64,000 nt of DNA from contig NC_047022.1 in NCBI RefSeq assembly GCF_902652985.1, positions 19,282,001 through 19,346,000 on the forward strand, given 5' to 3'. Numbering within the stretch: the stretch's first letter is position 1; every line of letters begins with the position of its first letter. The notes beneath the pieces are model-generated. The model saw nothing but the letters and a program-made list of their open reading frames with translations. It had not been told where the DNA came from and searched no databases. Source of the DNA: Pecten maximus (taxonomy: Eukaryota). Made by a program: the position numbers and the translations under genes. Below are positions 1 to 64,000 of the stretch, in pieces.

Positions 1-140
1 ACCACGTGGGTTTTCTCCGGGTACTCCGGTTTCCTCAAACACTTAGACCCTTAGCGTGCATTTCCTCCGGTCGAACAAGCGTGATTAATATAAGTTGATA
101 TAACTTGTTTCGCAATTGAAAAATAAATAAAGTTTACATT
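1..140 (+). mobile_element. 3' part of a V-domain SINE (cut by the window edge)
   Basis: GGGTTTTCTCCGGGTACTCCGGTTTCCTC is the conserved V-SINE central domain. It is followed by a tail ending in AATAAATAAAGTTTAC. Related copies lie at ~29800-30045 (minus), ~59475-59510 and ~15750-15790 (tail only). Confidence 0.75.
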
Positions 141-287
141 TACTATTAAATGCTGAGTTCTCGTGAGAGCCGAGAGTTTAATGTTTCCCTGTTTATAACT
201 ACATATTATGTAGACAATTTCAAAAGGGAGATAAATCTGGCCCCATAATAGCAGAGAATTTTTTACAGAGTTGATGCTCAATAATAG

Positions 288-319
288 CAGAGACATATAT
301 AGATCTATATATGTCTCTG
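288..319. mobile_element. 32-bp perfect palindromic micro-insertion with 7-bp TSD (P-element-like termini)
   Basis: CAGAGACATATATAGA|TCTATATATGTCTCTG is a perfect palindrome flanked by ATAATAG at 281-287 and 320-326. Confidence 0.75.
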
Positions 320-3300
320 ATAATAGCACGCACGTGTTTATTTAGCCTAAAAATAAATATAAGCTAGCTAAAGGATTAACCTTACGATGATCACACTGAT
401 AATTTCGATAACCACATACAAAGGTTATTTATTTACCAGATAAGCAAACAATAGGCCAGTTTCACAATCGCTGCGGGCCTAAAAATAGCCGCTGTATCAA
501 AGTCAAAACGAGGCTGGAGGGGTAAGACTTTCTTCCTGTTTCTGTCATAACATCGTAAACATGGCGAGCAACCAGACATTTACCGGTGGCTCTTGAGACA
601 TTATGGCGATATTGTCGAGTATTAAACATACATATATTTTGAAGAGGAAAGGTGAAAGTGTCACAGGTAATAAGGATGCGCTTGTCGCTAGCTGTCGTTC
701 CCCAGAGACAATCAAATTCAGGAAATCCGCCGAGGTTAACTAAGTAACGTAACGAACGTCAATCTTTCCCCCTTACTGGACATGTACTTTTTTCAACTTA
801 TTATAACATTTCATTTATTTTGGAATTAAAATTGATGATTTCAATAGAAAAGAAACAATAAATCCCTACCCAATGAAAAATCTGTGTCATGGGGATGAAG
901 ACCACATACAGACTCTTAACAAATTGGCATATGCATGTATGTAATAAATGCTATCTTCGAGCTCCAGACCTGTGTATTACATACATTTGTATGCGTAAGT
1001 CTGTGACATGTGACAAGTTAGAGGTGCAATCGCTAATTACCATACCTGACACTCAATTGTTATATAATACACCTACTTAAACATTCCACTGCATATTAAT
1101 TAGATTTCAGGGCACATTGAAATAATAATCACAATTAGTTCAACATATGAACAGAAAGCTATTTGTAAATATCATGAACATACAAAACGATTTTTTGTGC
1201 TCTATCATGTATATTTAACATGATTTTTTGTCAATAAAATACAATGCCTTATTGAATTCTATAAGTAACAATATATAGGTAAGGTATCTGTTTTGGTGGG
1301 GACGGCACGTGTTATCCAGTGCTGTCACAAGTATTCCCGACCAAAGTCGCGTTCATTACACGCGTGTGTCAAGTAGCTACAGATATGCCTTGTCGTAGTC
1401 AAGTTGTGGCGACGGTCAAGTGTTTCGGGTAAGACACTGCTGGCGATCGGATGTGATCGATTATCAACTGTCACACGGTTATATCAAAGTGTCACCTTAC
1501 ATACTCATACTTATTCCATAAGATATCGAAGGAGGTACTTAATATATTGCCAGCCACGGGAGTAATTTATTTACAACACTGTGAATTTATCTTCCACACG
1601 TGGTCCCAGGCATCGATAACAAAAATCCAGCATGCCATGGTATTGACTGGTGGATGCGGAACTTTTAGTACACTATACTCTTTAATAAGTACTCAACTTT
1701 AAACATTTTAACATATGGTCATGATTGACTCCTCTATGTCGATTAAATTCGATTCAAGACTTGTCTGTGTGCAACTCGGATGTAATCAGCATCAAAGCGG
1801 AAATAATTAATACATGTGTCTCTCGCCTCGTTCTGAATATCACAACGGCAAGGGAGATAACAACAAACAGTAATTGTGAAAATAGTCGGCTATTGAATCT
1901 CAAATATACGGCAAACGATTAAAGAAAACAAAACACAAAGCGAGTAGCAACATTAATCATGGATTTGAATTAACAGACATAGTCACAGGGACTCGCGAAT
2001 TCACCTCCCTAAATCCATTGTAATACATGTATAAAGGGACCGTGGGATGACAAATGGTGCAAAGTACCTGTGAATGCAGAATATCTCTAATAATGAATAT
2101 AAAGTTTCCGCTTACAGCTGTTTTATTAGTCCGTGACTTGTCTGTGATACTAGGGGCCAAAAGTTTGGACATCCAGAACGGAATTAGGAGAATAATAAAA
2201 TTGTTCAAGCTATTTGATCATTAAAAAAAACCTGAAAAAAATAAACTGAAACTAACCATTGCATTTTACTAGTATTTGTAACAATTATGTTAATGCTAGT
2301 ATGTGCTTTTTGGACCTATCTTAGTGTGTATCACAGGAACAAGGACTGATCTCCTGTCTCTAGAATATTAAATATTCATTTTGAGAATGTGACTAAACCC
2401 CTATTTGACCCGAAGCAGAAGACGCTTAATTTTAGGAAACACCTGATCTTATTCTCCTTGTACTTTTAAAAAATTGGTTAAATGCAATTTGTTTTGCTTC
2501 GTATCTTGCCCGTTTATCAATATTGAGTTAGAATTTCGTTTTCGTGATTATTTTGGTATTCTGTTGCATATTGCTTGTAACGCTTCAAAATGTTACTGTA
2601 TGTCAGGAAGACGTTAAATTTGAAAAACACTTCCGAATGCAATACATGCAGTCCCACTGTCAAGTATGTTCAACGTCGCAAAATAACCCAGTCGTACTCA
2701 GCACAGATGTCGACCACGTGTGCTGTTGTAGGTGTGCTTCTCACGTAATGCACGTGCATTGACGTGTTGTCCTACACCGAAAAAAATGTTACCATAGTAA
2801 CATTAGCTAACAATATTCATGACTCACATTTCTAAAACAGAATAAAATATGTGTAATTTTGATTGAGAGTTATTTTTCAGGATCAAAATAGATATAGATG
2901 TTTGCCAACTGATGCCAAAAGTTCAACTTTGCAATTTACTCGGGAGTTACAAAATTGAATATAACATAGTGCTTATTAAATCTGATACAGAAGAGTCATG
3001 CTGGCGACTTTTAAAAATAGGCTCGCGCTGAAATCCGACTGTCTCATTAAGGTTAACAAGTGGTTCCCAGCGTCAAAGACATATTTAACGTTCCATAAAT
3101 ACCCAACATAATTGGAATCATATCTCGCGCTTCACCTCTATTCCATACGTTACATGGAGATCTGATAGAGCTTCGCTGGCATTGTCGTTCTGATGACCTA
3201 AGGTCAAATATTCATCAACCAATTAAATACACTGCAAGGATTCAGAAGCAGCCGAGAAACCGGAAGTTCTTGAATACCGTAAGAGGGATGTCGAACGGAC

Positions 3301-4316
3301 GTTGCTACATTCTTTTTTGTAACGAGGCAAATATCGGGATGGAGATATTGCTGATAATGTCAACACAAATAAAAATATGCAATTTAATAAACGCGGTAGC
3401 GGTGTGCAAATGTCAATATGTGTTGCTGCCAATTTGGTGTAAATATTTTCAACGTCAGTGAAAAGGCCACGGCCTTGTATGTTAATGATTTATGTGCTAA
3501 GTATAAAAATTTGATTCGGCTACTTTAAATAGAAGGTGAAGATTTGAAATAAACAATTTACCATAAACGAACGGAAATGTAATTCAATGCTGTTTATATG
3601 CGTCAAGGTAAAATCTATGAACCCTTGGATTTGAGATCTATGATAGACAAATGGGAACAACACATTTCAATAGACTTAAGGTAGAATTTAAGTGCATCGT
3701 AAACATTTCTTTCATGCTATGTTGTATCTTAAAATTGTCGAAATCGAGAAGAAATTTGAGGAAAAAATGAAAATACGGTTTAACTTTCCTGAAATACCAC
3801 CGCCTGTATATAATTATACCAGCCTGCAAAGGCCACCTATTTTCTGTTGCCAAGGTAACAAAATTAATTGTTTATATACCTTTATATGAAGGTCTTAGGA
3901 TATCTTAAAAGGCCTTTATAGACAGGATTAATTGTATATAGAGGTTAATGTGGAATAGACACACAATTTATAACATTACATCATATTAGAAATATACTTT
4001 ATGATGCATTTTTACAATTTAATAATATCAGACCTGGTCTTTTATGAGTAATTAATGGTCGGGGGGAAAAGGAAGACGAGTTTGAACTTTGATAATATTT
4101 ATGTTTTGAAATAACTGTTGATATCCCGGAGTAGTTTGGTCATATACCGGTTTTACATGGTGTACAATTTAAACTATTAAAAACCATCTGATTCCTAGGA
4201 AGAGATCAAAGGTTGTGTCTGTCTGTATACCTATAACAGTAAGAAATCATTATGTTAGAACCCCCAACCTACCTAAACTCAAAACTACTACCTCAATACG
4301 ATGAGCAACAGATCGC

Positions 4317-4330
4317 GTTGCCATGACAAC
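4317..4330. promoter_or_regulatory. RFX X-box motif
   Basis: GTTGCCATGACAAC matches the palindromic X-box GTTGCCATGGCAAC at 13/14 positions. A CACGTG E-box and TAAT clusters lie nearby. Motif match only. Confidence 0.35.
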
Positions 4331-5858
4331 GTGAAACCCAATCTGACAGGAATCTCACGTGCTTCAGTCCACGCCACGAGCAGTGTGCATCAATGTCTGG
4401 GTGTCTAGGTGATGAAAGAAACCCCCTCCTGCTTAATCTCCCAAAGGCCCATCAATAGGGGCTAGGTAGGGGGGGACAGACCCCCTGCTAATTAATTACG
4501 GAATAACCGCTTATATCGGTAGTACATTGGGATGCGCGCGATTAATAACAGGCGTATTTAATCAATCTTTGACAAATGATTAATTCACAACGTCTAAGTA
4601 GAAAATATGGATGTATGATATTGACACAATTATGACTGGTAATATTCCGTTTACATTAACAAGTTATATAAGCATTGACTAATGTATTAAATAATTATAC
4701 ATTGGGACGGGCGCCATATTATCGCTGATAATTGTTATCTTCTGTCTGTTGAGAAAACCTGTTTGAACCTAAAATTTGTTTATTCAGCTTATCGAGGAAC
4801 TTGTGAGAATCTTGCAAATCCCTTTAACCCTTGTTAATTAGGCACGTAATTGACAAAAAATGAGAGCAGAGCTTTTGACATTTCTGACTAGACATAGACG
4901 CATATTAAAGACGGAAAGCTTGTGTTTGCTAATTATTTCTGAATGAAAGTCGTCTGGAATCGTCATGCAATAATCGTGTAATGATAAACACATGTTCTAA
5001 ATATAAGCGACACACGTCAGTTCCTAGTATAATTGATTTCGAAATATCTTAAATCTACATGTATGTCCAGTATTTTTATACGAAATAAATTTATATGCTT
5101 ACTTACGGTTATTGGTCGATGTGTAAATTCCAACTTGTCTCGAATGCCGGCCTCGAAATGGTAGAATAATCACACTCGAGTTTACGGGAGTATACTGAAG
5201 AATTTTCCTTCTTTTATCTCCGAGGAGTGTTTCTGCGCATGTGTCGACAGATACCGGTTACAGAAAGGAACTACTCGGTGATGGACTGGAAACGTAGGTA
5301 TCATATCTAAAAATAGCCCCGCGTGTCAGGTCATACACGCGCAACAAATATGACGTCAAAGAATTTAACTTTGTTCAGTAATTGTTCCAATCATGTAATG
5401 TAATTATGTTTGTGGAACAGCACAGTTTGTGAAGAAGGGAATGTACATCTTATTCAGGCTTTCTTCATCATAGAACTCTCGTTAATTGCTATCTAAGTGG
5501 TGTCTGTGAAATTATTAGCGCTCCGCCTATGACGTAATGATGCTTTACACTATGCTATTCACCACGACTCCCTCCCCCCTCCCTCCCACCCCCACTCTTC
5601 TCACCCACACACAATTCAGTAATTCAGAAGACGGTATCAGAAATACCTCGTTCTATCTCGAGAGTGTGGAGTGTCAAAGACATATATTATCAACGTGTTG
5701 TATCTATATCGTGTTTTTATCACGTATTTAAGTATTAATCAACACATTTATAAACCAAGTACACAGGCCAGTCTCATAAAGCTGGCAACACTAGTCACCT
5801 TTATCGTGCGTCTTGTTTACACAAGAACGTGTTAAACTTAATTAAAAAGGATTCTCAC

Positions 5859-5945
5859 ACAGGGATTTGGCGCAAATTCTCAATCCTTGGTCCATTTATA
5901 TGTTAAACATGGCCTCGGGGTTGGAAATTTGTGCCAATTCACTGT
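5859..5945. repeat. Decayed ~87-bp inverted repeat (MITE remnant)
   Basis: Left arm ACAGGGATTTGGCGCAAATT... aligns with the reverse complement of the right arm, ACAGTGAATTGGCACAAATT... Confidence 0.5.
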
Positions 5946-7599
5946 AGAGCGAATGAGTGTCTCTTAGTGATGGAATACATACAAAAAGTAAAAAAAAAAT
6001 AAAAAAAATACATTCCACATTTGTTTTGAAGATTTGTTTTAATTTATTTTTCAATTCTTTCAAAAGGACTATTCAACTCATATAATTTACTGTCGTGCTT
6101 TTAAAGCACTAGTATATATGTTATAGATGAATCCGTTGTTTTCTTAATCCACCATTACATTAAATTTCTTCTAAAGATTCGATATAGTTGTCTCCTTTTA
6201 ATATTTTGTACCTGGAAATTAACTTATTGAGATTCCGAGCTTTGACGGAAAAGTCGAGATGTTGTTTTAAGCATAAATTAAATATCGAAGTCTGATGGAC
6301 GGACGACGGATGTTAACAGCGTCCGTGCGTTCCATCGCAACATCTCGCCTAATTCCGTCAAAGGTCGGAACCTTGGCGATATAGGCCGAGATGACATGAT
6401 TTGTTTGCAGTACTAATAAAGCTTCCTCTAATACACAGACACTGAAGATGAAAGCAATCCAAGTAAGCACTTTTTGTTTGAATGAGTTATTTGATTTACG
6501 GGAACATAACAAAAAATACCGGAAAGAAATAAAGTGGAAAGTCATATCCACAATTAAGATATTTTAAATTCCTGATTCTGTATTCAATTTCGAACTGTAA
6601 GAAAACTCGCTTAGCCCTCGGCGACAGGACCCCGCTTTTCTAGAACTGCCATAGTGTTATAGTTAGGTTGGATAATACAGAGTAACCAGGTCATTACTCT
6701 AACGGAAATGGAGTTCAAGGTTGATAATTATCTTCTGATATCTACATCCGGGTAGATAAGATATTGTTTTGGTTATATAACCACAGAGCAATGACATATC
6801 TCATCAAGATAATTCTACGGACATGACTTAATGATTTAAAAGCATATAGGTCTAGCTCGTAATTTTAGTACGATTTACAGTAACATTTAAGCAAAAGATG
6901 CAAAAATATATCGTAAGTTTAGCTGTTTTAGTGGATGCTTATTTGAAATAACATGGGCTAATAGCTTCTATCTTCAGGCTTGCAGGTGAGAGAACAAAGA
7001 CTGATTTTCTATGACCTAAAACAATTTACCATTTTTTGAACAAAAAAGTCCCACAAGGGAGACAATACATACATGTAAAGTACTTAAATATGAAAGTACA
7101 CATGCGATTGTCAGAAAATTTCTTAAAAAAAGAACAGTGGTCGTCTTTGAAAAAAGGCAGGTAACAGTAATCTAAAGATTTTCTAATGTTTTTTTCCACG
7201 TTTGAAAGAACAATTCAAACATAAATCAGAATTATGACCAAAATATCCGTTGGACGATTTCGAGCACGGGTAGGATTTCAGACGGCGGGATCAGTCAGTG
7301 TTAAGACCCACTGATCTTACCGGAGCAATAAGAGCTCTTCCTTCTATACGATACTGCTCCAATCAATTTATCCGTTCATGATCTGGTCAAATTATCAAGT
7401 ACCATCAACTACAAATGAAAAGCCACTTCCTTAATATTCACTGAGCGCCGACAACCACACAGGCAAGCCAATGACCTCTACCTAATGTCTATTGAGTTCA
7501 GACAAAAACAGGGGCAAGATAAGGGTTACTTCCTAAAAGTGTATCGAGTACCGACAAGTACAGAGAGTTTCCTTAACGCGTCGCCTACTGACTATCAAC

Positions 7600-9730
7600 G
7601 GAGAAAAAGACAAGGACCGCCTCCATAACGTCTATTGAGTACCAACAACAGAGGAAAGACAAGGGCCATCTCCATAACGTCTACTGAATATCGACAAAAG
7701 GGGATGATAAGGGCCACCTCCATAACGTCTATTGAGTATCGACAACAGAGGGAAAACAAGGGCCACCTCCATAACGTCTATTGAATATCGACAAAAGGGG
7801 ATGATAAGGGCCACCTCCATAACGTCTATTGAGTACCAACAACAGAGGAAAGACAAGGGCCACCTCCATAACGTCTATTGAGTACCAACAACAGAGGGGA
7901 AACAAGGGCCACCTCCATAACGTCTATTGAATATCGACAAAAGGGGATGATAAGGGCCACCTCCATAACGTCTATTGAGTATCGACAACAGAGGGAAAAC
8001 AAGGGCCACCTCCATAACGTCTATTGAATATCGACAAAAGGGGATGATAAGGGCCACCTCCATAACGTCTATTGAGTACCAACAACAGAGGAAAGACAAG
8101 GGCCACCTCCATAACGTCTATTGAGTATCGACAACAGAGGGAAAAACAAGGGCCACCACCATAACGTCTATTGAATACCAACAACAGAGGAAAAACAAGG
8201 GCCAGCTCCATAACGTCTATTGAATATCGACAACAGAGGAAAAACAAGGGCCACCTCCATAACGTCTATTGAGTATCGACAACAGAGGAAAAACAAGGGC
8301 CACCTCCATAACGTCTATTGAATACCAACAACAGAGGAAAACAAGGGCCAGCTCCATAACGTCTATTGAGTACCGACAACAGAGGAAAAACAAGGGCCAC
8401 CTCCATAACGTCTATTGAGTAACAACAACAGAGGGAAAACAAGGGCCACCTCCATAACGTCTATTGAGTATCGACAACAGAGGGAAAACAAGGGCCACCT
8501 CCATAACGTCTATTGAGTATCGACAACAGAGGGAAAACAAGGGCCACCTCCATAACGTCTATTGAGTACCAACAACAGAGGGAAAACAAGGGCCACCTCC
8601 ATAACGTCTATTGAGTATCGACAACAGAGGAAAACAAGGGCCACCTCCATAACGTCTATTGAGTATCGACAACAGAGGGAAACCAAGGGCCACCTCCATA
8701 ACGTCTATTGAATATCGACAAAAGGGGATGATAAGGGCCACCTCCATAACGTCTATTGAATATCGACAAAAGGGGATGATAAGGGCCACCTCCATAACGT
8801 CTATTGAGTACCAACAACAGAGGGAAAACAAGGGCCACCACCATAACGTCTACTGAATACCAACAACAAAGGGAAAACAAGGGCCACCTCCATAACGTCT
8901 ATTGAGTATCGACAACAGAGGAAAAACAAGGGCCACCTCCATAACGTCTATTGAGTACCAACAACAGAGGAAAACAAGGGTCACCTCCATAACGTCTACT
9001 GAGTACCGACAACAGAGGAAAAACAAGGACCGCCTCCATAACGTCTATTGAGTACCAACAACAGGGGAAAGACTAGGGCCACCTCCATAACGTCAATTGA
9101 ATACCGACAACAGAGGAAAAACAAGGGCCAACTCCATAACGTCTATTGAATACCAACAATAGAGGGAAAAAAACAAGGGCCACCTCCATAACGTCTATTG
9201 AATACCAACAACAGAGGGAAAACAAGGACCGCCTCCATAACGTCTATTGAGTACCAACAACAGAGGGAAAACAAGGGCCGCTCCCATAACGTCTATTGAG
9301 TATCGACAAAAGGGGATGATAAGGGCCATCACCATAACGTCTATTGAGTACCAACAGGGGGAAAACAAGGGCCACCACCATAACGTCTATTGAGTACCGA
9401 CAACAGGGGAAAGACAAGGGCCACCTCCATAACGTCTATTGAATACCAACAACAGGGGGAAAACAAGGGCCACCTCCATAACGTCTATTGAGTACCAACA
9501 ACAGAGGGAAAACAAGGGCCACCTCCATAACGTCTATTGAATACCAACAACAGGCGAAAGACAAGGGCCACGACCATAACGTCTATTGAATATCGACAAA
9601 AGGGGATGATAAGGGCCACCACCATAACGTCTATTGAATACCAACAAAAGAGGGAAAACAAGGGCCACCTCTATAACGTCTATTGAATACCAACAACAGA
9701 GGGGAAACAAGGGCCACCTCCATAATGACA
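7600..9730. repeat. 48-49 bp minisatellite array (~43 units) with variant monomers
   Basis: Unit AAGGGCCACCTCCATAACGTCTATTGAGTAYCRACAACAGAGGGAAAAC, interspersed with a 48-bp variant containing CGACAAAAGGGGATGAT. The repetitive ORFs here are by-products of the array. Confidence 0.97.
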
Positions 9731-11483
9731 ACAAAAAAAGTCAAACAAGGGTCATCGACAACAACACAGGGAAGGTTAGAAGCCTACAATCCAGAGCCAA
9801 CAGACAACCCGGAATAAGACAACAAACCTAAAACAACAGAATTGGCAAATTATTCGAAAAGGAGTGTCTGAATAGAACGTAATTGATGCTGGGCATCGGT
9901 GCTACGTATCTTAATTATACTGTCAGCTGAAGTGTTTACGTTTAATGTTTCACCTCTAATTGGTGTACCATTTCTATAGTACGCGGTATACCACACTGGC
10001 AACATTGTTTAGTAAGACTTCATGTTTATAATGCTTACATGGACATGTTTTAGTTCGCATGTTCTGACGCTAGATATGGTGGTTCATTGATAAAATATAT
10101 AGTTACATGCATGTAAATTACTAAACTTGTAATTATATATTCGCGAATGAAGGACAAATAAGGTATTGGAAATTATTTTGTTTTGTTTTGTTAGAAAGAA
10201 GGGGTTTCGCACGCGGATGAATTACTTTAGATGTCCTTTTTTTGGCGTACTCGAATTTTAGCGCCAAACCGGAACTAGATAACAGATCTTCGGAATAATA
10301 ATATAGTGAACCGACAATGCTGGACATATAAAACATTATGGAGAAAATATTGTGAGAGCAATTATACCTAAGCGGAATGCTTTCAACGTGAAAATCGCTA
10401 AAATCAAAATCAAAATCGTGTATCAGTTTAAAATAGAATCACGTTACCTGTTCTGCATTCGTGACGTCACACACATCGATCACGTTACAATCAACACCCA
10501 AGTAAACGAGCGAGTAGTACACGTGTAAACATGAAGGAGAATTCAACCAAAACAAATGTAGCGATAAGAAACATACACGCACGTTATTTACAAAACGATA
10601 ATAGCTTTTGTTTTCTGTTTACAGTGTCGGAACAGAACGAATTCGTTCGTGTAAAGCCAATGTGATGAGTCAGACACAAAGCTATACATGTAACAGGGTA
10701 TTTATGTTAAACACGTGTAAAATCGTTTCGTGTTTATTTTATGATTTCAAATTATTTCTCGCTGCAGATAAAGTTATCTATGACTTCATATAGTGCGTGC
10801 CTATATGCATTTTATAGAGTAGATTTGGGTCTTCTCACATTTCAATATATAGTTCCCGCTTCCCTTGCACTATTATGATAAAGTGTACTCCCCAGTCAGA
10901 GATATATATGACCTGGGCCCATATTCATAAAAAAAACTTAAGTTAAGTATTTCACTTAAGTAAATACTTAAGTAGGATATTTGTACTTAAGTACTAAAAT
11001 AAACTTAAGTATTTACTTAATTCAAGGTTTTATCTTAAGTTGTATTCATAAAACTACTTAAGCTTAAGCATTACTTAAGTTTTTACTTAAAGTTAAGTAA
11101 CGTCATGAGGATGTTTAACTTCCTTTAAAATTATTTAAGTAAATACTTAACAACTCAGGTGAAAGATGACTTCACGAAATCGACAGAAATCAATATGTTT
11201 TTAAGAAAAAAATCATTAACTTAAGATTTTGTTGTATACAATCATTTAAAACAGGATGTAAAGGTTTGAATCGAAGATGGAGGAGTCAATCTCACTGTCG
11301 TTAAGGCCCATTACGAAGTCAGTACTACAACGACACGGAGCAATTGTAGTTTATAAGGAACATACCCACATACCAATCAAATTCTATTTAGATAAAAACT
11401 TCATTTTTGTTTCTCTTGTTGACTTTGACAAACCAGAAATACTGCCTCAAAGTTTTATTGTATATTTTATTCATTACTTAATT

Positions 11484-13372
11484 AAACAAGAGGCCCAGGG
11501 GCCTTAACGGTCATCTGACTCTAAATTAAAAACCTTATATAATTGAAGTATGTATTCTCTGTAGCAAGTATATAGTGGCGCCGTTTGCCATGGTGGCCAT
11601 CTTGGATTCCTGACCGACCCAATAAATAACAACACTTGGTAAGGACCATCTCAGGATCATTTCTGGTTAGAGTTACAGCTGAATTCCATTGGGGGAATTT
11701 GAGAAGAAGTTTAAAATAGGCATTGTTCAGGAAAACCATGATTGCACAATCATGTTACAAATGGCCACCATGGCTGCCAAGTCAATGATTTTACGAGGCC
11801 GAAAAATATTAATACTTTGTTGGCACTCCTTCCTTAAAATCCTCACCAATTTCCAACTCAATGGCACCAGTGGAACTGGAGAAGAAGTTTAAAATGTTTT
11901 TTCAAGATGGTTGCCATGGTGGCCATCTTGGATTTCTGGCCGACCCGATAACTAACAACACTTGGTAAGGGCCATCTCAGGATAATTTCTGGTAAGTTAG
12001 GGCTGAATCCCACTGATGGAATTTGAGAAGAAGTTTGAAATAGGTGTTGTTCAGGAAAACCATGATTGCGTAATCATGTTACAAAATGGCCCCCATTGCT
12101 GCCATTTCAAAGTTTTTACGAGGCCGAAAAAATAACACTATGTTGGCTAGCCTTCCTTGACATCCTCACCCATTTCCAGCTCAATGGCACCAATGGAACT
12201 GGAGAAGAAGTTTAAAATGTGTTTTTCAAGATGGCGGCCACGGCGGCCATCTTGGATTCAGACCAACCCAAAAAATAACAACACTTGGTCAGGATCATAT
12301 CAGGATCATTTCAGGCAAGTTTCAGCTTAATAGCACTGGTGGAACTGGAGAAGAAGTTTAAAATGTGTTTTTCAAGATGGCGGCTATGGCGGCCATCTTG
12401 GATTTCGGACTGACCCAAAAAATAACAACACTTGGTCAGGATCATATCAGGATCATTTCAGGCAAGTTTCAGCTTAATAGCACTGGTGGAACTGGAGAAG
12501 AAGTTTAAAATGTGTTTTTCAAGATGGCGGCTATTGCGGCCATCTTGGATTTCGGACCTACCCGAAAAATAACAACACTTGGTCAGGACCATCTCAGGAT
12601 CATTTCAGGCAAGTTTCAGCTCAATAGCACTGGTGGAACATGAGAAGAAGTTTAAAATGTGTTTTCAAAATGGCGGCTATGGCGGCCATCTTGGATTTCA
12701 GACCAACCCAAAAAATAACAACACTTGGTCAGGATCATATCAGGATCATTTCAGGCAAGTTTCAGCTTAATAGCACTGGTGGAACTGGAGAAGAAGTTTA
12801 AAATGTGTTTTTCAAGATGGCGGCCACGGCGGCCATCTTGGATTTCGGACCGACCCGAAAAATAACAACACTTGGTCGGCATCATATCAGGATCATTTCA
12901 GGCAAGTTTCAGCTTAATAGCACTGGTGGAACTGGAGAAGAAGTTTAAAATGTGTTTTTCAAGATGGCGGCTATGGCGGCCATCTTGGATTTCGGACCTA
13001 CCCGAAAAATAACAACACTTGGTCAGGACCATCTCAGGATCATTTCAGGCAAGTTTCAGCTCAATAGCATTGGTGGAACATGAGAAGAAGTTTAAAATGT
13101 GTTTTCAAAATGGCGGCTATGGCGGCCATCTTGGATTTTGGACCTACCAGAAAAATAACAACACTTGGTCAGGACCATCTCAGGATCATTTCAGGCAAGT
13201 TTCAGCTCAATCCCACTGGTGGAACTTGAGAAGAAGTTTGAAATGTGAAAAGTTTACGCACGACGCACGACGCACGGCGCACGGCGGACGGCAGACGGCG
13301 GACGTCGCACGACGACGGACGAAGCATGATGACTATAGGTCATCCTGACCCTTCGGGTCAGATGACCTAAAA
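11484..13372 (-). mobile_element. Helentron-associated non-autonomous element (HINE; CvA/pearl-like architecture) with internal ~147-bp tandem repeats
   Basis: The minus-strand 5' end is TTTTTTAGGTCATCTGACCCGAAGGGTCAGGATGACCTA (subTIR plus hairpin), followed by a (CGTC)-rich microsatellite and a tandem array. The 3' end is CAGATGACCGTTAAGGCCCCTGGGCCTCTTGTTT (subTIR plus short hairpin). Inserted in a T-run. Confidence 0.85.
11575..13250. repeat. ~147-bp satellite monomers inside the HINE
   Basis: CAGGATCATTTCAGGC recurs at 12301, 12448, 12595 and 12741. A 440-bp three-monomer duplication is shown by near-identical ORFs starting at 12579 and 13019. Confidence 0.92.
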
Positions 13373-13699
13373 AAGAATATCCATAGAGTTCTTACCTGTG
13401 TATTAAAAAACATTGAGGTTACTTGTACTTTAACTTAAAACCCGTTCATGTGCATTTGGGCCCTGTCATGTATTTAGTACTCCCCTGTTTTTATAACGAA
13501 ACAAAAGTTTTAAATAAATAACCAATTGATTGTTGTGACAGTTCTAGCATGTTTGGGGAGCGGGATTTTACAGATCGTACAATGTAACTAGGGGTTTGAT
13601 ATGTACATTTCAACTGATGTTTGGTTTAGTGGAAATTAACTAAAACGTACTTGTTCTCCTTGACTCTACAAAGAATCACGCAATGTGCATTTTTGGCCT

Positions 13700-13943
13700 G
13701 AACGACGAGGTTAGTCTAATTTCTGTGCATTCTTCCGGCTCTCTCCTGGTTAATGCATTTGAACTGTTCAATCTGCCGGCAACCTGAACCAACGCTTGCC
13801 TATTTGCAGATGCCGACATTCCGTCCTTAAATCGTTCACGTATGACATGTTTTCTTTTACTTGTAAACATGTACTAGCCTAACCATTGCCAGACATTCGT
13901 CCTTTGTCCAGTTTGGTCATCTCGTCTTTTTTGCTGTTGCCAT
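13700..13943 (-). pseudogene. Disrupted Harbinger-associated Myb/SANT-like DNA-binding protein gene
   Basis: The minus strand reads MATAKKTR*PNWTKDECLAMVRLVH, then frameshifts to KRKHVIRERFKDGMSASANRQALVQVAGRLNSSNALTRREPEEC. This matches the Myb_DNA-bind_5/MSANTD pattern, with one stop and one frameshift. Confidence 0.7.
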
Positions 13944-16029
13944 TTCCGGATTCTGAACATCTTGGAATGCCAGGAACGCCGGCGCCAAATTTCACGTTTT
14001 AAGAAAAACATCACGCAACTACTTAACAACAACATATCAACTACATGAAATACTTAAATATTTATACTTAGCTAAGTATGCACTAAGTAAATACTTAAGT
14101 CGTGTATGAATAGTACTTAAGTTCTAACTTAAGTTTTATTTAACTAAGTAAAATATTTATAGTTAAGTATAACTTAAGTCAAACTTAAGTATTTAACTTA
14201 AGATTTTTTATGAATATGGGCCCTGCTCTTTAACTGGGTTTGAACCTGGTCAGGTTTTAATCAATGTTTCTTAACTTAAATTTTCCACTGGAAAGCATTT
14301 GAAAAAAAATAAAACCCTTTCAGATGCAAAATTTCAAGTCGGTTAAGAAGGAATATTGATAAAAATCGTGCCAGGTCTTGTATCCAACCCAGAAGATTGG
14401 AAATTTAGGGAAGTGATGTAAGCTATCAACATTTGAACACAAGGGTCGATAACGTGTAAAATTTTAATTCTTTAAAGCTAAATACATATGCTCCAAACCT
14501 CATAAGAACTTACTCGCTGTATGTGCTTTTCAAAAATCGTCAATTGCAACCTTCGTCCATCTGACGATCTCCATCAGGAGTAGGGGTAAAGTAATCTCAC
14601 AAAACAAGAGTGTTTCCCTGTCGGCGCACAAAGTTATTTATTTTTACTATATAACTTCTCTTACGAATTAAGGGCATACAAATATATTTTTACATGATAA
14701 ATTTTGAAGGATCAATATAAATTATCAATCTGAGAAAAAGGGAGTGTCACAGCGATGACATTAATACGACATGGTTACTTTCACTATAAATATTCATTCC
14801 TCTTAAGGAATCCCTGCAGGAATATTCGCGGTTGACGTTGTGATGCATGTAAAATGTATTGTTTGTTGTTGCGTGTCGATTCACACCGTCCGATAGCCAC
14901 GATCATGGTAAGTGTAGCGTTACTTAGTTAGTTTAATATAGGTCTTTAGGGACAAATACTGATGATTAAAAATAGGCAATTAACGAAACAACGTCAACAA
15001 ACGAAACGAAAATGTAAATATATATTGGTACAGGCACATATATTTTAAAATGAAAAAAATGGCTATGGTTACTCAAATCTTGTGATAAAGACAAACGGTT
15101 TTTTAGTTAAAAACACAATATAGCGCAGCGCAATCGACCGTGGGTATCCGACGATGGTCAATAATTAGAGAATTATTTCGATGTTTAGCTCATATAACTA
15201 AAATTGCCGTTTATTACACGTTAATAATAACGCTTTATCTTTACTCTATCATACAAGACAATAATAATAATAAAAAATTCATATTCAACATACCGATGAA
15301 CTGGTTATTTAATGTTATCATTATTATTTTTTGCAGGTGCGTATATATGATCATAAAAATATAATCGCCCCTTCATTATCATCAGACCGACAAGAAAGCC
15401 ACTGGTATTCAAACTGCAGAAATAAACAATTTGGAATACGACACATATCCTCTCAAGTCTATATCACGTCAAAAGAAAACAAAAGCTGCCTTGATGTCTT
15501 ACGTACTTTATGTAAAAAAATCGTAAATATCTGGGCAGACTATCCAAAATATATAATTCTATATCGGAGACATAAAAAACAACCATAAATTAATACACCC
15601 ATACAAATCCAGAATTGGCATACATACATATATATATATATACATAATCTTAATACATTAATAATCACATACCCAGGATTGGCACATATTTTATCTGGAT
15701 TTCTTTTTCAGTTTGACCTGAGACAGGGTTGAGCGCCGAAAATGAAATGTCAACTTGTTTCGCAATTATTGTAAAATAAATAAAGTTTATAGTTTTTTTT
15801 TAAGTAAAGCTATATACATGTGCAAGATGTAAAGGGAAGAACAATGGTAGAAATATAAGAATATTTATTTATACTGTAAGGGGAGTTGTTATTTGTGTGA
15901 AGAACCACATTCTCGGATCTCACATGCTTACTTACACCCCTAAACGTCAACCCATAGCACAGTTCAATAATACTACAGATAAATTAGAAAAACCTATACT
16001 CAAAAGGAAGCAGATTTCTAAAACAAAAC

Positions 16030-16254
16030 TACTGTAAACGTACACATTTTAGCGGTAATTCTATTTTAACGCTTTTCGCGCTGGAAGCATTCTGCTAAAT
16101 TGTGATGGCGATATTTATTAATTATAGTTTATCTACATGTAAATTGGTTTCTTTGGCAAATATTGTTGGGGTGCTAAGTCATCATTCCGCTAATCTGTTT
16201 TAATTTTGTTTTGCGTTAAAATTTGAGTGCGTCAAATAAAGTACGATTACAGTA
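16030..16254. mobile_element. Tc1/mariner-type MITE
   Basis: Termini TACTGTAAACGTAC... and ...GTACGATTACAGTA (inverted, TA-flanked). A more decayed relative lies at ~27020-27240. Confidence 0.6.
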
Positions 16255-16856
16255 ATACAGAAATAGGTGAATCGACGGGACATGAATGGTTAAACAAATT
16301 CACTCTACCGTCACTTTGAGTACGAGTCAGAAAGGAAAGTCTACGACTCGATTACGTCTACATTTCTCACACTCATAGACTGAATGTATTGTATCAGTAC
16401 AAATAAACTAATGAGTAACTCATTCGATCATCAGTATGTATCACAGCTTGTTTGATAAACAAAATAATATCCAATGTTTTACCCATGGTATCCGCTTAAC
16501 AGATAACAAAGAACAAGCTAAAACTTCAATAAGAAACAATTACCTGCACTTTACCACTTTAATATTAACGAAAAAGAAACATTTAGAACGTATTAATAGA
16601 AATTCCCAGGTCTATATTTAAGAATTTTATATATACAACCATGTAAATTAATATCACGAAATACATATACATGTACTGTACATTAACTATAACATCATTC
16701 GTTGTTTGTAGCTTGTTTCATTTTTTAATATGTCTACTAAAGATAACTACTCATACGACACATCTATAATATATCACATAATCGATCATATCATTTTAAC
16801 TGTATTAATTAATCAAAGGCACAATACGTGTTAAACTGTCCCTATTTGATAACAAT

Positions 16857-19800
16857 TCAGTTCCTACTTTGTGACAAACCTAACGCCGTGGAGGTAATCT
16901 CGATGTATCTCGTTCTCTCGTCCACCACATTATGGTGTTCGGATATATATTCCGTTGAGTGTGACACCAACATAGCTCCCACAGTGGGTTCATCCAACAG
17001 GACCTCAGATTTCTGTATGAATTCCTATAAACGGTGATAAAAATAACATTAGTGAGCGATTAAGCAATATATAAGGAACGATTAAAGACGTGTCGTTAAC
17101 ACCTGGAATGTCACGGTGTATTGTATAAATATAACTCTTTCTTAAGTACCAGAAATAGATTTAAATACATAAAATGTTTCCCATTAAACTAAATTGATAC
17201 ATTCTGACTCCTCGAATACTCTTGTGTGAAATTAAAATGTAATATCGTCAAATTTCACGTAAGTTCATGTATTATTCTTGACAAAATGAAAATGCCATCA
17301 ATCGTGAAAATGTCCTCCTTGACAAGTCTTTTAAATTAGCCAAGTTCTGCGATTCGCAGGATTTACTTATCAGAGAGTATGAGTATGTAGGTTATCAAAT
17401 GTGTCCTTGTTATATCAATTGATTGACGAAGTATCATTGTAAAACGTTACCGTTCAACATTACACATTTAATGATAATTATCATGACATTCACTTAAAGT
17501 TGAGTTTTATTTTGACTTAAATTACCTCATTTGTATCCGTTTTTGACAGCATTTTACATATCATAAATAATTGAATGACACAGTTAACTATCTAAGCGGA
17601 ATTGGACAATTATTTTCGTTTTGCGGGAATGATTTCGCCCCAAGTGTGGCTAAACTAATGTCTACTATAACGTCCTAACGTCAATAACAGACTCTTATGA
17701 TTACGTACTTCTGGTGAAGCAAATACAAATCCGTTGACACCGTCCTTTACTATAGAGCGGTTACCAGGGATGTCCCGCACTAGGACAGGAACTCCTAGAT
17801 CCATAGCCTTCAAGACAACACAAACAGATCACAAGCGGGTATACAAATGTACCGTACACAACAATAACAGGTAAACTTGCTTTCCTGTGCTGTTTCTGTA
17901 GTTGTGATTTTTTATGAACAAAGAGCAGAACTGATGAACATAAAACTGTAAGTACACCTCATACTCAATATTTTTGTCATGTTCCGTTGTGGTATGCATA
18001 AATTCAGATTTTAAACGTTAATTATCAACGGAAGTAATTATAAACCAGACACTTCTTCTCTAAAATAACTTGAATTCAAACAGTATGCCAAAAACTGGAA
18101 ATAATTTCTCTGTTTTATTAAAATGAAAAATAATAATAACAAAACTTGAGCAAGGATCCTAAAATAGCGGTGGTGAGATGTGTATACCATTCTTAATATA
18201 GTGATTAGAACTTATCAAAACAATTGTCCGTTGTTTCATTCCTTCTCGTGTCAGTAAAACATTACTGTATATAAAATATCGCTGTAGAATTTCCTAAGAT
18301 GTACAGACCGTTTATGACCATTTGAGTCAACTCGACCAATACGTATGCACGACCAGCTGCCTACCTCTAAGATAGCCACAGCCATTCCCTCGCTCCGGGA
18401 CGAGTTGACCAGAGCAAAGCTTCCTTTAATAGCTCCATGTGTATCCTCTAAACTCAGACCGGGTAAATAAACCACCCCGGGCAATCTACAACAGAAGAAC
18501 AGATATCATGGATAGGTAAAATTTCTGCGAATGGTTTGGTAATTGTTGGCATACCGACCCTGTTATCAGCGCATTAACACCTTCATGGTTTACCAGACAC
18601 ACAATATATTAGCACATTGAAGTTGAGAGTTAGAGGCATTAGAGCAAAAAAAAGAAGAAGAATAAAACTGCATCATACATCTGTTTTTCCTTCTAGAGCT
18701 CATCTGTTGTCATAAGGGCCTAAAGCGTTGATACCGGAGGTGACGGGGTTAACTCTAGACTGGTCGAACATGTCAAAGCCAAGGTGGCGAGGCTGAAATA
18801 TCATCATAAGATAGAGCCGAACGTCGATACTTTTGCGTCGTCAGTACGCATTTAAGAACACATAGTACAGTTGTAGTTGGATGTAGCTGTAGTTTCATGT
18901 TGCTTAACATGTGACATAACGGAGCCAGTAGCCAGCTGAATTTGTTGTAATGTGAAAAAGGTCAGTAATATTGCCAAGAACGTAGCAAGCAGAATCTTAT
19001 GTTTGTTCTGATGCTTGGATTGAGGAATTTTGCAAAACAAAGGAATGCTTACATCTTATGGTGCCAAGCTTTTACAAGGATAAAATGTGTAGTTTACTTT
19101 ACAGAAAATATTTTTCACAGTAAAAAGTGAAATTACTCTTAATGATTATAGAACAATTCGCTATAGCAAAATCTGCCTCTTCATATCCTTGTTCAAAAGA
19201 CGCATTGATCAATATAGTAGCTATTTGCAAAATACTGCCCCTTCACGGGACAATATAGCGTAAGCTTGCGTATATACCGAACTATCAGGAGCGAACAGAT
19301 CAGACATCTCTTTGAGAGCGTGGCATTGCTTAGCATTGGGTTACATTCACTATACATCATAGACGTAGTCAACGAAGAAGTTGTGGACATAAACTGTAGT
19401 TTCAATCTCAATGCACGCCTGAAAAAGGTGTAAATGTTTATCTGTTTTTTTGTTTTTTTCTTCATGCTCCACCCTCGATTAATAGAGGGATACGATTTTG
19501 TTTATTCCAGGTAATCTTATATTTTCTTGTTGATATATTCAACACATAAATTGATCTCAAAGGGCATGTTGATCTGGAGTAGCTGCTTAAACATACCCAG
19601 TGATACCAGCCATGAATTCGTCATTATAGGATTCATCTGCCTGTAAAAAAAATTCAATTTATAGAATACATTGTAGTTATCAATCGATTCATTATGGATT
19701 AATATGCACTCATGTAAAACATGTATAAAAGTAGCAAATTTCTGAAACATAGTTTGATTCAATCCTCTGACAAATAAACCCGGACTTCTCGAGATGTTGT

Positions 19801-22800
19801 TGAAGAAGACCACGGGAAACGTTTTATAGTCGATCAAAGGCCAGAAAAAGCACTCATCCGGTCGTCAGAGACGAGTGAAAATTTGGTCGGGCAAGTGAAT
19901 GTAAGTTTGCTACTCGCCCGCCGGAGTAGCGGTCAATATCAGATGCTACGTTGGTGAAAAAAAAGTTTAAAACTGTCGTTTTTATTTAGTAAATTTGACC
20001 AAAGTCGTGCCTGTTAATGTCAAATGGAGATTGGCATGAATAATTTTCTGTGGATGAGACGCGAGTGTTTCCCAAATGCCATCCGGGGTGCTAGTACAGT
20101 ATATGAGTTTATATGTCAACAAAATGGCGGCTAAAACAAAACATTTGCCGATTAGTTTGGATAGAAGATGGATGTTTATAAATACTCATCAATGCTGTAA
20201 ATAATCATGATAAGAATAGAGAATAGATAATCAAAGCCTGCCAGAGACAATTTTTACAAACAAATCTTACACTTGACACATTACAAACACGTGTGTGCTC
20301 AGAGAAAATTTAACGGTTTTATCACATGGTTGTTTACTTTCATCAGAATTTGACAAGTTTAAGAAAACAGTTCCTAAATTGCAACAGATAACTTACCATG
20401 GACCCAAGAATAACAAAGAAGACATATTTTCTTCTTCTGTGCAACACTGTAAGCAAATAAAGTACAATTGAGTATTATTTTAATGTTTGGAAACAATTAA
20501 CACAATCCTTTGCTTTCACAATATGCTTAGAAATTAAGCGGTTCTATCAATCGTGTTACTAGAAGAGAAGAGGTCTACGGGAATCAAATGTAAAAGAAGA
20601 TCTAGTGTAGAATGCTTCTATCTCCGACAAACGCGACCCCAAATCCTCTGCTACCGCAAAGGTACATGTACATTGTACAACAATCTAACTCTTAAAAGCC
20701 GTAAGGAGCCAGTCCATCAGTCTTAATACATTTTTCTGAACATGAAAAACACGTCATTTTCGTACTTCATTACAAGATATGCATCTGGATATTAATCGAT
20801 TTATTTCAGCACATAAGGAACCCCTCATTTGCCTTAATTAATGTCACAGTCATTCACTTCCCCCCTGAATATTTTTATTGTCAAACAATAACAATAGGAA
20901 ACAATATTCTTTTCTTGAAACGACTGAGCAACACAGCAATGTCGTCTATAGAGGTAAACACAACAATATATGTTTAATGTACATTTTCTCTCATCAGTAT
21001 ACAATCTGTACGAACTGACTCACAGCATGTTATGTACATTGTTCGCATCAGCAGCATTCCTCTTTATAGATTATCCCATCAGGATCGACTTGGATGGATT
21101 ACGTACCTCTCCTACGACTGCTATATTGACCCACAAACACATTACCGGTACAATGTGCCACAGGGATTTCAATACACTTTACCGTTTCCATAATCATATT
21201 TTGTAGATACACTGTATATATATATATATATATATATCATAATAAGAACAACATACAATGCGTATATATGGATCAAAGGTGTTTAGCACGCTCATAATTA
21301 GTAAATGATGAATTATGACACAATAGAAAGGTGAAGAACTTTCTATATTATAATGTTGTATGGGCCGTGGGTTGGGAATCTGTGCTGTAACCAGTAGACT
21401 GTTTTTGTACTCATTGTCTACCTACGAATCCTATTTATCATGGTCTAATTAGATGCACCAGACTCGGTTATACAATAGGACAGTAATGTGATTGCATTGA
21501 CGTAATATTACGGTAGATACTCTCAGTTCCATTGAATGATCTTTAACGATGAAGAGTTCCGATAAGTTCGACAATTGTTATGACTTAATGGTATTTTAAC
21601 TATCAGCAAAATATTTTTAATGGCAAAATTTAATAACGACAGTTTTACTTTTCACGATGAAATCTTTGCTTAATTGTTTCGATCCCCTGAATATGGCGCG
21701 GGAAGGATGTCATAATTAAATATTTTTGCCTAGGCAAAATTATTTCTGCCTAGACAAAAATCGAATATTGCTTAGGCAAAAATATTTCAGCCTAGGCAAT
21801 ATTTTATTTTTTCCTAGGCAAAATTCGATTTCCGCCTAGGCAAAAATATTTAATTATGACGTCCTTCCCGCGCCATACCTGACCTGTTAATTACAATTAG
21901 CTTGTCAATGGTCTACCGGTATTGTAAATTTCTATGACAAACCAAAGTGGAAAACAAGAGGTTCAACACTCCTGTATCACTTACCAGTTCTGCAACATGT
22001 GAAGGATTTGTTTCAATAACTGGTACAATTTACATGTCAAATTTTATAACCTAGGATTTTGACATACTGGAACAATTATGTTAAGATAAATAGACATTAG
22101 CCCCTTGGACCTTACCTGTTTATCAGGGTCATTTTCCTCCACGATAGACCTCTTGATCATTTGTTGTAGAAGTCATTTAGATATTCAATACATTTGAAGT
22201 GTGAAACAAATGATTTGAACAAACTTGGCACTTCATACCTGCATACCACTGACAAAATATGATGCTTCTGAGCTTATTTGTTACTTTGTACATTAACCAA
22301 GTTGCTCCCATGAATAGAACTAATTACTATGCCAATGTGAAAATGGCCCCTATATATAAATACATATATTACATTCCAAACATATATCTCCAAATAAAAT
22401 ATAGCAATGTTCTAACCCAGAGAATTTCATAATCAAATTCCATCTTGTAATGTGAAAATGGCCCCTATATATAAATATCTATATTACATTCAAAACATAT
22501 ATCACAAAACAAAATATAGCAATGTATAGCAATGTTCTTAACTATAGAACTTAATTATCAAACTCCATCTTGTAACTCAAAACAATATACAGTATCAATG
22601 TTTTCCACGAATCTATAATGATGGTGTTAAAGTCATACGTAATTAACATATTGTACCTTACCGCTGAAGTGCTTGACTAGATAAAGTGGGTCCTTGACTG
22701 GACGAATTCCTCCGACGAACAGGAAGACCTTCGGGTTCACGTCTGACGGAATTTCCACTCCAGCATTTTGTCGTAAGTAGTCAGTTATTGAGAAAGCAGA

Positions 22801-25800
22801 CGGATTGGTCACGACAGCTGATAAGAAAAAGTGTATACCAGGATAATTTGGCCAATTTATGTTAGGCTTGATAACAAATTTTGAATGGTTAACAACAATT
22901 GTAAATAAAAGTGAACTGTGTTGCAAGATACATTTTAGGATTCAGATAAAGTCTTGGAACTGAGCGAGTTCCCCAATCCTCATTCCCAAAACTAGCATAC
23001 GATGACCAAAGCGAAGGCACATGAGTAGCAATTTGTTTTTGTTTTGTTTTTTGTTTTATTAGGAAAAATAAACAGAACAATCGCTAAACTGATACATAGG
23101 TACTTGTATTTGGTAATTAACACCAGAGTTAAAATGATCCCCGATCGAGGATAATTCTAATTCTTGTATTAATAACCAGACACCTGGTGCCTATGACTGA
23201 TGTATTCAATTTGAAGATTTCAGCAAACGACAACTAAGTTCAAAGCCAGTCTATTTAACAATATGGCGATCTCAATATTTGTTTACGTACATCGAAGGAT
23301 CAAGCAAGTCTTTACTATTTTATCTATAAGGCAGCGGGGACTTTGATTTGCCATGAAATACTACATGAGTGCAGAAGTCAAAATGAAAGTAATTCCTGGA
23401 GTATAGAGGATGTAACAAAGGTTTATGTAACTGCCAATGTAAGAGATAAGATAATGATTATACATGATTGGCAAATCAGTGGCTAGAAGGTATCAACCTA
23501 AGTTATGGCCTTTTCTATAGGGGCTACAATGGTCTACACTGTTACTATAGGGGCTACAATGGTCTACACTGTTACTATAGGGGCTACAATGGTCTACACT
23601 GTTACTATAGGGGCTACAATGGTCTACACTGTTACTATAGGGGCTACAATGGTCTACACTGTTACTATAGGGGCTACAATGGTCTACACTGTTACTATAG
23701 GGGCTACAATGGTCTACACTGTTACTATCAGGGCTACAATGGTCTACACTGTTACTATAGGGGATAACATGGTCTACACTGTTACTATAGGGGATAACAA
23801 TGGTCTATACTGTTACTACAGGGGCTACAATGGTCTACACTGTTACTATAGGGGCTACAATGGCCTACACTGTTACTATAGGGGCTACAATGGTCTACAC
23901 TGTTACTATAGGGGCTACCATGGTCTACACTGTTACTATAGGGGCTACAATGGTCTTCACTGTTACTATAGGGGTTACAATGGTCTACACTGTTACACTA
24001 TAGGGGCTACAATGGTCTTCACTGTTACTATAGGGGCTACAATGGTCTACACTGTTACTATAGGGACTACAATGGTCTACACTGTTACTATAGGGACTAC
24101 AATTGTGTACACTGTTACTATAGGGGCTACAATGGTCTACACTGTTACTATAGGGGCTACAATGGTCTACACTGTTACTATAGGGGCTACAATGGTCTAC
24201 ACTGTTACTATAGGGGCTACAATGGTCTACACTGTTACTATAGGGGCTACAATGGTCTACACTGTTACTATAGGGCTACAATGGTCTACACTGTTACCAT
24301 AGGGGCTACAATGGTCTACACTGTTACTATAGGGGCTACAATGGCGTACACTGTTACTATAGGGCTACAATGGTCTACACTGTTACCTATAGGGGCTACA
24401 ATGGTCTACACTGTTACTATAGGGACTACAACGGTGTACACTGCTACTATAGGGGCTACAATGGTCTACACTGTTACTATAGGGGCTACCATGGTCTACA
24501 CTGTTACTATCACATTTATCCAGCAATAAGTCTGTGTCTGGTAATAAGCCCATCTATGTTTATGAGTGTATCAGTCACTGGTCCTGCATCTTATTAATTG
24601 AGGATTTTGTTGAACCAATTGAACCTTTTGGTCTGACTTCTTTTTCAAGAGTCTATTTCTGTTTGGATTTTGCACTTTATTGACATTGAGTAAGATTGAC
24701 AGTTTCGTTATAATATCAGTTTTCTACTCCGGCCATCTACTTTAAGATAAAGTATTTTTGTGTTGAATGCCTTGGTTTATTATGGGATAGATATATATAT
24801 GTTCTGTATAAACTACACGTTATTGCACCAGACCAGGTTTTTTTTCTTCATTTTGTCACCTAAAAATGCTGGTCACAAAATAAACCAGTATGGCGGTAGA
24901 TAAAGGCAATGGCAGAAATAAGTATGTGCTTTGCCTTAGAATGATGGAAGTGAAGAGATCAAATGGGTTTATTGACAGAGACGAAGGATTGAAGATGTCA
25001 ATTACATCAAACAAATTCAAATAACATCAAGATAAATGGGAAGTACATGTACAATAAGGTAGGGGTTAAAAACAGGTGGTTGTTATAGACAGGTGGTTGT
25101 TATTGACAGGTGGCCGTTGTAGACAAGTGGCAGGTATAGACAGGTTGTTGTTATAGACAGGTGGTTTTTATAGACATGTTGTTATAGACAGGTGGTAGTT
25201 ATAGACAGGTGGTAGTTATAGAGAGGCGATTGTTATAGACAGGTGGTAGTTATAGACAGGCGATTGTTATAGACAGGTGGTAGTTATAGACAGGTGGTTG
25301 TTATTGACAGGTGATTGTTAAAGACAGGAAGTTGTTATAGACAGGTGGTTGTTATTGACAGGTGATTGTTAAAGACAGGTGGTTGTTATAGACAGGTGGT
25401 AGTTATAGACAGGTGGTACATGTAGTTATAGACAGGTGATAGTTACAGACAGGTGGTAGTTATGACAGGTGGTCGTTATAGACAGGTGGTTGTTACAGAC
25501 AGGTGATAGTTACAGACAGGTGGTAGTTATAGACAGGTGATAGTTACAGACAGGTGGTTGTTATAGACAGGTGGTAGTTATAGACAGGTGGTACATGTAG
25601 TTATAGACAGGTGATAGTTACAGACAGGTGGTAGTTATGACAGGTGGTTATTACAGACAGGTGGTTGTTAAAGACAGGTGGTACATGTAGGTATAGACAT
25701 GTGGCAACTATTAGAAACTAGAAAATAGGAAAATTTGAACTGATTTAACTTACCTTGTTTGATTTCAAAACATTTATTGGTATCCAAGGATGGCTTCAAA

Positions 25801-28800
25801 AGAAAAGAAATAGTCTTAGGAGTTTCAATATTTATATTATCTTATTGATCAGATATAAAATTTTATCATTCTTAATAAATATAAAACGGTACATACAACC
25901 TATCTGAAATATTTATATAATTAACTCTTATAAAATTATGAATGGGTATACATAATTTAATCTCGCATGATTGTGTAGATATTTGTTTACCAAAGATAAA
26001 CAGTTCATATGATTTCATTGTAAGACCTAAAACAAAATTTCAGAATTTTTTATTTTAAATGCAGAACATTTTTTTTTTGAAAATTTAATTCAGCTCACTG
26101 AATTTTTTCATGACATCTTTACTTCTAAAAATATCTATCTGTACATTTTTTTAATTTAATAAGTGGTTGTACTTGTACCTGCTGACAGGAAAATATGAAA
26201 AATATACAATAATAACATTGTATATACACAGTACAGTGTTTATGAATATTGCTTATTTGTGTCATTCTGGGACTTATCTGCTGTTAAGCTAAAGAGTGAA
26301 ATGGAGGGAATTAACTCTTGCAGATCAGGATGGGAAGTTTAAGAGGTGTGCATTATTTCCTCTCATGAAGTACCAGCCTTTCCCATGTGTCCCATGATAA
26401 ATAAACTTCCGGAATTTTTATTTTAGCTTGAGGCTTTTCTTTCGGTTGTGCAACACGGATATCCCATTTTCGTACTGTAGTTGTTCATGATGCTTGGAGT
26501 TAAAAGATGCTCTTAAACCAATACTGCAGACTTGAATAATTCCTTAACGTTAGATGCATGCACAATACAGTTTGTAAAGAAATCATGAAATGGTCAGAGG
26601 GTGGAGTCGTTTGGCTTTCCAATGTCCTAATTTGTAGTCTTTGGATATATTTTTCTGGGTTGGAAAAAACAGAAATTTTTGTCGGACATCTTGCCCTATT
26701 TTTTCTATCATTGTAACAGCCATAAGTAATCAATCACACATAATTATTGGAAACTTTAAAAATATCTTACTTATCACTATGGCATAAACACAGGGACTTG
26801 GCTCAACTTCTCAATCCATGGCTCAACAGTCAAGATATGTATATGTATACAAATCATATTATTTTATATGGGTGGTGGGTTTGGCATAATTGCCAAGTCC
26901 CTGGGGGCATACATGAAAACCAGAAAGGCATGAGTGAAATAGGAGAAACTTTCAGTTTTGGCACTATACATTTCATGTAGATTGGATAAGAGCTTTTAAG
27001 TCTAGTTGTACTACATGTATATACTGTAAAATCAGGTATCTAAACACGAGAAAAATTTTGTGGTTTTCACCAAAAATACTTTTTTGGTAGGGACAGGAAT
27101 TCATGGATAACAGATATCCTCACTTATGAACTTATAAATTTTGAAGTATGTTGTGGATATTTGAACGTCAACTCTTGCATCAAGTGCATCCACGATGAAT
27201 GAAAATTGTACCCCACAAAAATTAATGATTTTATACAGCTATACTAACCCAAAGTGCCCTTGCAGCATCAAGAAGAGACTGGCCAAATGCAATGAGGCCC
27301 CTGTTAAAAAATTAAATTAAATTGATAGTGCTATTAATATTAAAAAAATAAATCAAATTGATAGTGCTATTAATATTACAGTAAGTTATAAATATCAACC
27401 CCTTCAAAAATCAAAATTTCATCTCTTGGATTACTTTGGTATATAAAATATAAAATAATATTGATAATACACTGTACTGCAAAAATGAAAGGGGCTAATT
27501 AATTTAAAGATAAATACGGTACATGTACAGGTAAATAATTATAAGTCTTCATTGAAGAAATACATACTTTGCATGAAACACAACCTCAGTCATGACTTTC
27601 AGTTTTTCAGGCTCTCTAGCATATATATTGATGTCTGTTCCTCCAAATATCAGGATGAATGGTAGGCTGGTACCTAAAATGAGTACATATAAATAGTATT
27701 TTATATCACAACATTCCAATTGAATTCCATCACCTATTCCTATAACAATGTACAATTTTTACTTTTTTTTTGGTTCGGATGTCATTGGTTTTTTCAAAAT
27801 GTGAATTTTCTGATGGCTTTTTACTTTCAAACCTGATAAGCGCAATATATATCACCATGGTGAACAATGTGGCAATAGTGGATTTTCTAGTCTGGCACTT
27901 TCTACTGTCAAAATTATCAGAAGAATGTTGCTGTGATGAACCAAGACAGTCAGGTCCTAATTCTACCAACCAAGTGTCATAATGAGGATGGGTGTCGAGG
28001 AGACATGATCTGATACTAGCCAGGGTCATAATGAGGATGGGTGTCCAGGAGACATGTTCTGATACTAGCCAGGGTCATAATGAGGATGGGTGTCCAGGAG
28101 ACATGTTCTGATACTAGCCAGGGTCATAATGAGGATGGGTGTCCAGGAGACATGTTCTGATACTAGCCAGGGTCACTATGAGGATGGGTGTCGAGGAGAC
28201 ATGTTCTGATACTAGCCAGGGTCATAATGAGGATGGGTGTCCAGGAGACATGTTCTGATACTAGCCAGGGTCATAATGAGGATGGGTGTCTAGGAGACAT
28301 GTTCTGATACTAGCCAGGGTCATAATGAGGATGGGTGTCTAGGAGACATGATCTGATACTAGCCAGGGTCATAATGAGGATGGGTGTCAAGGAGACATGT
28401 TCTGATACTAGCCAGGGTCATAATGAGGATGGTGTCCAGGAGACATGATCTGATACTAGCCAGGGTAATAATGAGGATGGGTGTCCAGGAGACATGATCT
28501 GATACTAGCCAGGGTCATAATGAGGATGGGTGTCCAGGAGACATGATCTGATACTAGCCAGGGTCATAATGAGGATGGGTGTCCAGGAGACATGTTCTGA
28601 TACTAGCCAGGGTCATAATGAGGATGGGTGTCTAGGAGACATGTTCTGATACTAGCCAGGGTCATAATGAGGATAGGTGTCTAGGAGACATTATCTGATA
28701 CTAGCCAGGGTCATAATGAGGATTGGTGTCTAGGAGACATGTTCTGATACTAGCCAGGGTCATAATGAGGATGGGTGTCTAGGAGACATGTTCTGATACT

Positions 28801-30559
28801 AGCCAGGGTCATAATGAGGATGGGTGTCTAGGAGACATGTTCTGATACTAGCCAGGGTCATAATGAGGATGGGTGTCCAGGAGACATGATCTGATACTAG
28901 CCAGGGTCATAATGAGGATGGGTGGGTGTCTTGGAGACATGTTCTGATACTAGCCAGGGTCATAATGAGGATGGGTGTCTAGGAAACATGTTCTGATACT
29001 AGAGTAGCCAGGGTCATAATGATGACGGGCATTGGAGAGACACATCATTACACTAGTCAAGGTCATTATGTGTATGTCCTCGTTTATCCACAAAATTCAA
29101 ATATTTAGTAAACGACATCAAAATATAACAAGAAAGTGACCAATACCTCGGAGATGACGTCCAGCTTTGTAGGCGTGTAGGGCTAGGACCATCTGGATGT
29201 TTAGTTGGCTGGCTATTTCCTGTATCCTGTTTGAGTCACTGATAGTGTCTGGGTCCCGTAGGATACAGGAGTGACCAGCACTCTCTAGGTGAGAGCTATT
29301 AATATACAAATGTTAAAAATCATATATTATTATAAAATATTAAACTAAATTTTAATTAATAAATCACATTTCTAGGTGAATGATATTAAGAGATTTGTAT
29401 GGCTTTTGAGTAAATCAGGCCTTTATATTTACCTGAAGTATGACAAAATGTCTACAATATGAAGAAGATGTTTACATTATAAAGAATTTTAATATTATGT
29501 TTATTGTTGGAGATTGAAGGAGCTGAGACCCTGAGGAGAGTACAATTCAAGATTATATATCATTGACCAACAAAGAGACAAAAGTCAGGCCTTGTTTCTA
29601 TCAACGTTTAGAAAGAAATGGGTTAATGAAACGTATATTATTACTATCAATATATATACCCCAACTCTTGCTTTAATAAAAATGGGGGCTCTGACCAAAA
29701 ATTAGTCTAGTCAAAAACATGTCCAAATTTGCAAAACAAAATTTTTTTAAATGAAATTAAAAAAAGGACCAAATTTTTTTTTTTTAATAGTAATATATAA
29801 ATTGTTAACATAAATTGTACAGCCATTGTGGAACAAGTTCTATCAACTTATATTAATCCCTCTCATTGGCCCAGATGGAAGAGTGTGAGGGGTCTTACTT
29901 TAGTTTTGGAGGAAACTGAAGTACTCGGGGGAAAACCTACATGGTAAAGCATCTTTTTTACCTTTTCATGTCTGATCAGGGAATTGAACCCTGGCTACCT
30001 AAGTGAAGGGTAAGTTTGTTATCAATGTGCCACCTGACCATCCTTTATAATAGTTATAATGAAATAGTATTCCCATTTGACTGCTGAGTATTGATGTACA
30101 TGTTTTACCCCTCAAGAACTGAAGTTTCTTGTAAAATACTGGCATCCTATCAGCATTAAAGGGTGCAAGACCAACTGGTCAAAACAGTTTGAACATTTAA
30201 GACCCCAAAACTATAATACATGTGATTCAGCTAATATGCCAGAAAAAAACAGGGTTGTTAGGTGGTGATTTTTTTTTTTTTTTTGAAATTTGCCAAAAAA
30301 AACTTAAATAGTAGGACCATGAGCACAAAAATAGAAGGTGGTAGGGTAAGCGGAAACACAGGTTTTTTTTTAAAGGCTTAACGATATTATGAAACTTTCT
30401 GCCTCTGACAAATTTAATTTTGTAAGTGTGAGGGCCTGGGGATAATGATTTGCTCTATGACTACAGCTATATATATTGTGATTACCTTATCCTCTGTATA
30501 GTACTAAGATTCCCACAACCCTTGGTAAGGGGAGATAACAACAAGATTGTTGATCCCAT
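16857..30559 (-). CDS. GLT1D1: Glycosyltransferase 1 domain-containing protein 1 (GT-B fold), 11 coding exons, 352 aa
   Basis: Exons (minus): 30486-30559, 29147-29295, 27568-27673, 27249-27300, 25754-25793, 22662-22817, 20397-20446, 19597-19640, 18365-18485, 17709-17807, 16857-17024. All introns are GT-AG with consistent phases, and the total is 1059 nt. Motifs GN..[78 protein letters not shown] and HNVVDERTRY are collinear with vertebrate GLT1D1 as recalled. Confidence 0.93.
21692..21877. mobile_element. Palindromic MITE with TAYGG...CCRTA termini (IS3EU-like) in a GLT1D1 intron
   Basis: ~42-bp TIRs TATGGCGCGGGAAGGAYGTCATAATTAAATATTTTTGCCTAGGC, internal ~21-bp GCCTAGGCAAAA repeats, and flanks CCTGAA/CCTGAC (6-bp TSD with one mismatch). 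Confidence 0.75.
22333..22577. repeat. Local ~115-bp tandem duplication (intronic)
   Basis: AATGTGAAAATGGCCCCTATATATAAATA... occurs twice, at ~22333 and ~22449, with collinear continuation. Confidence 0.8.
23512..24510. repeat. 30-bp minisatellite (~33 units) in a GLT1D1 intron
   Basis: Unit GGGCTACAATGGTCTACACTGTTACTATAG repeated near-perfectly. Confidence 0.98.
25070..25705. repeat. 17-bp minisatellite in a GLT1D1 intron
   Basis: Unit AGACAGGTGGTWGTTAT, with occasional ACATGT-containing longer variants. Confidence 0.96.
27975..29030. repeat. 49-bp minisatellite (~21 units) in a GLT1D1 intron
   Basis: Unit CAGGGTCATAATGAGGATGGGTGTCYAGGAGACATGWTCTGATACTAGC, period 49 (28021 to 28070). Confidence 0.97.
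29800..30045 (-). mobile_element. Diverged V-domain SINE with tRNA-like head
   Basis: GGAGGAAACTGAAGTACTCGGGGGAAAACCTACATGGT is the decayed reverse complement of window positions 1-36. CAACTTATATTAATC matches its tail, and a B-box-like GGTTCAATTCC is present on the minus strand. Confidence 0.7.
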
Positions 30560-30639
30560 GGTGTTGTCGATCAGCCATATCTCACATCATGCACACAATC
30601 TGGATAGAGAAAGAGAAATATATGGGGCGACAATATATA

Positions 30640-30805
30640 ATAATAATAATAGTTTTAGAGTTTTATATACAGCTAAATCACAGCAAAATAACCGTCACAA
30701 AGCAGTTCTCAAATTATTAGGATAAGAAACACAAAAACCAGACTAGGATTCGAACCTGGGTCCTTTGAACTCTAGACAGATGCTATATTTAACCAATTTA
30801 GCTAC
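30640..30805 (-). mobile_element. tRNA-derived SINE remnant
   Basis: Minus-strand A box TAGCTAAATTGG and B box GGTTCGAATCC, with a tail ending in (TAT)n. No intact cloverleaf. Confidence 0.55.
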
Positions 30806-31684
30806 ATGTACCTGGTCATCAGCTAACAGTTTTCCTTTATGTGCGTAACTCTCACAACAGTAAATTATCAAAGGAATAGACCAATATTTTAAACAGGATG
30901 TCTAACATTGGATCGCCATTCCATCAACTATTGCTTTTTACTGATTTATTTGGAAAAGCGTTGTTTTGAAGGTGTCAATTTCCATATTTCAAAAATTCAA
31001 GTTTGATGATAGACTTGTTCTGATTGCTGTTTTGCAATCAGGGGGTGATACTCTCCAAGAAAATTACTCCAAATTACTTCTGGAATGTATATAAAAAAAA
31101 TGGTTGGGCATTGCTACTATTGGCTTCCAATATTAGATATGCTCTGTTTGTTCTTTTCTTAAGAAAAAACTTATTTCCATCTGACATGTAATTATTGTAA
31201 AAGGCAAAACCAAATTTTTAGCCTCTTGACCCTGTCTGCCGTCATACTGTCCCCTAAATAGCCCGAGCTTCTTCTGGCCCTGACACAATGTCCGATGCAG
31301 ACATGGTGTCTGGGCCAGATGAAATGTAATTTCATACATCATATAATATTTTCGAATTGGAGAAAACAGTCGCTGGGTTTTAATGAAATATTTTGTCCTT
31401 ACCTATATTTGCTTTAACTGGTGCAAACCATTTTCCGATACATCTTGATCTAGGTCAGGTCTTGATAACAACAATGGCATTCGTGTCTCCAGTCAGTATA
31501 GTCACTAGGCCTATCTATCAACATCACTGTATCAGGCCAGATAGGGCAGACTACGATCTACTGACCTATTTCACAAGTTCTCACCGTGACCTACAGTACG
31601 TCCCTGGCATTGTACAGAAGAAACAGCTCGCTCTGAGATGTATACAGCTAACAGAAAGTGATATAAATACATAAAACAACTTAC

Positions 31685-31770
31685 AGTAATTGACATATCG
31701 ACTAATCGATAAGATTCAATCTTCAATCTGGCGCTGACCAAAAATGCCTCCATGTTGCTCTTCGAAGTGC
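31685..31770 (-). other. Candidate non-coding first exon of GLT1D1
   Basis: The ATG-containing exon (30486-30599) begins at a strong acceptor (TTTCTCTTTCTCTATCCAG), which implies an upstream exon. A GTAAGT donor lies at 31679-31684. The upstream boundary is approximate. Confidence 0.35.
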
Positions 31771-33891
31771 AAAGTGAAACTAGAGCAAGGGGGATAACTC
31801 TTCTATAATTATACATAAGCCGTCAAAAATGTTCACATTGTGTAGATTTATGATATATGAACTATAATGTAAGCAGACAAATTTTCTCACGTGTATCAAA
31901 AGACAAATATTTAAGCATTATAACTGCAAACTTTAATGTTTAGGATTTCATTATTTGAAGAATATCACAAATAATGAAATAAGTCAAAATTATGTACGGC
32001 TTTGCACGGTTATTGCCCCTGGTTTTGATACCAATAAAAATACACATAATCATTTTTTATTTTTTAAACAAAAATTGGAATAGATAACTTTATCAAAATA
32101 ATTTAGATATTTTTATTTTATAATAATTTGCAAGGCAAATTTAATATTTTGGTAAAATGAATATAAAAACGCGCTTAAACTAAAAAACAAATATTTAAAA
32201 CTCTGTCCGAAATTATATCTACTTTTGAATAAGTACTGAGAGCAGACTTGAAATGCTACAGACGACGGACGTTGCGCCATGGCTATTCCCATTACGGGCC
32301 TAATCGCTCACCTGGTAATAGTTTATGTTTTAACGTAAATTTTTCCACCTGCATTTGCAGGTAACATAAACAAACATATAAAAGAGAAGCTGATGTTGTT
32401 GAAATGCGTGTGTTCATTCAGTTCATTTCTTCACGTTTAATGAACTCAAATAACACTTTTATCTTGGAACAATTCGGCAATGCTTGAAATGCATAATTTC
32501 AGACTGTCAAGGGCTCGTCTGAACGCTGCATAAATAATTACCTTCATAACAATGGTACAAGGGAAATAACTCCTACTTAACGTAGGATCCTAGTTGTCCT
32601 TTTCGCCCGACTCGCCGATTTTTATATTATTTCGACCTTAAAGGATTTTAGACACAAAAACGTTAAAGTTGTCTATTGGTTGGTTTTCTGAAAAGCCAGT
32701 CAAATTATATACACGCTGAGATACAGGACACAGAATGGGTCCATCTGGACAACTGACCTATATGCAAAATTTCATTCTGATAACGAGGTCGGTCAGCCTC
32801 CTACGTCCCAGGTTCACTGCTGCCTAGACAACAGTAAGCTGATAGTATAACTAACGTTAGAAACATCCAACTGTGTGTCATATTAAATCACTATGTACAC
32901 ACGGTTTTGTAATGTTGGAATACTTTACATTAATATATTGGGTTACAACAGTGAATTGGTTACATGTACTCAAGTGATGATCCCGTTATTCATTAAACAA
33001 CTGTATTCAATTCAACTTTATTCCATAAATTTTACAACTTATTGGATAAAATAGTATATAACATAAATGGACAAAGGCATCCACTCTTACTTGATTTATA
33101 ATTCAATAAGCTAATTTGTCAGATTTGTTACAGGGAAACAGAGAATTAATCATTAAAAATGAATATATTCTACTTTGAGTAACTGAATACGTTTAAACAT
33201 AATAGGGTATTTAAAATGATATGTTTTAATCAAATCAATATGAATGTCTGCGTAACATTTTTACCACATCAAATACATTTCCTTCATAACCTTCATAAAA
33301 CATTCTTTAAGGAAATTGTCAAAAAAAGGACGTTGTTTGAATACATTAATGTAAAATTGATCTGAACTGTAACTGATTTCTTCAAACGTATACCCAAGAC
33401 TGACAGTTCAAAGTTCCTGATTTAAATAAAGAATCCAATGATCTTTAGTTTCCAACATGTCGTCATAACATGCTCTGAGTAAAAAAAATAATAATAATTT
33501 GGACGCTTTAATTTCAACCAATATTTAAAAATTCTTGATTTAATATGTAAAAAGTAAATCCTCAAAGTTCGATGTACAAAAAACCCATGTATCGTCTTAG
33601 ATAAAAAAAAAATCAGTTCTGTGATAACATACTATCTAATCAAATTACATCAGGATGAGACAACAGTATATCAAACTACTGCATTTTTATCAAATCTTTA
33701 TCTTGCAAAATTAAGAAATTGATACTTTTATGTTAATATTACGCCAGGAAAGCGTAAAACATGTTCTTAAAAGTGTATAAAATCTTACCAAATTATGCCA
33801 AAAATAAAATGGTTAACAAGGCTAGGAAAATCAATCACCGTAAAAAGACTGCACAAGTGAGATCATTTTGTCGCCTCACTGTATAGTAGAC

Positions 33892-33931
33892 CAGAGATGT
33901 ATATATCACATATGTGATATTTACACCTCTG
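33892..33931. mobile_element. 40-bp palindromic micro-insertion with 7-bp TSD (P-element-like termini)
   Basis: CAGAGATGTATATATCACAT|ATGTGATATTTACACCTCTG (2 mismatches) flanked by AGTAGAC at 33885-33891 and 33932-33938. Confidence 0.75.
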
Positions 33932-35789
33932 AGTAGACCTATAGTGTATATGCCATTATTTGAGTTTTTAAAATTAAAAAAAAAGAAGATGACATGTGAT
34001 AATAGTAAATTACCAAGGTTATGATATTGTCCGCTGGTCCACTATTCTGATTATACAATTACAGACATGAGGTGTGGAAAGAAAATCTAAACATGTAAGA
34101 TGATAAAATCAGGACATTCACTGTCATTGCTTTCAATGTTTACAAAATAATATGGGGCTCTTTGAAGTTTCCCTCTATAAATTCATATAACAAGGCAGAT
34201 TCTAGCATAGTGGTATTGGTGAGGTGAACCAGATGACGCGTCGGACCACGTGACCACCTATCTCATTAAAAATTTTCAGCCAGCAGCAATATCCCCCTAC
34301 TGGCCAAAAATAGATAAACAGCTTTGTAAGGCGATCGAGGTGGAAACCTGTGTCAGCCAACATTTATGGGATTGGGCTAACAGAAAATGGAGAAATACCC
34401 GATGTGTCGAAAACTCTTTAACTCTGATTCAATTGTAGCTCTTGTTTTTGGTAACTCTATATTTATCTAATTTTTGTCTGGTTGACCGTTCTATTTAAAC
34501 TAAATCCACAGTACCAAAATAGATCGTCATGTGTAGCCAATCAACACCGTATTAATTAAACTAAAATCGACATATTAAACAGGAATGCTACCCTCTTTCT
34601 TCGACGTGGCAGTTTGTTTACATTTTATTTTTACTTACATAGTAAATGGTTTATTTTACTTATTTTTCTACTAAATTTTCTATTTCAACAAATATATATA
34701 TTTTTACTTGATAATTAACATTATATAAACTTCAAACAGATTACTTGGTCATTAGATTGTCAAAGGAGGAAATATTCATAATAATCCTTAAAACTGACTT
34801 TAATGCATGATTGTCCATATCAATGTTGAACGTACAATGTTAAAGGGTCTAATTCCTAGTTAAATTAATGATGAAATGGTTATAAGAAACATAACAAAAT
34901 ATGAAAAAAGGAACCTGTTGTTGATACAACGAAATATCCATTACAATTAAACACATTTTCGCATATAAGAATATTTATATATTATAGGTTGAATGTTTGT
35001 ATTAAAAAACTCTATTTTTGATTTTTTTTTCTATTTTGAAAACGGTCTCCTTTAGGTCGAAATGCAATATGCGCTATATATATAAATACATCTTTTATAT
35101 TTACAGGACGTGTGTGTATATATATATATATATTTATAAGATAGAGTTTTACCAATGTAAATACAAGATACAAGATGATACAAGAATTTTCATTTAACAA
35201 TACAACTTTAGCTCAATAGGATTATTCTTACGACAATATGTATAACAATCTAAGATTAATAATAACATCACAATAGTACCGTGTACCAAAAATAGCTGAA
35301 ATAGATAGTAAAATAACACGGGGTGATTTCAGATTTCATAAATTTCGTGCAACAGTATAAATCAATATAAAACATGTCACAGTCTAACATTAGCACATGT
35401 ATGTCAATATAGCAAAACTAAAAATGACTAGATACTAATTACAAAATGTATATATATTTATTAAGTATAATCTAAAGTAACAACACAACATTTAAGAAAC
35501 AAAATAGCATTACAAAAGTTATCAACCAACACGAAAGAAAAATAAGAATCATTAAGAAATAAAACTAAACAAGAAATATCTTAAAAAAAATAAACGGCAT
35601 AGTTTTGCTGGTGGTTTTAATGTAAAACTGCAGGTGAAATTAATTAACGAACTAATGCGTTTCAGCACTGGTAACAAAATTATATCAGCTTGAATCATTT
35701 TTGGTGAAAATAAGACTGCATTTGGATCAGGAATATAATTTTATTAATGTGTCATTTAAAAAGATACATCCATTTATTTAGCTTGCATT

Positions 35790-36300
35790 CAATCTTAACC
35801 TTGTTTCGTTTTTAACTGAATATCTGCATTTTGCATTTATCGCTACATTGACCAATCACATACATCATCTTGACCAGTAACGCCACCTGTCGCATCATAT
35901 CCGGGACCAAAAGAATATTATACGGCTATGCCGAAAAATACCTTAGGCTGGCATACCCACAGACAATAAGACTTGTTAGTTACTATATATATTTCAGCTA
36001 CATATCGAGTGGTCCCAGGAGCCTGTCTCTCGAAGACAGGAAAGGATTCAGCCTTTCTAATGCCGTTCGGTATAGACTATTCCACACCAGGACTGTATCG
36101 AAACGAAATAATTTCTTGCCGTGTCTAGTTGTCTTGACCTTCGGAACAGTAGCAGTGAGGTCTTTCCTGAGATTGTAATTTGACATTTCAAAATTCACAA
36201 AATCTGATTTATACTATGGGGTTATAACATTCAAAATCTTTAAAAAAAAAACAAAAAAAAACTTGCATAGCCATGTTTCTTGATCTTCTTATATGAGAAA
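35790..36300 (-). mobile_element. Degraded 3' end of a CR1/L2-group LINE ORF2
   Basis: Minus-strand peptides FKILNVITP and NYNLRKDLTATVPKVKTTRHGKKLFRFDTVLVWNSL fit the ORF2 C-terminal YNLR...G..SF......WN.L pattern. Confidence 0.65.
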
Positions 36301-36439
36301 ATGCAGAGGGCTTGTAAAATGATTCTGATTACTAAGTAAATGTGGCTGTCCCATCCTATACCTTCTCTGTATGAATTCATATACATACATCAAATACAAT
36401 CCAGCAAGCGTTTAATTTTTTCTTCGGTCAAACTTCCCA

Positions 36440-36641
36440 ACATGTCTACCAGGTCAACACGATGATGCTAAGGCTGAGTGTTAGTAATTTCTCCATTTTC
36501 TCAAACCAATCTTCCTATGGCAATGATCACAGTCTAGGAATCTGCTTTGTGGCCCTCCTTTGAATGCATTCTACCATTTCAATGTGTTTCGTTAAATGAT
36601 CCAGACTGGGCTTGCATCTCTTAGTTAGATCTTACCAGAGT
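36440..36641 (-). mobile_element. CR1-like LINE ORF2 fragment
   Basis: The minus strand reads TLVRS..ASPVW..KHIEMVECIQRRATKQIPRL*SLP, matching the CR1 motif LVRPHLEY..W.P...DI..LERVQRRATK.I, with stops and frameshifts. Confidence 0.75.
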
Positions 36642-37497
36642 GAGATCTTACCAGAGTGAGATCTTACCAGAGTGAGATCTTAATAGACTGAGATCTTACC
36701 AGAGTGAGATCTTACCATAGTGAGATCTTAATAGAGGGAGATCTTACCAGAGTTAGATCTTAATAGAGGGAGATCTTACCAGAGTTATATCTTAATAGAG
36801 TGAGATCTTAATAGAGAGACATCTTACCAGAGTGAGATCTTTATAGAGGGAGATCTTACCAGAGTGAGATCTTACCATAGTGAGATCTTAATAGAGTGAG
36901 ATCTTTCCAGAGTGAGATCTTAATAGAGAGAGATCTTACCAGAGTGAGATCTAAATAGAGGGAGATCTTAATAGAGAGAGATCTTACCAGAGTGAAATCT
37001 TAATAGAGGGAGATCTTACCAGAGTGAGATATTTATAGAGGGAGATCTTACCAGAGTGAGATCTTACCACAGTTAGAGCTTACCAGATCGAGATCTTACC
37101 ATAGTGAGATCTTAATAGAGTGAGATCTTACCAGAGTGAGATCTTAATAGTGTGAGATCTTAATAGAATGATATCTTACCAGAGTGAGATCTTAATAGAG
37201 TGAGATCTTAACAAAGAGATCTTACCAGAGTGAGATCTTACCAGAGTGAGATCTTACCAGATCGAGATCTTACCAGAGTGAGATCTACAATAGTGAGATC
37301 TTAATAGAGTGAGATCTTACCAGATTTAAATCTTACCAGAGTGAGATCTTACCAAAATGAGATCTTACCAGAGTGAAATCTTACCAGAGTGAGATCTTAC
37401 CAAAGTGAGATCTTACCAGAGTGAAATCTTACCAGAGTGAGATCTTACCAGAGTGAAATCTTAATAGAGTGAAATCTTACCAGAGTGAGATCTTACC
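36627..37497. repeat. 16-bp minisatellite (~54 units)
   Basis: Unit AGATCTTACCAGAGTG with the variant AGATCTTAATAGAGTG. Confidence 0.97.
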
Positions 37498-38761
37498 TTT
37501 ATGATTTCCCTGGTGATACATCGTGCCATTTAGAGGTAGCCCTGTTTATGAACAACAACATTTTCTATCATAACGTAGATATCGATTTACTTAACGAGTT
37601 CCATTCCTATGATACATGATTATAACTTCTTTAAAAGTCTGTAATGAGGCACATTATCTATACAGTCGACATCATTACTGTCAATCTAACGCCTCCGACC
37701 TGTCGTGGAGAATCTTCCTCCTGTTACTTAGTTACAAACTGTTCGTCCAGTTGTAGAACCGTTGATGCTTTCCATATATAGACAATACCAACTCGTCCAT
37801 TGTTTTCAGCCAACCATTTGTTCCCATTGTTTTATAGATTGTACTTATACGTGTTGTTTTCCATTCATGATGTGTACGTCTCTTATCTAGAAATTAGCCA
37901 TTTACAATTAAAGGGACTAAATGGTTAGATTTCATTAATTGTCTACATGCATTTGATTTCAATAAAGCGTTGTGATCCTTGAAGTTAGACTGTTTTCAAA
38001 ATTCTGTCACTTCTTGTGAAATATTGGCAATGTTGATCAAATTATAGATATCGCTAATTAACACTGGAAGTTCGCTGTTTAAACAATATTTGATGTTTCT
38101 AAAAGTATGTACGCAAGCCAAAGGCAGTCGAACCTATCTACCCTACATCATTACATTTTTCTATTTCAATGCCTTTAAGTGTTTCCTAAGCGAGCGAAAT
38201 GTAACTCCTTTCATAAAGGTCTAACATCGCCCTAATGCTTTGTTTTTTTGTGGTTACAAAACTATTTGGTTTGCGGCCTTGCTCCACTACTTATTTAACT
38301 AAGATATATTCTCAAATCTAAAACGGAACTCCCAAATAACCGAATTTATCTGCTATCACAATATTTTCGCCATTAGAATCGAAACATTTGTTATCCTTAG
38401 TACCACCACCCTTTATGAAGTCTACTTTTTTGGTTTCTGTGTATTCACAATTAATTTCCAATTGTTAAGCTGCTTAAAAAGACTTTATAGACCTTTAATT
38501 AAGTTTTCTAAAGTCGTTGCTGATGGCGCCGTTTTCGATTAAACTGGTTTCAAAATCATTCAGCAAGAACAAGAAATAAATAAGTAAATGAAAAATACAA
38601 ATGAATTAAAAAAAAAAAAAAAAAAGGAGGAGATGGAAGCAAATAAATCATATTTCGCGCGGTTGACTTCAAGGAATTAGCACGGAATATTTGTCTCTAA
38701 TGGCTGGCCAACAGGTGGCACACTGTGTGAGCATGACAGGCACGGTCAGCTGATGAGCTAG

Positions 38762-40030
38762 CTTTCTTTCTTTATTCGATCTCTTTACAAAAGTTCAATG
38801 TATAAAGAAACATATTTACAACATTCAACAAATACAATATATAAGGAGGACAAATTATATAACTTTTTTAAACAGAACTTTGATAAATTTACATAAATTT
38901 CTTAATGTTTTGATATTTGTAGAGTTCATCAGCAGTGAAAATTTTATAATATTTGGTATCGTATAATAGTATTTATTAATATATAATTTTCTTTCCAAAG
39001 TCAAAAATGGGCATTTTAATAGATAATGAAATTCATCACCGATGTCATTGGTATCACAATAAGGACAAATTCTATTTTGATAATTTACATTATTCCATCT
39101 ACCAGTTTCCACAATGAATTTATGATTACTTGTTCTAAATCTACACATCAAAATTCTGTCGTTGTCACTAAATATATCAAAACATTTTTCAAAATTATAC
39201 TCTTTTTTATACATTCTATAACAGACTGACATCGATGAATTAAAAATGTCATTATTCCATTTTTGTAAAAATTGATCACACAATATCTGCTTAACTTGAG
39301 CTTTAACCCATTGTGGGTTCAAATTATTATGGAATTGAGAATTCCATATATACATCAGACCACAATCATTTAAAATATTTTGTATAAAACTTCAGTATGG
39401 AACAAATCTATTTTCATTAATAAATACATGATATAACATATTATACATTACAACATTCAATTTACTTTCTTTTGATATAATCATATTTGACCAATAATTA
39501 ATCATCTTTATTTTTATGTCAATTACAAGTGGGTTTGTACCCATATACCATGTAACTTGGTGTACTTTTTTTCAAACCTAATAGTAATTTACAACATTTA
39601 AGATAAAAACGCTCAATTGATTGTATATTTGTAAAACCCCATATCTCACAACCGTATAACAAAATTGGTTTCACTATTTTTTCAAATACTAAGTAATTCA
39701 AAAATACACCTGGTCGATAAATTCAACTTTCTTCCTTTTTTCAAAACATCATACATCGCAATTGAGGCTTTTTTAATATTCTGACTCTCGGCATCATTAA
39801 ATGAAGATGTCTTTGAAAATACTGTACCAAGATACGTAAATTTGTTCACACGTTCAATTACGACATTTTCGAATTTGAAAACATGTCTATTGACAAATCT
39901 TACTTTTGAAAACACCATACATTTTGTTTTATCACTATTAACTTTTAATTTCCATCGAGTACAGTATTCACTAAATATATCAAGCTGATTTTGTAGATCA
40001 GTAGGATTATCAGAAAATAAAATAGCAAGT
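38762..40030 (-). mobile_element. 5'-truncated non-LTR retrotransposon (RTE-X-like) ORF2 remnant
   Basis: Successive broken frames: LFSDNPTDLQNQLDIFSEYCTRWKLKVNSDKTK, VNKFTYLG, VKPILLYGCEIWG and the C-terminal CCHC knuckle FRTSNHK..VETGRW..RICPYC..IGDEFHYLLKCP. Ends in AATAAA plus a (GAAA)n tail. Confidence 0.88.
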
Positions 40031-41371
40031 CAGTTCAGGACAATTCATCGTCAGTGCGGACGGTTGAATGTTTTAAAAATGATATTGTAATTTGCAATTT
40101 GTCTTTTTAAGGTTATTTTTGTACATCTTTTAGGATGTAAATCTAGTAGAAGGCTTTTGCTTTGTGTGTTACATGTATTAAATCTGATGATTAAATGACA
40201 TCACTGGTACAGAGGCCGGTGCGTTGTGAACAACCTATAGGTGTTTGTTGTTGCAACCTGGGGGTGGGTCATTGGAGAAAATAAAATTCCAATCCGATAT
40301 TGTTACTGAAATAATTCGAATATCTGTCATTAACTAAGATACAAGACTTCACCAATTAATAAAGGGACTTAACATAATAGAAAATAACAAACACGATAAT
40401 GCTTATGCAATTATTGAAGTTACGATCGTGGGCAGTATTGACGTGTTTTTAACAATATACTGACATACGAGACCATTATTAGATACATTTGTATATTTAT
40501 AGAGAGGTGTCCGAATACTTTCCGTATCCCCATATACCATGTGACAATCGCATTTACAAAAATTACTGTCTAATTCACGTAGACTTTAACAAGACCTCGG
40601 GTTCCATGCCGAAGTTTATTTAGATAATCATTTTTTTAAAAAGAAAGAAAGAAAGATAAAATCAAGACGAGTATATTGGGCGGTTAACATATTATTATGC
40701 ATACGACTATTAAATCAATAAGCCGCAATCTTTATGATATCAATCCTACTATCTTCAAAATAATCAAATATACATAATGAAGCTAATTATGATAGTTTAT
40801 ATGAAAAAAAAAATCATAAAATACGACATTAATGGTCATTATTTTCTGCTAGACCTCAGCCAGGCCCATAAATGTACGACGAACAACATTTAATTAATGA
40901 CATTTGTTTTGGAGCTGAATTTACTAGCATTGTTAATATCTCTAATGATCCTTTTTTTTTTAAAGAATTATGGCATAAGCTTAAAATGTTGTTTTTTTAC
41001 TGACGACCCTAATACACATGCAGCAATCTACATGATAGGGTTGATGTTGCTTGCAGGTAAAAGTATCCAAACACAATGATCCCCGTCTGTGAACACTATC
41101 TTTTGCATTTCTCTGTTAAAGAAGTCAGACTTTTGTCAATCAACGAAACTCTACTCGCACATTGTAACATTTTCATGTTCATCGGTTTGGCGTGTCTGCC
41201 CAGGGAATACTTTACTGATAGAGGTGTAACAACATACATTGTACATATGTTTTACGATCTCGTACTACCTTTCTGAGCTCTGTTAAGTCAGGTATGCAGT
41301 CTTGTGTTGACACGGTTTACTCAAATCTCCAAAGTTCTTATCTAAATGCTTGGGTGGATATATATATATGT

Positions 41372-41373
<2 letters not shown>

Positions 41374-41422
<49 letters not shown>
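41374..41422. repeat. (CT)n microsatellite
   Basis: Uninterrupted CT dinucleotide run. Confidence 0.98.
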
Positions 41423-41427
<5 letters not shown>

Positions 41428-44400
41428 AGTTATTGTAAATATGTAAATATGCCATCTTGTTGTAATGATTATGTATCGGGAAAGGGCTTTATCTAAGTTG
41501 TATAACTTGTGCCCAATCCCTTTGTAAAGTTCAGTTACAAATAAAAATATCAAATCCAAAGTTCCAAAGAACTTTTGATTAATCCTGAACATCCAAAACT
41601 CTTCTGTCAAGATATATACCATTTCAGAACTTCAGTTTCAGTTTTGTTTGTTTTTGTTATAAGGGCCCTTCTCCCCAAGACAGGGCAAGGGCATTACAGT
41701 TTCTCTTGTCAAAATAGTGTTATTTTACATACGACCAATCCAGATCTACTCGATAATACAGAATTTTTTCAAGATATAGACTGAACAGGTAAAGTGTTTT
41801 TAAGTTCTTTAGTTGAGTGTGTGACGACGTTTACCCTTCCGGAACACCCTGGGCCTATTTCCATTGTTCTTGTCGATTGATCTCCATGTATACATGTATC
41901 TATATTTAGTTTATGTTTAGCGCTATTGTTTAATCGGATTTGAGAAAACAAATTTGAGTTAGAATTATGGTTATGTTTATATGGCGATATCAAATTTAGT
42001 TTGATTTTGTGAACCAATTACATGTAACCCCGTTATATTTGGCATTGTAATTGCTATTGTATGCTTGCATAGAAGACGAGTGTTCTACTGGTAATCATGT
42101 CACTGCAATATACTTACGTTGACGTATTGTTTCACACATTAATGTGTGTCAAGGAGTTAATTAAATCTCTGATATCAACTCCGAAGACCCTTACTCTTTG
42201 ACTACACATTGTATTATATTTGATTTTCTTTTCAATGATCATCATGCCAATCTATATTTTTTTTCTAGATTTTGTTCTCTGTTTGTCGAGTTTGAGTTAG
42301 AACTACGGCTGCGATCTCTGTTGTTTTTTATGATTAAATTGATTTTTTACAAACTACTAGATGTGGCTTATTTACTTTTGTGATTTCATTGCTTGACTCT
42401 GGCGATGAATGCTTCTTATTAGTAGTATACTTCAGTCATTTTTACAAAGCACGCATTTGATCTCATTTCAGTTGTACAATGTATGGCGTTTGCAATTTAT
42501 TTCTTTTATCGTCAGAAATTCCGGCTTTGGCAAACATACATGTTATCTTCATTATATTGACCTCAACGTTTCCGTTCAAATGCTGCTGGAAAGATACGTC
42601 AAATCTTGATTAGATTATATCTGTAATTCCTTGTCAAGTTCCATTTACATTGTAGATGTTCTAACGGAGATCTTGTGATGTCCTCGCTCCTATTCCCTGA
42701 TTAAAGCCATACACATACACGCGATTACTTTCAACCTTATATAAAGATATTTTTAGCCTGTTTGCTATTTCATTTTGTTTATTTATTCCTTTCTATTCCC
42801 TTTCAAGAATTCTTTTAATTACATCCTATCTAATATTACTGTTTACTATCTATTTGGATATTTTATTGTTGGTACACATGTAAGAACTGTTACAGATACA
42901 ATAATTGTTCTCAGTTTATTTAGGTCAACACTGTATGTCCTGTGGTAACGATTTAATTAATATTGAAGATAAACATTATCTACCAAATACCTATATAGGT
43001 CATGTTAACTTTGAAACTCTGACTTAATAAGAGTTAAATAATGTTTGCTTTGTCTGATATGTCTATACGCTGTTTAATTAAAGGTAGTAAGATGGTATTG
43101 GCACGACGATAAAACATATAGTTTCCTATTAGTACACATGTACATGCGTAAGTAAGTACAAAACCGAAATACGTCTTCGATCTACTGACTTATTGTTTCA
43201 CCCAATTAACCTAAAACTTGCTAATACGTATTGACTCTTGTAGAAGATCTCGTTTCAATCGACATCGGTAAAAATGAGGTCACTGTTAATTAACTCTTGG
43301 ACAAGCTCGTGTTTCGATTGACCCGGGTCAAAATAGAGCTAATTGTTCATTAATCGTTCGGACTTGAATGTTTGAATGCAGAGTTGCGGTTTGATAAGGG
43401 CTATTTTAGGGGTGTGATAATATAATATGATAGGATTAAAATGGGGACCTTTCCTTTTTAACAGAAAGCATCTTTATAAAATCATTTCAATTAAGATTGT
43501 ATATGGAATCATTTTTTGATGAAAACCTTAGCGTGTGGCCGATTTAACATATCATAATCTACTAGCATTTGTTTTACTTGTGGTACGAAGCAGTTGTTGG
43601 ACACTAACTTATGCAAGCAAGGTTGGGTCAATATGCTTTTGACAAGGAGCAGATTTTCAGCAGGTTTCAAAAAAACAATTAATAGAACCCATTTTTTTTT
43701 TTAATTAACCGATTTTATTATTCAACTAAGGTGATGCGCTTCCCTATTATTTATCTATTTATTTATTTTTATTCTAAACTTTCTGGGTTTCACTAATTTG
43801 GACCTGCGGTTTAACTAATGATTCCTAGAAGGAGAAAACAAATGTATGATAACATATCCTATTCTCTATCTGTAACTAGGTTCATTTTAAGGGCTCTTTA
43901 CTCTCGTTTGTATCCCGTAAAATTTCTATCCTCAAAATGAAATTAGGATTTAAAACAATCGAATATGACCACAGAATCAGATTTTAACCTTTGTATGATA
44001 AATAGGCCTTGGACGACCGCTACTGTCTTATTCTTAATTTGTTTTGAAGGCTGCTAATATCTTTTGTGTCTTTAGTATAATCCTTGAGATTGCAGGTGGT
44101 AGACATTGATGAACTTTACCTGAGGGATAATATTGTTACGTGCTAGTCACGTTTTAATTCATATGCATGTACTTAACGTTCTTTTGAATTCCAATTTTGA
44201 AATTCATGGAAATCAAACATTGTAATTTATGAAATTTATAGAATGATGGGGTCTTTTGCACCTCTCGGTCCAACTTTTCGAATTTCTTTCAGCATCAGTT
44301 AGCATCACTGACGAGTCCTAGAAGCATGCAACAGATGCATGGTACAATTTCATTCACCTTGTACTGTATCTAACTTTGATTTGTTTTTAAAGGTGCCTTG

Positions 44401-44702
44401 ATATCTTGTGTGTCTCTTGTACAATCTTTTGTTGTCAATAATTGCCGTCAAGTGTGAAAATAGCAAATTTAAATGAGAAAATGATAAATCGAAATACTTA
44501 ATGAATATATTATTTTATTCATTGAAGTCAGATTTCAAAACAACCAACACGACACAATTAACTATACATACTTTGGTTTTCGATACATTCCTGTTCCTCT
44601 CCTGTACACACCGCTCCTGCTTTTGTTTTAGGGCGCTCCATTGTTCATACTATCGAGCTTGCAACATTAGAAAAACCAATAAAAAAGAAGTTAAATTGAT
44701 TG

Positions 44703-45938
44703 TCAGATGTGAACATCTCCACTCTCAACTTCTGTTGATAAATCTGTTGTAGAAACATCTGTAGATGAGTTGTGGCCTTTAAAAAGGGAAGATGTGGACA
44801 TGATAGCAGCTCTGGGGACGGTACAAGTCTTCTTTTCGAGTTCCTTCCCACAAAAAAGATAGAGCTGTCGACGATACGCATTGTTCATAGTGACATAGAT
44901 CACAAAGTTTATGGATGAGTTGAAACTTTCAGTAATCAGTCCAATCAGTGTCAACAAAGTGTGGACATTGGAGCTGTAATTGACGTGGGAGCTGTTGGGG
45001 TCGAAGAGAATCATTAAACGCGAAATTGTTGACGGGAGTAAACAGATAATGAACACACAGGTGATAGTGAGGAGTGTTTTCGTTATTTGTCTTTCATCTC
45101 CTGCTGGTTGTTGCCCTACTGTATAATTTTGTTTCCGATTTCTCCACTTCGCTTGTAAAAATAGGACGGCAATTATGATTGCATTGCACACGGCACTTAA
45201 ACCCATCGGCACAAATCGTAAAAGTGCTTCGGAAATAACATAGTACACCTCGAAGAGTTCTTTCTGTCTCCCAATAGAGCCGAGGGTAATGATTTTCGTT
45301 ATATTACCGTCAGGAAGGGTTACCTCCTTGACTTCATAAAGCCAAAGCTTTGGACTTGTGAGAATGGCGACAGACAAAGGAATCACAATTGACAAAGCAA
45401 GCGTAAGTTTCTTCGTACAAATTTGCTTAACTTTGAGTGGACGGGTTACAGCGACAAGGCGTTCCAAGGAAATGAGTGTAACTAACCAGTTGGAAATTCT
45501 TCCTGGAAGAGGACTAAGATACACTGAGAAGGGAATGATGAGGGACATCGAGACCTCCTTGGCATGTTCTGGATAGAAACTCCTGATAATCAGACTGACA
45601 ACGTTGACGATTGTTGATGCTATAAAGGCAAGATCGGCAAATGCAATGGCGATGAGCAAAATCGTAGTGGATCTAGTTGGTCTGTGACGGAACAAAATTA
45701 TTAACGCCAGGCTATTTCCGACGATTCCAAAGACACACATCGGTGGCATGATTCCACAAACAATGATTTTAAGCAAAATATCCATCAATGATTTATCTAT
45801 GACGTAATAATTATTTCTGCTGGATTCACTTTCGGTTTTCATGGAAGTCGTGCTTTCATTATTTCTGAAAATGCTTGATGAGTTAGTTGTACTATTCTGA
45901 TCCTCAGTAAACTCCGACAGAATCTCAGTTGGATCCAT
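44703..45938 (-). CDS. Intronless class A (rhodopsin-like) GPCR, FMRFamide/peptide receptor-like, 411 aa
   Basis: Seven hydrophobic segments with GIVGN (TM1), IAFADL (TM2), SLERLVAV..P (TM3), FIICLLP (TM6) and NSSINFVIY (TM7), plus N-terminal N-glycosylation sequons. The first ATG is at 45938 (the ORF track starts at an upstream TTG). Confidence 0.93.
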   Translation of the reverse strand: MDPTEILSEFTEDQNSTTNSSSIFRNNESTTSMKTESESSRNNYYVIDKSLMDILLKIIVCGIMPPMCVFGIVGNSLALIILFRHRPTRSTTILLIAIAFADLAFIASTIVNVVSLIIRSFYPEHAKEVSMSLIIPFSVYLSPLPGRISNWLVTLISLERLVAVTRPLKVKQICTKKLTLALSIVIPLSVAILTSPKLWLYEVKEVTLPDGNITKIITLGSIGRQKELFEVYYVISEALLRFVPMGLSAVCNAIIIAVLFLQAKWRNRKQNYTVGQQPAGDERQITKTLLTITCVFIICLLPSTISRLMILFDPNSSHVNYSSNVHTLLTLIGLITESFNSSINFVIYVTMNNAYRRQLYLFCGKELEKKTCTVPRAAIMSTSSLFKGHNSSTDVSTTDLSTEVESGDVHI

Positions 45939-48726
45939 TTTCAATATACCCCTATGACATCAACTGAATGACATTGGCTTACTGTTTCTAAAGATTCCCT
46001 TTTTATACCGCGTACATTTCTCTGTGTCACGTGATCTTGTGCCATGGAAACTTGACAGCATCACACCAACCTGACACAATGTCACATGATCTGTTGGCTT
46101 GGAAACATGACAACATCACATACGCAAACACACACTTAACCCCTTTACCAAGGAGGTATCGATTGCCAATCAGCGCGGCCTTAAACAGAGTCTTTAGATA
46201 CTGTAGGTCTTTGATAAATAACACTAATTATGAATGTGATGAAAGATATTCTTTAAATTAGTAGTAAAGCTAGGAGAATGGACATTTCATAGTATTAGAT
46301 ATAAATATAAATATGTTTTAACAAAAAGTATATATATTATGAATTTATGTATCGTATGTGTTCTATCTCTCATTTTAAACAGCACTTTTTGTTTCCACCT
46401 TAAGCATATATGTTAAGTGATACTTAGTTCTCTCAGTTATCATGCCTCATTTAAATACCCTTTTTCTTTTCTTTTTCCTTTCCTTTCAATTGCATCTGTT
46501 CTAATCATTTCTTCAGATAATGCTAGTCTTTCTTTCACTCTTTATCACTTTCATTTTTTTTCAAGCTTATCCAAGTCTGCGGCATGAATAGGCTTCTTAT
46601 ATTGCCCTATCACATTTGAACTTCTCACAGTAAACCATAAGTATGTCTTACCAAATTTTGCACCATCTTACATGATTATCATCACCCTATTTTACCACTC
46701 TATGACATTGTTACTATCTAATCTTAAACTGCCTATCGCATTAAGAATATGCCGAGTGAAGTACGACATATTTGCAGAAAATATTGAATATGCATTTTCC
46801 GTTTGAAAAACTGGGCGGACAGTTTATATTTTGTATTTTTATGATGTTAATTTACATTAAATATTTTTATTACAATCATTATTCTTGTCTGGTTTTACGT
46901 TATCTTCAGCACTATTTTTTACGCGAAACAACATGGTCCAAACCTGTTATCTTAACACTTAACAAAAATGTCTTTTTAGTTATATCGAAGATTCTTTTAA
47001 AAACGTGTGGTAGTTTCCTTACCATCGATATCCGTTACTAGGCTATTTGAATACTCCATGCACTTCAAGATGAGGGCGTGTAGCCGATTCTGTGTCAGCC
47101 GGAGGGCGTTTTTTGGTATTTGAGAACAAATGTTATAACCGTTTTCTATTGAAACAAAGCCTTATTCAATGAGTGATGATATTTTCAATAATCTTTAAAA
47201 TATGATGATGAAAATAAAGTTTCTTTCTTCCCTTTCTAAAATATTCATATAAAGACAAGACGCCATGTACATAATTAATCTTTAATACAATAACAATAAA
47301 CATGTGCACACTATAATTGATTTTCATATAAATTCAGGTAGACTAACCTGAGTCAACATCACAGAATTTTACAGAATGATTTATGTCGAGCAAATAGGAT
47401 TAACATGGTTTTCATTTTCTAGGATATACCCAATTTCTAGTCCTGTAAGTCTCCATAAATTGGAAAGATATGTTCATCATTAAACCATTGTTACAGTAGA
47501 CATCACAAGTAGAAATCTGTGGCAATGGTGAAATGTCTTCTCTTGTGATAATATACATTCCATGTACACAACTTAATAATGGCCGATCCCTTTTAATTCA
47601 TTTTGTGATATTTTCTGTCACTTTCTACAGTATAACCTTCAGGGAACGATTATTTTATATTTTTTTCAATAATTTTGATTTAATGATTCTTGTTTTATTT
47701 TAACCGTAGATGTTTTCAACTTATGTAGTTCATTCGAAGAAAAATATTTGAATAAAACTAAATTTGGTTGCATTATTATGAAGAGATAAAGAGTCTAGAG
47801 TCCAGCTATTATAAAGTATAGTCAGCTTATAGCCTTCTATCTGATTCATTATTTCCGAAGAAACCTCTTTAGACCTATATGGATTAAAAAATATAGATAT
47901 ACAGTGTTCACAATCTAAAATCCTTTCATTTGGTGATAACGTTTGATGTTGTGAAATACCTTTCTAATGTAAACGAGCCGCTGGCTGAAAGGGAATAAAA
48001 ACTGATACAAAAGTATCTTACAACAATACAAGGGAAGATAAGTAAAAAGTGCTACGAGAACTATTATTGATATGGTGTTATCTTGTTCTTCGTATTTACA
48101 TACATTTTCACTTAATATAAAAGGTAATGAGGCTGAAAACATTGTTGAACCTCGTTCACCTGGCAACCACTGATCCGGTAAATTACACTGTTGAGTCAAT
48201 ATTCTAGGAATCAGATAACTTTAAAATCGGCCTGGTTATTAAACCATCTCATATAAGTAATTATATGCATGCATACTATATATGATCATTGGTCATTTGC
48301 TTTTCGGGTTAAAAAGTTCTGCTCAATTATTATTCATCTAACTTTAGTTTCTGCTTATTGTTTTTAACGCTACTTTGGTGCGCAATCATCCTTGCGCTTG
48401 TCAGTTATGCTTACTTTTATGTTGCAAAATGGTTCACAGTACTCGATCAACATGAGATTATCTGGAGGTGGACTGTGTGGTTTTGACTTTATGACTGATT
48501 TTGACTTGTGACTATACATTCTTCGGTAAAAAACGTAAGCTTCATATGAAAGCAAACACAAGATGGCCAAGAAAGAAGCGCACCATTTGTATCCATTGGT
48601 ATGACTAATTGCTTTTGGTGGCGTTTGTGTTTATCACGAGAAATACAACATTTAGTTCAATCTTTGAAGTTTCTTTCGGTTGGTTTCACGAGAATAATGA
48701 AATCGACTGGATTTTGGGTTTTTTTT

Positions 48727-48757
<31 letters not shown>

Positions 48758-49649
48758 GTATTTTTTGTGCCGTCTTAATTATTTCTTTCATTTACATACA
48801 ATATTAAAGAGTTAGAAGCATTATTATTCGCTCACCTCTGGCCACGGTTACCAGGTTGTTTAATTACTTCCTGTGCTACCAGTCGAGAATGGTTTACACG
48901 TGACTTACCCGCGGAATCTTGTTTAGCCTTAGGATTTAAATACATGGGATTAAAACTAAATTGAAAAAACGAAAAGAAGAAGATACCTTTACAATGTAAA
49001 TTAATGACGAATGAATATAGGTTGATCAATATGGCTCAACACTACGTGGCACGTGGTAAGAGATTAGCGCCAAATCTGAGATAATGGGATTTTTTCTATG
49101 ATGATTAAGGTTCCGTGACTTATGTTTCTCGATTTATTGGAAAAATGGCTTGAACGGAATATAAACTAATGCAAATTAATCTTTCACAATACAATGGCTG
49201 ATGGGCAAAACTACAATGCACGAACTTTTATTGATATGGTGTGATCTTGTTCTTGGTCTTTACTTATCATTTTACTTAACATTAAAGATAATGAGGCCAG
49301 GAAACATTGTCAAACCTTGTTCGCCTAGTACTCCCTGATCCAGAAAATTGCTATATTCGGTCAATATTCTAAGAACATATTAATACCCAGTCGGTCTGGT
49401 AATCCTATCATCTCACGATGGTGGCGGTTTATATTGCAATATACATTGTAATTGATATTTTTACTGATTACTAATTAGCCAGGTAAACTAATATCTTCGT
49501 CATCAGTAACACTGAAAAGTTATGGAATAACGGGAACGGTATTTTATCGTCGCTTTCTTTGTTGGCGATACTTTTTCTCACTAATCATTAGTGACATGAC
49601 ATTTTTTATAGGTGGTGGTGATAAAACTATTCTATAAAGCTTACAATTG

Positions 49650-49706
49650 ATGATGATGATGATGATGATGGTGATGATGGTGATGATGATGATGATGATG
49701 ATGATG
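49650..49706. repeat. (GAT)n microsatellite; paralogous copy at ~55593-55635
   Basis: GAT trinucleotide run whose length differs between the duplicated units. Confidence 0.95.
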
Positions 49707-50629
49707 ACAAAAAACTAACACAAGTTGGAGAGATGAGCACATTTAGTTATCATGGGAAATACATGTACATATAGAGGTACAATATATTGTATACTACAGT
49801 TCAATATTTGAAGTTCCTTTTACACACAAATATCAAGATTTTAAAAGGAGTATGGTAATTCGCTCGCCTCTGGCCATGTTTATCATTCCATTTAATTATT
49901 TCCTGTGTTACCAGTCGAAGAAGCGTAACAGATGATTTACCGGCGGAGGATTTACAACATTTGTGAATATGAATATATGAATATCAATATAACCTCAATA
50001 TAACATGTACATATTTTATCTTTGATACAAAAACGGTATCCGACATAATTGATTTACAAATAAATGACATGATTTTACGGAATTATTTTCAGAACCTTTA
50101 GTAAATTTGATGATTTCTTTTTAGAGGGTGTATCTAATTTCGAGTCCTATTTTCTCGATAATTGGAAATAAACTTTTAACATCAAATTATTGTTACAGAC
50201 ATCACAAACAGGAATAAAGTAACAATGATGAAATATATTATCTCATGATAGTACACCTTTATGCACACAACTTAATCATGGCCGACCTTTTTAATACATT
50301 TTGTCGCATGTCTGCACTGTCATCTTTCCTAGTGTAATCGGGGTTTCACGTGACGATTGCTTTAATATTTTCTACCAACAACTATTGATTTTATGATCTT
50401 TTCTTTTTATTTTTACTGCAGATTTATTTATTTTGTGACATTTTCTGCACTGTCACCTTTCACAGAATTATCAAGTTTTCAGGTGACGATTATCTTATTT
50501 GTTTTCAGCAATTTTGATTTAATGATTTTTGTTTTATTTCAACTGTGAATGTTTTCAACTCGCTTATGTATTTCATTTGAGGGGAAATATTTGAATACAA
50601 TTTAACAATTTGGCTATGCACACAATACT

Positions 50630-51808
50630 TTATATTTTCTGATTAGGAGTATTTGCTAATGACGAGACCATGATAGCAGCTCTGGGGACGGTACAAGTCT
50701 TCTTTTCGAGTTCCTTCCCACAAAAAAGATAGAGCTGTCGACGATACGCATTGTTCATAGTGACATAGATCACAAAGTTTATGGATGAGTTGAAACTTTC
50801 AGTAATCAGTCCAATCAGTGTCAACAAAGTGTGGACATTGGAGCTGTAATTGACGTGGGAGCTGTTGGGGTCGAAGAGAATCATTAAACGCGAAATTGTT
50901 GACGGGAGTAAACAGATAATGAACACACAGGTGATAGTGAGGAGTGTTTTCGTTATTTGTCTTTCATCTCCTGCTGGTTGTTGCCCTACTGTATAATTTT
51001 GTTTCCGATTTCTCCACTTCGCTTGTAAAAATAGGACGGCAATTATGATTGCATTGCACACGGCACTTAAACCCATCGGCACAAATCGTAAAAGTGCTTC
51101 GGAAATAACATAGTACACCTCGAAGAGTTCTTTCTGTCTCCCAATAGAGCCGAGGGTAATGATTTTCGTTATATTACCGTCAGGAAGGGTTACCTCCTTA
51201 ACTTCATAAAGCCAAAGCTTTGGACTTGTGAGAATGGCGACAGACAAAGGAATCACAATTGACAAAGCAAGCATAAGTTTCTTCGTACAAATTTGCTTAA
51301 CTTTGAGTGGACGGGTTACAGCGACAAGGCGTTCCAAGGAAATGAGTGTAACTAACCAGTTGGAAATTCTTCCTGGAAGAGGACTAAGATACACTGAGAA
51401 GGGAATGATGAGGGACATCGAGACCTCCTTGGCATGTTCTGGATAGAAACTCCTGATAATCAGACTGACAACGTTGACGATTGTTGATGCTATAAAGGCA
51501 AGATCGGCAAATGCAATGGCGATGAGCAAAATCGTAGTGGATCTAGTTGGTCTGTGACGGAACAAAATTATTAACGCCAGGCTATTTCCGACGATTCCAA
51601 AGACACACATCGGTGGCATGATTCCACAAACAATGATTTTAAGCAAAATATCCATCAATGATTTATCTATGACGTAATAATTATTTCTGCTGGATTCACT
51701 TTCAGTTTTCATGGAAGTCGTGCTTTCATTATTTCTGAAAATGCTTGATGAGTTAGTTGTACTATTCTGACTCTCAGTAAACTCCGATAGAATCTCAGTT
51801 GTATCCAT
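50630..51808 (-). CDS. Duplicated class A GPCR with chimeric shortened C-terminus, 392 aa
   Basis: Identical to the 44703-45938 protein except for three substitutions (P>T and D>S near the N-terminus, T>M in TM4) and replacement of the last 31 aa by VSSLANTPNQKI. The ORF is intact. Confidence 0.85.
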   Translation of the reverse strand: MDTTEILSEFTESQNSTTNSSSIFRNNESTTSMKTESESSRNNYYVIDKSLMDILLKIIVCGIMPPMCVFGIVGNSLALIILFRHRPTRSTTILLIAIAFADLAFIASTIVNVVSLIIRSFYPEHAKEVSMSLIIPFSVYLSPLPGRISNWLVTLISLERLVAVTRPLKVKQICTKKLMLALSIVIPLSVAILTSPKLWLYEVKEVTLPDGNITKIITLGSIGRQKELFEVYYVISEALLRFVPMGLSAVCNAIIIAVLFLQAKWRNRKQNYTVGQQPAGDERQITKTLLTITCVFIICLLPSTISRLMILFDPNSSHVNYSSNVHTLLTLIGLITESFNSSINFVIYVTMNNAYRRQLYLFCGKELEKKTCTVPRAAIMVSSLANTPNQKI

Positions 51809-54800
51809 TTTCAATATACCCCTATGACATCAACTGAATGACATTGGCTTACTGTTTCTAAAGATTCCCTTTTTATACCGCGTACATTTCTCTGTGTCAC
51901 GTGATCTTGTGCCATGGAAACTAGACAGCATCACACCAACCTGACACAATGTCACATGATCTGTTGGCTTGGAAACATGACAACATCACATACGCAAACA
52001 CACACTTAACCCCTTTACCAAGGAGGTATCGATTGCCAATCAGCGCGGCCTTAAACAGAGTCTTTAGATACTGTAGGTCCTTGATAAATAACACTAATTA
52101 TGAATGTGATGAAAGATATTCTTTAAATTTGTAGTAAAGCTAGGAGAATGGATATTTCATAGTATTAGATATAAATATAAATATGTTTTAACAAAAAGTA
52201 TATATATTATGAATTTATGTATCGTATGTGTTCTATCTCTCATTTTAAACAGCACTTTTTGTTTCCACCTTAAGTGATACTTAGTTCTCTCAGTTATCAT
52301 GCCACATTTAAATACCCTTTTTCTTTTCTTTTTCTTTCCTTTCAATTGCATCTGTTCTAATCATTTCTTCAGATAATGCTAGTCTTTCTTTCACTCTTTA
52401 TCACTTTCATTTTTTTTTCAAGCTTATCCAAGTCTGCGGCAAGAATAGGTTTCTTATATTGCCCTATCACATTTGAACTTCTCACAGTAAACCATAAGTA
52501 TGTCTTACCAAATTTTGCACCATCTTACATGATTATCATCACCCTATTTTACCACTCTATGACATTGTTACTATCTAATCTTAAACTGCCTATCGCATTA
52601 AGAATATGCCGAGTGAAGTACGACATATTTGCAGAAAATATTGAATATGCATTTTCCGTTTGAAAAACTGGGCGGACAGTTTACATTTTGTATTTTTATG
52701 ATGTTAATTTACATTAAATATTTTTATTACAATCATTATTCTTGTCTGGTTTTACGTTATCTTCAGCACTATTTTTTACGCGAAACAACATGGTCCAAAC
52801 CTGTTATCTTAACACTTAACAAAAATGTCTTTTTAGTTATATCGAAGATTCTTTTAAAAACGTGTGGTAGTTTCCTTACCATCGATATCCGTTACTAGGC
52901 TATTTGAATACTCCATGCACTTCAAGATGAGGGCGTGTAGCCGATTCTGTGTCAGCCGGAGGGCGTTTTTTGGTATTTGAGAACAAATGTTATAACCGTT
53001 TTCTATTGAAACAAAGCCTTATTCAATGAGTGATGATATTTTCAATAATCTTTAAAATATGATGATGAAAATAAAGTTTCTTTCTTCCCTTTCTAAAATA
53101 TTCATATAAAGACAAGACGCCATGTACATAATTAATCTTTAATACAATAACAATAAACATGTGCACACTATAATTGATTTTCATATAAATTCAGGTAGAC
53201 TAACCTGAGTCAACATCACAGAATTTTACAGAATGATTTATGTCGAGCAAATAGGATTAACATGGTTTTCATTTTCTAGGATATACCCAATTTCTAGTCC
53301 TGTAAGTCTCCATAAATTGGAAAGATATGTTCATCATTAAACCATTGTTACAGTAGACATCACAAGTAGAAATCTGTGGCAATGGTGAAATGTCTTCTCT
53401 TGTGATAATATACATTCCATGTACACAACTTAATAATGGCCGATCCCTTTTAATTCATTTTGTGATATTTTCTGTCACTTTCTACAGTATAACCTTCAGG
53501 GAACGATTATTTTATATTTTTTTCAATAATTTTGATTTAATGATTCTTGTTTTATTTTAACCGTAGATGTTTTCAACTTATGTAGTTCATTCGAAGAAAA
53601 ATATTTGAATAAAACTAAATTTGGTTGCATTATTATGAAGAGATAAAGAGTCTAGAGTCCAGCTATTATAAAGTATAGTCAGCTTATAGCCTTCTATCTT
53701 ATTCATTATTTCCGAAGAAACCTCTTTAGACCTATATGGATTAGAAAATATAGATATACAGTGTTCACAATCTAAAATCCTTTGATTTGGTGATAACGTT
53801 TGATGTTGTGAAATACCTTTCTAATGTAAACGAGCCGCTGGCTGAAAGGGAATAAAAACTGATACAAAAGTATCTTACAACAATACAAGGGAAGATAAGT
53901 AAAAAGTGCTACGAGAACTATTATTGATATGGTGTTATCTTGTTCTTCGTATTTACATACATTTTCACTTAATATAAAAGGTAATGAGGCTGAAAACATT
54001 GTTGAACCTCGTTCACCTGGCAACCACTGATCCGGTAAATTACACTGTTGAGTCAATATTCTAGGAATCAGATAACTTTAAAATCGGCCTGGTTATTAAA
54101 CCATCTCATATAAGTAATTATATGCATGCATACTATATATGATAATTGGTCATTTGCTTTTCGGGTTAAAAAGTTCTGCTCAATTATCATTCATCTAACT
54201 TTAGTTTCTGCTTATTGTTTTTAACGCTACTTTGGTGCGCAATCATCCTTGCGCTTGTCAGTTATGCTTACTTTTATGTTGCAAAATGGTTCACAGTATT
54301 CGATCAACATGAGATTATCTGGAGGTGGACTGTGTGGTTTTGACTTTATGACTGTTTTTGACTTGTGACTATACATTCTTCGGTAAAAAACGTAAGCTTC
54401 ATATGAAAGCAAACACAAGATGGCCAAGAAAGAAGCGCACCATTTGTATCCATTGCTATGACTAATTGCTTTTGGTGGCTTTTGTGTTTATCACGAGAAA
54501 TACAACATTTAGTTCAATCTTTGAAGTTTCTTTCGGTTGGTTTCACGAGAATAATGAAATCGACTGGATTTTGTGTGTGTGTGTTTGTTTTTGTTTTTTA
54601 GTTTTTTTTGGCGGGGCGGGGGGGGGGGGGGGGTATTTTTTGTGCCGTCTTCAATTAACTCTGTTGCTTTAAAGAACACCCAAACTTTCTAGTTCAAAGC
54701 TAGAAATACTCGGTACTTAATTATTTATTTCATTTACATACAATAATAAAGAGTTAAAAGTATTGTAATTCGCTCACCTCTGGCCACGGTTACCAGGTTA

Positions 54801-55591
54801 TTTAACGACTTCCTGTGCTACCAGTCGAGAATGGTTTACACGTGACTTACCCGCGGAATCTTGTTTAACCATGGGATTTAAATACATGGGATTAAAACTA
54901 AATTGAAAAAACGAAAAGAAGAAGATACCTTTACAATGTAAATTAATGACGAATGAATGTAGGTTGATCAATATGGCTCAACACTACGTGGCACGTGGTT
55001 AGAGATCAGCGCCAAATTTGAGATAATGGAATTTTTTCTCTGATGATTAAGGTTCCGTGACTTATGTTTCTCGATTTATTGGAAAGATGGCTTGAACGGA
55101 ATATAAACTAATGCAAATTATTTTTTTCACAATACAATGGCTGATGGGCAAAACTGCAATTGCACGAACTTTTATTGATATGGTGTGATCTTGTTCTTGG
55201 TCTTTACTTATCATTTTACTTAACATCAAAGATAATGAGGCCAGGAAACATTGTCAAACCTTGTTCGCCTAGTACTCCCTGATCCAGTAAATTGCTATAT
55301 TCGGTCAATATTCTAAGAACATATTAATACCCAGTCGGTCTGGTAATCCTATCATCTCACGATGGTGGCGGTTTATATTGCAATATACATTGTAATTGAT
55401 ATTTTTACTGATTACTAATTAGCCAGGTAAACTAATATCTTCGTCATCAGTAACACTGAAAAGTTATGGAATAACGGGAACGGTATTTTATCGTCGCTTT
55501 CTTTGTTGGCGATACTTTTTCTCACTAATCATTAGTGACATGACATTTTTTATAGGTGATGGTGATAAAACTATTCTATAAAGCTTACAAT

Positions 55592-55636
<45 letters not shown>

Positions 55637-57944
55637 CAAAAAACTAACACAAGTTGGAGAGATGAGCACATTTAGTTATCATGGGAAATACATGTACATA
55701 TAGAGGTACAATATATTGTATACTACAGTTCAATATTTGAAGTTCCTTTTACACACAAATATCAAGATTTTAAAAGGAGTATGGTAATTCGCTCGCCTCT
55801 GGCCATGCTTATCATTCCATTTAATTATTTCCTGTGCTACCAGTCGAAGAAGCGTAACAGATGATTTACCGGCGGAGGATTTACAACATTTGTGAATATG
55901 AATATATGAATATCAATATAACCTCAATATAACATGTACATATTTTATCTTTGATACAAAAACGGTATCCGACATAATTGATTTACAAATAAATGACATA
56001 ATTTTACGGAATTATTTTCAGAACCTTTAGTAAATTTGATGATTTCTTTTTAGAGGGTGTATCTAATTTCGAGTCCTATTTTCTCGATAATTGGAAATAA
56101 ACTTTTAACATCAAATTATTGTTACAGACATCACAAACAGGAATAAAGTAACAATGATGAAATATATTATCTCATGATAGTACACCTTTATGCACACAAC
56201 TTAATCATGGCCGACCTTTTTAATACATTTTGTCGCATGTCTGCACTGTCATCTTTCCTAGTGTAATCGGGGTTTCACGTGACGATTGCTTTAATATTTT
56301 CTACCAACAACTATTGATTTTATGATCTTTTCTTTTTCTTTTTACTGCAAATGTATTTTATTTTGTGACATTTTCTGCACTGTCACCTTTTACAGAATTA
56401 TCAAGTTTTCAGGTGACGATTATCTTATTTGTTTTCAGCAATTTTGATTTAATGATTTTTGTTTTATTTCAACTGTGAATGTTTTCAACTCGCTTATGTA
56501 TTTCATTTGAGGGGAAATATTTGAATACAATTTAACAGTTTGGCTATGCACACAATACTTTATATTTTCTGATTAGGAGTATTTGCTAATGACGAGACCA
56601 CCTTGGCTTTGATTACAGTATGATATAGAGATCAGAGAGTTCGGAGTCAAGGTATGTAAAGTATGGTCAGCTTACGAGTAATAAGCAAGATATCTGAAAA
56701 TTAATTTTGAGTAGTATCTGAACATTTAGAAAATCAACGTGTATTTTTTTTAATTCATTGTTTTCGAGGTAGCCTCTTTAGATCATTACCGAATGAAACC
56801 CACAGAAGATTAACTTTTGTCTTAAGCTAACATAACGATAGTTTGATAAGTAGTATATACCCTGTTACAAAGTGATTACATTCAAAATCCTTTAATCTGG
56901 GGCTAAGATAGCTTTTAACGTAACAAAAAGGTATTAAGGCTAAGAACCATTGTTAAACATTGTTCACCCGACAACTAATGACCTGATCAATTTCACTACT
57001 CGGCCAATTCTATGAAACATATTAGGCTTTATACAGTTGAACTAGTAATCCAAACAACTAAAACGTGACTGTGTACATTATAAATGAGATTTTCCCTTAG
57101 AAATAGTGTGCCAGGTAGCATAAAATATAGGGTTATTACTTTCTAGTCAGTAAAGATAAAAAAAAAAAAAGGAAGAGAGAAAAATATCAAATTAAGAGAA
57201 TATTTCATCGCCATACACAATGTTTGCGACATCGTGCACATTTACAACTATTAATAGTGGCACGTTATTGGTTTTTTTTATGGATGATGATGATGACGAC
57301 GACGACGACGACGATGATGATTTGTTTTACTTTAAAAAGTAACGTATTTCTTCATGATTATTGTTATGCAACTTAACGAAAATGTGTCGATGCTGGTGGC
57401 ATGTATCTTGACGTCAGCGCTTTACGACTAAAAACAGTCCTCTTAATCATGATTCAGCTACGTGTACTTTCTGTGTACGGTTGTAACGACTGTTTTGGAT
57501 GTGCGCAAAATCTTAATCTCGCTAACTTGTCTAAATTCCGTTATACTTTTACAGTTTAGCTCGAGGGAAAAATCCGTTTGCAGTATTCGATCAGCATGAG
57601 GATATCTAGAGGTTTTGGCAAGGACTTTTATTTGTTATCTCTTTTGATATGAAAAAAAACCCAATAATAGACATGTAGGTTATGATTTAATTACAGATAA
57701 ATTATTAAGGTCAATTTATACGACTCAAAACCACGTGACACGTGGAAAGAGATTAGAGTCCAACCTAAGATAATATTTTTGGTTAAGACAAGTTCCAGTA
57801 TTATACTTCTCCATAAACCCTTGCAAACCGCAAACATCTGGGAAAGAGATCAGTAACAACTTGATTTTACATCATTTCAACATGAAACTGCTTTCTCTAG
57901 ATATTTATTGTGGTATTTAATTCTGTGAGAATTATAGGAAGATA

Positions 57945-58570
57945 ACTTTGCAAAGATGTCATCTTTTCTTTTATTGCATTTTTGCCAGTGAAATATAGAA
58001 AATTATCAAACTAATAAAACTTATATTTTCACTGCAGCGATGAGCAGTGAAAATATAAGTTTTCCGTTTTTGACCAATCAGAGCGGACCTTTGTATTCAC
58101 CTCATTGAAACTTACCGACTTTTCTAATCGAAGCTGAGGTAGATCAATTGGTTATTTTGCTGTATTTCTGAAAATTTCATACAAGTTTTCGACAAAATAC
58201 GTTAGCTATCCATGCACAGATTCTCTTATAACAGCAGAAGACGTTTAAATTGCTTTGATAAGGCCTTTCAAAATGGCGCCGTCAAGTTGACGTGGAGCTA
58301 CGTTACAAAGAGATGACGTCATTACTCATTCCCGCATTTTTTGACACTATTAATTGTTCGATGTTTTTAATTTTGTTTTTAAATTGATGAAATGCAATAA
58401 AAAGAAAATTGAATGGTTTTCTGTTTAATATAACGTATATTTCACTCGTATGACAGAATATTTCGATATTTTTCACTCGTGCTTCGCACTCGTGAAAATA
58501 TCGATATTCTGTCATACTCATGAAATATATGTCATATTAAACGGGAAACCATTCCATATCCTCTATATAT
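57945..58570. mobile_element. Probable non-autonomous Crypton-like element
   Basis: Hairpins ATTTTCACTGCAGCGATGAGCAGTGAAAAT and ATTTTTCACTCGTGCTTCGCACTCGTGAAAAT, internal inverted segments, and terminal ATATCCTCTATAT. The architecture resembles invertebrate Crypton derivatives as recalled. Confidence 0.5.
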
Positions 58571-59953
58571 TCGACCTGTAACACTGTTATTGCATTCCGA
58601 AGTAAAATTTCGCGCTGCCAAAGGATCCAATTCATGAAATGTAACAGAACAGATACAAGCGATCGTTCTCGGAAACATATAATTTGCTGAAATACGCACA
58701 AAATCATACATTGAATTTCATCATTTCAATGCATCCCGCCGTGCGGATATTCAACCTTTATACAACAGAACTACATATATTGTGAGCTACATTGATCATT
58801 CAGGAGTGTAGTCCGTTAGCACGAATTTCCTCAAGTCAAAATATATTTAATATAGTGACATTGACAAAACGTCTTATTTACTAATGACCTCAGGAATATT
58901 TATTTTCATTTCATTATACCAATTGGAATAATGTCAAATTCATGATTTGAAAACTTTCTATTTAGTAAGCTACGTAGTATATAGCGACAACATGGCAGAT
59001 CAATGGCATCATTATACAATTATCCGTCTATTGGCTCGTTCCCTAAATAATCCAATCGATATAAGGAAAGTACCATAACTGTTTTTATTATATTTCGGTA
59101 TCAAAACCAGAGCTTAAGGTATGATCCCGTGCCATTTTAACTGCAACTTATTCCATAACATTCAGAACAACATCATAAATACTGCATCTTTGATAAAACG
59201 TCATGTTGCACTCTTTTGCAACTTAACCGAATGTTTCTTACAACTCTGATTGTCTGAATTTACGCGTTGTCAAAGAACACTCGCACGAACTTGCAGTTCG
59301 GTGTTGCATGAAATAACACGTAATCGGATTTAGACCAATCAGCAATTGATACAAAACTGAAAATGTAATAAATATCATTGTTGAACAAAACTTAATGCTG
59401 ATTGAGATCGATAGCATTTTCTGAACTACCACCTTACGAGATGGATTATTATACTGTCAGATACTGACCGTAGGCCGGTGGTTTTTCTCCGGGTACTCCG
59501 GCTTTCCTCTACCTCCAATGATTTTTAATGATGGTAGATTTAGTACTTTTCACGAGATATGCTATTGATGGTTAAAACTATATCATTGTTGTCATTCTTA
59601 GACAAGATATCTGAGAGAACAACTGCATCCTTAAAGAGGTCGATTTTATTCTGATATAAATATACCTTTTCAGGCACATATTGAATTGATTGACCAAAAT
59701 ATATTTATTTCAAAATCAAAAGTCCATTTATTCCACTGCTGGGGATGAAATGTTGTCAAATTTTTATCAATAATAAGAATGAAGTAAACATTTGGATAAA
59801 GTTTAAGTTGAACAAGTACTGGAACCAGTAATATAACGATGTTGATTAGGAATAACTGACGGAATTAAGAAATGTCGATATCATAAAACCTTGCTGTTTA
59901 TCTTTTTGATAGCGTATAAATTTTATAAGATGATTAATCGATTCTCGACATAC

Positions 59954-62768
59954 TTATTTCATGCACACTACGCAACTTATATATTTGTTTTCCTTGTATG
60001 GCGGACATCGCAGAGAGCCACAGAACGCTTTAACTCCATAAAAAAGTGCACCGTCGTCGTTTGTGTTACCTCCACCAACAAGAGGCTGCGCATGCTCATC
60101 TACACACAAATATTCTGTAGCAGCTGCATGACCATAGTGCCCTGAAGTCAGTGACCCGCCATACGCCTTCGTCCAGCCGCTGTAGCATGTCGTCCTCGCC
60201 GGTATCATCACAGATGAGGCAAAATACTTAGATCTACAGACTGCACATGGGATTTCCTCGTTGTGTGAGTCGTCCCCAAATAGTGTATGGCCACTGGAAG
60301 ATTCGTACTCCGCCCCATAAATCCTTCCCGTATAATCATCTGGGACGACTGTTGTCTGTAACCATTCTGGATCAGGTGGCAGACAGAGGCGATCTGCTGC
60401 TGCTCCGGTGTCATAATACCATGAACCTCCAGCATAACCTAAAATTAAGAATAACAAGCCTTGGCGAACTGCAGTCTCTCAAGTGGATGTTGAATCATAT
60501 GCCAAGAATACATTAATTGAGACTTTGCGGGTCAAAGATAGAAATATAGACAAGAGTGATTTACTTTTGATGCAACACAACGCCTCACCAGGGTGAACCA
60601 AAGTTTCAAGTATGGAGCTCCAGTGACAAGAAATGTTGGATAGAACCCATACTCAATTTTTTCATTGATATAGGTCAAAGGGCAAAAATGAAAGTCAGAG
60701 TGACCTACTTTTGATACACAATACATCGCCTCATCTAGGTGAATGCATGTTAATCTAAACCCCAATTATGAAGTTCCAGTAAAAAGTAGTGTAGGAGATA
60801 GAGACCAAACATTTTTATGTCGGTCAAAGGTGAAAATTTAGGTCACATTGACCAAATTTTGAAATTAACAAACCACTTCATCTAGGTGAATGCACGTCTC
60901 AACGATGGAAAATACCAGTATCCAGTAGCGTAGGAAATATAGCCCGAACAAGGTAATGTGCGGACGGACAAAGACGGTCGGCGGAACGAACGGCCAAAGT
61001 CGACTAGTGGGGTGTAGTGTTTTGTCTGTGGACTTGTGGGGTGCACTCCGCAAGTCGATCAGAATTTCAAAATCTGTTTTTATTTCTGTTCATTCCGTCG
61101 CTAAAAACACATGCGCAGATATACTGACGTCACTGAATCGGTGAATACACCCTACAGGGAGTTTGAGTGAGTAAGGACGGACAGACAGACATAATGCAAA
61201 ACTATAGTCCCCCAGTTACCGAAGGGAGACAAATATCGGTACGGTTCTGATGATGTCAATTCTTCCTATTGCTAGGCTGAGTGTTAAAGACGCTACAAAG
61301 AATCATTCTAATCGATCGGAAACTATATAACGCTATCAATGCCTTTCAAGAGTTTGTTTTACATTATATTTTAAATATAAACTGGATAAACAATGAATTG
61401 CATCCAAAAGAAATTATACTGTGTTCCTTCTCTATCTTATATATATATATAGATGACTCTATACAACGACCAATCCCGACTCTTGTCATATAAAACGATG
61501 TGCATTAAAACAGTATATAATGAGTTTAAGTTCACAATGTTGACCCTAAATGACGTTATATGTATTATTCCAGTTTAATTACCTACATACCAGAATATAC
61601 AAGCTCCGTCAAGTTGGCGGGACAATCGGTCCGTCCCCAGCGCACAAATGATGCTCCTCCTCCTTAAGATATGAAAAGAAGACAAATTAGTCACCAACAT
61701 TTCTGATAAATTATATAAATTGAAGTTAAATTGTGCATAATTTGATAGGTTAAATAAAACAAATGTCATAAATTACGAATATGACAAAAATATTTACCCT
61801 GATGTACCTGAGACAGTTGTTTGAGGTACTCGATTTCTCTAGCCTGGCTCTGGGTCTCTGGTGATGGTAAAAGAGTAAAAATAATAATCATAATTGTTTT
61901 CAATATAATGCAATGTATATGATCTCGTCTGGGCCATTAAAAGTAAAGATTAATGTTCGTTTGTTTTTGTTTTTACAAGAGTCATGAGGACATTGTCAAT
62001 GAGACATCGAATGGCTCAGTGTCATATGAGGACGGGTGTCAAGGAGACATCCTATGGTCTAGGATCATATGGGGAGGGTTTTCATGGTGACATCCTCTGA
62101 TTCATGATCATATAAGGACGGGTGTCAAGGAGATCACCTATGATCAAGGGTCATATGAGGACGATGTCAAGAAGACACATTATGATCCAGGATCATATGA
62201 GGACGGGTGTCAAGGAGATACCGAATGAGCCATAGTTTTAAATGCAAAGTATCTTAAGCTTACTGAGGACTTGCATGAAATCGGATCAAACTGATTTGAT
62301 ATTAAGAAGTATGAAAACACAAAACCAATCGCATGCTGACAAATCAGATATATTGCATTACTCGTATTCGGTATTGTCCTTCATATGACGTCATTGAATC
62401 TGACGTCATTAAGTTTATGTGATAATAAACTATCTGTTAATTTCAAAAGATTGTTATAAACCATCACCAACCCCTCTAAAACTTAGTAACTTACCATTGT
62501 TTGAATACGAGAGTTGTTGCTCCAACGAAGATATTTTAACATTCTGTGACTGTACCGTTGTCTGCAGGGTCTGCAATTCACCATTCTGTGATTGTACCGT
62601 CGCCTGTAGGGTCTGTAGCTCACTCTGTAGGTGGGTCATCTGTTGTTGGACGTAGTCGGGGTCACTCAGGAGAATCCTCTTGTCATGGTTGCTAAAACAA
62701 CTACCACAAACTAACATAAAATACAAGACGTTGATCACCAAATGTGCTCGTCCGTACTTACAAGCCAT
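59954..62768 (-). CDS. Secreted short-chain collagen C4-like protein (signal peptide, coiled coil, spongin/C4 NC1-like domain), 3 exons, 276 aa
   Basis: Exons 62495-62768, 61591-61662 and 59954-60438, with phase-1 GT-AG introns and a total of 831 nt. Family motifs FVRWGRTDCP, LVYSGYAGGSWY, LCLPPDP, IYGAEYE, PCAVC, MIPARTTC..GWTKAY.G.L and CGSLRCPPY...CVVC.K are present. Confidence 0.9.
60530..61232. mobile_element. Decayed Helentron/HINE-type element in the intron of the C4-like gene
   Basis: Two to three diverged ~160-170 bp repeats (GCCTCA..AGGTGAA), a GGACGGACAGAC microsatellite and the terminal ACTATAGTCCCC...GGGAGAC hairpin. Confidence 0.6.
61978..62235. repeat. Degenerate ~48-bp minisatellite related to the 27975-29030 array
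   Basis: Core TCATATGAGGACGGGTGTCAAGGAGACA repeated about 5 times. Confidence 0.8.
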
Positions 62769-63379
62769 TTTTACGGCTACGGCCTGTCTTCGCTTCACTG
62801 ATGTTATCAGGAAATGACAAAATGTCACAAACGGTTCCCAGTCAGTTGATAGGAGTGCTACCGGCTGTGCATCCTCTGGATTTGTCCCACGTTCCTAGTT
62901 TACATTATCAAAGATAACGTAATATTTAGGAGGTAATATTATTTTCGCACTTTTCGCAAAATGTTATTCCACTTTCTAAGATTTTTGTATACTATTTCAA
63001 CTTTAAATGATGTTAATACGCCGATTCATTATCATTCCTATATCTGAAAGCACCTATTACTTTAGATTTCGCCCTCCCTCAGGAAACGGGATTCGTCATA
63101 TGAATAATTAAATATACCAATGATAAAGCACGAGCCTATACCATCAAGTATGCTGTTTTTGTACATAACTGGGTAAAAACATTGTGAACTTCGAATATTG
63201 CTTGTTAACATGACCATGCTCGAATTATTACGAAGAAAGCCAAATCGAGTATATGGTTCGTCATGAAATTAATTAAGCATTAAGTATTTGAGCATGTCCT
63301 TCTTCACTTTTACCCGGAACAACAGCAGTGCATCCTCGTGGTTTGGAGAGTAAATACCAGTGTCATTTGAGGACGAACA

Positions 63380-64000
63380 ATGTGAAGATAAAAACAATGA
63401 ATTAGAAAACCTTAGAAAAACTAAGATGAAGGGAAACATGATTCGAGCTAAAGTAGCATGGCTAGATGATGGGGGGAAAAACCATGATGATTTTTTTTGT
63501 AATTTAGAAACCTATAACTACATATATAGAAAACTATCAATAAAATACTGATCAGAAAGAAATTCTTGAAGAAGTTCAAAATTTCTACAAATCTCTATAT
63601 GTAGATCATTCGGATTCTATCGAGGATGTAAATCTGGATCATTTCTTAAACGGTTTTGACATTGTTAAATTATGTGACACACAGAAGGAAAAGCTAGAGG
63701 AGGAATAAACTGTAACAGAATTGCTGTTTGCTTTAAAAAATATGAAGATTACAAATCACCAGGTTCAGATAATTTTACAAATGAATTTTTATTGTTTGGA
63801 GGGATACATATTAAACATTTCATTGTGAGATCACTAAATTTAGGCTTCACAAAAGGGGAATTATCTGTCACACAAAGACAGGGTATCATCACTTGTTTAC
63901 CAAAGGGAGATAAAGCTAGACATTAAAAAAATGGAGACCAATCACTTTGCTAAACGTTATTTATAAATTAGCATCAGCATGTATAGCAAATAGACTAAAA
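63380..64000 (+). mobile_element. Degraded L1/Tx1-type LINE ORF2 fragment (runs off the window)
   Basis: Broken frames GNMIRAKVAWLDDG..FFCNLE, DQKEILEEVQNFYKSLY, KSPGSD.F.NEF, GELSVTQRQGIITCLPKGDK and WRPITLLNVIYKLASACIANRLK. Confidence 0.9.

What the first reader, a model, noticed from the sequence alone, without database searches (positions are those of the whole stretch)
50630..51808. Newborn GPCR paralogue with a swapped C-terminal tail
The ~5.9 kb duplication breakpoint (CA microhomology at 50669-50670) falls inside the CDS, after TM7 and helix 8. The new copy keeps the whole 7TM core and ~4.8 kb of upstream DNA. It loses the 31-aa Ser/Thr-rich tail (STSSLFKGHNSSTDVSTTDLSTEVESGDVHI) and its 3'UTR. 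It gains 12 residues and a stop from former non-coding DNA, with a fortuitous AATAAA ~95 nt downstream (50533-50538). Such tails carry GRK/arrestin phosphosites, so the pair may bind the same ligand but differ in desensitisation. Three amino-acid changes and several indels already separate the units.
Basis: partly seen in the sequence, partly recalled or inferred. Interest (0 to 1): 0.7.

Follow-up and report, generated by a model that had tools for sequence, protein, structure and literature searches.

The report
Tail-clipped receptor copy in a scallop
A 5.9-kb stretch of a scallop chromosome is doubled so that the extra copy of a cell-surface receptor gene keeps its whole signalling core but loses the end of its tail; the doubling is likely carried by only some animals, and the clipped receptor would probably switch off more slowly if it is made at all, so this is a clean but ordinary kind of partial gene copy.

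Summary
The anatomy is as described. There is a tandem duplication (44799-50670 / 50669-56600, 2-bp CA overlap). Copy A is complete (411 aa). Copy B (392 aa) keeps seven helices and helix 8 but swaps 31 tail residues (13 Ser/Thr) for 12. The junction looks like real DNA: run X4 holds a 58-bp contig made only of junction-specific 31-mers (depth 40). That contig is short of the tool's 31-letter bridging rule, and X4 may be the source animal. Two other samples show only the unduplicated paths, so this is most likely a segregating copy-number allele, not an established paralogue. The 1% difference between the units is largely standing allelic variation: 30 of 60 'unit 2' bases occur in a sample without the junction, T3/S13 included. 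It is not divergence after birth. The AATAAA and the 2-bp microhomology are at chance level. Copy B keeps a promoter core conserved with an older paralogue and loses nearly all predicted phospho-clusters plus a conserved xH[M/I] terminus. Slower desensitisation is therefore plausible but untested; expression and ligand are unknown. Known kind: partial duplication recruiting non-coding DNA, in an orphan 'FMRFamide-receptor-like' scallop GPCR family. Interest 0.27.

The parts
44799..50670 (.). Duplication unit 1 (5872 bp): most of the copy A CDS, its promoter and 4.7 kb upstream
50669..56600 (.). Duplication unit 2 (5932 bp): codons 1-380 of copy B, its promoter and upstream DNA; 1.0% substitutions and 11 indels against unit 1
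50669..50670 (.). Junction; 2-bp CA microhomology inside codon 380
   Evidence: 58-bp contig 50641-50698 in run X4
44703..45938 (-). Copy A: complete single-ORF class A GPCR, 411 aa
44703..44798 (-). Distal tail of copy A (31 aa, 13 Ser/Thr, ends VHI) and stop; outside the duplication
44514..44519 (-). First AATAAA after the copy A stop (184 nt); use not shown
50630..51808 (-). Copy B: 392 aa, 7TM core and helix 8 intact, chimeric tail
50723..50752 (-). Predicted helix 8 of copy B (residues 353-362)
50630..50668 (-). Recruited 12 codons and stop, taken from DNA 4.7 kb upstream of the copy A start (homologous to 56560-56598)
50533..50538 (-). AATAAA 92 nt after the copy B stop; chance-level, use not shown
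51896..51904 (-). E-box-like TCACGTGAC at -96 of copy B (copy A: 46026-46034); also at -94 of the older paralogue
51869..51877 (-). TATA-like TATAAAAAG at -69 of copy B (copy A: 45999-46007); also at -74 of the older paralogue

Best explanation
A 5.9-kb tandem duplication cuts an orphan scallop class A GPCR gene at codon 380; it is likely a real allele carried by only some animals, likely formed by a non-homologous join between two different haplotypes, and it would give an extra receptor that still signals but is predicted to be desensitised and internalised less well. SHOWN: the anatomy; junction-specific DNA in one run; unduplicated paths in two other samples; unit differences shared with those samples; promoter core inside the unit; loss of the distal tail. 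INFERRED: (1) repair by end joining or template switching, since the breakpoints share only 2 bp and no repeat; (2) an inter-haplotype origin, since the units differ by ordinary alleles, so the 1% difference does not date the event; (3) transcription of copy B from the copied promoter, ending at one of several chance AATAAA; (4) weaker GRK/arrestin engagement and loss of a terminal docking motif. Copy A stays whole, so the likely fate is that of most partial duplicates: a low-frequency, near-neutral or mildly harmful variant that is lost.
For: Junction: X4 holds a 58-bp contig at 50641-50698 with 0 mismatches and depth 39.9. Its span is exactly that of the 28 31-mers crossing the junction. The neighbouring X4 contigs stop where a graph branch predicts: the left-flank contig ends at 44828/50698 and the right-flank contig starts at 50641. 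No GATC, TTAA, GANTC or CTNAG lies within 8 bp of any of the three breakpoints, and CATG is missing at the right one, so it is not one of X4's ligation-like joins. Polymorphism: X1, X3 (sample S1) and X5 (S3) bridge the breakpoints by the parental paths, unbranched, in contigs of 993, 1002, 372, 725 and 378 bp. Standing alleles: 30 of 60 unit-2 letters in X1 and 22 of 60 in X5 among the 40 rows shown; X1 also has a 1669-bp contig identical to unit 1. The differences are patchy (0 to 22 per 500 bp, dispersion p = 4e-13). No repeat is shared at the breakpoints (best local hit E = 0.04, on the opposite strand and away from them). Promoter: E-box and TATA at -96/-69 in both copies and at -94/-74 in a paralogue with 76% nucleotide identity. 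Tail: PPP/PXPP/PXPXXP/PXXPXXP counts fall from 7/6/8/5 to 0/0/1/0, and ICL3 has none (definitions from PMC8795447, passages seen). All 6 scallop homologues end in xHM and copy A in VHI; copy B ends QKI.
Against: The 58-bp contig has only 28 unique letters on each side and so fails the tool's own 31-letter rule for bridging. X4 is one run, looks like a proximity-ligation library with uneven depth, and may be the animal the window was assembled from, so it is not independent population evidence. Contigs drop rare variants, so absence of the junction in S1 and S3 is not proven. Only 40 of 107 difference rows were shown. T179M could not be typed in X1/X5: that row comes from the paralogue's contig. 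Two crossovers after an identical-at-birth duplication would give the same allele sharing. Motif counts did not predict GRK selectivity in 12 human receptors, and other determinants of arrestin function exist (PMC8795447, passages). A CXCR4 frameshift tail was degraded fast (PMC8802859, abstract), so a clipped tail need not mean more signalling. Expression and ligand are not shown.
Confidence: 0.7

Rival explanations
1. False duplication: the assembler laid the two haplotypes of one animal head to tail, and copy B does not exist.
For: The 1.0% difference with indels is allele-like, and the alleles are shared with other samples. S1, the sample with the highest word share (0.88-0.92), holds both unit-1-type and unit-2-type letters yet shows no junction in X1 or X3. 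The only junction contig is under the 31-letter bridging rule.
Against: An assembly seam would not appear as 28 consecutive junction-specific 31-mers at mean depth 39.9 in a read set, with both neighbouring contigs broken at the predicted bases. There is no gap and no fitting restriction site at the seam.
Confidence: 0.08
2. A real duplication, but copy B is a dead-on-arrival fragment: not transcribed, or its message is unstable without the parental 3' UTR, or the protein is degraded or mis-sorted without its conserved terminus.
For: The 3' UTR and first AATAAA of copy A lie outside the unit. The terminal xH[M/I] kept by 7 of 7 scallop full-length relatives (copy A included) is lost. An RNA-like contig of X6 runs unbroken from 50670-equivalent to 50078, past the AATAAA at 50538; strand unknown, weak hint. 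CXCR4 S339fs5 shows high basal degradation (PMC8802859, abstract). Rogers et al. expect most such new genes to be lost (PMC5460883, passages).
Against: The ORF is intact and single-exon, and the promoter core and 4.8 kb upstream are copied. Eight AATAAA/ATTAAA hexamers lie within 1 kb after the stop. In D. yakuba 30 duplications activated neighbouring untranscribed DNA.
Confidence: 0.35
3. An established, selected paralogue pair: two receptors for one ligand that are kept because they differ in desensitisation.
For: Clean removal of the phospho-clusters with core and helix 8 intact, like CXCR4 R334X and unlike L317fsX3 (abstracts). The family duplicates in tandem repeatedly: pairs on one contig in two other scallops and a third copy 40 kb away here.
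Against: Two of three DNA samples show only unduplicated paths. The unit differences are shared alleles, not new changes. None of the 6 scallop homologues has a clipped tail. The extension length, AATAAA and microhomology are at chance level.
Confidence: 0.07

Closest known systems
Segregating tandem duplications with 'recruited non-coding sequence' in Drosophila yakuba (Rogers et al. 2017, PMC5460883; passages seen)
   Same: A tandem duplication captures the 5' part of a gene with its promoter and places it next to former non-coding DNA; 30 such cases among 1116 duplications; most are expected to be lost.
   Different: Those cases were scored for transcription, which is not shown here. Here 92% of the coding sequence is kept and only a regulatory tail is swapped; the host is a bivalve.
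WHIM-syndrome CXCR4 tail truncations and frameshifts: R334X, S339fs5 (PMC8802859) and L317fsX3 (PMC10077478); abstracts seen
   Same: A class A GPCR loses its distal Ser/Thr-rich tail, in one case with a few new residues; R334X and S339fs5 show less phosphorylation, arrestin binding and endocytosis, and more signalling.
   Different: Those are point or frameshift alleles that replace one gene copy; here an extra copy sits beside an intact gene. The ligand is unknown here and no effect has been measured. L317fsX3 shows the opposite signalling outcome when the whole tail goes.
Molluscan 'FMRFamide receptor-like' / Srw-like lineage-expanded class A GPCRs (about 450 in Lymnaea, often in tandem groups, PMC11589774; truncated and pseudogene members catalogued in PMC11886862; passages seen)
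   Same: Pfam 7tm_1 and Srw above cut-off; nearest relatives carry the automatic name 'FMRFamide receptor-like'; single ORF; tandem neighbours; 39 matches at E <= 1e-10 in this genome, a lower bound.
   Different: Close relatives (68-72%) were found only in scallops, and the same subfamily is also auto-named TRH-receptor-like and neuropeptide-receptor-15-like, so the label does not name a ligand. Orthology to the Lymnaea expansion was not tested.
Hemizygous and tandem-duplication structural variants of mollusc genomes (Calcino et al., 10.1101/2020.09.15.298695; passages seen)
   Same: In eight molluscs including Pecten maximus, 39-85% of within-individual deletions were flagged as tandem-duplication-containing; a heterozygous tandem duplication in a reference reads as such a deletion.
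   Different: That work lists classes, not this locus in the passages I saw (no 'GPCR' or 'G-protein coupled' hit as spelled); its supplements were not seen and might list this region.

Membership tests
Class A (rhodopsin-like) GPCR | Seven transmembrane helices plus helix 8 | tested here: met
   Model of copy B (mean pLDDT 70.7): long helices from 49-84 to 324-351 and H353-362; best fold matches are peptide GPCRs such as TRHR, SSTR1 and NTSR1, E about 1e-9
Class A (rhodopsin-like) GPCR | Pfam 7tm_1 above the curated cut-off | tested here: met
   82.6 bits against 30.5
Class A (rhodopsin-like) GPCR | D/ERY and NPxxY motifs (recalled) | tested here: inconclusive
   Variant forms ERL and NFVIY; E159, R160, N344 and Y348 are invariant in 12 of 12 aligned sequences
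Class A (rhodopsin-like) GPCR | TM3-ECL2 disulphide (common, not universal; recalled) | tested here: not met
   Cys lie at 61, 68, 174, 251, 294, 299, 363 and 372; none in ECL2 (about 200-225) or at the top of TM3
True FMRFamide receptor | Activation by FMRFamide peptides | not testable with these tools
   The name comes from automatic annotation of relatives
True FMRFamide receptor | Orthology to deorphanised FMRFamide receptors | not tested
   No deorphanised reference was among the 11 hits; the trees hold only those hits
Srw-like / FMRFamide-receptor-like expanded orphan GPCRs | Srw profile match, single-ORF gene, many dispersed and tandem relatives | tested here: met
   Srw 55.6-56.9 bits against 22.2; 39 genomic matches, one 40 kb away at 72%
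Partial tandem duplication with recruited non-coding sequence | 5' gene part and promoter copied and joined to non-coding DNA | tested here: met
   longest stop-free stretch in 55930-57054 is 50 codons
Partial tandem duplication with recruited non-coding sequence | Segregates in the population | tested here: inconclusive
   Junction in 1 of 3 DNA samples; contigs show presence, not absence
Partial tandem duplication with recruited non-coding sequence | Chimeric transcript across the junction | tested here: inconclusive
   2 RNA or RNA-like runs laid; see Tried and rejected
False (haplotype) duplication | Junction absent from read data | tested here: not met
   Junction-specific 58-bp contig in X4, depth 39.9; below the tool's 31-letter bridging rule
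False (haplotype) duplication | Units differ at allelic level | tested here: met
   also expected for an inter-haplotype duplication
WHIM-type desensitisation-defective GPCR | Distal phospho-clusters lost, core and helix 8 kept | tested here: met
WHIM-type desensitisation-defective GPCR | Reduced arrestin binding and internalisation, prolonged signalling | not testable with these tools
   needs cell assays and a ligand

The most novel reading that the evidence does not exclude
Copy B is transcribed from its copied promoter, reaches the membrane and acts dominantly as a slow-to-desensitise receptor beside the intact gene. It would then be a naturally segregating one-step tail-swap GPCR in wild scallops: a WHIM-like gain of function made by duplication, caught before fixation or loss and testable by genotype.
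Probability: 0.2. Interest if true: 0.55.

Novelty: new member of a known kind. Interest (0 to 1): 0.27.

Why it matters
If expressed, it would show that one structural mutation can hand a GPCR a new regulatory mode at once while the parent gene is spared, and carriers and non-carriers could be compared directly. As it stands it is one partial duplicate of an orphan receptor in a genus where tandem structural variants are common. It also carries a practical warning: both copies are in public protein collections as separate genes although copy B is probably a copy-number allele, and the 1% difference between such tandem units should not be read as age or as adaptive divergence.

Tried and rejected
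I laid 2 of the 9 RNA or RNA-like rows with any share. X6 (RNA is a guess) gave no cover of the CDS and X10 gave nothing on 50480-50860. Contigs and filters leave holes, so this does not show that either copy is silent.

Depth as copy number: in X4 the left flank is 32, junction 40, CDS 63-82, unit end 95 and right flank 70. This would fit a heterozygous duplication, but the tool says depth is no copy number and the library looks uneven, so it is not used.

Rows dropped: 3 of the 40 rows (45354, 45357, 45403) match the paralogue's letters and were removed before the allele count. T179M therefore stays untyped in X1 and X5.

X4's loose end at 50771 and its 1451-bp 'go back' joint were first read as an insertion in TM7 and a second duplication. 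Both are GATC joined to TAA (2 of 2), which fits DpnII/MseI proximity-ligation joins (enzyme sites recalled; PMC9073679 seen in a search listing only), so they were rejected as genomic variants. The loose-end letters had no match in the window or the three fetched loci.

Homologous recombination between repeats was rejected: nothing is shared at the breakpoints. A mobile-element origin of the new tail: DNA search of 49720-50670 found 4 of 4 matches inside this locus (very common words are skipped).

Trees resolve only the A+B pair firmly. Same-species pairs get 94/99 (Mizuhopecten, 12 rows) or 84/95 (Ylistrum, 9 rows after dropping three long-branch rows) in one tree but not the other, so lineage-specific duplication is not established.

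Papers: a search for a GPCR paralogue with a duplication-made tail returned 0 papers with 4 of 5 terms. That is one narrow search, not proof of absence. One search gave nothing on this locus (listing only). Earlier scan notes: none near the locus or by words. L002 and L003 were fetched but used only in the motif search. No complex prediction was run.

Full report
Observation. The window holds a tandem duplication with units 44799-50670 and 50669-56600 and no gap. The breakpoints share CA, and the units differ by 60 substitutions and 11 indel events over 5843 aligned bases. Copy A (44703-45938, 411 aa) is whole. Copy B (50630-51808, 392 aa) is identical up to codon 380 apart from P3T, D13S and T179M, then reads 12 codons of DNA that lies 4.7 kb upstream of copy A. 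The predicted model of copy B has seven long helices and helix 8 at 353-362, and the junction falls in the low-confidence tail. Three of its details carry no weight: 19% of random joins share 2 or more bases, 43% of random read-through points give 12 or more codons, and 13% of 100-nt windows here contain AATAAA.

What the gene is. It is a class A GPCR that passes the Pfam 7tm_1 and Srw cut-offs and is nearest in fold to peptide receptors at 15-22% identity (sequence search). Its close relatives (68-72%) are all from scallops and carry the automatic names FMRFamide receptor-like, TRH receptor-like or neuropeptide receptor 15-like. One of them, named from Pecten maximus, is a paralogue 40 kb beyond the window on the same contig. 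The genome holds at least 39 matches at E <= 1e-10. The motifs are variants (ERL, NFVIY), and there is no cysteine pair for the usual TM3-ECL2 bridge. I treat it as an orphan of the expanded molluscan FMRFamide-receptor-like kind (PMC11589774 and PMC11886862, passages), not as a proven FMRFamide receptor.

Is the junction real? Five DNA or DNA-like runs of three samples hold most of the stretch; I laid four of them (X1, X3, X4, X5). X4 contains a 58-bp contig at 50641-50698 with no mismatch and depth 39.9. That is exactly the span of the 28 31-mers that cross the junction and occur nowhere else in the window. The X4 contigs for the left and right flanks end at the bases where a branch is expected. 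With 28 unique letters a side, the contig does not meet the tool's 31-letter rule for bridging, so the case rests on the graph signature. X4 also shows joins of GATC to TAA (2 of 2 readable), which suggests a proximity-ligation library (enzyme sites recalled). None of the four usual sites lies within 8 bp of the three breakpoints, so the junction is not such a join. I put real DNA at about 0.9. X4 may be the animal the window was assembled from; I did not determine this.

Is it fixed? Probably not. X1 and X3 (sample S1) and X5 (S3) bridge the breakpoints along the unduplicated paths in long unbranched contigs. An RNA-like contig of X6 (S4) also runs from the unit end into the right flank. Contigs can drop rare variants, so this is 1 of 3 DNA samples with the junction, not proof of absence in the others.

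Do the differences date or specialise the copies? No. Among the 40 rows shown of 107, after dropping 3 that come from the paralogue, unit-2 letters appear at 30 of the 60 substituted sites in X1 and 22 in X5, including those for T3 and S13. The 13-bp indel is in both. X1 also has a 1669-bp contig identical to unit 1. At position 179 all 7 homologues aligned have M, like copy B. So copy B's coding region is the ordinary allele, and copy A carries the less usual residues. The simplest origin is a non-homologous join between two haplotypes: one gave the left flank and unit 1, the other unit 2 and the right flank. Later crossovers within the units are the alternative. No repeat is shared at the breakpoints. 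Heterozygous tandem variants are common in molluscs (10.1101/2020.09.15.298695, passages; supplements not seen).

Could copy B work? Transcription is plausible. An E-box-like and a TATA-like motif at -96 and -69 are in both copies and are kept at -94 and -74 in the paralogue, which is 76% identical in its coding DNA (motif names recalled). The ORF is a single exon, and several hexamers follow the stop. Expression was not shown either way (see Tried and rejected). If the protein is made, the tail after helix 8 drops from 49 to 30 residues and from 15 to 5 Ser/Thr. Predicted phospho-patterns fall from 7/6/8/5 to 0/0/1/0, with none in ICL3 to compensate (definitions from PMC8795447, which also warns that such counts did not predict GRK selectivity). 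This suggests a terminal docking signal, perhaps PDZ-type (recalled, untested), and copy B loses it. CXCR4 shows the range of outcomes: more signalling with R334X and S339fs5, fast turnover with S339fs5, and reduced signalling with L317fsX3 (abstracts).

Comparison and verdict. It works like the 'recruited non-coding' partial duplications that segregate in D. yakuba (PMC5460883, passages). In predicted effect it resembles WHIM-type tail truncation. It meets the structural tests for the first; the transcript test is open. It fails the key test for a false duplication. One paper search for a GPCR paralogue with a duplication-made tail found none, which is too narrow to claim absence from print. 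Verdict: real, probably segregating, new member of a known kind; interest 0.27. The bold reading, an expressed and dominant slow-desensitising receptor allele, has probability about 0.2 and would merit about 0.55.

Noticed in passing
window 56570-56889: X3 (S1) and X5 (S3) each hold a second path that jumps from the 56569-equivalent base to 56890: a likely 320-bp deletion allele that spans the right breakpoint of the duplication and most of the DNA that supplied the new tail. Two independent breakpoints lie 31 bp apart.
   Followed up: partly
window 47388-48706 and 49817-50670 (or their unit-2 equivalents, on to about 57054): RNA-like run X6 has low-depth contigs (3-6.6) over this non-coding stretch, one running into the right flank; no long ORF. 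It could be a long non-coding or intronic transcript, or DNA in the library; strand unknown.
   Followed up: partly
window 47410-48915 against 49146-50600: Inside each unit three short segments recur at 71-77% identity: an older, decayed local duplication.
   Followed up: no
L001:4531-5763 (G000:C8:19386530 onward, + strand): Third paralogue, 410 aa, 72% identical, opposite strand, with the same promoter core; two other scallops also have pairs on one contig.
   Followed up: partly
window 44000-48500: X5 covers this part with long contigs at depth 25-31 but 48866-50639 at 44-66; possibly one haplotype lacks or differs over the gene. Depth is not copy number, so only a lead.
   Followed up: no
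window 59954-62768 (-): Multi-exon gene for a probably secreted protein: signal-like start, coiled-coil repeat (weak Fib_alpha match below cut-off) and a Cys/Gly-rich last exon with no Pfam hit; resembles 'short-chain collagen C4-like' proteins (recalled).
   Followed up: partly
window 38855-39355 (-): 166-aa ORF with a CxxC...HxxxxC pattern, like the end of a LINE ORF2 (recalled); no Pfam hit.
   Followed up: partly
window 7400-9730, 11585-13250, 23512-24510, 25057-25704, 27973-29076, 36622-37497: Six minisatellite arrays; the one at 23512 gives a 265-codon repetitive ORF.
   Followed up: no
run X4, window 50771 and 48448/46998: Contig joins of GATC to TAA at high apparent depth mimic an insertion and a tandem duplication; a trap when contigs of such libraries are read for structural variants.
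   Followed up: yes
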